Shown here: positions 1 to 37,432 of the stretch, in pieces
Layout of the letters: every line of letters starts with the position of its first letter
Position numbering within the stretch: position 1 is the stretch's first letter
Origin: an uncultured Candidatus Saccharibacteria bacterium
Lineage (GTDB): Bacteria > Patescibacteriota > Minisyncoccia > Phycocordibacterales > UBA12088
Reading direction: 5' to 3'
NCBI GenBank assembly: GCA_964567265.1
Contig: CAZMLK010000002.1
Coordinates: 204,813 to 242,244, forward strand
Length of the DNA stretch: 37,432 nucleotides
The notes under the pieces: generated by a model
What the model saw: the letters and a program-made list of their open reading frames with translations, nothing else
Databases searched by the model: none
Told to the model about the DNA's origin: nothing
Program-made: the position numbers and the translations under genes

Positions 1-32
1 GAATTGGCCAACACTAGCAGTTAACATTCGAT

Positions 33-641
33 ATGGAAAAGCATTTCAGCAAGGAGCGGACACTCGTCATCATCAAGCCGGATGGCGTCCAGCGGACCCT
101 TATCGGCGAGATCTTGAAGCGCTACGAGCGCGCAGGTCTCAAGCTTGTCGGCATGAAGATGATGGTCCCGACCGCGAAGCAGGTGGAGGAACACTATCTC
201 CTTGACCCGGCGTGGCGCCAGAATGTCGGCGAGAAATCGATCGCAGCCTATGTGAAGAAAGGCCTCACGCCGCCTTCGACCGATCCGATCGCCGTCGGAG
301 ACATGGTCGTGAATAAGCTCAAGGGGTATCTTACCTCAGGTCCCGTCATCGCCATGGTCTGGCAGGGCGCGCACGTCGTCGAGATCGTCCGCAAGATCAC
401 GGGCGGCACCGAGCCGCGTTCGACTGATGTTGGTACCATCCGTGGTGACTTCGTCGTCGACTCCTATCAGATGGCCGACACCGATGATCGCGCGATCCGG
501 AATCTCATCCACGCATCCGGCTCAGTCGCTGAGGCAGATGCCGAGATCCCGCACTGGTTCAAGGAAGAGGAGATCGTCAACTACCGCCTCGTCCAGGAAG
601 CGATCCTCTACGATGTGAATCTTGACGGCATCCTCGAGTAA
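33..641 (+). CDS. ndk: nucleoside diphosphate kinase (long form)
   Basis: 202-aa ORF with NDK family motifs: RTLVIIKPDGV N-terminus, TIRGDF, and NLIHASGS (active-site His loop). A TAACAT -10-like box at 22-27 lies 5 nt before the ATG. Confidence 0.92.
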   Translation: MEKHFSKERTLVIIKPDGVQRTLIGEILKRYERAGLKLVGMKMMVPTAKQVEEHYLLDPAWRQNVGEKSIAAYVKKGLTPPSTDPIAVGDMVVNKLKGYLTSGPVIAMVWQGAHVVEIVRKITGGTEPRSTDVGTIRGDFVVDSYQMADTDDRAIRNLIHASGSVAEADAEIPHWFKEEEIVNYRLVQEAILYDVNLDGILE

Positions 642-653
642 TCCAGTCGAATC

Positions 654-662
654 TGCTATAGT
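654..662 (+). promoter_or_regulatory. extended -10-like box TGCTATAGT upstream of the pyrD-like gene
   Basis: TGnTATAGT is read directly at 654-662. A GGAG at 703-706 lies 8 nt before ATG 715. Confidence 0.3.
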
Positions 663-714
663 CCCAAACAGAAGGCCTGTCACTCGACGGGTCGTTTTGT
701 TTGGAGATGCATCG

Positions 715-1647
715 ATGGATATCGATCTGTGCCGGATGCCGTTCGGCCCTGCAGCGGGGATGGTGAGAACGCTAGATGCCGTGCGGGAAGCCTGCAAAGG
801 CAGCTCAACACATATTTTGTTCGGTTCGATTACCGACGACCCCCGTGCAGGAAATTCAGGACAGCGTGAGGCAGGACTTCCTGGCGGAGCATACCTGAAT
901 AGTATCGGTCTCCAGAACAGAGGGATTCTTGCTGCGACAGAACTCTCATCGTTGCCGGAGATACTGATAATAGGCAGGAAGGCTGGCAAAACGATCGTGC
1001 CGAGCATTGCAGGATTCAACCAGCATCAATACAGCGTCCTCCTGGGTACCGTCACTGCGCTCGGATTCAAGCACATCGAATTGAATCTGGGTTGTCCAAA
1101 CGTACGCGATGGCGGACAACAGAAACCCATCATTTCGTTCGATACCAACGCTCTGCGCGAACTCTTGAGCCACGTCGTTCCCTCTGCCGGTAGAGGAATC
1201 ACCCTCTACCTGAAGCTCTCACCGTATTCTGATCCTGCGCAGCTTCGAGCCACGGCGCGAGTTATTGCAGGATGTGCTGTCGATGCCCGAGCGTTCAACA
1301 CGAGGATCGTGGTCGTCACCTCGAATACCTTCCCGAACTGCCTGGCGTTCCAGGACGATGGTATTCCCATTATCAATGCGCGGACGCCCGATGGGACATC
1401 TGTCATCTTCGGTGGGGGAAGTGGGGGTGCTCTTTTCAGAGCAATTGCCGTTGGCCAAGTCAGGCAGTTCGTCGATGCATTCAGCGAACTTCAAGTTACG
1501 GTCCCGGTAATCGGGGTGGGCGGCATCGACAGTGCAAGCGCGGCACGGGAACACCTTCGGGCAGGCGCGATCGGCTTCCAGGTCGCATCGCATGTCCACA
1601 TGCATGGGATTCGTGTAATCGACGAGATCGCGATGGGTTTGGTATAA
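715..1647 (+). CDS. pyrD: dihydroorotate dehydrogenase, class 1-like
   Basis: Motifs match class 1 DHODH: NSIGLQN, IELNLGCPNV, LKLSPY, GGGSGGAL, VIGVGGI and GFQVAS. The ORF track starts at TTG 622, overlapping ndk. ATG 715 with an upstream GGAG fits the family N-terminus better. Confidence 0.8.
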   Translation: MDIDLCRMPFGPAAGMVRTLDAVREACKGSSTHILFGSITDDPRAGNSGQREAGLPGGAYLNSIGLQNRGILAATELSSLPEILIIGRKAGKTIVPSIAGFNQHQYSVLLGTVTALGFKHIELNLGCPNVRDGGQQKPIISFDTNALRELLSHVVPSAGRGITLYLKLSPYSDPAQLRATARVIAGCAVDARAFNTRIVVVTSNTFPNCLAFQDDGIPIINARTPDGTSVIFGGGSGGALFRAIAVGQVRQFVDAFSELQVTVPVIGVGGIDSASAAREHLRAGAIGFQVASHVHMHGIRVIDEIAMGLV

Positions 1648-1741
1648 GCATCTTCGGACGCTACTGGCCATGAGCCAGTAGCGTCCGCTTCTTTTTTCGG
1701 GTATAGTCGCCCCTAGACTGAAACCAGATGAAAGGTCGATC

Positions 1742-2860
1742 ATGATGTTCGTCGAACAGTGCGTAGTTCTCACTCACCTGCCCGCGTGCATGCATAACCA
1801 TGCGCGCCAAGAGGAATTGATGAAATACATGGTCCGGACATCGGCTCCGCTTGTCGGCTACGAGCTCGAGGAACCGAATACGAGTCCTCCGATCGTCACG
1901 ACGCAGGATGCAATCCGCTACCGTTCCGAGATCAAGCAGTCTGCCGGGGAAGATGCTGCGCCAACCTACAATCCACTCATCGGCGTGTATGTGACGGAGG
2001 CATCGAACCCCGATGACCTTCGGGCAGGGTACCAGGATGGTCATATCGACTTCATCAAATGGTATCCGCCACATGGGACGACAGCGTCCGAACACAGCGT
2101 CCCAATCCTCAGCCCGGCATATTGTCGAGTCGCGGACATGGCCGAGCGGAACGGCATCCCATTTCAGCATCACGGGGAACTGACGCATACCGATGCCGGT
2201 GAGGAAATCGATCATCAGGATCGTGAGGCCGTTTTCTACGGGGAGAAGTTTCCTGAAATCCGGTGCCGCTGGCCTGGGATGCGGTATCTGGGGGAACATC
2301 TCACCACTGAGGAGGGCGTGTCTGCGATTCTCGGGGATTTTGGCTGCGGGGGCACCATAACGCCGTGGCATTTGCTTGAAGATCGGAAAATCGTCAACCG
2401 GGGCGGAATGAATCCGCTCTACGCAATCATGCCCGCACTCAAGCGCCAGCGGCACGTGGATGCGCTCCGACGGGCCATCCAAACTCGGAATCCGCGTCTG
2501 TTCGCTGGGCCGGATACGGCTGCGCATCCGATCGAGAATAAATCAAAACCGACTGGGTGTGCGTGCGGCATCTACTCGCCATGGTGGATCGAATGGTATG
2601 CGGCGGCGTTCGAGAGCATGGGAATGCTGGATTATCTTGAAGCATTCCTCTGTAAGAACGGCCCGATACACTATGGATTGGATCCGATCTTCGGGAGCGT
2701 TGTTCTTGAGAAGCACGATGTGCCTCGATATCCAGCGCCGATTCAATTCGGTCCGGGCAAGGGGGATGTCGTACTCCCATTCGGTTATCATCCTGATCCC
2801 GAGGCGGAGGCGATCGGGCTCCGGATGCCGCTTTACTGGTATGCGCGTCGTGAAGCGTAG
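1742..2860 (+). CDS. pyrC: dihydroorotase (class II, E. coli PyrC-like)
   Basis: 372 aa, co-linear with E. coli PyrC. Matching segments: MHNHAR (HxH metal site), PNTSPPIVT, KWYPPHGTT (carboxylated-Lys context), HGELTH, GEHLTTEEG, TITPWHLL, GPDTAAHP, GCACGIYS and LEAFLCKNGPIHYGL. Confidence 0.85.
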   Translation: MMFVEQCVVLTHLPACMHNHARQEELMKYMVRTSAPLVGYELEEPNTSPPIVTTQDAIRYRSEIKQSAGEDAAPTYNPLIGVYVTEASNPDDLRAGYQDGHIDFIKWYPPHGTTASEHSVPILSPAYCRVADMAERNGIPFQHHGELTHTDAGEEIDHQDREAVFYGEKFPEIRCRWPGMRYLGEHLTTEEGVSAILGDFGCGGTITPWHLLEDRKIVNRGGMNPLYAIMPALKRQRHVDALRRAIQTRNPRLFAGPDTAAHPIENKSKPTGCACGIYSPWWIEWYAAAFESMGMLDYLEAFLCKNGPIHYGLDPIFGSVVLEKHDVPRYPAPIQFGPGKGDVVLPFGYHPDPEAEAIGLRMPLYWYARREA

Positions 2861-2872
2861 GGAGATTTGAAT

Positions 2873-2926
2873 GGCCGCGCGTTCGCACTTGTGCGAACGC
2901 GCGGCCACTTTCATTTCATTTTTTGA
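2873..2926 (+). terminator. rho-independent terminator after pyrC
   Basis: Perfect 16-bp stem GGCCGCGCGTTCGCAC/GTGCGAACGCGCGGCC (2873-2888 with 2891-2906), followed by a T-rich tract (tttcatttcatttttt). Confidence 0.8.
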
Positions 2927-2949
2927 CATTAAAAAAATCGGAGTATACT
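2923..2949 (+). promoter_or_regulatory. sigma70-like promoter TTGACA-N15-TATACT
   Basis: TTGACA at 2923-2928 and TATACT at 2944-2949. The predicted +1 near 2956 coincides with the first base of the long closing stem of the candidate sRNA. Confidence 0.45.
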
Positions 2950-2955
2950 TGGGGA

Positions 2956-3131
2956 GGCTACTTGGTTCATATTTGTCCTTCGTAACGTATTTGCAAGGGA
3001 ATTCAAATCATTTTCAGCCAATGAGAATTCATTTTTTCAGCGGTGGAGAGTTGCGAATACCCACTTGGTACACACCAAGGGCAAATATCACTAGGTAGCC
3101 CTTGCAAGCGCCCCCTCCCGAGGGGGCTTTT
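2956..3131 (+). ncRNA. candidate stand-alone structured sRNA (about 175 nt, rod-like, 6S-like architecture; family not identified)
   Basis: It lies between its own promoter and terminator. Hand-folded pairings are 2956-2966/3090-3100 (11 bp), 2969-2975/3082-3088 (7 bp), 2976-2980/3077-3081 (5 bp) and 2987-2996/3051-3060 (10 bp). An apical hairpin forms from GAATTC..TCATT/AATGA..GAATTC (2999-3030). The terminator is GCCCCC/GGGGGC (3110-3127) plus TTTT. The downstream gene has its own -10 box. Confidence 0.4.
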
Positions 3132-3159
3132 GCTTCCTTTTGCAATTCCGCGGCCTATC

Positions 3160-3168
3160 TGGGATACT
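3160..3168 (+). promoter_or_regulatory. extended -10-like TGGGATACT, 8 nt before ATG 3177
   Basis: One instance of the recurring TGG-TAnAnT module placed directly upstream of a start codon. Confidence 0.4.
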
Positions 3169-3176
3169 GCCCGAGT

Positions 3177-3590
3177 ATGTTTACAAAGAGGTTCGCCCTC
3201 CTCATCGTCATCCTCCTCCTTGCGATACTCGTGCTCTGGCTCCATGTGGCCGCGCTCGAAGACTTTTGGTACTGGAAATACCCCTGGTTCGACACCATCA
3301 TGCACTTCCTCGGAGGGGTCATCGTCTCCGGATGCGCCGTCTGGGTCTGGTCTTTCGAGAAGCCCTTGGGGAAGCTCCGGCATACCATTCTCGTGACCGC
3401 GAGCGCGATCCTGCTTGTCGGCGTCGGTTGGGAAATCTTCGAGGTGTCGACCGGGGTCCAGATGATGGGGCAGGGCTATGTGCTCGATACCGCCCTTGAT
3501 CTCACGATGGACACGCTCGGTACTGCCGCAGGAACCGTACTAGCCTGGTTCGCGCTCCGGGACCGCGCTCCCGTTACTCGGGTTGAATAA
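3177..3590 (+). CDS. small integral membrane protein (possibly VanZ-like)
   Basis: The ORF track entry 3102..3590 was trimmed to ATG 3177 (MFTKRFALLIVILLL...). About 4 TM helices. The DTIMHFLGG and WEIFE...DTALDLTMDTLGTAAG patterns resemble VanZ-family motifs, but the assignment is weak. Confidence 0.65.
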   Translation: MFTKRFALLIVILLLAILVLWLHVAALEDFWYWKYPWFDTIMHFLGGVIVSGCAVWVWSFEKPLGKLRHTILVTASAILLVGVGWEIFEVSTGVQMMGQGYVLDTALDLTMDTLGTAAGTVLAWFALRDRAPVTRVE

Positions 3591-3594
3591 ATTA

Positions 3595-3624
3595 CAAAGC
3601 CGGCCCCGTGAGGGGCCGGCTTTG
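3595..3624. terminator. bidirectional terminator hairpin between convergent genes
   Basis: CAAAGCCGGCCCC-GTGA-GGGGCCGGCTTTG, a 13-bp perfect stem with A/T runs on both sides. Confidence 0.8.
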
Positions 3625-3635
3625 TTGTTGGTTCT

Positions 3636-3983
3636 TTAGGCAGTCACCTGCTTCACGATCCGCTCGAAGGTCTCAGGATGCTTTGCGGCGATCTCCGAGA
3701 GTACCTTGCGGTCGAGGAGGACGTTCTTCACCTTGAGCGCGCCGATGAACTTGCTGTAGGTGGTGCCGTGGGCGCGGAGGGCGGCATTGAGGCGGACGTT
3801 CCAAAGGCGGCGGAAGTCATTCTTCTTGTCCTTGCGGTGCGCGAAGGAGTGCGTCCCGGCGTGGGAGATGGCCGTCTTCGCCGCGCGCTTCTTGGTCGAC
3901 AAGTTGCCGCGGAAGCCCTTGGTCTTCGCGAGGATGTTGCCTCGGCGCTTGAGGCGGATTGTTCCTTTCTTAACTCGTGTCAT
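3636..3983 (-). CDS. rplT: 50S ribosomal protein L20
   Basis: 115 aa with the typical L20 sequence MTRVKKGTIRLKRRGNILAKTKGFRG...FRRLWNVRLNAA. Last gene of the conserved infC-rpmI-rplT order. Confidence 0.97.
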   Translation of the reverse strand: MTRVKKGTIRLKRRGNILAKTKGFRGNLSTKKRAAKTAISHAGTHSFAHRKDKKNDFRRLWNVRLNAALRAHGTTYSKFIGALKVKNVLLDRKVLSEIAAKHPETFERIVKQVTA

Positions 3984-4002
3984 ATGGGTAAATTATCAGT
4001 CT

Positions 4003-4191
4003 TTACTTGGAGCGGGGGAGGAACTGACGGCGGTCGCGCTGGCTCATCTGAATCGAGCCGGCACGCTTCTTGCTCCGCTTCGACGATCCGGACTCCTTGG
4101 CATTAAAGTGGTTGATACCAACGCCACGGGAGACGATTTTCCCGTTCTTGGTGACCTTGAGTCGCTTGGTGAATGATTTGTTCGTTTTCAT
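4003..4191 (-). CDS. rpmI: 50S ribosomal protein L35
   Basis: 62 aa, basic, MKTNKSFTKRLKVTKNGKI... typical of L35. Sits between infC and rplT. Confidence 0.93.
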   Translation of the reverse strand: MKTNKSFTKRLKVTKNGKIVSRGVGINHFNAKESGSSKRSKKRAGSIQMSQRDRRQFLPRSK

Positions 4192-4303
4192 ATATAGTCG
4201 AGGGCCTTTTGGGCCCCGTATACGTCCGTCCGCTCTCTATTTGAGTGCAGAGCCACTATACGGAAATTACTCCTTTTTGTCCATACATTGCCGGGTTTTC
4301 GGA

Positions 4304-4864
4304 CTATTTCCCAGCCTTGACCCGCTCGAGGGTGACCGACAGACCCTTCGGGCTCTTCTTGATCTCGTCCGCCAGGCGGTATTCGACGGCTACGAGCTTG
4401 AGGAATCGCTCAAGGCGTTCCTTGAGGAACTCGAATTCCATATATTTGTAGCGGCCCCAGAGGAAGAGGTCCACTTTGACGCGATGTCCTTCAGAAAGCC
4501 AGTCGGTGGTCCGCTTCGCCTTCAGGTTGAGGTCGTGGTCGCCGGTGCCGATCTTGACCTGGACACTCTTGGTCTCGGTCACATGTGCCTTCGACTTCTG
4601 GTCCTTCTGCTTCTTGCTCTCCTGGTACTGGTACTTCCCATAGTCCATGATCTTGGCGACCGGAGGGACCGCGTTCGGGGAGATCTCGATGAGGTCGAGG
4701 TGGGCGGCTTCTGCCGCTGCAAGCGCCTCTTCGCGGGTAATCACGCCCAAATTCACCCCGTCAGCGCCCATGACGCGGAGTTCTTTTGCTCGGATATTCT
4801 GATTGATGCGGACGTCACTCAAGGGTTTTTTGTACCCCGAAATGTAGCACGAAAAAGGGCTCAA
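4304..4864 (-). CDS. infC: translation initiation factor IF-3
   Basis: INQNIRAKELRVMGADG...LDLIEISPNAVPPVAKIMDYGKYQY... matches the IF-3 N and C domains. There is no in-frame ATG near the N-terminus. The track start is TTG (4864-4862), and an in-frame ATT at 4843-4841 is an alternative. The start is therefore uncertain. Confidence 0.88.
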   Translation of the reverse strand: MSPFSCYISGYKKPLSDVRINQNIRAKELRVMGADGVNLGVITREEALAAAEAAHLDLIEISPNAVPPVAKIMDYGKYQYQESKKQKDQKSKAHVTETKSVQVKIGTGDHDLNLKAKRTTDWLSEGHRVKVDLFLWGRYKYMEFEFLKERLERFLKLVAVEYRLADEIKKSPKGLSVTLERVKAGK

Positions 4865-4939
4865 CGCCAGTGGCGCGGTCCCCGCTTCCGGCGCGGAGGT
4901 CTTTCAACGAGGCGCCCCAGTGCGGGGAGGATGTCAATA

Positions 4940-4948
4940 TGGTAGAGT
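4940..4948 (+). promoter_or_regulatory. extended -10 TGGTAGAGT exactly 6 nt before the ftsH ATG (leaderless-type)
   Basis: TGGTAGAGT at 4940-4948, N6 at 4949-4954, ATG at 4955. No SD-like run lies between them. Confidence 0.5.
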
Positions 4949-4954
4949 GCGGGG

Positions 4955-6913
4955 ATGGATTTCTTCAAAAACAACAAGCAAACAGGGGACAAAATCAAGC
5001 CGAAGGGTAAGAATCAGGGACCGCTCGGTATGCCGGGAGGGGGCCAGTTTTGGACCAATCTGGTCTCGACCATCCTCATCTTCCTTATTTTGACCACGCT
5101 GTTCTCATATTTCGCGGGCAGCAATGATAAGCCGAAGGAAATACCGATTTCCCAGGTCGCCACCGATGTCGCCGCGGGGAGCGTTTCCTCGATTACCGTC
5201 CGGGGCGACACGCTCACCATCAAGTACAAAGAGGGTGCTGAGAAGATCTCAAAGAAGGAAGGCTCGACCGCGCTGTCACAGACGCTCTCCAATTATGGCG
5301 TCCAGGCTGAACAGCTCGCGCAGGTCTCCATTGATGTGCAGGGTGAGACCGGCTTCCGGTACTGGTTCCTCACGCTCGCGCCATTCCTGATCCCGCTCAT
5401 ATTCATCCTCATCCTCGTCTGGTTCCTCACGCGCCAGGTGAAGGGTGCTGGCATGCAGGCATTCACGTTCGGCCAGTCGAAGGCGCGCATGATCGATCCG
5501 AAGGATAAGGCGTCGCGCGTCACCTTCGCTGATGTCGCCGGTGCCAAAGAGGCAAAAGAGGAACTCATGGAAATCGTTGATTTCCTCAAGAATCCGAAGA
5601 AATTCCTCGAGATCGGCGCACGGATCCCGAAGGGCATCATCCTCATGGGTGCACCGGGAACAGGGAAGACATTGCTTGCGCGCGCAGTTGCTGGCGAAGC
5701 AGGCGTCCCATTCTTCTCGATCAGCGGCTCTGAATTCGTCGAGATGTTCGTCGGCGTCGGCGCGTCCCGCGTCCGTGACCTCTTCCAGATGTCGAAGCAG
5801 GCCGCTCCCGCGATTATCTTCGTCGATGAGATCGACGCCGTCGGCCGCATCCGCGGCACGGGCGTTGGCGGTGGAAACGACGAGCGCGAGCAGACCCTGA
5901 ACCAGATCCTCGTCGAGATGGACGGCTTCGAGCCGAACGAGAAAGTCATCGTCATGGCGGCGACGAACCGTCCTGACGTGCTTGATCCCGCGCTTCTCCG
6001 CCCAGGACGTTTCGACCGCCGCGTCACCATCGATCTCCCGGACCGCAAGGATCGCGAAGAGATATTGAATGTGCACGCGCGGAAGAAGCCGCTTGCTGAA
6101 GACGTCAACCTTTCCGTCGTCGCGGAGCGCACGCCTGGATTCTCCGGAGCCGACCTCTACTCGCTCATGAACGAAGCTGCGATCCTCGCCGCGCGCGAGA
6201 ACCGCAAGAAGGTCTCCCAGTACGACATGATCCGCTCCATCGAGAAGGTGATGCTCGGTCCTGAACGGAAGAGCCATATCCTTTCTCGGAAAGAGAAGGA
6301 GATTACCGCGTACCATGAGGCGGGGCACGCGCTCGTCGCGTCCATCCTTCCGCATGCGGATCCGGTCCACAAGATCTCGATTATTTCCCGTGGCCGCGCA
6401 GCAGGGTATACCCTCAAGCTTCCGCTCGAAGACCGGAAGATGCAGTCGAAGAATGAATTCCTCGATGATATCGCCATGTCGCTCGGCGGCTACGTCGCGG
6501 AGAAGCTCATCTTCGGAGACTTCACGACCGGCGCATCGAATGACATCCAGGTGCTGACTTCGCTCGCCAGGAGCATGGTCACCCGCTGGGGCATGTCGGA
6601 GCGGATCGGTCCGATCGCGCTTGAAGGCGACGGCCGTGTGATCTTCGGCAGTGGCATCTCGGAGCGCGACCATTCAGAAAAGATGGCGGCTGAGATCGAT
6701 GCGGAAGTCTCCGGCATCATCACTGAAGCGTACGAGAAGGCGCAATACATCATCAAAAAGCATCGCCAGATCCTCGAGATCATCGCGAAGCGTCTCATCG
6801 AAGTCGAGACTATCGAGCGCGAGGAGTTCGAGCAGATCCTCGTCTCGAATGGCATCCAGCCGAAGAAGAAGGAAATCATCGACCCGACGGGAACACTGAT
6901 CATCGCGGACTAA
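4955..6913 (+). CDS. ftsH: ATP-dependent zinc metalloprotease FtsH
   Basis: 652 aa with two N-terminal TM helices, AAA+ Walker [12 protein letters not shown], Walker B IIFVDEID, the SRH region and the zinc motif HEAGHAL. Confidence 0.97.
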
Positions 6914-6988
6914 TCGTTTCTTGCGAGGCCTCGTTCCCGAGAGTATCGTGTGGCAAGCGGCTACCTGTGGAAAAAGGAGTGTTCCAGC

Positions 6989-7162
6989 ATGTTCGGAGAT
7001 GATAACGATTCTGAAAAGAATCAACGGATACTGAATAGAGCAGCGGGATTCCCTGGTACGAACAGAGCACTGCGGGAAGCGCTCGAATCTAAGGGGTTCT
7101 GGTTCTTTATCCTTGGGATTATCGCGTTTATCGCGCTCTCTCCCTTTATCTTTTCGATTTGA
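6989..7162 (+). CDS. small C-terminally anchored membrane protein (57 aa), hypothetical
   Basis: AAAGGAG (6972-6978) lies 10 nt before ATG 6989. The C-terminal TM is FWFFILGIIAFIALSPFIF. A strong hairpin follows. No homolog was recognised. Confidence 0.45.
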   Translation: MFGDDNDSEKNQRILNRAAGFPGTNRALREALESKGFWFFILGIIAFIALSPFIFSI

Positions 7163-7177
7163 AACTGTGCAAGTGCT

Positions 7178-7210
7178 ATCGGCCGGCAAATTGGAAATTT
7201 GCCGGCCGAT
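7178..7210 (+). terminator. 15-bp perfect hairpin after the small ORF
   Basis: ATCGGCCGGCAAATT-GGA-AATTTGCCGGCCGAT. There is no clear U-tract. Confidence 0.55.
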
Positions 7211-7230
7211 TCAGTTTGGAGCCTGATGAA

Positions 7231-7260
7231 ACAAAGGGCCGGCATATGCCGGCCCTTTGT
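7231..7260. terminator. palindromic hairpin downstream of tRNA-Ile
   Basis: ACAAAGGGCCGGCAT/ATGCCGGCCCTTTGT is a perfect palindrome. On the minus strand it directly follows the tRNA 3' end. Confidence 0.6.
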
Positions 7261-7268
7261 ATTGTTTG

Positions 7269-7341
7269 TAGGCGCGCCTGGACTCGAACCAGGAACCGCC
7301 GAGGTATAAGCTCGGTGCTCTAACCATTGAGCTACGCGCCC
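7269..7341 (-). tRNA. tRNA-Ile with anticodon UAU
   Basis: The reverse complement folds as a cloverleaf. The arms are GGGCGCG-TA-GCTC-AATGGTTA-GAGC-A-CCGAG-CTTATAC-CTCGG-CGGTT-CCTGG-TTCGAGT-CCAGG-CGCGCCT-A. The anticodon loop is CU-UAU-AC. There is a G1-U72 wobble, discriminator A, and no encoded CCA. Confidence 0.85.
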
Positions 7342-7523
7342 ATGATACATGCGCACTATAGCGCAAAGCGGGGGAGTATTCGAGTAGCGGTGAAAGAGAG
7401 CGCATGTTGAGGTTGTCCACATAAATTATGAAAACCTCATGGAAGCGTCACCTTTCGCTGACTATACTGGTTACATACCTTTTACCCCATTATAAGTTCT
7501 TTATCTTTTAAGTTTCCCAACTT

Positions 7524-9491
7524 ATGAAGAATGCTATCGTCCCCGCCGTGCTCCTGTTTGCCGTTATGGTTCCAGGAGCTTTTGTCAGTGCTGCTTCGAT
7601 CCAGCTTCCTGAGGTTGATGCGCTCCGAGCAGCGATCCAAAAGCAGGTTGATTTGAAGAAACAGGAAGCGTATGACAAGGTCTGTGCCAAGATTCTGCCC
7701 CTGAAGCAACGCTTCCCTCAGATCAATCTCCCGCCATACTGCATCGCTCAGCCGGAGCAGGAAGCCCCTTCGGTCACGCTCACTGCTCTCCCACTCACTG
7801 TGCAGGTGGGTGCAAGCTCGCTCCTTACCTGGACATCAACCGATGCTGATTCCTGCGTAGCTTCGGGCGGCTGGAGCGGCGCAAAGGCGCTTTCGGGCAG
7901 CCAGAGCGTTACTGTTTCCGCAACAACCACCTACACGCTCGCGTGTGTGAACGAAGCAGGGACCACCACGAAATCGGTGACCGTAAATGCGACACCCGTC
8001 CCTCCATCGCCGACACCGACCGTTACCTTGAACGCATCTCCGCTCGCAGTGCAGGTCGGTTCGACCTCGACACTTACGTGGACCTCTGCGAATGCGAGCG
8101 CATGCGTCGCCTCAAACGGCTGGGCGGGAGCGAAAGCACTTTCCGGTAACGAAGTCGTGACGTTGAACGCAACCACGACCTACACCCTTGCCTGCGGCAA
8201 TGGGTCATCGACCTCGACGCAATCGATTACCATAAACGCAACACCGGTACCGGTCATTCCAACACCGACCACTACGCTTTCTGCCGCACCGCTTACCGTC
8301 CAGGTGGGAGCGACTACGACACTCACTTGGAGTTCAGCGAACGCAACTTCCTGCACGGCCTCGAATGGCTGGGCGGGCGCGAAAGCCCTCTCAGGGAATG
8401 AGGTTGCGACCGTGAATGCGACCACCACTTATACGCTTGCCTGTGGGAATGGCGCATCCACCTCGACACAGTCTGTGACCGTGAATGCGACTCCGATTCC
8501 TCCCGCAACCCCGTCACTGACTCTGACCGCATTGCCGCTTACCGTGCAGGCTGGAGCAACGACGACACTTACCTGGGTTTCCGTGAATGCGGGTATTTGT
8601 GAAGCTTCGAACGGTTGGACGGGTACGAAAGCAGTATTCGGAAGCGAAGTCGTGCTCGTGAACGCAACAACGACCTACACACTTGCGTGTGGGAACGGTA
8701 CGGCAACCTCCACCGAATCGGTGACGGTGAATGCTGCCCCTGCTCCAGTCCCGCCGACGCTGACCTTCACCGGCTCGCCCCTCCAGATTACTGCAGGGGC
8801 AACCTCGACACTCACTTGGAGTTCAGCGAACGCAACTTCCTGCACGGCCTCGAATGGCTGGGCGGGCGCGAAAGCACTTTCCGGTAATGAAGTGGTGGGG
8901 CCGCTTGCGACCACGACCTACATCCTCGCATGTAGCGGTACGGGTGGCGCAACTTCGACCAGTGTGACGATCGGGGTCACGCCGACCACCACCCTCATCG
9001 GTCATGTCGTCATTAGCGAGGTCTACTATGATGTCGATGCGATCCACGGCGCAGAGCCAGCAAACGAATGGGTGGAGCTCTTCAACGCGAGTGCGAACCC
9101 TGTCGACCTGAACGGCTGGAAACTCCAGGATGAAAGCGGGCTCTTCGATACAATCGCGACAACATCACTAGTAATCGCGCCGAACGCATTCCTTCTCATT
9201 ACGAATTCGACGACGACGCCGAGCTTCTGGACGAATTTCACTCCGGTCGTTTTCCTGAACAGCCCTATCGGAAATGCGCTTGGGAACGCGCAAGATTCAG
9301 TCGTCCTTATGAACGCGGCATCGACGACTATTGATGCGGTCAGTTGGGGAACGGCAACGACGACCTCGGTCATGGTGCCGACCGTTCCGGATGTTGCGAC
9401 TGGCCATTCAATCGGCCGCATCCAGTTCACTGCAGACACCGACACGAACGCGGACTGGGGTAATTTCGCATCCCCAACGCCTGCGCAATAA
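7524..9491 (+). CDS. secreted surface protein: signal peptide, 5 tandem Ig-like Cys-pair repeats, and a C-terminal lamin-tail domain (LTD)
   Basis: N-terminal signal peptide MKNAIVPAVLLFAVMVPGAFVSA. Five repeats of 76-83 aa follow the pattern TLxAxPLxVQxGxxxxLTWxSxxAxxCxASxGWxGxKAxxGxxxVxxxATTTYTLAC. The C-terminus HVVISEVYYD...NEWVELFNAS...VDLNGWKLQD is typical of LTD domains. Confidence 0.9.
   Translation: MKNAIVPAVLLFAVMVPGAFVSAASIQLPEVDALRAAIQKQVDLKKQEAYDKVCAKILPLKQRFPQINLPPYCIAQPEQEAPSVTLTALPLTVQVGASSLLTWTSTDADSCVASGGWSGAKALSGSQSVTVSATTTYTLACVNEAGTTTKSVTVNATPVPPSPTPTVTLNASPLAVQVGSTSTLTWTSANASACVASNGWAGAKALSGNEVVTLNATTTYTLACGNGSSTSTQSITINATPVPVIPTPTTTLSAAPLTVQVGATTTLTWSSANATSCTASNGWAGAKALSGNEVATVNATTTYTLACGNGASTSTQSVTVNATPIPPATPSLTLTALPLTVQAGATTTLTWVSVNAGICEASNGWTGTKAVFGSEVVLVNATTTYTLACGNGTATSTESVTVNAAPAPVPPTLTFTGSPLQITAGATSTLTWSSANATSCTASNGWAGAKALSGNEVVGPLATTTYILACSGTGGATSTSVTIGVTPTTTLIGHVVISEVYYDVDAIHGAEPANEWVELFNASANPVDLNGWKLQDESGLFDTIATTSLVIAPNAFLLITNSTTTPSFWTNFTPVVFLNSPIGNALGNAQDSVVLMNAASTTIDAVSWGTATTTSVMVPTVPDVATGHSIGRIQFTADTDTNADWGNFASPTPAQ
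7770..8984 (+). repeat. five in-frame tandem repeats (about 228-249 nt each) inside the LTD protein gene
   Basis: Repeat starts are at aa 83, 166, 249, 331 and 412. A 68-nt block is 100% identical between repeat 3 (8319-8386) and repeat 5 (8808-8875). Confidence 0.9.
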
Positions 9492-9496
9492 ACAGA

Positions 9497-9549
9497 GTTG
9501 AAACAAAACAGGCCGGGCCCCTTAGGGGCCCGGCCTGTTTTGTTTCAAC
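9497..9549. terminator. 25-bp perfect hairpin between convergent genes
   Basis: GTTGAAACAAAACAGGCCGGGCCCC-TTA-GGGGCCCGGCCTGTTTTGTTTCAAC. The right arm abuts the recG stop codon. Confidence 0.75.
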
Positions 9550-11705
9550 TATTCAAAATGCGTATCCAGCGCCTTTTCTTCCGAAAGACTTCGGAGAAGT
9601 GGATATTTCGAGAGGGAAGAGTCCTCCTCGACCAGGATGCCAGCTTCATTCCGAGCGGCCTCGACCATCTTCAGATTCTTCATCGCTTCCATCGCGAGAT
9701 CAGAGAGGCCGGATTGATTCCTCCCGGCAAGCTCGCCGGGACCGCGGATCGCGAGATCGAATTCAGCAAGCTCGAAGCCGTTCCTGGCGGTCTTGAGGGC
9801 GTTCAATCGCTCCGCCGTCTTCTTGGAGCCCGATTCCGTGAAGCAGAAGCAGTAGGCCTGGTGGTTGGAACGGATCACGCGCCCACGAAGCTGGTGGAGC
9901 TGTGCGAGTCCGTAGCGCTCTGCGCCTTCGATGATGATCACGGTCGCATTCGCGACCGACACGCCGACTTCGACCACCGAAGTTGCAACCAGGATATCAA
10001 TGGTGCCGTCCGCAAACTTCGCCATCACCTTGTCCTTGTCCTTTGGCGTCATCTTGCCGTGGAGGATGCCGAATTCGAGCTCAGGGAACACATTCTTCTT
10101 GAGATGCTTCGCTTCCGCGCCCACCGATTTCGCAAGGAGCGCCTGCTCCTTGGTGGGGTCAGGCTCGTCGATGCGGGGGCAGATCACATATGCCTGCCTT
10201 CCTGCATTGATTTCGGCGCGCACTTTTTCATACACGGCATCACGGCCGTCAGGAAGGACAATGTCGGTCAGGACCGCTTTCCGCCCCTTCGGCATCTCGT
10301 CGAGAAGCGTGAGATCGAGATCGCCATAGATCGTGAGCGCGAGCGTGCGGGGGATGGGGGTCGCGGTCATGGAGAGGAGATGTGGCGCGACCGCATCCTT
10401 CCGCACGAGATTCTGACGCTGCGCGGTGCCGAAGCGATGCTGCTCGTCGATGATCACGTAGGCGAGGTTCTTGAACTTCACTGACTTCGAGATGAGCGAA
10501 TGGGTTCCGATGAGGATAGGAATCTCGCCGTTCGCGACCCACTTGAGGAGCTGAGCGCGTGAGATCTCGGTCGAGGTGGTCGGGTTCGTCTTCGAGGGGA
10601 ATTTCCGGCAGCCGCTCGAGGTGATGAGTCCGATCTGGATAGGCAGATGCTCGAAATAGCGGATGAATGACTCGAAATGCTGCTTCGCGAGGATCTCGGT
10701 CGGGCACATGTAGGCGACTTGGAGATTGCCATAGTCCTTATTGCCTGGATGCGTGGTGACCGTGGCGAAGACGGTCGCCGCCGCGACAGCGGTCTTGCCG
10801 CTCCCGACATCGCCCTCGAGCAGGCGTGCCATCGGATGCTTGGTCTCGAAGTCGGTGAGGATGGTCTCGATCGCGCTCTTCTGCGCGTTCGTCGCCTCAA
10901 AGGGAAAGCGTGTCATGAATTCCTGCACCCCCCTCCGCTTCACTTTGATGGGAAGGGAGGGCATCTCGCGGAACGCCTTCCGATCGCGCTGCTTCGCGAT
11001 CTGTATCAGGAACACTTCCTCGAAGGCAAAACGCTTCCGCGCCGCCTTCGAATCATCCTCCTTGTGCGGCGCATGGAGCCATACGAGCGCCGTCCGGATC
11101 GAGGGGAGGTGGTAGCGCGCAAGGACTGCTTCTGGAATCGACTCTTCGATCGTGTCGAGGATGCCGCTCTGGAGGGTTTTCCGGATTGCGTGGCGGAACC
11201 ATTGCGAAGTGATGCCGCGGCTCTCGGCGTAGAGGGCGTAGAATGCTTCTGACGAATTGTCGGCTCCGAAGAGGGAATCGTGAGAGTCTATCGGAAGCTC
11301 GTCAACGGTCTCGATTTCTGGATTAGCGAGATACATCCCTTTCTCGCTGCCCGACACCTTCCCGCCGATTTTCACATACGCGCCGTTCTTGATGAGCTTT
11401 GCGATGAAGGGCTGGTGGAACCACATCACCTTCATCTTTCCGCTGCCGTCCTCGACATAGCCGTTCGCGACCGCCGTCCGGCTCTTCCAGGTCTTGCCCG
11501 TCGCGAGCCCGGATATCTTGCCGTACACGATTGCGTCATCACCGATCTGGAGGCTCGAGATCGTCTTGATGGCGGAGATATTATCGTAGCGGGTGGGGAA
11601 GTGGTAGAGGAGGTCGCGGACAGTGCGGATGCGGAGCTTCTTGAGCGCCGTTTTCTGAGGCGCGGTGAGGCGGAAGCTCTTTTCGATAGGGTCGCTGGCC
11701 AGCAT
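9549..11705 (-). CDS. recG: ATP-dependent DNA helicase RecG
   Basis: 718 aa with an N-terminal wedge/OB region and SF2 helicase motifs GDVGSGKT, DEQHRFG, MTATPIPRT, HGKM and QLHQLRGRV. Confidence 0.95.
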   Translation of the reverse strand: MLASDPIEKSFRLTAPQKTALKKLRIRTVRDLLYHFPTRYDNISAIKTISSLQIGDDAIVYGKISGLATGKTWKSRTAVANGYVEDGSGKMKVMWFHQPFIAKLIKNGAYVKIGGKVSGSEKGMYLANPEIETVDELPIDSHDSLFGADNSSEAFYALYAESRGITSQWFRHAIRKTLQSGILDTIEESIPEAVLARYHLPSIRTALVWLHAPHKEDDSKAARKRFAFEEVFLIQIAKQRDRKAFREMPSLPIKVKRRGVQEFMTRFPFEATNAQKSAIETILTDFETKHPMARLLEGDVGSGKTAVAAATVFATVTTHPGNKDYGNLQVAYMCPTEILAKQHFESFIRYFEHLPIQIGLITSSGCRKFPSKTNPTTSTEISRAQLLKWVANGEIPILIGTHSLISKSVKFKNLAYVIIDEQHRFGTAQRQNLVRKDAVAPHLLSMTATPIPRTLALTIYGDLDLTLLDEMPKGRKAVLTDIVLPDGRDAVYEKVRAEINAGRQAYVICPRIDEPDPTKEQALLAKSVGAEAKHLKKNVFPELEFGILHGKMTPKDKDKVMAKFADGTIDILVATSVVEVGVSVANATVIIIEGAERYGLAQLHQLRGRVIRSNHQAYCFCFTESGSKKTAERLNALKTARNGFELAEFDLAIRGPGELAGRNQSGLSDLAMEAMKNLKMVEAARNEAGILVEEDSSLSKYPLLRSLSEEKALDTHFE

Positions 11706-11713
11706 GTGCCTTC

Positions 11714-11721
11714 AGTATACC
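11714..11721 (-). promoter_or_regulatory. GGTATACT -10 box 8 nt before the recG ATG
   Basis: The minus strand reads cGGTATACT-gaaggcac-ATG (ATG at 11705-11703). Confidence 0.45.
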
Positions 11722-11722
11722 G

Positions 11723-11769
11723 AAAAAACAACCCCCGGGGGCCGCGCTTCGCACGACCCCCGGGGGTTG
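11723..11769 (-). terminator. terminator of the upstream minus-strand gene
   Basis: CAACCCCCGGGGG...CCCCCGGGGGTTG forms a 13-bp stem (11729-11741 with 11757-11769), followed on the minus strand by TTTTTT. Confidence 0.7.
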
Positions 11770-11795
11770 AGTTGAATGGAACCAGCAGGGAAATC

Positions 11796-12308
11796 CTACA
11801 TTCCCGACGGAGTCGTTGTCGGCATCGTTGCGACGATCTCAAACGGGGTCATGACGACCATACCATCGGCGCTCATGGTCGGGACATCAGCACCTGGGAA
11901 TTCATACGCACCATCTCCGTCATCGGTGTGGAGCATCGCGTAGAGCTTGTCTCCAACCTTCACGGATTCCGTCAGTGTCACTGCGACACTCTCTGTGGTG
12001 CCTGTTGCCATGAGGGCGGACACCCCGATGACCTTGCCCGGCTTGCCGGCATCATCTCGGTGGATGGCGACGAAGGAGGGTTGCGCCGCTTCGACTACCG
12101 AGAGCGTAAGACTTTTCCCCGGAAGCCCCGCCGTAATAGCGACCGCATTCCGAGGGAGGGCTGCACCGGTCGGTGCGGTGTCGGTCGAGGTGGCCATCGT
12201 ATCTTCTGGCGTCGTCGGTGCCTGGACGGTGCCGTCCTGGAGAAGGAGGAACGTGCCAGCGCCGACCAAAAGCAGTACTACTAATGCGCCGATTATTGTT
12301 TTACCCAT
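11796..12308 (-). CDS. membrane-anchored exported protein, hypothetical
   Basis: 170 aa with an N-terminal TM/signal anchor IIGALVVLLLVGAGTFLLL, then a Thr/Pro-rich linker and a beta-rich domain. No family was recognised confidently. Confidence 0.7.
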   Translation of the reverse strand: MGKTIIGALVVLLLVGAGTFLLLQDGTVQAPTTPEDTMATSTDTAPTGAALPRNAVAITAGLPGKSLTLSVVEAAQPSFVAIHRDDAGKPGKVIGVSALMATGTTESVAVTLTESVKVGDKLYAMLHTDDGDGAYEFPGADVPTMSADGMVVMTPFEIVATMPTTTPSGM

Positions 12309-12396
12309 AGTGTGTGAAGTTAACTGCTACCCCTTCAGTATCCCACAGTCCGCGCCTGCTCTCCACAGCCGGAATACACCCGGCGGCCGTAGAAGC

Positions 12397-12404
12397 GGTA
12401 TACT
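12397..12404 (+). promoter_or_regulatory. GGTATACT -10 box 13 nt before ATG 12418
   Basis: cGGTATACT-N13-ATG, read directly. Confidence 0.4.
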
Positions 12405-12417
12405 AGGCGGTACCATC

Positions 12418-12846
12418 ATGGACTCGGAACCAACTCCTTCCCCAGAAGCGCCTCAGGATCGCGTACTTATCGTCGAGGACGATATCTTCCTCGCTGATCT
12501 CATCTGCCGGAAATTCCAGGATTATTTCATTGTTCTCCATGCCGGATCAGTCGCGCAGGCCCGCGATATTGTCGCCAGCGAGGCAGGTGCGATCGACCTC
12601 ATCTGCCTCGATATCCAGCTCCCGGGTGAGAACGGCATCGTCTTCCTTGAGGAGGTGCGGAAAAACGAGAAGCTGAAGTCGGTACCGGTCCTCATCATCT
12701 CGAATTTCAGCCAGGATGATGAAAAGAAGCGCGCAAAGGATGCGGGCGCCACCGACTACATCGTGAAGGCGAATGTGGATCTGAACGAGATCGTAACGAA
12801 GGGGAAGGAGCTGATTGCGGCCGCGAAAAAGACGGCAACGGCGTAA
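12418..12846 (+). CDS. single-domain response regulator (CheY-like receiver)
   Basis: The ORF track entry 11947..12846 was trimmed to ATG 12418. Receiver residues are present: VEDD, phospho-acceptor context LICLDIQLP, IISN and YIVKA. There is no output domain. Confidence 0.88.
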   Translation: MDSEPTPSPEAPQDRVLIVEDDIFLADLICRKFQDYFIVLHAGSVAQARDIVASEAGAIDLICLDIQLPGENGIVFLEEVRKNEKLKSVPVLIISNFSQDDEKKRAKDAGATDYIVKANVDLNEIVTKGKELIAAAKKTATA

Positions 12847-12870
12847 CTTATTCTCCGTTGAGGGAATAAT

Positions 12871-12917
12871 ACGTACAGGCCCCGGTTTTGGCTCTGCCAA
12901 AACCGGGGCCTGTACGT
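12871..12917 (+). terminator. 21-bp perfect hairpin
   Basis: ACGTACAGGCCCCGGTTTTGG-CTCTG-CCAAAACCGGGGCCTGTACGT. There is no clear U-tract. Confidence 0.6.
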
Positions 12918-12927
12918 ACGGCGAATT

Positions 12928-12936
12928 TGGTATACT
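12928..12936 (+). promoter_or_regulatory. extended -10 TGGTATACT 7 nt before ATG 12944 (leaderless-type)
   Basis: TGGTATACT-gggtgat-ATG, read directly. Confidence 0.5.
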
Positions 12937-12943
12937 GGGTGAT

Positions 12944-13645
12944 ATGGAACTTACGCGTGGCGATGCGGAGCTGGAAGCGCTGAACGCGGCGCTCAATGAC
13001 CCTGACGCCCTTCTAGAATATAAGCGGCCATTCGACGGGTATCCTGTCAGCTGGCTTCCTCGGGTACTCGGGAACTGGCTGGTCTTCTGCGGGAACGTCG
13101 TCTACGGGAACGAGCCTTCCTATCTCAAATTCCGCGCAGTCGAAGTCATCGCGCGCGTGCCGTACCACTCATGGTCCTCGGCCGCATACACGCTCCTCAC
13201 CCTCACGTACTCAGATGAACAACGGGCCATGCGTCTTTCTGAGATCTCGAAATATGCGCGGATCGCGCAGGAAAACGAAACCATGCACGTGGTCGTCGTA
13301 TCCCAGTTCGCCGCCGACGAAGCGCGGGTCGGAACATTCCGCCACACCGTGATTCCGATGACCTTCGCGTTCTTCTACTTCTGGTGGTCGTATGTACTCT
13401 ACCTCGTGAACCCGCGGTATTCCCTCGAGCTCAACTATCTCTTTGAAAGCCATGCGTTCGAGCAATACAGCGAGTTCATCACCAGAAACGAGGAGATGCT
13501 GAAGGGGAAGCCTGCCGAGAGCGAATTCCTGGCATGGTATGGCCGCAATTTCCGCAATCAGTATGAATTCTTCCGGTCGGTCCGGAACGATGAGATCATT
13601 CACCGCAATCAATCCGTGCACGATATCGGACTCCACGAGCGATGA
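12944..13645 (+). CDS. alternative oxidase / plastid terminal oxidase (AOX/PTOX)-family di-iron protein
   Basis: The ORF track entry 12815..13645 was trimmed to ATG 12944 (233 aa). The four di-iron carboxylate motifs occur in canonical order: VEVIARVPY (E), ENETMHV (ExxH), FESHAFEQY (E) and RNDEIIHRN (ExxH). ARVPY and ESHA..Y are closest to the PTOX style. Confidence 0.78.
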   Translation: MELTRGDAELEALNAALNDPDALLEYKRPFDGYPVSWLPRVLGNWLVFCGNVVYGNEPSYLKFRAVEVIARVPYHSWSSAAYTLLTLTYSDEQRAMRLSEISKYARIAQENETMHVVVVSQFAADEARVGTFRHTVIPMTFAFFYFWWSYVLYLVNPRYSLELNYLFESHAFEQYSEFITRNEEMLKGKPAESEFLAWYGRNFRNQYEFFRSVRNDEIIHRNQSVHDIGLHER

Positions 13646-14247
13646 CGCAGCAGGTGCTCGTCATTCATGGCGGCAATGCGTACGACTCGTACGAGGAGTA
13701 TAGGGCCGCGCTTCAGGCGAAGGAGGTGAGCTTGGACGATTTGGGCAAGAAGGGCTGGAAGGACAGTCTCGGCACCGCACTCGGCCCTCGTTTCCAGGTC
13801 TTCAATCCGCGCATGCCGAACGCCCAGAACGCGAAGTACGGAGAGTGGAAACTCTGGTTCGAGAAATTCATCCCGTTCCTCGATCCGAATCCGATCCTTA
13901 TTGGTCACTCGCTCGGCGGCATCTTCCTTGCAAAATATCTTTCAGAAGAGATCTATCCAGGAAAAATCAAAGCCACATTCCTGATCGCGGCTCCGTACAG
14001 TACCAGAGATCATGAGCCGATAGGGGATTTCATCCTCACGACGCCGCGAGCGGAGCTCGCGGCGCAAGCTGGTCAGCTTTTCCTGTACCACAGCAAAGAC
14101 GATATGGTTGTCCCGTTCACGAGCCTCGAGCACTATCAGCAGGAACTCCCCGCCGCACATGCCCGCATCTTTGAAGACAAGGGGCATTTCAATACAGAGG
14201 CGTTTCCGGAACTCGCGGATGATCTGAAACGCATCGTCGCTGTGTAA
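13642..14247 (+). CDS. alpha/beta hydrolase (YdeN/RBBP9-like serine hydrolase)
   Basis: 201 aa with an ATGA overlap onto the preceding gene. Motifs: VLVIHGGNAY, nucleophile elbow GHSLGG, acid region HSKDDMVVPF, and His in KGHF. Confidence 0.8.
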   Translation: MTQQVLVIHGGNAYDSYEEYRAALQAKEVSLDDLGKKGWKDSLGTALGPRFQVFNPRMPNAQNAKYGEWKLWFEKFIPFLDPNPILIGHSLGGIFLAKYLSEEIYPGKIKATFLIAAPYSTRDHEPIGDFILTTPRAELAAQAGQLFLYHSKDDMVVPFTSLEHYQQELPAAHARIFEDKGHFNTEAFPELADDLKRIVAV

Positions 14248-14271
14248 GTACCAACCAGACGTTTAAGGGAA

Positions 14272-14280
14272 TGGTATAGT
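14272..14280 (+). promoter_or_regulatory. extended -10 TGGTATAGT exactly 6 nt before ATG 14287 (leaderless-type)
   Basis: TGGTATAGT-gcggta-ATG, read directly. Confidence 0.5.
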
Positions 14281-14286
14281 GCGGTA

Positions 14287-15348
14287 ATGCTATTTCGCTC
14301 AAGGTATCTTGCGCTCATTGTGACAACTCTTGCGGTACCACTCTCCGCTGTAGCCCACGAAGTGTATGTCCTCCCAAAGGATGTTATTACTCAGGGAGTC
14401 AGTACGCCAGGCTTCTCACTTCTGACTGTACTCGGCCGTAATCTTTCCGAATTTTTTTTGTGGGCATTCGTTGGAGCGCTCACAGTTTTTATTGTTTTTT
14501 CTATATCAATTTCACGAACAATGGAACGGATTTTTGATCCAATGCTGGCCGTGCTCCCGAAGTATGCCCCCCTCATAGGCCGCATAACAATCGGGCTCTC
14601 ATTTATTGCTGCAGCGTACTACCAATCATTGTTTGGCCCCGAGCTTCCCCTGGTTGAGATATTCGGCGTGTATGCTCCTTTCGCAACTACAGTGCTCGTC
14701 ACTGCTGGAAGTATGATTGCATTTGGAGTCTATACACGACTCGCGGCGATAGCCGCTCTCATGCTTTTTTGTGTCGCAGTCTCGGTGAATGGCTTGTATA
14801 TGTTGACCTATACGAACTACGTGGGCGAGCTCATCCTTCTCACCTTGCTCGGGGGCCATCGCATTGCGGTGCATCATGTGGGGCACGATGCAAAAAATCT
14901 TTCGAGGGATTTACGCAAATTGAAGGGCCGTTTAACACCATACGCCTTCCTCGTATTACGAGTCACCTTCGGTATCTCACTGCTGTATGCATCGATCTAC
15001 GCTAAGGTTGTTCATGACGGTTTGGCGCTCGCAGTGGCCTCAATGCCACTTGCTGGGCACGCAACGAGCCTTGCCTCGGTATTTGGATTTGAGCCACATT
15101 TTCTGGTGCTGGGAGCCGCAATCGTTGAGATTGTCATCGGCGTCTTCTTTATTCTCGGCATTGAAATCCGGTTCACTTCGATGTTCCTGTTGTTTTGGTT
15201 ATCACTCTCACTCATGTACTTTGGCGAAGTTGTGTGGCCTCATATCGTGTTGATAGGTATTCCGATCGCATTTATCGCGTATGGATACGACAAGTATTCT
15301 CTCGAAGGATGGTTGTTTAAAAGTGAGGGCAGGGAGCCGGTGCTGTGA
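14287..15348 (+). CDS. polytopic membrane protein (possible duplicated DoxX/DoxD-like fold)
   Basis: 353 aa with a signal-like N-terminus and about 8 TM helices. Two segments (YAPLIGRITIGLSF..., YAFLVLRVTFGISLLY...) resemble DoxX-type N-termini, but the family call is weak. By eye the GC content is lower than in neighbouring genes. Confidence 0.7.
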   Translation: MLFRSRYLALIVTTLAVPLSAVAHEVYVLPKDVITQGVSTPGFSLLTVLGRNLSEFFLWAFVGALTVFIVFSISISRTMERIFDPMLAVLPKYAPLIGRITIGLSFIAAAYYQSLFGPELPLVEIFGVYAPFATTVLVTAGSMIAFGVYTRLAAIAALMLFCVAVSVNGLYMLTYTNYVGELILLTLLGGHRIAVHHVGHDAKNLSRDLRKLKGRLTPYAFLVLRVTFGISLLYASIYAKVVHDGLALAVASMPLAGHATSLASVFGFEPHFLVLGAAIVEIVIGVFFILGIEIRFTSMFLLFWLSLSLMYFGEVVWPHIVLIGIPIAFIAYGYDKYSLEGWLFKSEGREPVL

Positions 15349-15409
15349 TCACCCTCTAACACAAAATCGCGTACGAAATACGCGCACTTTTTTGATGGAG
15401 GAGTATTTT

Positions 15410-15985
15410 TTACTTCACGAGGATACCGCACTGGCGGCATGAGCCGCCGCTCGCGCAATGTGGCGCTCCTGCGGCTATTTCCCAAGCAGCCCAAATACCA
15501 CCCATGGCTTCGCATTGGGCGCTGGTCGGAGTCGCAGAGTCGGGAATATCTGGTTGCCACGCTATCATGAAAGAATATGGGCCGCCGGAAACGGTCCCAA
15601 TTGGGGCAGGAAGCCAGTATGAGCCAGGAGATTGATACAAATAGGCACCGTACACACGCGTAGGAATAGGGTCTAAGGGAATCGGATTGATGTAGCTACC
15701 GATAGCTGCATCCACTGTTGGATTATTCACGGCGCCACCCCAGCAACTTGAGGCTCCGAGACAGTACAATGTTCCTCCGGTGCTCGGTGGCTTCCCTCCG
15801 TTCTGATCTTTTGCACTTTCAATAGCGATGCGGAGTTGGCGAATATCACTCATGCGTGTTGCGTCACGCGCCTTTGCTTTTGCTGATCCAAGTGCAGCGA
15901 GTACAATCGACGACAGAATGCCAATAATCGCAATGACGACGAGCAGTTCGATAAGGGTAAATCCCCGAGATTTCTTTCCCATCAT
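15410..15985 (-). CDS. type IV pilin-like protein (orphan, outside the main locus)
   Basis: Class III signal MMGKKSRG|[22 protein letters not shown] with Glu+5. The 191-aa protein has a Cys-containing C-terminus. Confidence 0.88.
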   Translation of the reverse strand: MMGKKSRGFTLIELLVVIAIIGILSSIVLAALGSAKAKARDATRMSDIRQLRIAIESAKDQNGGKPPSTGGTLYCLGASSCWGGAVNNPTVDAAIGSYINPIPLDPIPTRVYGAYLYQSPGSYWLPAPIGTVSGGPYSFMIAWQPDIPDSATPTSAQCEAMGGIWAAWEIAAGAPHCASGGSCRQCGILVK

Positions 15986-16257
15986 TTATTTGTGTATAAA
16001 ATATCTTCTTCGGTGGGGGCGAAATCCATGCCTTTTCTCCCGAAACCACCGTTGATAACGAGATATGCAGAAAAAGCGATCCCGACAATCACGAAGACGA
16101 TAAGAATCATTCCGGCCTGTGCCTCGGTCTTGATCCCTGGCAGTTTCATCGCCATCCGCACCGCCCACGGTGTTTTTTTTGGAGGATTCACTTGAGCTCG
16201 TTGTGCGACTTGATCGATTTCGAATACGACACGCCGAGGATTATTGTCCATGCCCAT
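15982..16257 (-). CDS. small membrane protein, hypothetical (translationally coupled to the orphan pilin)
   Basis: 91 aa with one TM (GMILIVFVIVGIAFSAYLVI). Its TGA stop overlaps the pilin ATG (ATGA). Confidence 0.55.
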   Translation of the reverse strand: MGMDNNPRRVVFEIDQVAQRAQVNPPKKTPWAVRMAMKLPGIKTEAQAGMILIVFVIVGIAFSAYLVINGGFGRKGMDFAPTEEDILYTNK

Positions 16258-16402
16258 AATCTTTATGATGCAGAAAGTACGGATAACCGCCCTATTTTTA
16301 TGGTAACAACGGAACTTAGCGACCGCAAGACATGTTGAAGGAGAGGGTGTAGGAAAAATCTGCCGTAGTTAATTTTGGTAGCAGAACCTACCAGTTATTT
16401 CT

Positions 16403-16492
16403 TGGCGGAGACGGCGGGATTCGAACCCGCGAGAGCTTTTACACCCTACCTCGTTAGCAGTGAGGCGCTTTCGGCCACTCAGCCACGTCTCC
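16403..16492 (-). tRNA. tRNA-Ser (anticodon GCU), CCA encoded
   Basis: The 90-nt reverse complement has a long variable arm and anticodon loop CU-GCU-AA. Sequence: GGAGACGTGGCTGAGTGGCCGAAAGCGCCTCACTGCTAACGAGGTAGGGTGTAAAAGCTCTCGCGGGTTCGAATCCCGCCGTCTCCGCCA. Confidence 0.92.
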
Positions 16493-16552
16493 ATATTTCG
16501 ATGCGGCAGTGAGGCAAAAGTACCATATCTAGAGCGATATTTCCATTCCACA

Positions 16553-16582
16553 GAAGAGAGCGGGCATTCGCCCGCTCTCTTC
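16553..16582. terminator. terminator hairpin downstream of the VOC gene
   Basis: GAAGAGAGCGGGC-ATTC-GCCCGCTCTCTTC, a 13-bp perfect stem. Confidence 0.7.
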
Positions 16583-16609
16583 GTAATACACCCGTCATTT
16601 TCGAAACTT

Positions 16610-17488
16610 TTATTTCCCAAACGCCTCCTCAAGCGCCTTGATGTCGAACTTCTTCATCTTGAGGAACGCCTGCGTCACGCGGTCGATTTTTTCCTGGTCT
16701 CCACTCGCCATCATCTCGTTCATGACCGAGGGCACGATCTGCCAGGACACACCGTACTTGTCTTTGAGCCAGCCGCATTGCTCTGCTTCTGGGACCGCGG
16801 AAAGCTTCTCCCAATAGTGATCAATCTCTTCCTGGGTATCGCAGTTCACCATGAATGAGATCGCTTCACTGAAGCCGAATTCGTGCGGACCGGAACTATC
16901 CATCGCCATGAACAGCTGGCCGTTCAAGATAAACCGGGAGTGCTTGATGAATCCTTCCGTGTCACCGTCATCCTTCGTGTAGTGAACGAGCATCTCTGTC
17001 TTCGAATTCGGGAAGATGCTGGTGTAGTCCGTAATAGCTTCCTTCGCTTTCCCTGCAATGGCTTTCGTGAACATGAGGAACGGAGTGATCTTCTGCTCCA
17101 GCTGGTGGTTCTCGCTCCATGACAACTGCCAGGATACGCCATATTTATCCTGGAGCCAGCCATATTTGTGGGCCCACGGATAGGTGTCGTAGGGCATCAG
17201 GGCTTTGCCGCCGTCGATAAGCTTGTTCCAGACTTCCTCGATGTCCTTCTCGTTGTCGAAGACGACAAAGAGCGATATTGCCGGAGTGTGCTTGAAATAC
17301 GGCCCGGCGCTTATAGACATGAACTCCTGCCCCGCGAGCGTGAAGGTGACGACATCGCAGTCGCCGGACGGCGTGCCTGTGATCGTCCTGATATTGTCGA
17401 TTTTCGAACCGGGGAACAGCCTCGTATAAAAGGTCGAAGCTTCTTTTGCCTCCTTGTCGAACCAAAGATGTGGAACTATTTTTTTCAT
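16610..17488 (-). CDS. tandem VOC/PhnB-like protein (3-demethylubiquinone-9 3-methyltransferase-like domain, x2)
   Basis: 292 aa. MKKIVPHLWFDKEAKEASTFYTRLFPGSKI is typical of the PF06983-type fold. The second half repeats it (ITPFLMFTKAIAGKAKEAITDY...), and both halves carry the WLKDKYGVSWQ / WLQDKYGVSWQ motif. Confidence 0.88.
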   Translation of the reverse strand: MKKIVPHLWFDKEAKEASTFYTRLFPGSKIDNIRTITGTPSGDCDVVTFTLAGQEFMSISAGPYFKHTPAISLFVVFDNEKDIEEVWNKLIDGGKALMPYDTYPWAHKYGWLQDKYGVSWQLSWSENHQLEQKITPFLMFTKAIAGKAKEAITDYTSIFPNSKTEMLVHYTKDDGDTEGFIKHSRFILNGQLFMAMDSSGPHEFGFSEAISFMVNCDTQEEIDHYWEKLSAVPEAEQCGWLKDKYGVSWQIVPSVMNEMMASGDQEKIDRVTQAFLKMKKFDIKALEEAFGK

Positions 17489-17494
17489 GCATTC

Positions 17495-17503
17495 ATGTTA
17501 CCA
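17495..17503 (-). promoter_or_regulatory. extended -10 TGGTAACAT exactly 6 nt before ATG 17488 (leaderless-type)
   Basis: The minus strand reads TGGTAACAT-gaatgc-ATG. Confidence 0.5.
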
Positions 17504-17586
17504 CTTCTCGAAGTGAACACAGTGTGAGTGGCCAAAAACCTCGCTGGGTAGAGCTCCCGGAAGGGTAAGGGGTGGCGCGGGCAAGC

Positions 17587-17615
17587 TTGACATACTACCA
17601 TATATATGGTATTCT
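17587..17615 (+). promoter_or_regulatory. canonical sigma70-like promoter TTGACA-N17-TATTCT with an embedded 16-bp perfect palindrome
   Basis: TTGACA at 17587-17592 and TATTCT at 17610-17615. The palindrome TACCATATATATGGTA at 17596-17611 fills the spacer and overlaps the -10 box. Confidence 0.5.
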
Positions 17616-17656
17616 CTCCCGAGAAAATAACCCACCCAAAATGAAAGGGTAGTCCT

Positions 17657-18178
17657 ATGGCACTCCATCAAATTGCCCGAGTGACTGGAGCAGTTGATGT
17701 CGCCCGGGAAATAAACCGGGCGTATGTCGAAATCGAAGACGCAAAGGTGATTCTAAAGGGTGTCCGAAAAGATATCCCAAGATTGGTTGAAGCCCGGCTA
17801 TACTGCTGGGCGCGCCAAATCATGAGGTTTGGCATCGAATTGGAGCATCTTTCAGCACTTCAGATCCTTGCCGCAATATTCCTAGTAAATTTTGTCTTTC
17901 ATCAATCGAAAGATAAGGTAGAGCGGATCGCGGCAGCGAAGTGTAAGTTGGTACTTCAAGCCTACGTTATAGTACGACACTCTGATCGTGTGCGAATTAC
18001 GCCCCAGAAGACGGGCCCGTATGCTGGAACGCACGAGATTGCAGCGGGTGTGTGGACATCACATATCCCAAACGCTTTGTTCAAAAAGGTGCTGCAAACA
18101 CAGCATCCATGCCCCCAAGCAAGGGGTAAGGAAAAAAGAGTCCAGCGCAAACGCGCAGGTGCTCAAAATGCCGCCTAA
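17657..18178 (+). CDS. hypothetical protein (possible N-terminal HTH)
   Basis: 173 aa, bracketed by a canonical promoter and a rho-independent terminator. By eye the GC content is lower than the surroundings. LHQIARVTGAVDVAREINRAY looks HTH-like. No family was recognised. Confidence 0.5.
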   Translation: MALHQIARVTGAVDVAREINRAYVEIEDAKVILKGVRKDIPRLVEARLYCWARQIMRFGIELEHLSALQILAAIFLVNFVFHQSKDKVERIAAAKCKLVLQAYVIVRHSDRVRITPQKTGPYAGTHEIAAGVWTSHIPNALFKKVLQTQHPCPQARGKEKRVQRKRAGAQNAA

Positions 18179-18197
18179 CACGCGGCATTTTCTTTTT
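18165..18197 (+). terminator. rho-independent terminator
   Basis: AAAATGCCGC-ctaacac-GCGGCATTTT followed by CTTTTT. The TAA stop lies in the loop. Confidence 0.8.
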
Positions 18198-18215
18198 GTG
18201 GAAACCTAGTTTCGG

Positions 18216-18875
18216 TTAGTGTGCAATCGCAATCGCGTAGACTTTTTTCGCTCCCGCATCGAGGAGTGCCTTCCGCGCGGCTTCGATGGTCGCGCCCGTC
18301 GTCACGACGTCATCGATGAGCACGATGGTCTTGCCGTTGACCGCTTCCCGGTCTGGGACCGTAAACGCGCCCTTCAGGTTTTCTATACGAGCCTGCCTGG
18401 TTTCCTGGCGAGTTTGAGACGGCGTGCTCTTTGTACGCATTAATGCCGTCGGTGCCAGCACCCATGCTGGTTCTGAAATGACAAAGGCTGTGGCGATGAG
18501 CGCTGCCTGGTTATACCCCCGCTCTTTCTGGCGCGCCGGCGCGAGCGGGATCGGCACCACGAGCAAGGAATCATCATTTTGGAACGAAAGCCATTCCGAA
18601 ATGTCCTCAAGAAGCATGTCGTGCGCGATGGTGCCGAACAATTCCGCTATCTGTTTCCGCCCGCGATACTTGAGCGCCTTCACCGATGCGCTGACGAGCA
18701 GTTTCCGGTAGGGAAGGAGTGCGCGCGTATCATCGGACCAGACGCGCGCGACAGAAACATGCTGCAGGAAATCCTCGATCGATGCCGTGTCTGCCAGTAA
18801 TTCGTCATTCGTCCGCGGAAAAATCAGATCGAGCGCGCGTGCCAGAAGTCCTGTGAGTTTTTTCACAGTAATCAT
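18216..18875 (-). CDS. comFC: ComF-family phosphoribosyltransferase-like competence protein
   Basis: 219 aa. ERGYNQAALIA and the PRPP-binding loop TIVLIDDVVTTGATIEAA are typical of ComFC. The N-terminal Cys zinc finger is absent. Confidence 0.82.
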   Translation of the reverse strand: MITVKKLTGLLARALDLIFPRTNDELLADTASIEDFLQHVSVARVWSDDTRALLPYRKLLVSASVKALKYRGRKQIAELFGTIAHDMLLEDISEWLSFQNDDSLLVVPIPLAPARQKERGYNQAALIATAFVISEPAWVLAPTALMRTKSTPSQTRQETRQARIENLKGAFTVPDREAVNGKTIVLIDDVVTTGATIEAARKALLDAGAKKVYAIAIAH

Positions 18876-18881
18876 GTAAAT

Positions 18882-18916
18882 ATTCTACCGTTCCATCACG
18901 CATTGCGTGGTATACT
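18882..18916. promoter_or_regulatory. divergent comFC/pilM control region: two -10 boxes flanking a palindrome
   Basis: On the minus strand, cGGTAGAAT (18890-18882) lies 6 nt before the comFC ATG. On the plus strand, TGGTATACT (18908-18916) lies 12 nt before the pilM ATG. The palindrome CACGCA-T-TGCGTG (18897-18909) sits between them. Confidence 0.45.
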
Positions 18917-18928
18917 TCATCAAACTGT

Positions 18929-20095
18929 ATGGGGATTCTTGATACATTGAAGGGTGTACTTCCAAAAAGCGGGCTCGGCAAGGGAGGTGCAAGCGTTATC
19001 GGTATTGATATCGGCTCTTCGTCTATAAAAATCGTGCAGCTCCGGCGCGAACGCGGTGCAGCCGTGCTTGAAACCTATGGCGAATTGGCGCTTGGTCCGT
19101 ATGCAGGACTTGAGACGGGACGCGCGACGCATTTGCCGCCCGAAAAGCTCGCCGAAGCACTGAAAGACATCATGACGGAGGCCAATGTGACGACGAAGAC
19201 CTGTGGCGTCTCGATCCCGTTCTCATCCAGCCTCATCTCGCTCATCGACATGCCGTCTCTTGACCCGCGCCAATTGGCGAAGATGATCCCGATCGAGGCG
19301 CGCAAATACATCCCGGTCCCTATTTCGGAGGTCCAGCTCGACTGGTTCATCCTTCCGGAGGAGGAATCGCACTATATTTCGAGCGAAGAAGGTGAAACGG
19401 CCCAGCAGACGGCCGCTCGGGAAGAGAAAGAGGCGGCGAACCGTTCTCGCGTGCTCCTCGTAGCGATTCACAATGAAGTCCTCACCCGATACGCAGACGT
19501 CCTCAAGGCGGTCCAGCTCACCCCGAGCTTCTACGAGATCGAGATTTTCTCCACTATCCGCGCGACGCTCGACCGCGGCATCGCACCGGCCGCGATGCTC
19601 GACATCGGGGCTGCCGTGACGAAGCTTTACGTGGTTGAGTATGGCATCGTGCGCGTGTCCCATATCATCAACCGCGGCGCGCAGGACATCACGCTCGCCC
19701 TCGCGAAGTCGCTCGGCGTCTCTGTTGCGAAAGCCGAGGAAATGAAGCGTCAGGTAGGCCTCCTTGGTGCAACCATGGAAGGGGACAACAAGAAGATCTC
19801 CGATACCGCGCTCCTCGCGATGGACTATATATTCTCGGAGGCGCGCCGCGCGATCGTCGGCTACGAGAAGAAGTATTCGCGGAACCTGTCAAAGATCGTG
19901 CTCACCGGCGGCGGCGCGCTCCTCGAGGGCATCTTGCCGCTCGCACAGAAGAAATTCGAGGTCGAAGTGACGCAAGGGGACCCATTCTCTCGACTCCAGG
20001 CACCCGCATTCCTTGAGGACGTCCTTCGTTCGGTCGGTCCCGACTTCACGGTCGCGGTCGGCCTCGCACTCCGCAAGCTGCAGGAGTCCGAATAG
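18929..20095 (+). CDS. pilM: type IV pilus assembly protein PilM (actin-like ATPase fold)
   Basis: 388 aa with VIGIDIGSSSIKIVQL phosphate-1 and VLTGGGALLEG motifs. First gene of the pilMNO-type block. Confidence 0.9.
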   Translation: MGILDTLKGVLPKSGLGKGGASVIGIDIGSSSIKIVQLRRERGAAVLETYGELALGPYAGLETGRATHLPPEKLAEALKDIMTEANVTTKTCGVSIPFSSSLISLIDMPSLDPRQLAKMIPIEARKYIPVPISEVQLDWFILPEEESHYISSEEGETAQQTAAREEKEAANRSRVLLVAIHNEVLTRYADVLKAVQLTPSFYEIEIFSTIRATLDRGIAPAAMLDIGAAVTKLYVVEYGIVRVSHIINRGAQDITLALAKSLGVSVAKAEEMKRQVGLLGATMEGDNKKISDTALLAMDYIFSEARRAIVGYEKKYSRNLSKIVLTGGGALLEGILPLAQKKFEVEVTQGDPFSRLQAPAFLEDVLRSVGPDFTVAVGLALRKLQESE

Positions 20096-20187
20096 GATCG
20101 TGAAGATTTCATTCTTCGCTATCAACACTTCAGCCGCTCGCTTCAATACTCCCCGAGTGTATACTAGGAGTGCATCAATCTATTTGC

Positions 20188-20868
20188 ATGGAGCCAAAGT
20201 TTCAGACATCGTTCATTCCAAAGCAATCGCTCGCGCCCTCTCCAGCGGCGCAGCGGCGGAGTGCTTCGAATAGCCGCGCCTTCGGGCTCGGTACGGTGAT
20301 CGCGATCGTCATCTTCATCGGCGCGGTATCGGCATCGGTACTCCTTTTTCTGTATGAGCAGTATCTGACGCGCTCGATCCAAAGCAATCAGGAATCCTTG
20401 GAACGCGCCCGCGAGGCATTCGAGCCGGCCCTCATCAAGGAACTCGGCCGACTGGATGATCGCATCAATGCTGCGAATATCATTTTGAACCAGCACATCG
20501 CGCCGTCTGCACTGTTCACGCTCCTTGAAAGCATCACGCTCCAGAACGTGCAGTTCACCAGTTTCAGCTATACCGGAGAGGGGACGAACGGCATGGTCGC
20601 GATCAGCCTTTCAGGAAAGGCGAAGTCTTTCCAGACCGTCGCGCTCCAGTCAGACCTCCTTGGCAGCAATAGCTACCTCAAGAACACCGTTGTGTCTGAG
20701 CTCGCGCTCGATACGTCAGGCGACGTGACGTTCCAGGTGAATGCCAACGTGGACCCGCGATTCCTGAGCTACCTCAGCAAGGTGCAGAAGAATCCGAGCG
20801 CTCCATCGGGCGCTGCTGAGACCGTCCCAGTCGAGAATCAAGCAACGAGCACCAATCCAAGCATATGA
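20188..20868 (+). CDS. pilN: PilN-like bitopic pilus alignment protein
   Basis: Short cytoplasmic N-terminus, one TM (LGTVIAIVIFIGAVSASVLLFLY), a coiled-coil and an extracytoplasmic domain. Located directly after pilM. The start could be GTG 20170 or ATG 20188. Confidence 0.65.
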   Translation: MEPKFQTSFIPKQSLAPSPAAQRRSASNSRAFGLGTVIAIVIFIGAVSASVLLFLYEQYLTRSIQSNQESLERAREAFEPALIKELGRLDDRINAANIILNQHIAPSALFTLLESITLQNVQFTSFSYTGEGTNGMVAISLSGKAKSFQTVALQSDLLGSNSYLKNTVVSELALDTSGDVTFQVNANVDPRFLSYLSKVQKNPSAPSGAAETVPVENQATSTNPSI

Positions 20869-21410
20869 AGCAGCTTTTCCTTTCACTATTCTTCCTCGGG
20901 GTCTCGATTGGCCTCTTCTTCGTATTCATAGACCCGCATTACGCGAACGTGCAGACGCTCCAGGCACAGAATGCGAGCCTCTCCCAGGCTCTCGATAAGT
21001 CACGCGAGCTCCAGGAGGTCCGCGACGGGCTTCGGGCGCGGTACAATACATTCTCGCCGACCGATCTCCAGAAGCTCACCAAACTCTTGCCTGACAATAT
21101 CGACAATATCCGCCTCATCCTCGATATAGACGCGATCGCCGTGAAGCACAGCCTCCGCGTCGAGGAATTCGGCTTCAGTGAAGGCGGGCGGACCGGACGC
21201 GCTCGTGAGGAAGGTGTGACGCAGGAGGGCCCGTACGGTTCCGTGATTTTCAAATTTTCAGTCAAATCAGACTACGACACGTTCCGCAAGTTCATGGATG
21301 ATCTTGAGAAAAGCCTCCGGATCGTTGACATCACTTCGCTCGGCGTCGTCGGTGGCGAAGGAAGCACCTATACGTTCAATGTCGCTATCCGTACCTATTG
21401 GCTCCAGTAA
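20865..21410 (+). CDS. pilO: PilO-like bitopic pilus alignment protein
   Basis: 181 aa with an ATGA overlap onto the previous gene. N-terminal TM, coiled-coil NVQTLQAQNASLSQALDKSRELQE, and a ferredoxin-like C-domain inferred from position. Confidence 0.65.
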   Translation: MKQLFLSLFFLGVSIGLFFVFIDPHYANVQTLQAQNASLSQALDKSRELQEVRDGLRARYNTFSPTDLQKLTKLLPDNIDNIRLILDIDAIAVKHSLRVEEFGFSEGGRTGRAREEGVTQEGPYGSVIFKFSVKSDYDTFRKFMDDLEKSLRIVDITSLGVVGGEGSTYTFNVAIRTYWLQ

Positions 21411-21413
21411 GCT

Positions 21414-21773
21414 ATGAACGATCTTTTCTCAAAGCACAAAAATCTCATCTATATCGGCGGCTTTTTGCTAGTCGTCATCGGCGGCTACTATTTCTTCGGG
21501 AGCAGTATCAAGCTCGGCAGCGGCGCCACGTCACCTGCGGCTGCGTCAGAAAGCGAACAGGAACTCCTGAACGAGCTCCTTAAATTGAAGTCGCTCCAGC
21601 TAGATGAGAGTATCTTCGCCGATCCGGCCTTCAAGTCTCTTGAGGATTTCAGCCAGCCAATCGATCCGGAACCAGTCGGTCGAAAGAATCCATTCATGCC
21701 CGCAGGAGGAGTCGCGACGCCGCCAGGAAGTACCGGAGTGAAACCCGCATCCGTGCAGGATTTCAAGAACTAG
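21414..21773 (+). CDS. small membrane-anchored pilus accessory protein (PilP-like?)
   Basis: 119 aa with an N-terminal TM (LIYIGGFLLVVIGGYYFF). The C-terminal GRKNPFMP resembles the R-x-PF motif of PilP-type proteins, but the evidence is weak. Confidence 0.5.
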   Translation: MNDLFSKHKNLIYIGGFLLVVIGGYYFFGSSIKLGSGATSPAAASESEQELLNELLKLKSLQLDESIFADPAFKSLEDFSQPIDPEPVGRKNPFMPAGGVATPPGSTGVKPASVQDFKN

Positions 21774-21841
21774 CCGTCCCTCGGCGTACCGTTTCCAGTT
21801 AAAATATTCGACGGCTCTCGAAGCGTGCCGCCCTACACACC

Positions 21842-23638
21842 ATGAACGTTTTGACACTACTCGTTGAGCGGGGCCTCATTCAGGAAAAGCAGATTCCTGA
21901 TATCGAGGCAGAAGCCGCAAAGGACGAAGTCTCGATAGAGGCCGTCCTTGCGAAGCGTGGCGTCCCGCTTGAGGAGGTGCTCAAGATCAAGGGGGAGCAT
22001 TTCAGTGTCCCTACGAAGATCATGGAGGGGAAGGATGTACCCTTCGAGGTCCTCCGGTATATCCCCGAAGAATCGGCGACCCACTACCGCTTCGTACCTC
22101 TCGGCATCGTTGACGGCGTGCTCGAGGTCGGCGTGACCGACCCCGACAACATCGAAGCGCTGGATGCGCTCAATTTCATTTCCCAAAAGGAAGATATCCC
22201 GTTCAAGGTCTATCTTATTTCTGAAAGCGACTTCGAGCGCATCCTGGGCGTATACAAAGGCCTGAAGGGAGAAGTTGGACGCGCTATTTCCGAGCTCGAG
22301 ACCGAGTTCGAGCCGGGGAAGAGCGAGGAAGAGGAAGAGCGGGAGAGCACGAAGCTCTCGGAAGATGAGATCAAGGAAGAGGCGCCGGTCACCAAGATCG
22401 TGGCTACCATCCTTCGTGACGCCGTTGAAGGTCGTGCATCCGACATCCACATCGAGCCGACCAACGAGAACGTGCGCGTGCGCTTCCGTCTCGACGGCGC
22501 GCTCCATACCTCGATCATGCTCCCGCTCAACGTCCATCGTGCCGTCGTCGCCCGCATCAAGATCCTCTCTTCGATGAAGCTCGACGAGAAGCGGAAGCCG
22601 CAGGACGGCCGTTTTTCCGCAACCATCAACACTCGAAAGGTCGACTTCCGCGTCTCGACGTTCCCCTCAAGTCACGGCGAGAAGGTCGTGATGCGTATTC
22701 TCGATCGCGAAAAAGGGACCATCACGATGGATTCCCTCGGCTTCAATGCGAAGCAGCAAGCGACGATGAAGCGCGTCGCGGACCTGCCGTACGGGCTCAT
22801 TCTCCTCACCGGCCCTACCGGTTCCGGAAAATCGACCACTCTGTACGCACTCCTCGGCGAGCTCGATCGTGAGAAGCATAACGTGATTTCCCTCGAGGAC
22901 CCTGTCGAATACGACATGGAGGGCGTGAGCCAGTCCCAGATCCGCCCTGAAATCGGCTACACCTTCGCGTCCGGCCTCCGTTCCATCCTCCGCCAGGACC
23001 CTGACATCATCATGGTGGGAGAAATCCGCGACAAGGAGACCGCACAGCTGGCGATCCAGGCATCGCTTACGGGTCACTTGGTGTTCTCGACTATCCATAC
23101 CAACACGGCGGTCGGCGTGATCCCGCGCCTCATCGACATGGGCGTCGATCCGTACCTGATCGCTCCGACCTTGGTCCTTGCCGTCGGCCAGCGCCTTGTG
23201 AGGCGCATCTGCCCGGGCTCGGGCCGGAAGATCCCGCTCGAAGGAAGCGTCAAGATGATGCTCGAGCGGCAGTTTGCCGATCTTCCAGAGCAATATAAGA
23301 AAGAAATCCCGTGGACGGATCATCTTCTCGGCATCCAGGCGACAGGGGATTGTCCCGCCGGCGTCCGTGGCCGTCTCGGCGTCTTCGAATTCTTGGAAAT
23401 GAATCCGACCTTGGAGCAGGCGATCCTCAAAGGCACCAATGAAGCGGACATTTGGAACATTGCCCGCGCAGGTGGCATGCTCACGATGCGAGAGGATGCT
23501 ATCATAAAGGCACTCGAAGGTAAGATTCCGTTCGAGGAGGTGAACGCGCTCGGAGGCGAGCTGCTGCTCGAGGCCGGGGACGAACTCCCAGCGCCCGCAG
23601 CGGCCGAAACTCCGGTCGAAGCAGATACGGAATCATAA
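21842..23638 (+). CDS. pilB: type IV pilus extension ATPase PilB (GspE family)
   Basis: 598 aa with a T2SSE_N-like N-domain, Walker A GPTGSGKSTT, Walker B region DPDIIMVGEIRD and His box TGHLVFSTIHTN. Confidence 0.95.
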   Translation: MNVLTLLVERGLIQEKQIPDIEAEAAKDEVSIEAVLAKRGVPLEEVLKIKGEHFSVPTKIMEGKDVPFEVLRYIPEESATHYRFVPLGIVDGVLEVGVTDPDNIEALDALNFISQKEDIPFKVYLISESDFERILGVYKGLKGEVGRAISELETEFEPGKSEEEEERESTKLSEDEIKEEAPVTKIVATILRDAVEGRASDIHIEPTNENVRVRFRLDGALHTSIMLPLNVHRAVVARIKILSSMKLDEKRKPQDGRFSATINTRKVDFRVSTFPSSHGEKVVMRILDREKGTITMDSLGFNAKQQATMKRVADLPYGLILLTGPTGSGKSTTLYALLGELDREKHNVISLEDPVEYDMEGVSQSQIRPEIGYTFASGLRSILRQDPDIIMVGEIRDKETAQLAIQASLTGHLVFSTIHTNTAVGVIPRLIDMGVDPYLIAPTLVLAVGQRLVRRICPGSGRKIPLEGSVKMMLERQFADLPEQYKKEIPWTDHLLGIQATGDCPAGVRGRLGVFEFLEMNPTLEQAILKGTNEADIWNIARAGGMLTMREDAIIKALEGKIPFEEVNALGGELLLEAGDELPAPAAAETPVEADTES

Positions 23639-23643
23639 CGAAT

Positions 23644-24057
23644 ATGCACGAGAAAGAAGAGAAAAAAATCCTGATCATCGACGACGATCAATTCCTCGTC
23701 GATATGTACGCGGTGAAGTTCAAAGAAGCAGGATACTCTGTCGACACCTCGCTCGAAGGGAAGGAGGCGCTCAAGAAGCTCCGTGAAAAATCGCTCTGCC
23801 CCGACATCCTGCTCATGGATGTGGTCATGCCCGAGGTGGACGGGTTCCAGATACTCGAGACCATCCGCAAGGAGAATCTCTGCGGCGATCCGATCCTGAT
23901 CGTGCTCTCGAACCAGGGGCAGGATACGGACATCCAGAAGGCGATGGAGCTCGGTGCCCACGGATACATCGTGAAGGCGAACACCATTCCCTCAGAAGTC
24001 CTCGCCAAGGTGACCGAGATTATCGAAAGCAAGGCGCTTAAAGCAACAACTGCATGA
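23644..24057 (+). CDS. single-domain response regulator (CheY/PilH-like) embedded between pilB and pilT
   Basis: 137 aa with IIDDD, phospho-acceptor context ILLMDVVMP, VLSN and YIVKA. Its stop overlaps the pilT ATG (ATGA). Confidence 0.9.
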   Translation: MHEKEEKKILIIDDDQFLVDMYAVKFKEAGYSVDTSLEGKEALKKLREKSLCPDILLMDVVMPEVDGFQILETIRKENLCGDPILIVLSNQGQDTDIQKAMELGAHGYIVKANTIPSEVLAKVTEIIESKALKATTA

Positions 24058-25136
24058 TTGTCGCCCACGAAAAAAAAGATTACAAGAAAGAGCTCGGGGA
24101 ACTGATTGAGACCGTGATGAATGAAGGGGGGTCCGACCTCCACTTTTCTGCGGGCTACCATCCGACCATCCGCGCGCTCGGCTCCCTGATCGCGCTCGCG
24201 AAGCGGGACAAGCTCACCGGCGCGGATACCGAGGGCTTCGCGCAGGTGCTCCTTTCTGACGAACAGCATGAGCGGTTCCTCAGGGAAAAGGAGATCGACT
24301 TTTCATTCAGCTTGGACGGCAAGGCGCGCTTCCGCGGCAACGCATCCTATCAGCGCGGCACCGTCGCGATCGCGCTCCGCTATATCCCGAATACGATTCG
24401 GACGATCGGCGAACTCCGCCTGCCGCCCATCCTCGAGGAATTCGCCGAGCGAAAGCAAGGGTTCTTCCTCGTCGTCGGCCCCGTGGGGCAGGGTAAATCG
24501 ACCACGCTCGCAGCGATGGTCGATTATATCAACACAGCCCGGACCGAGCACATCGTGACCATCGAGGACCCGATCGAGTATGTGTTCGATCCGAAGCAGT
24601 CCGTGATTGACCAGCGCGAAGTCCTTATCGATACCAATGATTTCCATACTGCGCTCAAGTCGGCGTTCCGCCAGGACGTGAACGTAATCATGGTCGGCGA
24701 GATGCGGAGTCCGGAGACCATCTCGACTGCTGTCACCGCGGCGGAAACCGGTCACCTCGTCCTTTCGACCCTCCACACCAACAACGCATCCCAGACCATC
24801 GACCGCATCATCGATAGCTTCTCCTCGACGCAGCAGGATCAGATCCGCATGCAGCTCGGCGCGAGCTTGGTCGGCATCTTCTCGCAGCGGCTCATCCCGG
24901 GGATCGCCGGAGGACTTGTGCCCGCATACGAGCTCCTCATCAATAACAAAGCCATCGCAAACCTGATCCGGGAGAAGCGCACGCATGAGATCAACACCGT
25001 GATCGAGACCGGCTCTCAGGAGGGCATGGTCAGTATGAACCGATCGCTCGCGGATCTCGTCCGCAAAGGGGAGATCACGATCGAGAACGCCTTCCGCTTC
25101 TCGCTTGACCCTACCGTCCTTGAACGTCTCGTATAA
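24054..25136 (+). CDS. pilT: type IV pilus retraction ATPase PilT
   Basis: 360 aa with Walker A GPVGQGKSTT, RQDVNVIMVGEMR, TGHLVLSTLHTNNA and the PilT-type AIANLIREKRTHE motif. Confidence 0.95.
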   Translation: MIVAHEKKDYKKELGELIETVMNEGGSDLHFSAGYHPTIRALGSLIALAKRDKLTGADTEGFAQVLLSDEQHERFLREKEIDFSFSLDGKARFRGNASYQRGTVAIALRYIPNTIRTIGELRLPPILEEFAERKQGFFLVVGPVGQGKSTTLAAMVDYINTARTEHIVTIEDPIEYVFDPKQSVIDQREVLIDTNDFHTALKSAFRQDVNVIMVGEMRSPETISTAVTAAETGHLVLSTLHTNNASQTIDRIIDSFSSTQQDQIRMQLGASLVGIFSQRLIPGIAGGLVPAYELLINNKAIANLIREKRTHEINTVIETGSQEGMVSMNRSLADLVRKGEITIENAFRFSLDPTVLERLV

Positions 25137-25141
25137 CCACT

Positions 25142-26350
25142 ATGCTTTTCCAATACACAGCATTCGATGCGGGCGGCGCCGAGAAAACCGGCACCGTTGA
25201 AGCAATTAATCAGGATGTCGCGATCAGCTCGCTGCAGCGGCGCGGCCTGGTCATTTCTTCGATCGCGGCTGTCGAGGAAAATAAGGGGCTTTTTGAGAAC
25301 ATCAAGCTCTTCAACCACGTTTCCAACAAGGAGATCGTCATCATCTCGCGCCAGATCGCGACACTCTTCGAAGCACAGGTTTCCGCGCTCCGCGTGTTCC
25401 GTCTGCTCGGCGCTGAATCAGAGAATCTCGCGCTCCGTGAGGTCTTGACCATCGTCGCCGACGATCTCCAGGGTGGCTCGACGATCTCAGGCGCGCTCTC
25501 GAAGCATCCGGACGTCTTCTCGGGCTTTTATACAAACATGGTCAAGGCGGGCGAAGAAGCCGGAAAACTAGACCAAACCTTCCTCTTCCTTGCGGACTAT
25601 CTCGATCGCACCTATGAAGTCACGACGAAGGCGCGGAACGCGCTCGTCTACCCGGCGTTCGTCATCTCCACCTTCCTCGTCGTCATGATCCTCATGATGA
25701 CTGTGGTGATCCCGCGTCTCGGCACCATCATCGAGGAATCGGGGCAGCAGGTACCAATCTACACCAAGGCAGTGCTTGGCATCAGCCATCTCTTCGTGGA
25801 TTACAGCGTATTCCTCTTCATTGGCCTCGCGGCGCTCGCGGTTTTCCTCTGGCGCTACATCCTTACCGACGCCGGCAAGAATGCGCTCGATACGCTCAAG
25901 CTCGAAGTCCCATACCTCGGCACGCTCTTCCGCAAGCTCTACCTCTCTCGCATCGCTGACAACCTCTCGACCATGCTCGGAAGCGGTATCCCGATGGTGC
26001 GCGCGCTCGAGATCACGTCCGAAGTGGTGGGGAACCGTCTCTACGAACAGGCGCTCGCGGATATCATGACTGGCGTCAAGAACGGTGTCTCGGTTTCGGA
26101 TGCATTCGCTGGGCACACTGACCAGATGCCAGGGCTCCTTGTACAAATGATCAAGGTCGGTGAGGAAACCGGAGAACTTGGGAATATCCTCAACATGCTC
26201 GCTAAATTCTATCGCCGCGAGGTCAATAATGCGGTGGATACGCTTATCGGCCTCATCGAGCCGGCCATGATCGTCGGCCTCGGCCTCGGTGTCGGCCTCC
26301 TCCTGGTCTCAGTCCTCGTCCCGATCTATCAGATCTCCTCGAGCGTCTAG
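25142..26350 (+). CDS. pilC: type IV pilus platform protein PilC (GspF family)
   Basis: 402 aa with a duplicated T2SSF domain and three hydrophobic TM segments. Canonical position after pilT. Confidence 0.94.
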   Translation: MLFQYTAFDAGGAEKTGTVEAINQDVAISSLQRRGLVISSIAAVEENKGLFENIKLFNHVSNKEIVIISRQIATLFEAQVSALRVFRLLGAESENLALREVLTIVADDLQGGSTISGALSKHPDVFSGFYTNMVKAGEEAGKLDQTFLFLADYLDRTYEVTTKARNALVYPAFVISTFLVVMILMMTVVIPRLGTIIEESGQQVPIYTKAVLGISHLFVDYSVFLFIGLAALAVFLWRYILTDAGKNALDTLKLEVPYLGTLFRKLYLSRIADNLSTMLGSGIPMVRALEITSEVVGNRLYEQALADIMTGVKNGVSVSDAFAGHTDQMPGLLVQMIKVGEETGELGNILNMLAKFYRREVNNAVDTLIGLIEPAMIVGLGLGVGLLLVSVLVPIYQISSSV

Positions 26351-26490
26351 GGGGCAGTGAGTTATACACATAAAAGAGGGAGGGGGCGAGCGTCCTGTCC
26401 TATAATTATTATCGTACCTCTTTGCAAATAGATTCGTGCGGAAGACGGTCGTGTTCAATAAGAAGTGTCATTAGTAATAGTCTGTTTTTT

Positions 26491-26982
26491 ATGGATAGTA
26501 CGTACAAGCGAGGTTTCACCCTCATCGAACTCCTCGTCGTCATCGCCATCATCGGTATCCTCTCGTCGGTCGTTCTCGCCTCGCTCTCAAGTGCCCGCCA
26601 GAAGGCACGTGATGCACAGCGTCTGTCGGACATGCGCGAAGTCTCAAAGGTCATCGCCCTTACGCAGGGAAATGCGGCAACAACCATGACCGGCTGTGCC
26701 TCCCAGAATGCACGCCTTAGTACCTGCACCGTCACCTTCGTCGACTTGGCTCAGTACAAGGATCCGTCTGGCTCGACCACTGCATGTACCGCCGCATCGG
26801 TTGCCGGTACCGCCTGTGACTACTCCATCTCGCTTCTTGCAGGTGGCGCCGGAAACCCGACCAACGAGAATTGGCACGTGAAGTTCAACCTCGAAGTCGG
26901 AGCAGGCTCGCTCCCTGCAGGGCTCAACTGTATCAAGGGCCCGACCGGCTCATTCGCGAGCGGCGCGACGAACTGCCCGTAA
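26491..26982 (+). CDS. type IV major pilin candidate, paralog 1
   Basis: The ORF track entry 26422..26982 was trimmed to ATG 26491. Class III signal MDSTYKRG|[22 protein letters not shown] with Glu+5. Three Cys pairs and a C-terminal ...NCP. Confidence 0.9.
   Translation: MDSTYKRGFTLIELLVVIAIIGILSSVVLASLSSARQKARDAQRLSDMREVSKVIALTQGNAATTMTGCASQNARLSTCTVTFVDLAQYKDPSGSTTACTAASVAGTACDYSISLLAGGAGNPTNENWHVKFNLEVGAGSLPAGLNCIKGPTGSFASGATNCP
26507..26682 (+). repeat. pilin N-terminal identity block (copy in paralog 1)
   Basis: 100% identical to 27205-27380. The subsegment 26516-26640 is also identical to 27935-28059. Confidence 0.9.
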
Positions 26983-27000
26983 TACAACATCGGTTGGAGA

Positions 27001-27034
27001 TACAAAATACCCCCGAAGCGGGGTTATTTTGTAT
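27001..27034 (+). terminator. terminator after pilin paralog 1
   Basis: TACAAAATACCCC-CGAAGC-GGGGTTATTTTGTA forms a stem with one bulge. Confidence 0.6.
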
Positions 27035-27189
27035 AAAAAAGACGGCAGCGCAGCGGTTTATCCACACATTGAAGGGAAGACTTTGCAGTTCTGTCCTATA
27101 ATTACCGCTGTACCTTCTTGCAAAGCTATTAACACGCAAAGACGGTCGCACTCTCTATAGGTAATTACTCATAGCCATAGTTTGTTTTT

Positions 27190-27678
27190 ATGAATACATC
27201 TTCGAAGCGAGGTTTCACCCTCATCGAACTCCTCGTCGTCATCGCCATCATCGGTATCCTCTCGTCGGTCGTTCTCGCCTCGCTCTCAAGTGCCCGCCAG
27301 AAGGCACGTGATGCACAGCGTCTGTCGGACATGCGCGAAGTCTCAAAGGTCATCGCCCTTACGCAGGGAAATGCGGCAACCGCGCTTGCTGGCTGTACCG
27401 CAGCAAATGCTCGCCTTACTACGTGTACGGGCGCATTCGTCGATCTCGCGCAGTACAAGGATCCGTCTGGCTCGACCACTGCATGTACGACTGCCGCAGT
27501 TGCAGGTACTGCTTGTGACTACGCGGTGGCTAAGATTTCAGGTGCCGCTGCAGCGACCAATGAAGATTGGTCGGTCAAATTCAACCTCGAAGTCGGAGCA
27601 GGCTCGCTCCCTGCAGGACTCAACTGTATCGTTGGTCCTACCGGAGGTTTCAAGAGCGGAACGACGAATTGTCCGTAG
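27190..27678 (+). CDS. type IV major pilin candidate, paralog 2
   Basis: MNTSSKRG|FTLIELL... A 176-nt block is identical to paralog 1 (27205-27380 equals 26507-26682). Same Cys pattern and ...NCP end. Confidence 0.9.
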
Positions 27679-27702
27679 GCAATACGATACCTATTTGGAA
27701 CA

Positions 27703-27735
27703 CCGTCCTGCTGCATGAGCGCAGGGCGGTTTTTC
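27703..27735 (+). terminator. rho-independent terminator after pilin paralog 2
   Basis: CCGTCCTGC-loop-GCAGGGCGG followed by TTTTT. Confidence 0.7.
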
Positions 27736-27910
27736 GTCTGAGTATCGGCATTTTCGCGAGCGCAGTTGACTCCGGAGTCTCGAATAACCGGAAACGCCCC
27801 GGATTATCAACAGGGGATTCGCTCGTGGCTGCCTGATTCATGCGTCGATGGGGTAGTATAGAGAAGTAGTCCAGATTGATTTTTAAGTAACTGCAAAACC
27901 CTGCATTAGT

Positions 27911-28408
27911 ATGAATACATCACGAACTCGCGGCTTCACCCTCATCGAACTCCTCGTCGTCATCGCCATCATCGGTATCCTCTCGTCGGTCGTTCTCGCC
28001 TCGCTCTCAAGTGCCCGCCAGAAGGCACGTGATGCACAGCGTCTGTCGGACATGCGCGAGATGTCGAAGGTGATCGCGCTTACGCACGGCACGGCAGCAA
28101 CCACCTTTACGGGATGCGTCCTTCAGAATGGCCGGCCGTCGAGTCCTGCATGTACTGGTTCATTTGCCCAGCTCGCGCTTTACAAGGACCCTTCAGGTGC
28201 AACGACCGCATGTACGGCGGCATCAGTGGCGGGCACGGCTTGTGACTACTCCATATCCAAAGCTGCAGGCGGAGCCGGAGCAGCGTCGAATGAGGATTAT
28301 CAAATCAAATTCAACCTCGAAGTCGGAGCAGGCTCGCTCCCCGCAGGGCTCAACTGTATCGTCGGGCCTTCTGGAAGCCTGAAATCCGGCGCCGCAAACT
28401 GCCCGTAA
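27911..28408 (+). CDS. type IV major pilin candidate, paralog 3
   Basis: MNTSRTRG|FTLIELL... A 125-nt block is identical to paralog 1 (27935-28059 equals 26516-26640). Same Cys pattern and ...NCP end. Confidence 0.9.
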   Translation: MNTSRTRGFTLIELLVVIAIIGILSSVVLASLSSARQKARDAQRLSDMREMSKVIALTHGTAATTFTGCVLQNGRPSSPACTGSFAQLALYKDPSGATTACTAASVAGTACDYSISKAAGGAGAASNEDYQIKFNLEVGAGSLPAGLNCIVGPSGSLKSGAANCP

Positions 28409-28878
28409 TGCGATTCGTATACCACAAAGAGCGCCACTTTCAGGGCTTCACGCTGATCGAGCTTCTGGTGGTAATCTCCATCATCGGCATCCTCTCGACG
28501 GTCGTCCTGAATTCGCTCGGGACGGCCAGGCTGAAGGGTCGCGACGCGACGCGAATCTCGGACCTAAAGCAGATCCAGTTGGCACTTGAACTCTACTTCG
28601 AGTCGGGTAACAATGCCTATCCTGCGGCACTCTCAAACCTTTCTCCGCAGTATGTGCAGACGGTGCCACGCGACCCGCGGACAGGGAACAACTACATTTT
28701 CGAACAGACGGGAAGCGGTACCGGATACCATGTCGGAGCTCTCCTCGAGCTCTCGAATGACATCATGCTGACCGACGCAGACGCGACGACCACCAGCTTC
28801 GGCGGCGCCACGTCTGATTGTGCGACGACTGGCATTACCGTCGCTGCCAATGAACGCTGCTACGATATATCGCAGTAA
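28408..28878 (+). CDS. type IV pilin-like protein (GspG/PilE-like), upstream of pilD
   Basis: MRFVYHKERHFQG|[16 protein letters not shown] with Glu+5. Contains the RDATRISDLKQIQLALELYF motif. Its start overlaps the previous stop (TAATG). Confidence 0.88.
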   Translation: MRFVYHKERHFQGFTLIELLVVISIIGILSTVVLNSLGTARLKGRDATRISDLKQIQLALELYFESGNNAYPAALSNLSPQYVQTVPRDPRTGNNYIFEQTGSGTGYHVGALLELSNDIMLTDADATTTSFGGATSDCATTGITVAANERCYDISQ

Positions 28879-28899
28879 GCCTATGCGCTGAATATCCCT

Positions 28900-29721
28900 G
28901 TGGAAACTCTCATCGCTACGTACATATTCGTACTCGGTCTCCTGGTCGGGAGCTTCGTGAACGTGCTTGTCCTTCGGCATGAGACAGGGGAGGGGGTCGG
29001 TGGAAGATCCCATTGCGGCAAATGCCGCCGCCAGCTCTCTTGGTTCGAGAATGTTCCGCTCCTTTCGTTCCTCGTGCTTCGCGGCAAATGCCGTACCTGT
29101 AGAGAACGAATCTCGTTCCAGTACCCTCTTGTCGAACTCCTGACCGCATCACTCTACCTCCTCGTGTGGCAGGCAGCCTTTCCGCTCCCGCGAACCATTC
29201 TGATCCTCCTCGCGACCCTATTCCTGGTTGCCATTGTCGTCTACGACCTCAGGACCACCATCATTCCCGATGAATTTGTTATTCCGTGGAATCTGCTCGC
29301 GTTCCTGTCGGTTTTTATCGGGACAAGCGCCGTCACGATGCCCTCGATCGCAGCATTTCTGGCTGGACCGCTCCTCGCGCTGCCGTTCGCGCTCCTCTGG
29401 GTCATGTCGGGCGGTCGGTGGATCGGACTCGGCGATGCGAAGCTCGCGCTCGGCATGGGCTGGTTCCTCGGATTGATACCTGGTTTTTCTGCGGTGATAC
29501 TTTCATTCTGGATCGGCGCCGTAACCAGTCTCCTCCTCCTGGCCCTCAGCAAGGTTCTCCCCCATATCGTGAAGCTCCTCCCATTGCCCTCAAGTACTCG
29601 TCACCTTACAATGAAGAGCGAGGTGCCGTTCGCGCCATTCCTGGTCATTGGCTTCTATATCGGCCTCCTGAGCCACATCGATCTCTTCGTACTGCCGATT
29701 CGCGCGCTTGGCGGATTCTAA
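28900..29721 (+). CDS. pilD: prepilin peptidase (A24 family) PilD
   Basis: 273 aa with a GTG start. N-terminal LVGSFVNVLVLR, Cys pairs CGKC...CRTC, catalytic Asp contexts VVYDLRTTIIPDE and GLGDAKL, and a polytopic topology. Confidence 0.92.
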   Translation: METLIATYIFVLGLLVGSFVNVLVLRHETGEGVGGRSHCGKCRRQLSWFENVPLLSFLVLRGKCRTCRERISFQYPLVELLTASLYLLVWQAAFPLPRTILILLATLFLVAIVVYDLRTTIIPDEFVIPWNLLAFLSVFIGTSAVTMPSIAAFLAGPLLALPFALLWVMSGGRWIGLGDAKLALGMGWFLGLIPGFSAVILSFWIGAVTSLLLLALSKVLPHIVKLLPLPSSTRHLTMKSEVPFAPFLVIGFYIGLLSHIDLFVLPIRALGGF

Positions 29722-29734
29722 TTTGAAACAGCAT

Positions 29735-30199
29735 ATGCAACGGTTCCTGATGAAATTGAAATCCGACCCGGCACGCGGGTTCTCGCTCATCGAGCTCTTG
29801 GTCGTGATCACCATCATCGCGGTCCTGACGACGCTCACCATTTCAGGGCTCAACTCTGCACGCATCAAGGGCCGGGATGCGGATCGCGTTTCCGATATCA
29901 AGCAGATACAGCTTGCGCTCGAACTCTATTACGACGCAAACCACTTCTATCCGAACAGCACGACTGAGACGGCCGTGACGACCGCACTTGCAGGGTTGGT
30001 GAGCGGGGGATTCATGGCGGTGATCCCGGATGATCCGCTGACGACCCAGCACTATATGTACAAGAGCAGCTCCGCGAGCGGTTCCACCGCATACTGCGTA
30101 GGCGCGAATCTCGAGGGTGCATCCCAAGGAGCATCAACCTGCACTACGCCTACCCTCACGGCGACGTATGATTACAGCGCGGGTCCCCAGGGCCCATGA
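29735..30199 (+). CDS. type IV pilin-like protein, paralog of 28408..28878
   Basis: ...KSDPARG|[16 protein letters not shown] with Glu+5 and RDADRVSDIKQIQLALELYY. The start could be ATG 29735 or ATG 29750; the ORF track TTG 29708 overlaps pilD. Confidence 0.85.
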   Translation: MQRFLMKLKSDPARGFSLIELLVVITIIAVLTTLTISGLNSARIKGRDADRVSDIKQIQLALELYYDANHFYPNSTTETAVTTALAGLVSGGFMAVIPDDPLTTQHYMYKSSSASGSTAYCVGANLEGASQGASTCTTPTLTATYDYSAGPQGP

Positions 30200-30867
30200 T
30201 GGAAGGAGAACGCATGAGTACTTTTCAGAAAATAATCGCAGCGCTCCACGTCCCACGCACGGGCCGTGCTTCGTTTTTGCAGAATGCCGCTTCGCGCGGC
30301 TTCACGCTCATCGAGCTTCTGGTGGTCATATCGATAAGCATGCTCCTCCTCCTCTCGGTCCTCTTTCTCGATATCGGCCCGAAGGGGAAGCCGTCCGTCG
30401 ACACTGCGGCGCAGCAGCTCTCTGTCATCGTGCGGCAAGCGCTTGCGTACGGCCTTGCAATCGTCGGAACGAACAACAACTTCGATGTCGGCTATGGCGT
30501 ACGCGTGAATACGAATGCGGCGACGCAGGCGATCCTGTACGTCGATGTCAACAAGAATAACCTCTTCGATGCGGGGGACACTACCATGCAGACGCTGACT
30601 TTTCCTTCCGACGTAACCGTCCAGAAGTTCTGCGTCGACAAGGGGAGCACCCCTACGTGTTACAACGCAGGTGCATCCAGCAACGCGCTCGACATCAGTT
30701 TCGCGCGCTCATCGTTCATCGGCGTCATCTCGGTCACGCCGAATGGAGGTTCTGCGGACAAGACGTGGGCCACGACGACGATCTATCTCCAGAGCGCCTC
30801 GGATCCGGCAATCATCGAGCAGGTGAAGGTGAATCGAGCCGGACTTGTTGATATTATCGGCATATGA
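30196..30867 (+). CDS. minor pilin (GspH/FimT-like)
   Basis: ...NAASRG|[16 protein letters not shown] with Glu+5. ATG 30196 (ATGA coupling) would give a 35-aa leader. An in-frame TTG at 30277 would give a typical 8-aa leader, so the start is ambiguous. Confidence 0.8.
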   Translation: MMEGERMSTFQKIIAALHVPRTGRASFLQNAASRGFTLIELLVVISISMLLLLSVLFLDIGPKGKPSVDTAAQQLSVIVRQALAYGLAIVGTNNNFDVGYGVRVNTNAATQAILYVDVNKNNLFDAGDTTMQTLTFPSDVTVQKFCVDKGSTPTCYNAGASSNALDISFARSSFIGVISVTPNGGSADKTWATTTIYLQSASDPAIIEQVKVNRAGLVDIIGI

Positions 30868-31388
30868 ACCTGAACCGTATTTTCAAAAAGAACAAGGAGA
30901 CTGAGAAGGGATTCACCCTCGTTGAGATGATGGTCTCCGTAGCGCTCTTCGTCATCATCATGATGGTCTTGGTGGACTTGTTCATCTCGCTCCTCGTCGC
31001 GAACCGCAAGGCGCAGTCGCAGAAGTTTGTCTACGACAACGTGTACAGCTCGATTGAGATCATCACGAGGCATATCCGTTCGGGAACCGGATATAATTGC
31101 CCCGGGGGAGCGTGCTCGACATTCTCGTTCACGGACGCGGATGGAAATTCCGTGACCTATCGGGTCCAGAACGGTGTCATCCAGCGTTCAATGAACGGAG
31201 GTGCCTATGATGACATCACGGCGGGAAACATCACGATCGACAATCTCAAATTCTATACGTTCGGCGATAATGTGACCCAGCAGGAGCGCGTCCTCGTCAT
31301 CATCGCGGGGAAGGCGGGTACGGGGGCCACGCTCTCGACCTTCACCGTGCAGACGACCATCTCGCAGGCGCTCCTTACCGAATTTTAA
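30864..31388 (+). CDS. minor pilin (PilW/GspJ-like)
   Basis: MNLNRIFKKNKETEKG|FTLVEMMVSVALFVIIM with Glu+5. ATGA overlap with the previous gene. Confidence 0.8.
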   Translation: MNLNRIFKKNKETEKGFTLVEMMVSVALFVIIMMVLVDLFISLLVANRKAQSQKFVYDNVYSSIEIITRHIRSGTGYNCPGGACSTFSFTDADGNSVTYRVQNGVIQRSMNGGAYDDITAGNITIDNLKFYTFGDNVTQQERVLVIIAGKAGTGATLSTFTVQTTISQALLTEF

Positions 31389-31389
31389 T

Positions 31390-31950
31390 ATGCAGCATTC
31401 CACCAACAATCAGGCAGGCTTCACGCTCATCGAGACTCTGGTCGCGCTCACAATCATCACGATCGGCATCATCGGGCCCCTTACACTCCTCCAGCGGAGC
31501 TTGAATGCGACCGTATATGCCAAGGAGAAGGTGACGGCGATCTTCCTCGCGGAAGATGCGCTCGAATACCTGAAGAATGTTCGAGACAGCGATGCTTTGA
31601 GCGCCATGACGGACCAGAATACGGCAACCGACTACTTTTTCGGGGACATCATCCCGAAGTGTCTCGACAAGAGCTGCAAGATCGAGACGACGACTGATTA
31701 CCCGAGCGACCACGCGACCAATCCGAGCGTGACGGTCTGTTCCGGCACCTGCGCCGCCTTGAATTACAGCCCATCTCTGGACGTGTACAGCTATAAGACT
31801 GGCTCTGATTGGGCTGCGTCCGTCTACACGCGGACGATCATCATCACTAAATTCGCTTCAGGCGAATATAAGGCGCAGGTGAAGATGACGTGGAAAGGGC
31901 ATACGGTCGTCATCGAGCGCAACTTCCAGAACATCGTGCGCAATATCTAG
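31390..31950 (+). CDS. minor pilin (PilV/GspI-like)
   Basis: MQHSTNNQAG|FTLIETLVALTIITIGI with Glu+5. 186 aa. Confidence 0.8.
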   Translation: MQHSTNNQAGFTLIETLVALTIITIGIIGPLTLLQRSLNATVYAKEKVTAIFLAEDALEYLKNVRDSDALSAMTDQNTATDYFFGDIIPKCLDKSCKIETTTDYPSDHATNPSVTVCSGTCAALNYSPSLDVYSYKTGSDWAASVYTRTIIITKFASGEYKAQVKMTWKGHTVVIERNFQNIVRNI

Positions 31951-31970
31951 CAGCTACTGTATAACTCCGA

Positions 31971-31999
31971 GTGACAGGAAAAACGCCGCTCGATATACT
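31971..31999 (+). promoter_or_regulatory. promoter-like GTGACA-N17-TATACT upstream of the large adhesin gene
   Basis: GTGACA at 31971-31976 and TATACT at 31994-31999. It is part of a motif of about 24 nt, TACTGtATAACTCcGAGTGACAGG, that is repeated upstream of the second adhesin gene. Confidence 0.45.
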
Positions 32000-32088
32000 G
32001 GACATGCATCGCACTACCTCCGCACACGGCTCACACTTTTTATTACTTGCTTCCAATCTTTGGAGCCTGATCCATCCGACTGCGTTCT

Positions 32089-35000
32089 ATGAACACTAAC
32101 AAACTCAAATCCGCCCTCGCCCGACTCCCACGCGGGGAAGGATTCACCCTCCTCTACGCCATCATCATGGTGGCAGCAGTCCTCTTCATCACCACCTCAG
32201 CACTCTTCCTTCTCACGAGGCAGGTCCGTTTCGCCACCATCTCCAATGACTCCCAGGATGCCTACTACGCTGCAGAGTCTGCAGGCGAATGCATCCTCTC
32301 CTACGCCCAGGCCGGCGTGTTCGACAAGGGCATCGTCCAGGACATCGTGTGTGATGGGGTGACGTATCGTACTGACGGGTCTCCGAAGCAGACCTTCAAG
32401 ATCAAAATCACGAACCCGACGACAGGTCTCGAGACGGTCGCGATCGTCACTGTTGATACGGTAAAGAAGACTATCGATTCCCTCGGATATAACAGCGATG
32501 ACGAGACGCTCCCCACCCGCCTCCAGCGCGCCATCACCTTCCGCTACAAGTCGTATTGTCCGATCGGAGGGGACGTGATGATCCTCGCGGACACTTCAGG
32601 CAGTATTGATGCTTCAGAATTGGTCATATACAAGAAATCGATCAAATACCTTATAGACAGGATTTATGCGGCCGAACCGACCACCAACGTTGGTCTGATC
32701 GAGTTTAATACAAATGCGCAGGTCAGAGACAACATGAAAGCGTTGAATGCAGGAACATATCTCGCAGATCTCAAGGCGGATGTGGATTTGCTGGGTGAGT
32801 ACTCGGGGCGCACTCACACTTCGATCGCTCTTCGTAGTGCATGGCTTCAATTCCAGGACTTGAAGGACTCGAGCTCCAATTCCTATGATCCGACAGGCAT
32901 CTTTAACAGTGATTCACCTCCGGCCGAAATGAGTGGCGGCATGATCGAGGGGGCTGATATTGTCCCCATCAACCCTCCCGTGAATCGCGATGACGAAGAG
33001 TATTCGAATCATGTGATCCTTTTCACGGATGGCGGACCGAACGACTGGATTTCCACAAGCTCAGTCCGTATCAGTGGCGTGTTAAAACCGAAAGGGTTTT
33101 ATATTGACTCCCCGTGCAAATGGAATGCCGATGGCTCGGTGTACGCCGACAGTAATGACACGGCTCCAGGGTGCTATAAGGGTGCCTTCACCATTCCCGC
33201 GCAGTATAGTTTCATGAAAGAGGCGACGAACCTTAAGACGCTTGCAACGCTCTATACGGTTGCGATCGGTCTCGGCACCGACCCTGATGGAGCAGGATCA
33301 GATGAGTGCCTTCCGGGCGTCACCTGCCTCCAGCAGATGCAAGAGGCGGCAACCACGCCAGATCTTTCGTGGGTGGCAAATGATTTCAACGAAGCCCGGC
33401 TGAACCAGATCGCCGACGAAATTCTTGCCTGCAATATTCCGATCAAGAATGGAAACACCGCGCCGATCGTCCTCGGCGGCTATCCGACAGGCTCACTCCC
33501 GCAGGGGACGACCCAGACGACTATGTCGGTGACCACCAATGAGGATGCCCAGTGCAAATGGAGCACGGGTGACGTGTCCTATGGCGCGATGGCGAATACG
33601 TTTACGACTACCGGTACCAAGTCCCACTCGACGACGTTGACCGGCCTCACCAACAATACTTCCTATACGCGTTACATCCGTTGCCAGGATTCAGGAGGGC
33701 TCGAAAGCACGCCAGGCTACATCATCAGTTTTTCTGTCGCAGCAGGCTCGAGCGATACGACAGTTCCGTCGGTCCCCGCAGGACTCACTGCAAATCCCAT
33801 CTCATCAACCCAAATCAACTTGTCATGGACAGCATCCACCGATAATGTTGCAGTGACAGGTTACGAGCTCCAGCGGTGCGCGGGGGCGTCGTGTACAAAT
33901 TTCACCAGCTTGTCGACGCCGACAGGGACTACCTACAACAATACGGGCCTTACTGCCGGAACAACCTATCGCTACAAAGTTCGCGCGCGCGACGCCGCTT
34001 CGAACTGGTCGGCATATTCTTCAATAGTGGATGGTGCAACCTCCGCGGGTGCCGTTTCCATTCCGACAGGCTATCTTGCTTATTTCCCCTTCAATGAGGG
34101 AAGTGGCGCAACGGCTGCGAATGCCGCGGGATCAGGGAATGCATCCCTCCTCGGCACCTATTCGTGGGTCACACGCGGATCCGGGAACGCTATCGATTTC
34201 AATGGGGCATCAGGCCGCGCATCAGTCGGGGACGTCACCTTCCTCGACGGACTCAGTAAAGCCACGTTTGCTACCTGGATGAACTGGGACAGTAAATCGA
34301 CCAATTCAAGTCAGTCGATCATGCGGAAGGACGGCACCATCACGCTCATGCAATCGAACAACAGCACCTCTCTTTGGCGTTCAACCATATGGGCACCGAC
34401 GAGCGTCGCGCATGCCGTCCCGCTTTCGAACATCCCGACCGGCACCTGGACGCATGTCGCGGTGGTCTGGGACAACAGTGTAAATTCCGGAAAACCGAAG
34501 CTGTATGTGAACGGTGCATTCGTGATGGATTACCCTACAGGGAGTACGGGCGTTACTGCAAATTCATCGAACGCGCTCATGTTCGGCGCAACCGAGTCAA
34601 ACACGGAATGGTACGACGGGAAGCTCGACGACGTGATTATCTACGGACGGGCGCTTACTGCTACCGAAGTGAATAATCTCTATAACGCAACGCAGACCTC
34701 CGCTCCCTCCGCTGATACGACCGCTCCAACCGCTCCAACCGGCCTCAGACTTCTAGACGATTCCGCTACGACCGTCGCGGTCGATTGGAACGCGTCGACC
34801 GATGCAGTCGGCGTCACTGGATATGAAGTGCAGCGTTGTACGGGTGCTTCCTGTACGTCATGGGTAACGGTTGAAAGTCCGACAGCGACCGATCATGAGA
34901 GTACGGGACTTTCCGCGGGAACCGTCTACCGGTTCCGCGTGCGCGCCCGCGATGCCGCAGGGAACTGGTCCGCGTACTCCTCGATTGTCGATACACAGAC

Positions 35001-35682
35001 AATCCCGACGAGCGGACTGATCGGCCAGTGGCTCATGGATTCGCAGACGGGCGGCGTCGTGAGCAGCAATCAGGGAAGCGGCTCCTACGGGGGGACGCTT
35101 ACTGGCGGCGCGGCCATCAATACGTCCGCCCCGGCGCATGGTGCGGGCGCGGTGCTTCTCGATGGCGTGAATGATATCGTCAACTTCGGAGACATCACGG
35201 AAATCAACGGAGCTCCTGATCTCTCAGTCTCTCTCTGGTTCAAGGATGCGAATGCGGGAAGTACTGCCGTGCGCGGGCTGTTTACGAAGTTCCAGGATCA
35301 GAACACCGATTTCCTGGCAGCGGTCGATAATGCAAACTTCTATATCGATCTCGGAAATGGTTCTGCGGACACCTATGCAAAATGGAATTTTGGAGCGGGG
35401 AATCTTGCGGGCAACACCTGGCATCATGCAGTGATCGTCTATGACGGTACCCTGGCTGCGGCAAGCCGTCTGAAGCTCTATGTCGACAATGTCCAGCGGA
35501 CGCTGACGTTCTTTGGTACCATTCCCGCGACGATCAACAGTGGACTTTCCGGCAATCCGTTCCGTCTCGGCACCCTTGATGGCTCATCAAAGTACTGGAA
35601 TGGCAGAATCGACTCTTTGCGCATCTACAACCGCGATCTCACTGCGAATGAAGTCGACGCGCTCTACAATCAGAAGCAGTAG
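32089..35682 (+). CDS. modular pilus-tip adhesin: PilX/GspK-like pilin anchor + vWA + Ig-like + FN3-LamG + FN3-LamG
   Basis: 1197 aa. Prepilin-like LPRGEG|FTLLYAIIMVAAVLFI has Tyr rather than Glu at +5. The vWA MIDAS elements are DTSGS, GRTHTS and LFTDGGPND. Two FN3 modules are present (GLTANPISSTQINLSWTAS...YRYKVRARDAASNWS and the related GLRLLD...YRFRVRARDAAGNWS). Each FN3 is followed by a LamG/ConA-like module ending ...GKLDDVIIYGRALTATEVNNLYN or ...GRIDSLRIYNRDLTANEVDALYN. Confidence 0.88.
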   Translation: MNTNKLKSALARLPRGEGFTLLYAIIMVAAVLFITTSALFLLTRQVRFATISNDSQDAYYAAESAGECILSYAQAGVFDKGIVQDIVCDGVTYRTDGSPKQTFKIKITNPTTGLETVAIVTVDTVKKTIDSLGYNSDDETLPTRLQRAITFRYKSYCPIGGDVMILADTSGSIDASELVIYKKSIKYLIDRIYAAEPTTNVGLIEFNTNAQVRDNMKALNAGTYLADLKADVDLLGEYSGRTHTSIALRSAWLQFQDLKDSSSNSYDPTGIFNSDSPPAEMSGGMIEGADIVPINPPVNRDDEEYSNHVILFTDGGPNDWISTSSVRISGVLKPKGFYIDSPCKWNADGSVYADSNDTAPGCYKGAFTIPAQYSFMKEATNLKTLATLYTVAIGLGTDPDGAGSDECLPGVTCLQQMQEAATTPDLSWVANDFNEARLNQIADEILACNIPIKNGNTAPIVLGGYPTGSLPQGTTQTTMSVTTNEDAQCKWSTGDVSYGAMANTFTTTGTKSHSTTLTGLTNNTSYTRYIRCQDSGGLESTPGYIISFSVAAGSSDTTVPSVPAGLTANPISSTQINLSWTASTDNVAVTGYELQRCAGASCTNFTSLSTPTGTTYNNTGLTAGTTYRYKVRARDAASNWSAYSSIVDGATSAGAVSIPTGYLAYFPFNEGSGATAANAAGSGNASLLGTYSWVTRGSGNAIDFNGASGRASVGDVTFLDGLSKATFATWMNWDSKSTNSSQSIMRKDGTITLMQSNNSTSLWRSTIWAPTSVAHAVPLSNIPTGTWTHVAVVWDNSVNSGKPKLYVNGAFVMDYPTGSTGVTANSSNALMFGATESNTEWYDGKLDDVIIYGRALTATEVNNLYNATQTSAPSADTTAPTAPTGLRLLDDSATTVAVDWNASTDAVGVTGYEVQRCTGASCTSWVTVESPTATDHESTGLSAGTVYRFRVRARDAAGNWSAYSSIVDTQTIPTSGLIGQWLMDSQTGGVVSSNQGSGSYGGTLTGGAAINTSAPAHGAGAVLLDGVNDIVNFGDITEINGAPDLSVSLWFKDANAGSTAVRGLFTKFQDQNTDFLAAVDNANFYIDLGNGSADTYAKWNFGAGNLAGNTWHHAVIVYDGTLAAASRLKLYVDNVQRTLTFFGTIPATINSGLSGNPFRLGTLDGSSKYWNGRIDSLRIYNRDLTANEVDALYNQKQ
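32098..32580 (+). repeat. 483-nt direct repeat, copy 1 (adhesin N-terminal module)
   Basis: 100% identical to 35909-36391 (offset 3811 nt). It covers codons 4-164 of both adhesin genes. Confidence 0.93.
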
Positions 35683-35711
35683 CGACAAAACGGGACTCTG
35701 ATTGCGATACA

Positions 35712-35746
35712 AAACACAAACCGCGGCTGCGCCGCTGTTTGTGTTT
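35712..35746 (+). terminator. terminator hairpin after the large adhesin gene
   Basis: AAACACAAACCGCGGC-TGC-GCCGCTGTTTGTGTTT forms a stem with one mismatch. Confidence 0.6.
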
Positions 35747-35771
35747 CTTGATGGATACTGGATAACTCTGA

Positions 35772-35801
35772 GTGACAGGGACAGGGAAGCGCCCGTATAC
35801 T
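35772..35801 (+). promoter_or_regulatory. promoter-like GTGACA-N18-TATACT upstream of the second adhesin gene
   Basis: GTGACA at 35772-35777 and TATACT at 35796-35801. It lies within TACTGgATAACTCtGAGTGACAGG, the same motif as at 31955-31978. Confidence 0.45.
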
Positions 35802-35899
35802 GAAGGAGAACTGAGAAATCCCTCACGCTGTCTTCAGGATCACGGCGATTATTAAATTAGATTAAGGTTCGTGCGCGGTGAAACGCAGCACGTGCAGGT

Positions 35900-37246
35900 A
35901 TGAATAACAACAAACTCAAATCCGCCCTCGCCCGACTCCCACGCGGGGAAGGATTCACCCTCCTCTACGCCATCATCATGGTGGCAGCAGTCCTCTTCAT
36001 CACCACCTCAGCACTCTTCCTTCTCACGAGGCAGGTCCGTTTCGCCACCATCTCCAATGACTCCCAGGATGCCTACTACGCTGCAGAGTCTGCAGGCGAA
36101 TGCATCCTCTCCTACGCCCAGGCCGGCGTGTTCGACAAGGGCATCGTCCAGGACATCGTGTGTGATGGGGTGACGTATCGTACTGACGGGTCTCCGAAGC
36201 AGACCTTCAAGATCAAAATCACGAACCCGACGACAGGTCTCGAGACGGTCGCGATCGTCACTGTTGATACGGTAAAGAAGACTATCGATTCCCTCGGATA
36301 TAACAGCGATGACGAGACGCTCCCCACCCGCCTCCAGCGCGCCATCACCTTCCGCTACAAGTCGTATTGTCCGATCGGAGGGGACGTGATGCTTGTCGTC
36401 GACAACTCAAGCAGCATCGATGACAGCGAGATGGCCGTATACAAGGCGAACCTGAAATACCTCGTGGATCGCATCTACGAAGCGGACAAGACGACCCGTG
36501 TCGGACTCATCACGTATGGAAGCGCGGCGAAGACTGTCTCTGACCTGGTCGCGCTCGATGACGGCAACCATTATGGATGGCTGAAGACCAAGATCGATGC
36601 CATGTCGAACATGGGCCGCACGCATACCTCGATCGCGCTCACTGACGCCTGGCTTCAATTCCAGAATCTCGAGGAGATTGATCAAGGCGGGGAGCCTCCA
36701 TACGACATCGTCAATTCGGATGGAGTAAAGCTTACCTCGGGAATGGTGACGGATACGCGCATCATCACCCCTGCCGTGAACCGTGATGATGAGGAGTTCT
36801 CGAATCACGTCATCCTCTTCACTGACGGCAGCCCGAATGACTGGATCGCGACATCATCCATCAAAGTCAACGGCATACTGAAACCGAAAGGCTTCTGGAT
36901 AGACACCCCGTGCAAATGGAAAGCAGACGGATCCATGTATGCAGACAATAACACTGTCCCCCCAGGCTGCGTGAAGCAGGCCGGAGTGTACACGATTCCT
37001 GCGCCGTACAGCTTCCTCACGACCGCAAGCAAGGTAAAATCACTCGCCACGCTCTACACCATCGCCATCGGCCTAGATGCGGGGGATGAAGAAGAGGAGT
37101 CGCTTTGCCTCCCGAACAAGACCTGCAAGCAGATCATGAGCGAGGCAGCGACCGACCCGAAGCTCGCCTGGATCGCAAACTCGTTCGATAAGGCACGTCT
37201 CGATGCCATCACGGACGAGATCCTTGACTGCGATCGACCTGAATAA
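35900..37246 (+). CDS. modular pilus-tip protein, short paralog: PilX/GspK-like anchor + divergent vWA domain
   Basis: 448 aa. Residues 4-164 are identical to the 1197-aa protein. The following vWA domain is roughly half identical (DNSSS MIDAS, GRTHTS, LFTDGSPND). The protein ends where the long paralog continues into its Ig/FN3/LamG modules. Confidence 0.88.
   Translation: MNNNKLKSALARLPRGEGFTLLYAIIMVAAVLFITTSALFLLTRQVRFATISNDSQDAYYAAESAGECILSYAQAGVFDKGIVQDIVCDGVTYRTDGSPKQTFKIKITNPTTGLETVAIVTVDTVKKTIDSLGYNSDDETLPTRLQRAITFRYKSYCPIGGDVMLVVDNSSSIDDSEMAVYKANLKYLVDRIYEADKTTRVGLITYGSAAKTVSDLVALDDGNHYGWLKTKIDAMSNMGRTHTSIALTDAWLQFQNLEEIDQGGEPPYDIVNSDGVKLTSGMVTDTRIITPAVNRDDEEFSNHVILFTDGSPNDWIATSSIKVNGILKPKGFWIDTPCKWKADGSMYADNNTVPPGCVKQAGVYTIPAPYSFLTTASKVKSLATLYTIAIGLDAGDEEEESLCLPNKTCKQIMSEAATDPKLAWIANSFDKARLDAITDEILDCDRPE
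35909..36391 (+). repeat. 483-nt direct repeat, copy 2
   Basis: 100% identical to 32098-32580. Confidence 0.93.
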
Positions 37247-37261
37247 GACTTTACGGGTATC

Positions 37262-37326
37262 CGCGAAAACGAACGAAAAACCATCCCTGACCATCACTTG
37301 GGGATGGTTTTTCGTTCGTTTTCGCG
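37262..37326 (+). terminator. 25-26-bp perfect hairpin after the second adhesin gene
   Basis: GCGAAAACGAACGAAAAACCATCCC, a 13-nt loop, then GGGATGGTTTTTCGTTCGTTTTCGC (37263-37287 with 37301-37325). Confidence 0.7.
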
Positions 37327-37358
37327 CCATGCCTTCCCATCGCTCCCGCGAAGGGAAA

Positions 37359-37367
37359 TGCTAGAAT
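37359..37367 (+). promoter_or_regulatory. extended -10 TGCTAGAAT exactly 6 nt before ATG 37374 (leaderless-type)
   Basis: TGCTAGAAT-aggcaa-ATG, read directly. Confidence 0.45.
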
Positions 37368-37373
37368 AGGCAA

Positions 37374-37432
37374 ATGACCGCGAAAACAGAGGCTAAAAAA
37401 CGTATCGATAAGCTCAGGGCGCTTATCGATTA
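37374..37432 (+). CDS. partial CDS (5' end only); N-terminus reminiscent of NAD-dependent DNA ligase
   Basis: MTAKTEAKKRIDKLRALID... runs off the window. The product call rests on only 19 residues. Confidence 0.35.
   Translation, partial: MTAKTEAKKRIDKLRALID

Follow-up and report, generated by a model that had tools for sequence, protein, structure and literature searches.

Gene conversion between three tandem major pilin genes in the type IV pilus locus of an uncultured Paceibacteria bacterium

Our analysis suggests that three tandem major pilin genes of an uncultured, ultra-small member of the Paceibacteria (Parcubacteria, CPR) are old duplicates, parts of which have been re-homogenised by gene conversion and the products of which are expected to co-assemble in a mixed fibre. 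Seen as a whole, the array is a real and fairly ordinary case of gene-family evolution and not an antigen switching system of the Neisseria type. The nearest named relatives of the host are found among the Paceibacterota and Kaiserbacteria, and we know of no cultured member of the Paceibacteria. Type IV pili are thought to be the main tool of CPR/Patescibacteria cells for host attachment and DNA uptake. If several major pilins with one core and different surfaces are indeed made, these pili may be mosaic or variable, with consequences for host range, phage evasion and immune-like recognition.

Three probable major pilin genes in one type IV pilus locus

The window, i.e. the whole stretch of 37,432 nucleotides that was analysed, contains a type IV pilus locus with the gene order pilM, N, O, B, a response regulator, pilT, C, the pilins, pilD, minor pilins and VWA adhesins. 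The assembly machinery, the retraction ATPase PilT and the prepilin peptidase are all encoded in this one locus (PilM, N, O, B, T, C and PilD), pilQ being absent from the otherwise complete set. A ComF-like gene adjoins pilM. An Rfam scan of the window returned two tRNAs only and no match in the pilin leaders. The genes discussed below are the following.

25142..26350, + strand: pilC, platform protein (Pfam T2SSF, E 3.9e-58), last assembly gene 5' of the pilin array
26491-26982, + strand: p1, major pilin paralog 1, 163 aa, leader MDSTYKRG/F, six Cys, GAST 44%
27190-27678, + strand: p2, major pilin paralog 2, 162 aa
27911-28408, + strand: p3, major pilin paralog 3, 165 aa, with the most diverged head
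28408..28878, + strand: p4, distinct pilin-like protein, 156 aa
28900..29721, + strand: pilD, prepilin peptidase (Pfam A24_N_bact and Peptidase_A24)
32089..37246, + strand: two tandem pilin-like, VWA adhesin-like paralogs, 32089-35682 (1197 aa) and 35900-37246 (448 aa)

The genes p1 to p3 lie in tandem between pilC, whose nearest named relatives belong to Candidatus Paceibacterota and Kaiserbacteria, and pilD. All three are intact, as the initial annotation had proposed, each with an ATG, a short prepilin leader, Glu+5 and a stop codon. The leaders end in KRG/F (p1, p2) or TRG/F (p3), and the short charged leader, Gly-1, Phe+1 and Glu+5 of type IV (class III signal peptide) pilins are present in every copy. 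Pfam PF07963 (N_methyl) matches all three with E values of 2e-9 to 6e-9, above the gathering score. Their GAST content, which has been used as a criterion for major pilins (PMC11623550), is 44–46% as compared to 26% in PilB. They are the first genes after pilC, and p1 and p2 have a promoter and a terminator of their own.

Overall the paralogs are 75–80% identical. Mature residues 1–42 are identical in p1 to p3 and residues 1–56 in p1 and p2, p3 departing from these two at three positions up to residue 56. The heads are 68–75% identical to each other and differ around residues 65–86, 110–128 and 148–160, that of p2 being nearest to the one pilin seen in the related species L001. An AlphaFold2 model of p1 is lollipop-shaped (pLDDT 89), with α1 formed by residues 11–57, four β-strands, and Cys147 and Cys162 bordering the C-terminal loop. 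Foldseek found no significant match to the head domain in the PDB, the top-ranking non-significant matches of the model being pilins (9iuf, 1oqw), and in profile searches solved pilins were matched through α1 only. The three proteins are probably the major-subunit paralogs of a single type IVa-like pilus.

The transcription signals around the three genes are listed below.

26362..26406, + strand: p1 promoter, DnaA-box-like TTATACACA (26362-26370), N30 spacer and TATAAT (26401-26406)
27000..27034, + strand: p1 intrinsic terminator hairpin, -20.7 kcal/mol, z -4.68
27058..27102, + strand: p2 promoter, TTATCCACA (27058-27066), N30 spacer and TATAAT (27097-27102)
27702..27735, + strand: p2 intrinsic terminator, GC-rich hairpin (27702-27730) followed by TTTTT, -25.8 kcal/mol, z -3.46
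27804..27860, + strand: possible weaker promoter of p3, inferred from the variant TTATCAACA (27804-27812) and TAGTAT 41 nt on

A scan with the sigma-70 consensus gave no full -35/-10 promoter, but -10 boxes without a canonical -35. The architecture GTTATCCACA-N30-TATAAT is conserved 5' of pilin genes in many Patescibacteria loci, and could help to locate, in uncultured CPR bacteria, the genes of major pilins and the regulator of these genes; a limited literature search returned nothing relevant on the TTATCCACA motif with pilins or Patescibacteria. The TATAAT box, leader and terminator that had been assigned to both p1 and p2 are all present, the leaders of about 80 nt being conserved only in part. 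Judged from these signals, p1 and p2 appear to be autonomous transcription units under similar regulation. The candidate p3 promoter lacks the canonical spacing and comes near to the second (~40 nt) class of our pilin-promoter survey. The stop codon of p3 and the start codon of p4 share letters (TAATG); co-transcription of p3 with p4 and the genes downstream is therefore probable, and p3 would head a p4-pilD operon.

Identical blocks as gene conversion tracts

The exact blocks reported in the initial annotation do exist, but its copy-1 coordinates were 1 nt off and three of the four pairs out of register, so that, taken literally, only 26752-26789 = 27451-27488 is identical. The block at 26884 measures 38 nt rather than 39. 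The corrected blocks are as follows.

26506-26681 = 27205-27380, + strand: conversion tract A, 176 nt, p1 = p2
26515-26639 = 27214-27338 = 27935-28059, + strand: inner block of tract A, 125 nt, all three copies
26752-26789 = 27451-27488, + strand: conversion tract B, 38 nt, p1 = p2, coding for an 11-residue segment
26884..26934, + strand: conversion tract C, coding for 17 residues of the central β-strands, near-identical in all three copies
26884-26921 = 27580-27617, + strand: exact block, 38 nt, p1 = p2
27575-27611 = 28305-28341, + strand: exact block, 37 nt, p2 = p3
26884-26915 = 28310-28341, + strand: exact block, 32 nt, p1 = p3

Tract A codes for leader residues K-3, R-2 and G-1 and mature residues 1–55. 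In tract B, pS is 0.10 between p1 and p2, 0.41 to L001 and 0.75–0.85 to p3. Tract C has exact stretches of 38 nt to p2 and of 32 and 18 nt to p3, and its pS is 0.18–0.26 between the paralogs versus 0.69–0.74 to L001. Residues 129–147 form a second homogenised block.

Gene conversion among the three copies had been one of the readings offered at the outset, and the comparison of synonymous and non-synonymous divergence per block bears it out: dS is 0–0.2 in the α1 block and 0.8–1.5 in the heads, whereas α1 differs by 0.55 from L001 at identical amino acids. In detail, dS over mature residues 1–56 plus Gly-1 (prepilin codons 8–64) is 0.02 between p1 and p2, 0.20–0.23 to p3 and 0.55 to the L001 pilin (dN 0.008); head dS ranges from 0.82 to 1.49. 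Where amino acids are the same, 0–2 of 41 codons differ between the paralogs as compared to 11–13 of 41 to L001. A Sawyer-type permutation of polymorphic sites is significant for each pair (p<5e-5, 0 of 20,000 shuffles), and the phylogenetic signal is mosaic along the gene, heads included, with clustered incongruent sites (runs test, p=0.006). Head pN between p2 and L001 is 0.09 as compared to 0.17–0.20 for p2 to p1 and p3, so that α1 is closer among the paralogs and the p2 head closer to L001, the pattern of concerted evolution as seen against a single outgroup gene. The N-terminal motif is also found in further pilin-like genes of the locus, yet their nucleotide identity over it is only 61–82%, and codon usage is therefore no explanation for the 100% identity. 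One of these genes, p4, whose position between a major pilin and pilD is kept in relatives, stands outside the homogenisation (N-terminal block at about 80% nucleotide identity). The identical blocks are gene conversion tracts, and as it is the conserved N-terminal part that is converted, the net outcome is homogenisation and not diversification.

That the blocks arose without any recombination, either by selection at the nucleotide level (codon bias, mRNA structure, SRP or translation signals) or by a recent duplication of the 5' half, is very unlikely. Synonymous sites of α1 are indeed slower between species than those of PilC (dS 0.55 versus 1.67), indicating that the conservation of α1 is partly selective, and the baseline fraction of identical codons among pilin N-termini is already 0.55. 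However, 11 of 41 codons for shared amino acids are different in the L001 pilin, against 0–2 of 41 for the paralogs, and the motif is written with other codons in p4 and in the minor pilins of this genome. Leaders and 5'UTRs fold without significant structure (z about 0), and homogenisation extends to internal blocks at a distance from the 5' end. In addition, the flanking non-coding DNA is diverged, which speaks against a recent duplication of the whole unit.

The pilin duplications themselves are old. PilC differs by dS 0.50 from L206, which represents the sister strain (L206-208, 91% nucleotide identity; SRR31757426/29/30) whose contigs end 5' of the pilin genes, and by 1.67 from L001. With head dS values of 0.8–1.5 the duplications predate the split from this 91%-identical strain, dates being rough because synonymous sites of the heads are near saturation. 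L001 is the sole outgroup pilin and its contig ends after the first pilin gene, so that any orthology of individual copies would be tentative.

Gene conversion, a non-reciprocal homologous recombination between the direct repeats, has recently re-homogenised three parts of the genes: the α1-helix segment and the central β-strand block in all three copies, and the 11-residue block in p1 and p2. It would start and resolve only in stretches that are still nearly identical. Because of this need for near-identity, constrained core blocks would stay identical and surface loops, which differ at about 25–30% of nucleotides, would escape, and the alternation of invariant and diverged segments may thus arise without dedicated machinery. 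In-frame crossovers in the identical blocks should also yield copy-number variants and chimeric pilins.

Variable segments, recurrence in relatives and the possibility of switching

The segments between the blocks are strongly diverged, as had been stated (pS 0.6–0.9), but they do not deserve the term hypervariable that was applied to them: pN/pS is only 0.2–0.5, or 0.15–0.61 over every variable segment and pair, and none of these gives a sign of diversifying selection. They represent old divergence under purifying selection and not hypervariable cassettes.

The resemblance to the pilE/pilS system of Neisseria that had been drawn from this alternation did not hold up in the 37-kb window. Silent, promoterless or 5'-truncated pilin copies were not detected there by blastn or by tblastn of the heads; the G4 motif (G3+N1-7)x4 is absent from both of its strands, inverted repeats were not found, and none of its large ORFs contains a recombinase domain.

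These absences also weigh against a programmed variation of antigen, phase or host range, with head segments being swapped often between expressed copies, or copies being lost and duplicated, at the identical blocks as anchors, and with a pilus surface changing at high frequency. We regard this reading as rather improbable. It could draw on the mosaic signal inside the heads, on tract boundaries that seem to differ in the sister strain (its first leader resembling p1 up to the -10 box and p2 from there on), on a pilin copy number that varies from 1 to 3 among relatives, on the tandem adhesin paralogs of the same design and on the fact that type IV pili serve CPR episymbionts in host binding (PMC11623550, PMC9894109). 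However, only three donors are present, the recent tracts with zero divergence cover conserved parts, and pN/pS in the variable loops is 0.2–0.5. Amino-acid states shared between heads, for example a 16-residue stretch common to p1 and p3, have many synonymous differences, which makes these exchanges ancient. Population variants are likewise lacking: 5.8 billion protein clusters held no same-species pilin variant of >60% identity besides P0002, and the family-specific C-terminal motif EVGAGxLPAGLNC had 0 matches in JGI metagenome contigs. A scan of genome contigs with the family alignment gave no close relatives among the matches listed, these being mostly unrelated pilins, among them those of Planctomycetota and Verrucomicrobiota (N-terminal pilin peptides are generic).

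The tandem design recurs in relatives and within the locus itself. In L083, another Paceibacteria genome, two tandem major pilins share an exact block of 323 nt which starts at G-1/F+1, and in L197 and L181 the N-termini are homogenised while the heads are unrelated. The two VWA paralogs share an exact 5' block of 483 nt (32098-32580 = 35909-36391) and diverge beyond it, the same pattern as in the major pilins. It is conceivable, if doubtful, that in a CPR episymbiont the pilin triplet and the VWA pair act as one system for swapping heads by recombination. The in-frame exact 5' blocks, of 125–176 nt in the pilin genes and 483 nt in the adhesin genes, would then serve as crossover anchors, and frequent conversion, deletion and re-duplication would change the surface head or adhesin made from a strong pilin promoter. 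Cell lineages would in that case gain different host-binding or phage-evading pilus surfaces without a dedicated recombinase.

Homogenisation of N-termini is not a general property of neighbouring pilin genes. This idea was rejected, as the median fraction of identical codons was 0.55 in 60 adjacent pairs and 0.56 in non-adjacent ones, only about 8% of pairs being outliers. A loose N-terminal pattern yielded 119 loci in metagenome contigs, which served for survey purposes only. A limited literature search returned nothing relevant on tandem or concerted pilins in CPR.

Exact repeats of 125–176 nt cannot be spanned by short reads, which accounts for the breaks of short-read assemblies at this locus (k=31 assemblies of four related species all break exactly at the pilin module), so that pilin copy number and diversity are probably underestimated in metagenome-assembled genomes. 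The same property could suggest that strain-level pilin alleles were stitched into a false tandem array here, or that a repeat was collapsed or expanded, an explanation which we consider extremely unlikely. In each of the two intergenic regions, which are unique sequences, the end of one head with its terminator runs on into promoter and leader of the following copy, and allelic variants cannot create such junctions. The window is part of a 242-kb contig, the tandem design with the 323-nt repeat in L083 lies on an independent 501-kb contig of another species, and the contig of L002 enters a second tandem pilin before its break. The array can be regarded as real and an artefact as unlikely, the pairing of 5' flanks with heads across the 125–176-nt repeats being taken from the assembly as it stands.

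Expected mixed fibre and comparison with known systems

The three prepilins would be cut by PilD at G/F and polymerised by PilB, PilC and PilMNO. As the helices of the filament core are identical (residues 1–42 in all, 1–56 in p1 and p2) the subunits should be interchangeable, and the likeness of p1 and p2 in promoter, leader and terminator makes co-expression and co-assembly the best inferred function. By analogy with PilE1/PilE2 of Streptococcus sanguinis, p1 to p3 may be expected in one stochastic heteropolymeric fibre with a mosaic surface.

Alternatively, the paralogs might be specialised and not co-assemble, serving as alternative subunits for different conditions or forming distinct fibres on one machine. 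We consider this possible but unlikely. Examples of two fibres are the wide and narrow pili of Thermus and the thick and thin pili of the Saccharibacteria strain TM7x, and in the present locus p3 is set apart from p1 and p2 by its upstream region and by its coupling to p4 and pilD. The heads have long been kept distinct under purifying selection, and the position of the ComF-like gene makes DNA uptake and adhesion both plausible roles. However, the same regulation of p1 and p2 is suggested by their common promoter motif, spacer length, -10 box and leader elements. Where two fibres are known, their pilins are clearly distinct (in TM7x the machineries as well) and not paralogs of 75–80% identity with α1 helices that agree fully or in all but three positions, while the near-identical paralogs of S. 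sanguinis co-polymerise. Co-assembly in one mixed fibre is therefore the reading preferred here.

Compared with known systems, the locus resembles pilE/pilS of Neisseria in a non-reciprocal, RecA-type transfer between pilin copies that results in mosaic genes, and in conserved blocks, including Cys-bounded segments, that alternate with variable ones. Neisseria gonorrhoeae and N. meningitidis have one expressed pilE besides numerous silent pilS copies that lack a promoter and are truncated at the 5' end; recombination is initiated by a G4 structure and an sRNA, and truly hypervariable segments exist. In contrast, all copies here are complete and probably expressed, the main converted segment is the N-terminal constant region that is absent from pilS copies, and the variable parts are under purifying selection. 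In Moraxella bovis and M. lacunata (tfpQ/tfpI), pilin inversion by the Piv invertase requires inverted repeats and this site-specific enzyme. A shared constant N-terminal coding region and alternative C-terminal head segments are common to both cases, but the repeats found here are direct, and neither inverted repeats nor a recombinase gene were found in the window.

Further parallels exist among tandem genes for filament subunits. The flagellin genes flaA and flaB of Campylobacter jejuni, reportedly under concerted evolution (a finding attributed to Meinersmann and Hiett in 2000), are likewise tandem paralogs for subunits of an extracellular filament that are kept similar by intragenomic recombination. 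Both subunits enter the same filament. Each gene has its own promoter, as is the case for p1 and p2, but the promoters of flaA and flaB use different sigma factors while p1 and p2 share one promoter type; moreover, the system is a flagellar one and its homogenisation spans most of the gene. Arrays of archaeal archaellin genes (type IV pilin-like) are likewise tandem and code for subunits with class III signal peptides, whose N-terminal helices are conserved and whose heads diverge, but the domain of life and the machinery are others. ArlB1 and ArlB2 of Methanocaldococcus villosus form a heteropolymeric type IV filament (cited in PMC10628169). Its subunits reportedly alternate regularly through heterodimers, unlike what is expected here.

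The precedent for such a mixed filament is found in the monoderm S. sanguinis, where the adjacent genes for PilE1 and PilE2 provide two major pilins of a single, heteropolymeric type IV pilus, the mixed surface of which arises by stochastic co-polymerisation (Anger et al. 2023, PMC10628169). There are differences: the present locus has three copies instead of two and co-assembly is a prediction, p1 and p2 are separate promoter-terminator units, and the host belongs to a CPR lineage and not to the Firmicutes. To our knowledge, nucleotide-level homogenisation tracts are no described feature of pilE1/pilE2. In both cases, however, at least two (here three) adjacent, full-length and highly similar major pilin genes lie in a type IV pilus locus that lacks PilQ, sequence differences are limited to parts of the head that lie at the surface, and a conserved α1 makes the subunits interchangeable there and should do so here.

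The pilus locus and its three major pilins

The three tandem major-pilin paralogs, p1, p2 and p3, lie between PilC and a fourth, different pilin-like gene (p4) in a complete type IV pilus (T4P) locus of the window, whose source contig measures 242 kb.

Genes of the T4P locus (Pfam assignments)
18929-20095, +, PilM
20170-20868, +, PilN
20865-21410, +, PilO
21842-23638, +, PilB
23644-24057, +, receiver-only response regulator
24054-25136, +, PilT
25142-26350, +, PilC
28408-28878, +, p4, pilin-like
28900-29721, +, PilD
29708-31950, +, four minor pilins
32089-35682 and 35900-37246, +, two pilin-like VWA proteins

PilQ is absent from the Pfam-assigned genes of the locus, a typical condition in CPR/Patescibacteria (PMC6744442). 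Among named organisms, the pilins and PilC have their closest relatives in Candidatus Paceibacterota, Parcubacteria and Kaiserbacteria. A ComF-like phosphoribosyltransferase-domain gene (18216-18875, -) directly upstream of pilM, a position conserved in the related loci L206, L209 and L210, is a hint that the pilus may be linked with DNA uptake. In the opposite orientation, 10 kb upstream of the T4P locus, lies an orphan pilin gene of a fifth type (15410-15985, -; 191 aa, N_methyl); it shares 79% of nucleotides with p1-p3 in the N-terminal block, and TTATACACA immediately precedes its start codon. Further upstream, an ORF of 655 aa with a C-terminal lamin-tail domain (7524-9491) carries five tandem repeats of ~249 nt (7809-8933, 61-82% identical) and probably encodes a repetitive surface protein. 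A tRNA-Ile with anticodon UAU was found at 7268-7341 (-) by ARAGORN; this is the less common bacterial way of decoding AUA, in place of a lysidine-modified CAU tRNA.

Major-pilin genes and their transcription signals
26491-26982, +, p1, intact prepilin
27190-27678, +, p2, intact prepilin
27911-28408, +, p3, intact prepilin
26401-26406, +, TATAAT of p1
27097-27102, +, TATAAT of p2
27000-27034, +, strong terminator hairpin after p1 (z -4.7)
27702-27730, +, strong terminator hairpin plus T-run after p2 (z -3.5)

The initial annotation had described all three copies as intact, and they do encode complete prepilins with KRG↓F or TRG↓F cleavage sites, Glu+5, six cysteines each and a Gly/Ala/Ser/Thr content of 44-46%. 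The AlphaFold2 model of p1 (pLDDT 89) is a lollipop with the mature N-terminal helix (α1, residues 11-57) and a four-stranded sheet; the globular head after α1 gave no significant PDB match. The TATAAT boxes, leaders and terminators ascribed to p1 and p2 were all located, the leader of ~80 nt being partly conserved. Two conserved elements (GTACCTCTTT ... AAGAYGGTCG) occur in the first ~35 nt of the predicted pilin mRNAs (26413-26450, 27109-27146, and in the relatives L001 and L084). By pairing, they could form a hairpin at the 5' end, a candidate for stabilising the mRNA or for regulation; its folding energy is no better than that of shuffled sequence, and it shows no covariation.

In front of both p1 and p2, a DnaA-box-like motif, GTTATCCACA, precedes the -10 box by 30 nt (26362-26406, 27058-27102); further sites of the motif in the window are at 27804-27812 and 15991-15999 (-). 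As both genes share the motif, its spacing and the -10 box, they are probably co-regulated. The same arrangement is found upstream of major-pilin genes in diverse Patescibacteria (L001, L002, L083-L085, L206-L208 and ~20 metagenome loci), with a fixed motif-to-TATAAT spacing of ~30 nt and a second class near 40 nt. The loci, 1.63 Mb in total, yield 24 exact motif-N28-32-TATAAT matches. In 20 of these a pilin start comes within the next 70-155 nt; three others sit at the contig ends of L206-L208, and the last, in L159, lacks a pilin start within 250 nt. The motif is present in 89 of 292 unique pilin upstream regions (30%) versus 4.6% of random windows. A literature search returned no paper tying it to pilins or Patescibacteria; it could be where an activator or DnaA acts to control pilin expression. 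The region upstream of p3 is unlike that of p1 and p2, and the p3 stop overlaps the p4 start (TAATG). Condition-specific use of the copies, or their assembly into separate fibres, appears fairly unlikely to us.

Gene conversion among p1-p3

Exact identical blocks (all +)
26506-26681 = 27205-27380, p1 = p2, 176 nt
26515-26639 = 27214-27338 = 27935-28059, p1 = p2 = p3, 125 nt
26752-26789 = 27451-27488, p1 = p2, 38 nt
26884-26921 = 27580-27617, p1 = p2, 38 nt
27575-27611 = 28305-28341, p2 = p3, 37 nt
26884-26915 = 28310-28341, p1 = p3, 32 nt

The perfectly identical blocks noticed initially thus exist, but the copy-1 coordinates assigned to them were off by 1 nt. In p1 and p2 the large block begins three codons ahead of the G↓F cleavage site, in p3 at the first codon that follows it; leader peptides and upstream DNA differ among the copies. 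The pilin on L001 (NCBI GCA_020050275.1), the one close relative from outside, served as outgroup; the PilC fragment of L001 shares 97% of amino acids and ~80% of nucleotides with PilC of the window.

Synonymous divergence (dS, Nei-Gojobori)
α1 (prepilin codons 8-64), p1-p2: 0.02
α1, p1 or p2 to p3: 0.20-0.23
α1, p1 or p2 to L001: 0.55 (dN 0.008)
Globular part, between paralogs: 0.82-1.49

The dS of p3 to p1 and p2 is zero across the initial 125 nt of α1. In a comparison restricted to codons whose amino acid is shared by all four genes, 0-2 of 41 differed between paralogs in α1, versus 11-13 of 41 to L001; in the head 19-28 of 57 differed between paralogs. Shuffling the polymorphic sites in a Sawyer-type permutation test gave p<5e-5 for every pair, and in a runs test (p=0.006) the three four-taxon site patterns proved to be clustered along the gene. 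Residues 129-147 form a second tract (pS 0.18-0.26 between paralogs versus 0.69-0.74 to L001) and residues 87-99 one of p1 and p2 only. Codon bias is excluded as the cause of identity, because p4 and the four minor pilins encode the GFTLIELLV motif at only 61-82% nucleotide identity; selection acting purely on the nucleotides is likewise very improbable. The suggestion of gene conversion among the copies is therefore borne out by the low α1 dS and the permutation results: judged from substitution patterns, the identical blocks are conversion tracts, and the comparison shows p1-p3 to be tandem paralogs whose conserved blocks were homogenised by recent non-reciprocal recombination. PilC dS is 0.50 to a sister strain (L206-L208; protein 100%, nucleotides 91% identical) and 1.67 to L001; on this calibration the duplications came before the sister strain split off, and the α1 conversion came after. 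The first leader of the sister strain is p1-like before the -10 box and p2-like after it.

The segments between the blocks had been called hypervariable. Per-block divergence contradicts this: the loop regions (residues 65-86, 100-128, 148-163) have pS of 0.6-0.9 and pN/pS of 0.15-0.6, values that mark them as long diverged under purifying selection. Where p1 and p3 have the same amino-acid states in the head, e.g. in one 16-residue stretch, they differ at many synonymous sites, so that any exchanges of head segments would be ancient. The window contains no extra pilin head fragments, no G4 motif on either strand, no inverted repeats and, among its large ORFs, no recombinase or invertase; RecG (9549-11705, -), 15 kb upstream of the pilins, is probably a housekeeping gene and its position coincidental. 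Consequently the proposed likeness to Neisseria pilE/pilS does not hold, as the array lacks the defining features of that system and of Piv-type inversion, and we regard programmed variation as improbable.

The two VWA/PilX-like genes (products of 1197 aa with fn3 and LamG domains, and 448 aa) share the longest exact repeat in the window, a 5' block of 483 nt (32098-32580 = 35909-36391, codons 4-164), beyond which ungapped identity collapses. This pair is 5'-homogenised and 3'-diverged like the major pilins. That both sets constitute a recombinational system by which a CPR episymbiont would swap heads and adhesins to vary its host range is improbable.

Pilin copies in relatives

Relatives share the gene order PilO-x-PilB-RR-PilT-PilC-(major pilin)-(p4-like)-PilD, with one major pilin in L084, L085 and L086, two in L083 and three in the window. 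L083 (5432-6492; GCA_964429815.1, a 501-kb contig of another Paceibacteria species) has two tandem major pilins with an exact block of 323 nt, which begins exactly at the G-1/F+1 codons and spans two thirds of the protein; past it identity is ~60-65%, and only the C-terminal ~45 residues differ. Among 211 loci surveyed, 20 of 86 pilin clusters contain at least two adjacent family members. The median fraction of identical codons at same-amino-acid positions is 0.55 for adjacent and 0.56 for non-adjacent pairs, with the window, L083, L197 and L181 as outliers (at least 0.9); N-terminal homogenisation across the surveyed pilins is sporadic.

Logan contigs (short-read, k=31) of four related species all stop at the pilin module just downstream of pilC. 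L206, L207 and L208, three independent samples (SRR31757429/26/30), break at the identical base, 73 nt past pilC and within the promoter and leader; in L209 and L210 the break falls in the first α1 block, in L002 in the α1 block of a second tandem pilin, and in L001 48 nt beyond the first pilin. These breaks fit repeated modules in those genomes, and they mean that such assemblies systematically lose track of pilin copy number. That the array of the window is itself an assembly artefact is hardly credible.

Proposed mixed fibres and known systems

Conversion would be confined to stretches that are still nearly identical, so that constrained core segments would be kept identical while diverged loops escape. 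In-frame crossovers would yield copy-number variants and chimeras. PilD would process all three prepilins, and since mature residues 1-42 are identical in p1-p3 (1-56 in p1 and p2), the products should co-polymerise, giving a single fibre whose surface would be mosaic.

None of this is new in kind: major pilins encoded by tandem paralogs, type IV filaments built as heteropolymers and filament-subunit genes evolving in concert are already known, with examples in S. sanguinis, archaellin arrays, Campylobacter flaA/flaB and Neisseria. For Paceibacteria, a literature search found no description of tandem, heteropolymeric or concerted pilins. S. sanguinis PilE1 and PilE2, which are stochastically mixed in one fibre (PMC10628169), provide a precedent for such a mixed fibre.

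Follow-up and report, generated by a model that had tools for sequence, protein, structure and literature searches.

Tandem pilin-vWA genes with a perfectly identical pilin module at the end of a Saccharibacteria-like type IV pilus cluster

Two neighboring genes that close a type IV pilus cluster, here called A and B, share a run of nucleotides near their start and then part into clearly different heads, which raises the question of how perfect identity and old divergence came to stand side by side in a single gene pair. The window analyzed here, a 37,432-nt stretch of DNA, belongs to a Saccharibacteria-like (CPR/Patescibacteria) bacterium. Attachment to host bacteria is the way of life of cultivated Saccharibacteria and other CPR bacteria, and the choice of host is largely unexplained. 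Type IV pili, and PilX-type tip pilins especially, are the best current candidates for host picking (PMC11623550).

Results

Gene context and architecture of A and B

A and B close a complete type IV pilus cluster that consists of PilMNO-B-T-C, pilins, PilD, and three minor pilins, and the ORFs flanking the pair are pilins on one side and ligA-gatC-gatA on the other. The pair is encoded after the GspH-, GspJ-, and GspI-like minor pilins in a cluster with a prepilin peptidase, and the same order is found in the Saccharibacteria metagenome-assembled genome L001. The features, assigned by domain search unless stated otherwise, are as follows.

28900..29721, + strand: prepilin peptidase PilD
30196-30867, + strand: GspH/FimU-like core minor pilin, single-copy
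30864-31388, + strand: PilW/GspJ-like core minor pilin, single-copy
31390-31950, + strand: PilV/GspI-like core minor pilin, single-copy
32089..35682, + strand: gene A, 1197 aa (ORF, domain search)
32098..32580, + strand: repeat copy 1, codons 4-164, pilin (putative pilus-docking) module (nucleotide comparison)
32581..33444, + strand: vWA head of A, about residues 165-452, MIDAS D-T-S-G-S...T...D (Pfam VWA)
33751..35679, + strand: C-terminal extension of A, two fn3 + Laminin_G_3 units
35900..37246, + strand: gene B, 448 aa (ORF, domain search)
35909..36391, + strand: repeat copy 2, codons 4-164, pilin (putative pilus-docking) module (nucleotide comparison)
36392..37243, + strand: vWA head of B, MIDAS D-N-S-S-S...T...D (Pfam VWA)

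The initial annotation had described a prepilin-like anchor followed by vWA heads in a gene pair, and the domain content and the position at the end of the pilus cluster support this view of A and B as tandem paralogs that encode pilin-like proteins. Gene A consists of a PilX/GspK-like pilin module, a vWA domain, an undefined beta-rich segment, and two units of fn3 plus Laminin_G_3/ConA-like lectin (residues 555-869 and 875-1197) that are 35% identical to each other. Gene B has the same pilin module with a divergent vWA head and ends directly after the vWA domain. As part of the overall explanation developed below, both proteins are probably modular minor pilins in which the pilin module is joined to the vWA domain by a short linker. 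Homology, predicted fold, and gene context together suggest that they are putative pilus-tip adhesins.

Exact-protein look-ups with full-length A and B gave no match, whereas the truncated products predicted for the k=31 contigs did. When B, and later an alignment of 20 sequences, served as the query of a word-indexed search, hardly any homolog was returned; the homologs were gathered by a full HMMER scan of the library.

A PilX/GspK-like pilin module

The module begins with MN(T/N)NKLKSALARLPRGEG↓FTLLYAIIMVAAVLFITTSALFLL, in which a short charged leader ending in Gly precedes a hydrophobic alpha1-N of ~20 residues, as in a class III signal. In both proteins the junction reads G↓FTLLY, so that residue +5 is Tyr and Glu5 is lacking; in the family alignments G18 and L22 hardly vary. 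Unlike all eight neighboring pilins, A and B gave no match to Pfam N_methyl (PF07963) or TIGR02532 at E≤0.01, and their scores against Pfam PilX_N (PF14341), 17.4 bits for A and 18.1 bits for B (about 17-20), lie below the gathering score of 25.5. A 60-member alignment (A4) was built from the 164-residue module, its L001 ortholog, and stand-alone homologs of ~150 residues from the library search. The A4 consensus contains G-F-x-L-L, 26 of the 60 members match PilX_N at E≤0.01 (best 5.3e-7), and some carry the name PilX from JGI.

When the library hits were scanned for the motif, Glu at +5 was found in none of the PilX-like modules, where the residue is Y/F/L/I/M and rarely V, N, or D. Among these hits Glu5 occurs only in P0003 and P0004, whose module is different (PilW/GspJ-like). 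GspK of the type II secretion system also lacks Glu5. Since the absence of Glu5 is a trait of GspK-type cap subunits, it favors a cap role for A and B and does not speak against their pilin nature.

The AF2 model computed from a 99-sequence alignment predicts a helix at residues 18-74 and strands at 85-152 (pLDDT 90-97; above 90 across residues 20-150), consistent with the lollipop fold of a long alpha1 helix on an antiparallel beta-sheet. The model from the single sequence reached a pLDDT of 39 and was not usable. A PDB sequence search with the pilin-module profile found no relative.

The vWA heads

Pfam VWA scored 38.5 bits in A and 50.7 bits in B against a cut-off of 23.8, with only the first half of the profile aligned. 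The MIDAS residues D168, S170, S172, T241, and D309 do not vary among 20 family members, A and B included. Foldseek with B gave 57 matches in the PDB at E≤1e-3; nearly all of the 50 that are listed are vWA-domain proteins, among them SpaC, integrin I domains, factor B, ANTXR2, and PilB. The match to the pilus tip adhesin SpaC had an E value of 9.5e-7, and the match to the Streptococcus sanguinis pilin-vWA protein PilB (7ba2_B) extended over 414 columns (E 1.1e-4) with a low TM-score of 0.30. The head is predicted to adopt the Rossmann-like vWA fold, with loops 269-299 and 312-338 poorly modeled (pLDDT below 50). A PDB sequence search with B returned vWA matches that were marginal only. When the B head was compared with two other strains, all five of the five differences in each were synonymous, which at the sequence level demonstrates purifying selection.

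Extent of the identical tract

The copies at 32098-32580 and 35909-36391 are the same at 483 of 483 positions (100% identity), just as the initial annotation had claimed, and no third copy was found within the window. Over residues 1-164 the sole difference between the two proteins is residue 3, T in A and N in B. The identity ends between M164 and I/L165 (DVM↓ILADTSGS in A, DVM↓LVVDNSSS in B), which confirms the abrupt stop reported at the first vWA residues. In the AF2 model this boundary falls on the junction at which the final pilin-module strand (146-152) gives way to the first vWA strand (163-168). Beyond it, identity over 278 aligned codons drops to 56% at the amino acid level, in agreement with the earlier estimate of vWA domains about half identical, and to 59% at the nucleotide and 38% at the third codon position. 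The same codon is used at only 72 of the 156 conserved residues. The tract has the marks of gene conversion: sharp ends, identity far above the expectation from its flanks, and homology on both sides.

Promoter-like elements and hairpins

Each gene is preceded by a promoter-like element and followed by a hairpin.

31955..31999, + strand: promoter-like element of gene A (24-nt block 31955-31978, GTGACA 31971-31976, TATACT 31994-31999)
35712..35746, + strand: terminator-like hairpin 3' of gene A (region dG -23.7 kcal/mol, z -3.1)
35756..35801, + strand: promoter-like element of gene B (24-nt block 35756-35779, GTGACA 35772-35777, TATACT 35796-35801)
37262..37326, + strand: long perfect hairpin 3' of gene B (dG -53.9, z -11)

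The block TACTGkATAACTCyGAGTGACAGG occurs in the window only at 31955-31978 and 35756-35779, against a chance expectation of 0. The -35-like GTGACA is separated from the -10-like TATACT by 17 nt in A and 18 nt in B, and within 27000-37432 these two elements rank highest among the sigma-70-like matches (10/12 each). The shared upstream motif of ~24 nt had been said to contain both hexamers; the block is indeed present twice, but TATACT lies outside it and the whole motif spans ~45 nt. The conservation of the motif between otherwise diverged spacers suggests that both elements may function as promoters. The hairpin after B has exact arms of 26 nt, forms 29 bp when folded, and in strain SRR28480386 keeps its stem with a loop 10 nt shorter. 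Of the terminator proposed for each gene, the hairpin itself was found in both cases, but the U-tracts are weak.

Relatives and age of the pair

The locus in L001 is syntenic with the window (PilB 79%, PilT 83%, and PilC 78% amino acid identity). It contains one A-like gene, which encodes the A ortholog P0002 (1202 aa) in the same position, with ligA directly after and no repeat. Between the window and this ortholog, the pilin module is 57% identical and the head about 55%, so that the module is not unusually conserved between species. With an ortholog in the nearest genome that is this different, the identity of the paralogs cannot be put down to purifying selection. Selection at the nucleotide level was also rejected as its cause.

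The heads of A, B, and the L001 ortholog form one clade (300/300 bootstraps) with an unresolved branching order, which makes the duplication about as old as the split of the two lineages. Two copies of a PilX-like module were found in none of 81 other loci carrying such a module, indicating that the pairing is not general in the PilX-like family. A metagenome scan with a sub-alignment yielded 80 loci, none with a second PilX-like gene and with this head only in L002; the scan with the close alignment found no relative.

Origin of the mosaic and alternative explanations

Segmental gene conversion between old tandem paralogs is the best reading of the A/B mosaic, and we consider it quite probable. 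Recent gene conversion or concerted evolution had been suggested from the window, and the combination of perfect identity, saturated divergence, and a 57% identical ortholog module supports that suggestion. Four other explanations were weighed against it.

The initial annotation went further and proposed that RecA-type recombination between the direct repeats would delete 3.8 kb and act as a population-level adhesin switch. Such a device for deletion (or amplification) would give rise to subpopulations that make the short head only, from the promoter of A. The perfect 483-nt repeats are indeed direct and 3811 nt apart, RecG is encoded in the window, and the deletion product would be an intact 448-aa protein, B with N3T, under the promoter of A. 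However, deletion is one-way and would result in loss, not switching. The repeat topology is kept in all three samples described below, with no variant without A found in k=31 data, which cannot show junctions. B is the only member of its cluster in the protein database, and hence no MNT...B-head chimera is on record. We therefore find a deletion switch doubtful.

A recent graft is unlikely as well. By such domain shuffling, the start and pilin module of A would have been placed before an old vWA gene, either independent or otherwise fused. Heads do move between carriers, since in P0003 and P0004 a vWA head of the same clade sits on a PilW/GspJ-like carrier (GFTL[VI]E). A graft is nevertheless at odds with the homology that extends past both ends of the tract. 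Upstream, the promoter block (92% over 24 nt) and TATACTG are common to A and B, and their 5'UTRs are about equally long; downstream, their heads align up to the final vWA residues. Homology on both sides is what an old duplication (roughly -130 to +1350) with internal homogenization predicts.

The structure could also be an assembly artifact, in which a repeat was collapsed or made chimeric or the alleles of two strains were joined in tandem, given that the window lies on a 242-kb contig of a metagenome-type assembly and that a 483-nt perfect repeat exceeds short-read length. This was rejected as very improbable on the basis of independent Logan k=31 assemblies of runs SRR16481186, SRR28480386, and SRR14932526. 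The contigs equal window positions 28312-32127, 32551-35938, and 36362 onward, and they break exactly k-1 = 30 nt inside the repeat ends in all three runs, two of which are strains differing from the window. With R for the repeat, the contig graph in the three runs is upA->R, R->headA->upB->R, and R->headB->ligA, the break pattern expected of a true two-copy repeat. An independent contig that leads from headA through upB into the repeat (32551-35938) could not be produced by a two-allele bubble at one locus.

Programmed diversification, of which the constant N-terminus and variable heads are reminiscent through the R64 PilV shufflon, is hardly credible: a shufflon or invertase was rejected because the repeats are direct and perfect and no recombinase is found among the flanking ORFs (pilins, ligA-gatC-gatA), a diversity-generating retroelement because these ORFs include no reverse transcriptase, and repeat-tract phase variation because no simple-sequence tracts were found. 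The only inverted repeats that involve A and B, besides the terminator hairpin, are a few imperfect 21-25-nt matches (78-81% complementary) to sites >5 kb upstream. No Rfam family scored above threshold.

Discussion

Under segmental gene conversion, ectopic homologous recombination would have overwritten codons 4-164 of one copy with those of the other, and both caps would thereby keep exactly the same docking surface. The heads would be too diverged for recombination, and selection probably favors their difference, so that they would stay apart. The shared pilin module would dock on the single-copy PilV/PilW/FimU-like minor pilins encoded just upstream, its presumed partners, and the head would then be exposed on the tip of the pilus, where it would bind a ligand, probably one carried by the host bacterium. 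With an apparent promoter and terminator hairpin for each gene, one pilus machine could mount either adhesive cap. Keeping the docking surface constant may be the selective reason for the homogenization.

Modular pilin-vWA adhesins and Saccharibacteria PilX tip pilins have already been published, and A and B are a fresh example of known principles. PilY1/PilC tip adhesins bear a vWA domain in P. aeruginosa and have several paralogs in Myxococcus and Neisseria. They resemble A and B in placing a vWA domain at the type IV pilus tip via core minor pilins and in having paralogous alternative tip proteins, but PilY1, which is no pilin, has a C-terminal beta-propeller as its defining feature, and A and B lack this domain. 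The R64 shufflon gives PilV a constant N-terminus and alternative C-terminal tips by means of the Rci recombinase and inverted sfx sites. The likeness lies in a type IV pilus whose one pilin anchor comes with alternative adhesive heads; Rci and sfx sites are both absent from the window.

The closest architectural parallel is S. sanguinis PilB, a bimodular type IV minor pilin with a pilin module and a vWA domain (PDB 7B7P/7BA2; PMC8179133). As in A and B, a short linker joins the pilin module to a vWA domain with a MIDAS (PMC8179133). S. sanguinis also has the modular pilin PilC with a ConA-like lectin module, and A combines both module types. Unlike PilB, A and B come from a CPR bacterium, have a PilX/GspK-type carrier without Glu5, and share that identical carrier as two paralogs, with about 750 extra residues in A; sequence similarity to PilB is not detectable.

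PilX1 and PilX2 of TM7x (Nanosynbacter lyticus), from the same phylum, are likewise the largest minor pilins of their type IV pilus loci and proposed tip adhesins, and they share the predicted lack of a canonical PilD signal (PMC11623550). Their accessory C-terminal domains are a lectin-like jelly roll and a beta-propeller, and a pilX2 mutant binds its host poorly (PMC11623550). Unlike A and B, they belong to two separate pilus systems and loci, and in a comparison by description neither a vWA domain nor a pilin module common to both in identical form is reported (PMC11623550). GspK is the tip cap within a GspI-J-K (PilV-W-X) tip complex (PMC7248040). A and B are similarly the last of the minor-pilin set in an H-J-I-K-like order, include the largest subunit, and match PilX_N weakly, whereas GspK has an inserted alpha-domain rather than a C-terminal vWA domain.

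Segmental conversion between adhesin paralogs is known from Helicobacter pylori babA/babB (PMC4552749) and from Neisseria pilE/pilS and others (PMC4534519). These also combine near-identical terminal segments with divergent ligand-binding parts, kept and shuffled by homologous recombination. They differ in having documented chimeras and silent cassettes; here, two expressed-looking genes lie in tandem and no chimeras were observed.

The locus is a textbook-clear case of segmental concerted evolution with its boundary on a domain junction, and it would mark the portion of the protein that has to be held constant for a fit into the tip complex. With their alternative tip heads on one and the same carrier, A and B are a natural pair that offers a clean handle on whether the head alone sets binding specificity. 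The contig break points in a second, 99%-identical strain weakly suggest that conversion is ongoing rather than a single event, although a mixture of strains in that sample could produce such break points as well. A far-reaching and rather doubtful extension is that A and B are interchangeable tip adhesins on one pilus machine of an episymbiotic CPR bacterium, that continuing conversion holds their docking modules identical, that the repeats delete, amplify, or re-assort the heads, and that the triplicated major pilin behaves alike. If so, strains or subpopulations would differ in the host surface that they recognize, and Saccharibacteria would have a recombination-driven host-range cassette system. 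The three tandem major-pilin genes of the cluster do show the same mosaic pattern as A and B, which suggests that conversion between pilin paralogs recurs in this genome.

Genes A and B carry an identical pilin module

The type IV pilus cluster in the window is complete (PilM, PilN, PilO, PilB, PilT, PilC, pilins, PilD, and minor pilins) and closes with two tandem genes, A and B, each of which encodes a pilin module followed by a vWA domain (the head).

Features of the cluster relevant to A and B
Cluster pilins: three tandem pilins and further pilins
Minor pilins preceding A and B: GspH-, PilW/GspJ-, and PilV/GspI-like
32089-35682, same strand as B: gene A, ORF of 1197 aa
35900-37246, same strand as A: gene B, ORF of 448 aa

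The initial annotation had described a perfectly identical 483-nt module. A position-by-position comparison at an offset of 3811 revealed that 32098-32580 and 35909-36391 match without a break over 483 nt, and thus the observation is real and exact. When the segment was compared to the window by blastn, only these two copies were found. The identical run spans codons 4-164 of both genes, and the sole difference between the proteins over aa 1-164 is at residue 3. Identity stops between M164 and I/L165, which agrees with the abrupt end initially placed at the vWA start. Over the 278 aligned codons past this boundary, A and B share 56% amino-acid (previously estimated as roughly half), 59% nucleotide, and 38% third-position identity, and the same codon is used at less than half of the conserved residues. 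Based on these values, synonymous sites have reached saturation beyond the tract but are unaltered within it. Each repeat copy also contains an identical 78-aa antisense ORF (32301-32537 and 36112-36348, - strand); these are most likely by-products of the duplication and not genes.

The upstream block TACTGkATAACTCyGAGTGACAGG, annotated earlier as a common motif of ~24 nt, occurs exactly twice in the window, where none is expected by chance, and the spacers before A and B align poorly outside of it. The two GTGACA-17/18-TATACT pairs rank highest among sigma-70-like matches in 10 kb. Stable hairpins are present 3' of both A and B, consistent with the initial assignment of one to each gene. Between B and ligA, a 26-nt perfect inverted repeat at 37262-37326 folds into 29 bp (dG -53.9 kcal/mol), exceeds an ordinary terminator in length, and has no counterpart in L001, a syntenic locus from a Candidatus Saccharibacteria MAG. 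Strain SRR28480386 keeps the stem intact and has a loop shortened by 10 nt. Upstream of ligA, the sequence GAAATGCTA(G/A)AATAGG (promoter-like GAAATGCTAgAATAGG) is kept in the window (37340-37376) and in L001 (13640-13675), and is likely the ligA promoter with an extended -10. Since this promoter-like sequence is common to both genomes, B is placed 3' of A and 5' of the conserved region upstream of ligA.

The repeat is present in two genuine copies

The possibility of a misassembly, raised in the initial annotation, was addressed with Logan contigs, which are independent k=31 assemblies of sequencing runs. The starting point was the minor pilin encoded immediately 5' of A, whose exact product is found on contigs from SRR16481186 and SRR28480386. 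These contigs correspond to window 28312-32127, and both end 30 nt (k-1) inside the repeat. Based on these stops, the next contigs were predicted to begin at 32551 and 36362, and both predicted truncated proteins were found on look-up, in contigs drawn from three runs (SRR16481186, SRR28480386, and SRR14932526). A 3388-nt contig (window 32551-35938) runs from head A through the spacer before B to 30 nt of repeat copy 2, and further contigs begin at 36362 and run via head B into ligA-gatC-gatA. This de Bruijn topology is that of a genuine two-copy direct repeat and not of two alleles at one locus, and it makes an assembly artefact very unlikely.

The SRR28480386 strain has 33 differences from the window in the 3816 nt upstream and the same break points, which suggests that the tract boundaries are the same in this strain, a pattern that strain mixture in the sample could mimic. 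A tract older than the strain split and not renewed since then should have accumulated ~3-4 differences between its copies; the 0 seen (P about 0.02-0.07) are a weak hint that homogenisation of the tract is continuing.

In the hypothetical adhesin switch of the initial annotation, the two repeats would recombine with loss of 3811 nt, and the remaining gene, B with N3T behind the A promoter, would be intact; such a deletion would be irreversible. No recombinase, simple-sequence tract, or RNA family match was found, nor were there convincing inverted repeats between the copies.

Relatives and origin of the mosaic

The sole close relative is L001, which is syntenic with the window (PilB 79%, PilT 83%, PilC 78%, and pilins 48-64% identical). 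PilD (28900-29721, L001 6902-7744) is only 44% identical, as compared to 78-83% for PilB, PilT, and PilC. L001 has one A-like gene only (1202 aa), which begins 19 nt past the preceding minor pilin, lacks its own spacer and motif, and is directly followed by ligA-gatC-gatA. An internal repeat was looked for in the L001 locus and was absent. The L001 ortholog is 57% identical in the pilin module and about 55% in the head. The module therefore does not evolve slowly, and the paralog identity cannot be put down to selection. In a tree, the heads from A, B, and the L001 ortholog group together with full support, the branching order within this clade being unresolved, and thus B arose by duplication, or was acquired, at about the time the lineages split.

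Each of 80 metagenomic loci that encode a PilX-like module has just one such gene, and the A/B-type head is confined to the window, L001, and one further locus (L002). Two proteins from the HMMER scan, P0003 and P0004, have a head of this clade mounted on a PilW/GspJ-like minor pilin with Glu5. The heads are therefore mobile modules, and the pattern indicates shuffling between minor-pilin carriers. In P0003 and P0004, Cys-rich 'CGNxxCEWGE' linkers come before the head, and the C-terminal tails after it are also rich in Cys.

The best-supported origin is an old duplication followed by segmental gene conversion of codons 4-164, and the gene conversion or concerted evolution proposed initially is well supported. 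The duplication of gene A would have extended from roughly -130 to +1350 (promoter, 5'UTR, pilin module, and vWA), after which codons 4-164 would have been overwritten. A likely reason for the module being held identical is that both caps, the proposed pilus-tip subunits, have to fit one set of minor-pilin partners present in single copy, and the heads would be free, or selected, to differ. Having diverged, the heads would no longer recombine, which would fix the sharp boundary. The same mosaic is found in three tandem major-pilin genes at 26486-28408 (starts near 26494, 27190, and 27911), in which divergent middles are flanked by an N-terminal block of ~150 nt, identical in all three, and by ~55 nt of conserved sequence at the 3' end. 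This shows that exchanges of this kind have happened repeatedly in the genome. The first two copies have a common TGTCCTATAATTA promoter-like box, and the L001 counterpart of the triplet is a single gene.

Predicted products of A and B

A full HMMER scan with B returned 334 relatives, the majority of them about 150 aa long, stand-alone, and matching aa 16-153. The PilX-like modules picked up by a motif scan of the library hits begin G-F-T-L-L, and none has a Glu at +5. Pfam PilX_N was matched by 26 of the 60 aligned module sequences, and PilX is the JGI name for some module relatives. In a minority of the relatives, the PilX-like module is followed by a vWA, with invariant MIDAS residues D-S-S-T-D. 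AlphaFold2 (99-sequence alignment) modelled aa 20-150 of B as a long helix plus beta-sheet (pLDDT 90-97), the predicted fold being a pilin lollipop. In the model, residues 163-168 form the first vWA strand, and therefore the conversion boundary falls on the module junction. Foldseek matches include the SpaC pilus tip adhesin, integrin and factor B vWA domains, and, over 414 columns, the S. sanguinis pilin-vWA protein PilB. Gene A encodes two extra fn3 + Laminin_G_3 (ConA-like lectin) units. Two other strains each differ from the window at five positions in the B head, all synonymous, so B is a maintained gene.

By analogy to the published behaviour of S. sanguinis PilB (PMC8179133), TM7x PilX1/PilX2 (PMC11623550), and the GspK cap (PMC7248040), we infer that A and B are tip adhesins; such functional labels are reasonable. 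Neither the protein architecture nor the evolutionary process is of a new kind. What is new is their combination in a CPR pilus cluster, which provides a tidy example with some experimental value.

Elsewhere in the window, a 655-aa ORF with a Lamin Tail Domain (7524-9491) probably encodes another surface protein, and a tRNA-Ile with anticodon TAT, an uncommon bacterial isoacceptor, is located at 7268-7341 (- strand).

What the first reader, a model, noticed from the sequence alone, without database searches (positions are those of the whole stretch)
32089..35682. A 1197-aa modular pilin stacks vWA, Ig-like and two FN3-LamG units on a GspK/PilX-type anchor lacking Glu+5
The N-terminus has a prepilin-like cleavage context (RGEG|FTLLYAIIM) but Tyr instead of the conserved Glu at +5. 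That feature is known for tip-capping pseudopilins of the GspK/PilX type. Downstream lie a complete MIDAS vWA domain, an Ig/FN3-like module, and two FN3 plus LamG/ConA-lectin units. Modular pilins that carry either a vWA or a lectin module are established, for example Streptococcus sanguinis PilB and PilC. Here both adhesive principles, and a duplicated lectin unit, are fused in one polypeptide that follows a GspH/J/I-like minor-pilin set. In a locus without a secretin, this protein is a strong candidate for the host or partner-cell attachment determinant.
Basis: partly seen in the sequence, partly recalled or inferred. Interest (0 to 1): 0.7.

Follow-up and report, generated by a model that had tools for sequence, protein, structure and literature searches.

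The report
Pilus-tip adhesin of an ultrasmall bacterium
This gene from an ultrasmall, probably host-dependent (Patescibacteria) bacterium most likely encodes the cap subunit of a type IV pilus, with a protein-binding module and two sugar-binding modules fused to it; this is a rare new combination of known parts, not a new kind of system.

Summary
The 1197-aa ORF (32089-35682) is real and its domain content is confirmed. Pfam finds VWA, two fn3 and two Laminin_G_3 domains above threshold. All five MIDAS residues are present (D168, S170, S172, T242, D314).

The N-terminal 160 aa belong to a large Patescibacteria family. Most members are stand-alone 140-190-aa proteins, and some are annotated PilX. 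The family has an invariant Gly-1, mostly Phe+1, and Tyr/Phe/Leu/Ile instead of Glu at +5.

AlphaFold (50-sequence alignment, pLDDT 92) gives a pilin "lollipop": a 57-residue helix plus a β-sheet. Family members sit last in minor-pilin gene sets of secretin-less T4P loci.

No GspK homology is detectable beyond the first 22 residues.

The concept is already known from modular pilins (S. sanguinis PilB/PilC) and from the lectin- or propeller-bearing PilX1/PilX2 of Saccharibacteria. The vWA + 2×(FN3-LamG) combination is rare: I found one other representative.

Its vWA is only 50-66% identical. Each gene has its own similar promoter-like element. This points to gene conversion that keeps one plug for two alternative heads.

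The parts
31955..31999 (+). Promoter-like element of the target gene. It is a 24-nt block, TACTGTATAACTCCGAGTGACAGG, that contains GTGACA, followed by 17 nt and then TATACT.
   Evidence: The consensus scan scores 10 of 12. The 24-nt block occurs only twice in the window, both times upstream of the two paralogs, against 0 expected by chance. The two upstream regions align.
32089..35682 (+). Target CDS, 1197 aa: a modular PilX-type minor pilin.
32089..32142 (+). Leader peptide, aa 1-18, ending in Gly18. Cleavage before Phe19 is predicted.
   Evidence: Gly18 is invariant in alignments A2 and A3 and present in 38 of 40 sequences of A5. Phe+1 is present in 45 of 53. Position +5 is Y/F/I/L/M in 50 of 53 and Glu in 1 of 53.
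32143..32568 (+). Pilin (anchor) module, aa 19-160. It has an alpha1 helix at aa 18-74, six beta-strands, invariant C68 and C88, G133 and R147, and a last strand at aa 146-152.
   Evidence: AlphaFold2 with a 50-sequence alignment gives pLDDT 92 and pTM 0.77. PilX_N is the only Pfam family matched.
32098..32580 (+). A 483-nt tract that is 100% identical to 35909-36391 in the paralog (codons 4-164). I infer it is a gene-conversion tract.
   Evidence: there are no mismatches across the tract, and identity falls abruptly to about 55% beyond it. Upstream sequence is unrelated except for the promoter block.
32572..33438 (+). vWA module, aa 162-450, with MIDAS residues D168, S170, S172, T242 and D314. 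It contains an insertion at about aa 255-305 and is bracketed by C157 and C448.
33451..33753 (+). Probable beta-sandwich spacer (Ig/FN3-like), aa 455-555.
   Evidence: Support is weak: fn3 E = 0.03. The region is 49.5% identical to the same region of the ortholog P0002. An NCBIfam CbhB linker-region match spans it.
33772..34020 (+). FN3 domain 1, aa 562-644.
   Evidence: Pfam fn3, 46 bits. FN3 domains in the PDB match this C-terminal region.
34204..34674 (+). LamG/ConA-like domain 1, aa 706-862.
   Evidence: Pfam Laminin_G_3, 84 bits. It is only 26.5% identical to the ortholog.
34732..34980 (+). FN3 domain 2, aa 882-964.
   Evidence: Pfam fn3, 45 bits. Matches titin and chitinase A1 FN3 domains in the PDB, E down to 3e-15.
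35164..35655 (+). LamG/ConA-like domain 2, aa 1026-1189.
   Evidence: Pfam Laminin_G_3, 70 bits.
35723..35745 (+). Terminator-like GC hairpin with a T-run, between the target and the paralog.
35756..35801 (+). Promoter-like element of the paralog: the same 24-nt block, then GTGACA, 18 nt, TATACT.
35900..37246 (+). Paralog, 448 aa: a near-identical anchor (aa 4-164) joined to a divergent vWA with an intact MIDAS, and no FN3 or LamG modules.
30196..30867 (+). Minor pilin with Glu+5 (GFTLIELLV), weakly GspH-like.
   Evidence: N_methyl 29 bits. GspH E = 2e-5, below the cut-off.
30864..31388 (+). Minor pilin with Glu+5 (GFTLVEMMV), weakly ComGE/GspJ-like.
31390..31950 (+). Minor pilin with Glu+5 (GFTLIETLV), PilV/GspI-like.
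   Evidence: PilV 46.6 bits against a cut-off of 52.2, and GspI E = 2e-7.
28900..29721 (+). Prepilin peptidase PilD, the presumed processing enzyme.
   Evidence: A24_N_bact E = 5e-29 and Peptidase_A24.
18929..26350 (+). T4aP-type machinery genes: PilM, PilN, PilO, PilB, a response regulator, PilT and PilC.

Best explanation
The gene encodes the apical, PilX/PilK-class minor pilin of a retractile, secretin-less type IV pilus in a Patescibacteria (Paceibacteria-like) bacterium. Adhesin modules are fused to the C-terminal side of its pilin domain.

Proposed mechanism (inferred unless marked as shown):
1. The pre-protein inserts into the membrane through its class-III-like signal.
2. PilD (28900-29721) cleaves after Gly18.
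3. The mature Phe-Thr-Leu-Leu-Tyr N-terminus lacks Glu+5. It therefore cannot form the salt bridge that every lower subunit makes, so it must be the topmost subunit.
4. Its small pilin domain docks with the three Glu+5 minor pilins encoded just upstream (30196-31950). That domain is a 57-residue helix plus a beta-sheet clamped by C68-C88 and ending in the conserved R147-containing strand. Together the four proteins form the initiation complex.
5. PilB polymerises major pilins underneath, which carries the complex to the pilus tip.
6. At the tip, the MIDAS vWA module binds a protein ligand in a metal-dependent way. The two LamG lectin-like modules, held out by Ig/FN3 spacers, bind glycans on a partner or host cell or surface.
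7. PilT-driven retraction then pulls the cell onto its target.

The neighbouring 448-aa paralog carries the same anchor, kept identical by gene conversion, with a different vWA head and its own similar promoter. It probably competes for the same tip socket and gives pili with alternative heads.
For: Shown:
- The domains and MIDAS residues are present.
- The anchor belongs to a family found in 89 of the proteins retrieved. A search with an anchor-only profile found 127 more clusters, almost all 140-200 aa, named PilX or from Parcubacteria-type MAGs.
- Gly-1 is invariant, Phe+1 predominates, a hydrophobic residue sits at +5, and the 'SQxAYYAAESGxEC' motif lies exactly 40 residues after Gly-1 in 51 of 53 members.
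- PilX_N is the only Pfam family matched, by 22 of 50 members.
- The AlphaFold2 model is a pilin lollipop, pLDDT 92.
- The family gene follows the Glu+5 minor pilins in loci L081 and L087, which are T4P loci or minor-pilin operons. In L084 it follows two N_methyl genes and one gene without an N_methyl hit. In L082 the position differs: one N_methyl gene and one gene without a hit precede the family gene, and a Glu+5 pilin follows it.
- PilD, PilB, PilT, PilC and PilMNO are in the window, and no secretin was found.
- The organism is a Patescibacterium.
- GAST content (Gly+Ala+Ser+Thr) is 41% for the target against 26-29% for PilB and PilT.
- The 483-nt identical tract contrasts with a vWA divergence equal to that of the inter-species ortholog.
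- A second lineage has the same layout of three minor pilins followed by two tandem anchor-vWA paralogs, with the anchor far better conserved than the vWA.

From the literature:
- PilK homologs invariably lack Glu+5 and are apical (PMC13533445).
- The vWA and ConA-like modules of S. sanguinis PilB and PilC bind proteins and glycans (PMC8179133, PMC9934059).
- TM7x PilX2 is needed for full host binding (PMC11623550).
Against: - Foldseek found no solved pilin similar to the anchor model; the best E-value was 0.2.
- A profile search of PDB sequences found nothing.
- hhalign to GspK is non-significant beyond 22 residues.
- PilX_N is below Pfam's threshold for the target itself.
- There is no experimental evidence here for cleavage, incorporation into the pilus, or ligand binding.
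- I could not model the complex with the minor pilins.
- In PilY1 of P. aeruginosa the vWA domain is linked to mechanosensing, so the vWA need not act only as an adhesin. This point comes from my own knowledge.
- The adhesin modules follow the last beta-strand of the pilin domain. Under the beta-strand-addition model that strand is buried against PilJ, so the chain's exit path is untested.
Confidence: 0.7

Rival explanations
1. The protein is a membrane-tethered surface adhesin that is never built into a pilus. The N-terminal hydrophobic helix stays in the membrane as an uncleaved signal anchor. The protein would act at the cell surface, or at the pilus base in a PilY1-like priming or sensing role.
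For: - The target lacks Glu+5 and does not match N_methyl.
- SignalP did not call PilD signals in the analogous TM7x PilX1 and PilX2 (PMC11623550).
- No solved pilin resembles the model by Foldseek.
Against: - Gly-1 is invariant and Phe+1 is conserved across hundreds of diverged relatives, which points to selection for prepilin-peptidase recognition.
- The predicted fold is a pilin lollipop.
- The gene is consistently placed with the minor-pilin genes.
- PilK and GspK homologs lack Glu+5 yet are processed and sit at the tip (PMC13533445).
Confidence: 0.12
2. It is the cap of a DNA-uptake (competence) pilus or a pseudopilus. On this view the vWA and LamG modules serve pilus assembly, stability or cell-wall passage, not attachment to a partner cell.
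For: - A ComFC-like gene lies next to pilM, and a ComEC gene lies near the related locus L087.
- Patescibacterial T4P have been linked to competence (discussed in PMC11623550).
- The minor pilins give ComGE, ComGF and GspG-J-like matches.
Against: - PilT and the PilMNO set indicate a retractile T4aP-like machine.
- MIDAS vWA and LamG modules are ligand-binding modules in the characterised modular pilins (PMC8179133, PMC9934059).
- In TM7x, the T4P-2 pilin mutants kept wild-type competence but lost host binding (PMC11623550).
- The two functions are not mutually exclusive.
Confidence: 0.1
3. The paralog pair is simply a recent partial tandem duplication with no functional meaning. One copy, probably the short one, would be decaying, and the identical anchor would reflect recency, not gene conversion or selection.
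For: - The paralog is absent from the syntenic locus of the closest relative, where ligA directly follows the 1202-aa gene.
- The window's paralog lies between the target and a probable ligA start.
Against: - The vWA parts of the two copies are 50-66% identical, as diverged as the ortholog in another species, while 483 nt of the anchor have zero differences. A single recent duplication cannot produce both.
- The paralog's ORF, MIDAS residues and cysteines are intact, and it has its own promoter-like element and terminator.
- A second lineage shows the same tandem layout with a conserved anchor and a divergent vWA.
Confidence: 0.08

Closest known systems
PilX1 and PilX2 of Nanosynbacter lyticus TM7x (Saccharibacteria), PMC11623550
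   Same: - Patescibacterial T4P minor pilins and the largest in their loci.
- A lollipop pilin domain plus a C-terminal accessory domain (L-type-lectin-like jelly roll, or a beta-propeller).
- A non-canonical signal peptide.
- Proposed tip adhesins; deleting pilX2 halves host binding.
   Different: - The heads differ: here a MIDAS vWA plus two FN3-LamG units.
- The phylum-level lineage differs (Paceibacteria-like).
- No gene-converted tandem paralog is reported there.
Streptococcus sanguinis modular pilins PilB (pilin + vWA) and PilC (pilin + ConA-like lectin), PMC8179133 and PMC9934059
   Same: - A functional module is grafted through a short linker onto a small pilin module.
- The vWA has a MIDAS and the lectin module is of the ConA/LamG superfamily.
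- The system is monoderm-type and lacks a secretin.
   Different: - PilB and PilC have canonical IPR012902 class III signals. The target's anchor is N_methyl-negative and lacks Glu+5, so the 2021 InterPro census could not have found it.
- In that census vWA always occurs alone (52 + 7 proteins), and no vWA + PF13385 architecture is listed. Here both occur in one chain, with the lectin unit duplicated.
PilX/PilK minor pilins with the separate PilY1/PilC adhesin of diderm T4aP (P. aeruginosa, Neisseria, Myxococcus), PMC13533445 and PMC7541494
   Same: - An apical pilin without Glu+5 follows the H, I and J-like minor pilins.
- The adhesin displayed at the tip often carries a vWA domain; IPR002035-IPR008707 is the commonest PilY1 architecture.
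   Different: - Here the vWA is covalently fused to the PilX-like pilin instead of being on a separate beta-propeller protein that docks by C-terminal beta-strand addition.
- No PilY1 beta-propeller is present.
T2SS GspK (E. coli, PDB 3CI0 as cited in PMC13533445)
   Same: - No Glu+5 (E. coli K-12 GspK reads RG|VALLI).
- Last of the minor-pseudopilin genes, and forms the tip cap.
- The final beta-strand is supplied in cis.
   Different: - No detectable homology beyond the first 22 residues (hhalign probability 3.5%).
- No alpha-domain insertion appears in the model.
- The extra domains are appended C-terminally, not inserted.
CpaL of the Caulobacter Tad pilus (described in PMC13533445)
   Same: A minor-pilin-like N-terminal domain and a large adhesin or sensing region in a single polypeptide at the pilus tip.
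   Different: - In CpaL the large region is inserted before a C-terminal beta-strand that folds back onto the pilin domain.
- In this family the stand-alone members end right after the conserved 'RVERGxxVxY' strand, and the target's modules come after that strand. This is an inference.

Membership tests
Type IV pilin-like protein (class III signal, pilin fold) | A short hydrophilic leader ending in Gly, followed by about 20-25 hydrophobic residues. | tested here: met
   The leader is MNTNKLKSALARLPRGEG, followed by the hydrophobic stretch F19-T43 and then R44. Gly-1 is invariant in the 50- and 34-sequence alignments.
Type IV pilin-like protein (class III signal, pilin fold) | A long N-terminal alpha-helix packed on an antiparallel beta-sheet. 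| tested here: met
   The AlphaFold2 model has pLDDT 92, a helix at aa 18-74 and six strands. However, Foldseek found no similar solved pilin.
Type IV pilin-like protein (class III signal, pilin fold) | Match to the N_methyl motif (PF07963 / IPR012902 / TIGR02532), which includes Glu+5. | tested here: not met
   Neither the target nor the paralog matches N_methyl, whereas all eight neighbouring pilins tested do. Position +5 is Tyr.
Type IV pilin-like protein (class III signal, pilin fold) | Cleavage and N-methylation by the prepilin peptidase. | not testable with these tools
   A PilD gene is present at 28900-29721. Processing itself needs an experiment.
PilX/PilK/GspK class of apical minor pilins | Absence of Glu at +5. 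| tested here: met
   The target has Tyr23. In the family, +5 is Y 19, F 15, I 8, L 6, M 2, and E only 1 of 53. PMC13533445 states that PilK homologs invariably lack Glu+5.
PilX/PilK/GspK class of apical minor pilins | Encoded with, and typically after, the GspH, GspI and GspJ-like minor pilins. | tested here: met
   This holds in the window and in L081 and L087. In L084 the preceding genes are two N_methyl genes and one gene without an N_methyl hit. In L082 the order differs slightly, with a Glu+5 pilin following the family gene.
PilX/PilK/GspK class of apical minor pilins | Match to the Pfam PilX_N profile (PF14341). | tested here: inconclusive
   The target scores 17.4-20.4 bits, below the gathering threshold of 25.5. 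Twenty-two of 50 family members match at E < 0.01, the best at 5e-7. Sources name some members PilX.
PilX/PilK/GspK class of apical minor pilins | Apical position in a complex with the I- and J-type minor pilins. | not testable with these tools
   No multimer prediction was available.
GspK proper (T2SS) | Sequence or profile homology to GspK, and an alpha-domain inserted in the pilin beta-sheet. | tested here: not met
   hhalign against E. coli GspK aligns 22 residues at 3.5% probability. No GspK NCBIfam match was found. The model has no alpha-domain.
vWA domain with MIDAS | A Pfam VWA match above threshold, plus the DxSxS, Thr and Asp metal-site residues. | tested here: met
   VWA scores 38.5 bits against GA 23.8, covering only the N-terminal half of the profile. 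D168, S170 and S172 align to the complement C2 MIDAS motif. T242 and D314 are conserved in 35 of 40 relatives. Metal binding was not tested.
LamG / ConA-like lectin superfamily (Laminin_G_3) | A profile match above threshold, occurring twice. | tested here: met
   The two matches score 84 and 70 bits against GA 27.6. Carbohydrate binding was not tested. No PDB sequence matched these modules at E < 0.01.
Modular pilin in the sense of Raynaud et al. 2021 | An N-terminal pilin module joined by a short linker to one or more domains that are not specific to T4P. | tested here: met
   The pilin module spans aa 1-153, the linker is KSYCPIGG, and vWA, FN3 and LamG modules follow. The protein fails that paper's operational criterion of IPR012902 positivity (PMC8179133).

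The most novel reading that the evidence does not exclude
The locus may be a 'one plug, several heads' system. Gene conversion would keep the PilX-type anchor nucleotide-identical between two or more independently transcribed adhesin genes, so that divergent heads stay compatible with the single set of minor pilins. Here the heads are vWA only versus vWA + 2×(FN3-LamG). An ultrasmall episymbiont could then display alternative pilus tips, and vary or switch partner specificity, without duplicating its pilus machinery. The recurrence of tandem anchor-vWA paralogs with a conserved anchor in another lineage (L087) would make this a general Patescibacterial strategy, one not covered by current modular-pilin censuses, which rely on the Glu+5 motif.
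Probability: 0.3. Interest if true: 0.65.

Novelty: new variant of a known kind. Interest (0 to 1): 0.45.

Why it matters
Patescibacteria make up a large share of bacterial diversity, and the cultivated ones live attached to host microbes. How they recognise a host is largely unknown, and T4P tip proteins are the leading candidates.

- This protein gives a concrete, domain-resolved candidate adhesin for the poorly studied Paceibacteria branch.
- The work defines a widespread Glu+5-less PilX-like anchor family that motif-based pilin searches miss.
- It shows that vWA, which in diderms sits on a separate PilY1 protein, can be fused directly to the cap pilin.
- It suggests through the gene-converted paralog how tip specificity could diversify while assembly compatibility is preserved.

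None of this overturns current models. It extends them to a new lineage and a new architecture.

Tried and rejected
1. AlphaFold2 of aa 1-460 with only the two window sequences failed (pLDDT 36). I replaced it with an anchor-only model built on a 50-sequence alignment. The vWA and later modules therefore have no 3D model.
2. Foldseek of the anchor model against the PDB gave no meaningful hit (best E = 0.2). The long exposed helix probably dominates the comparison, and I could not truncate the model.
3. A profile search of PDB sequences with the anchor family found only a designed coiled coil and the geopilin N-terminus.
4. hhalign against E. coli GspK and GspJ aligned only the leader and the N-terminal helix. 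I therefore rejected GspK membership.
5. The word-indexed protein search with aa 1-460 found only the window's own paralog. With the 34-sequence profile it found only 13 proteins.
6. A search for close relatives in GTDB species genomes found none. Two scans of JGI metagenome contigs also found none.
7. Looking up the paralog's contig to read beyond the window end returned no record.
8. I considered a pseudogene or a mis-called start. Both are rejected: the ORF is intact and begins at the first start codon after a stop.
9. I considered further silent anchor or vWA cassettes in the window. tblastn found only the two copies.

Full report
**Observation.**
The ORF 32089-35682 (+) is intact and encodes 1197 aa, starting at the first possible start codon.
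- Pfam recovers VWA (aa 162-249, 38.5 bits), two fn3 domains (aa 562-644 and ~882-964) and two Laminin_G_3 domains (aa 706-862 and ~1026-1189). All are above their curated thresholds.
- PilX_N matches aa 18-65 at only 17-20 bits (threshold 25.5), but it is the only Pfam family that matches the N-terminus. N_methyl does not match, although it matches all eight neighbouring pilin genes tested.
- The N-terminus reads ...PRGEG|FTLLYAIIMVAAVLFITTSALFLLT, with Tyr at +5.
- The DxSxS motif aligns with the MIDAS motif of complement C2. All five MIDAS positions (D168, S170, S172, T242, D314) are conserved in 33-36 of 40 relatives.
- The 'Ig-like' module at aa ~455-555 is only weakly supported (fn3 E = 0.03).
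- The two FN3-LamG units are genuine internal repeats: FN3 59% identical, LamG 29%.
- FN3 domains of titin and chitinase A1 in the PDB confirm the FN3 assignment. The LamG modules have no close solved relative by sequence.

**Context and organism.**
- The window carries PilM, PilN, PilO, PilB, a response regulator, PilT and PilC. These are followed by three tandem major-pilin paralogs, another pilin, PilD, a GspG-like pilin and three Glu+5 minor pilins. The minor pilins give sub-threshold GspH, ComGE/GspJ and PilV/GspI matches. The target comes next.
- No secretin domain was found in any ORF scanned.
- The FtsH of the window is at most 74% identical to proteins in MAGs labelled Minisyncoccia, Taylorbacteria, Nomurabacteria, Kaiserbacteria and Paceibacteria. 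The organism is therefore a Patescibacterium (CPR) of the Parcubacteria/Paceibacteria type, in which a T4P without a secretin is expected.

**What the anchor is.**
- An exhaustive HMMER search of 1.84 billion representatives with the anchor + vWA profile gave 475 hits. Eighty-nine of the proteins retrieved carry the anchor domain.
- A word-indexed search with an anchor-only profile found 127 further clusters. Almost all are stand-alone proteins of 140-200 aa. The few that are named come from Lloydbacteria, Zambryskibacteria, Paceibacterota, Minisyncoccia and 'Parcubacteria group' MAGs. Some are called 'Tfp pilus assembly protein PilX' or 'PilX N-terminal domain-containing protein'.
- The family has an invariant Gly at -1 and Phe at +1 in 45 of 53 members. 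Position +5 is Y/F/I/L/M in 50 of 53 and Glu in only one.
- The motif 'SQxAYYAAESGxEC' lies exactly 40 residues after Gly-1 in 51 of 53 members. C68, C88, G133 and R147 are invariant.
- Twenty-two of 50 members match PilX_N, and no other Pfam family is matched.
- AlphaFold2 of target aa 1-165 with the 50-sequence alignment gave pLDDT 92 and pTM 0.77. The model has a helix at aa 18-74 and six beta-strands, the classical pilin lollipop.
- Genomic context agrees. The 1202-aa ortholog P0002 lies in a fully syntenic T4P locus, after three minor pilins. The stand-alone member P0067 is the last gene of a four-gene minor-pilin set, and P0018 lies within the minor-pilin genes of a T4P locus. P0069 and P0153 follow three minor pilins.
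- The literature states that PilK/PilX/GspK homologs invariably lack Glu+5 and are the most apical subunit (PMC13533445).
I conclude that the anchor is the Patescibacterial PilX/PilK-class cap pilin.

I do not file it as GspK:
- hhalign to E. coli GspK aligns only 22 N-terminal residues at 3.5% probability.
- The model shows no alpha-domain.
- Foldseek and PDB profile searches found no solved relative.

**Architecture in the family.**
- Among 40 long family members, 31 carry VWA, five Laminin_G_3 and three fn3. This sample is biased toward vWA because the query profile included it.
- P0045 (797 aa) has the anchor followed by LamG-FN3-FN3-LamG without vWA.
- Only the target and P0002 combine vWA with two FN3-LamG units. 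P0002 is 48% identical overall, from a relative whose PilT is 83% identical.
- No closer relatives exist in the GTDB species representatives or in JGI metagenome contigs.
- In the 2021 InterPro census of modular pilins, PF13385 is the commonest module (229 proteins). vWA occurs only alone (52 + 7), and no vWA + PF13385 architecture is listed. That census required IPR012902, which this anchor does not match.
The specific combination is therefore rare and uncatalogued, but it is assembled from well-known modular-pilin parts.

- The gene at 35900-37246 encodes a 448-aa protein with the same anchor and a vWA with an intact MIDAS, and nothing else.
- Codons 4-164 of the two genes are identical at all 483 nucleotides (32098-32580 = 35909-36391). 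Identity then drops abruptly to about 55%.
- The vWA parts are 50-66% identical in protein. The target is equally far from the ortholog in another species (49-63%). An old duplication with a perfectly identical anchor implies recent gene conversion, or a recombinational replacement, of the anchor module. The tract's 3' boundary lies at codon 164, just inside the vWA domain, so it covers the anchor and the linker.
- The syntenic relative has no paralog; ligA follows directly.
- Each gene is preceded by the same 24-nt block. It contains GTGACA followed at 17-18 nt by TATACT. It is found only at these two places in the window, against zero expected. A terminator-like hairpin separates the two genes.
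- An unrelated lineage (L087) also has three minor pilins followed by two tandem anchor-vWA genes. There the anchor helix is 98% identical in DNA while the vWA is about 30% identical in protein.

**Mechanism (inferred).**
1. PilD cleaves after Gly18.
2. The mature pilin, lacking Glu+5, caps an initiation complex formed with the three upstream minor pilins.
3. Major-pilin polymerisation by PilB carries the complex to the tip.
4. The vWA MIDAS binds a protein ligand, and the two LamG modules bind glycans. Ig/FN3 spacers hold the LamG modules out.
5. PilT retraction pulls the cell onto its partner.
Seven cysteine pairs are consistent with an extracellular location, including 157/448, which brackets the vWA. 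So is a Gly+Ala+Ser+Thr content of 41%, against 26-29% for PilB and PilT.
Stand-alone family members end immediately after the conserved 'RVERGxxVxY' strand. In the beta-strand-addition model (PMC13533445) that strand would be the cis C-terminal strand. In the target the adhesin modules are appended after it, unlike CpaL (modules inserted before it) or PilY1 (strand supplied in trans).
The paralog would compete for the same socket and give alternative tips.

**Rivals.**
- An uncleaved membrane-tethered adhesin.
- A competence or pseudopilus cap whose modules serve assembly.
- A meaningless recent duplication.
Each is disfavoured by the conserved Gly-1/Phe+1, the synteny, the pilin fold, the intact paralog and the mosaic identity pattern. 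None is excluded without experiments.

**Comparison and novelty.**
The closest functional precedents are:
- TM7x PilX1 and PilX2, which have lectin-like or propeller heads and non-canonical signals, and where pilX2 is needed for full host binding (PMC11623550).
- S. sanguinis PilB and PilC (PMC8179133, PMC9934059).
- The PilX-PilY1 pair of diderms, whose vWA is on a separate protein.
This is a new variant of a known kind. It is a rare composite head on a Glu+5-less PilX anchor, in a branch of Patescibacteria where nothing is characterised. The added observation is concerted evolution of the anchor between two adhesin genes.
Interest is moderate (0.45). A specialist would find it useful and mildly surprising, but not paradigm-changing.

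Noticed in passing
window 26422-26982, 27190-27678, 27911-28408 (and 26392-26428, 27088-27124): Three tandem major-pilin paralogs are 68-89% identical in DNA over their first 300 nt and diverge in the C-terminal part. At least two are preceded by a repeated 37-nt element containing TATAAT. This may represent a set of alternative major pilins.
   Followed up: no
window 34039-34698 (target aa 651-870): The first LamG unit is only 26.5% identical to the ortholog P0002, whereas all other modules are 44-57% identical. This suggests fast evolution or replacement of this lectin module.
   Followed up: partly
L087 4940-7297: Another Patescibacterial contig has two tandem anchor + vWA genes (P0069, P0153) after three minor pilins. 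The anchor helix is 98% identical in DNA and the vWA about 30% identical in protein.
   Followed up: partly
proteins P0004 and P0008: These vWA-containing proteins of 502 and 575 aa have canonical Glu+5 pilin N-termini (GFTLVE, GFTLIE). vWA is therefore grafted on both Glu+5 and Glu+5-less anchors among the hits.
   Followed up: no
window 15410-15985 (-): An orphan 191-aa pilin with an N_methyl motif lies on the opposite strand, away from the main locus.
   Followed up: no
window 18216-18875 (-): A ComFC-like phosphoribosyltransferase-domain protein lies immediately upstream of pilM, divergently oriented. This hints at a link to DNA uptake.
   Followed up: no
window 7524-9491 (+): A 655-aa protein with a lamin-tail (LTD) domain, possibly another surface protein.
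   Followed up: no
window 12815-13645 (+): A 276-aa ORF gives a weak alternative-oxidase (AOX) family match, E = 8e-8. I believe this is unusual for a Patescibacterium, which typically lacks a respiratory chain.
   Followed up: no
window 37380-37432 (+): The start of a gene whose N-terminus resembles the LigA that directly follows the ortholog in L081. This places the 448-aa paralog as a lineage-specific insertion between the adhesin gene and ligA.
   Followed up: partly
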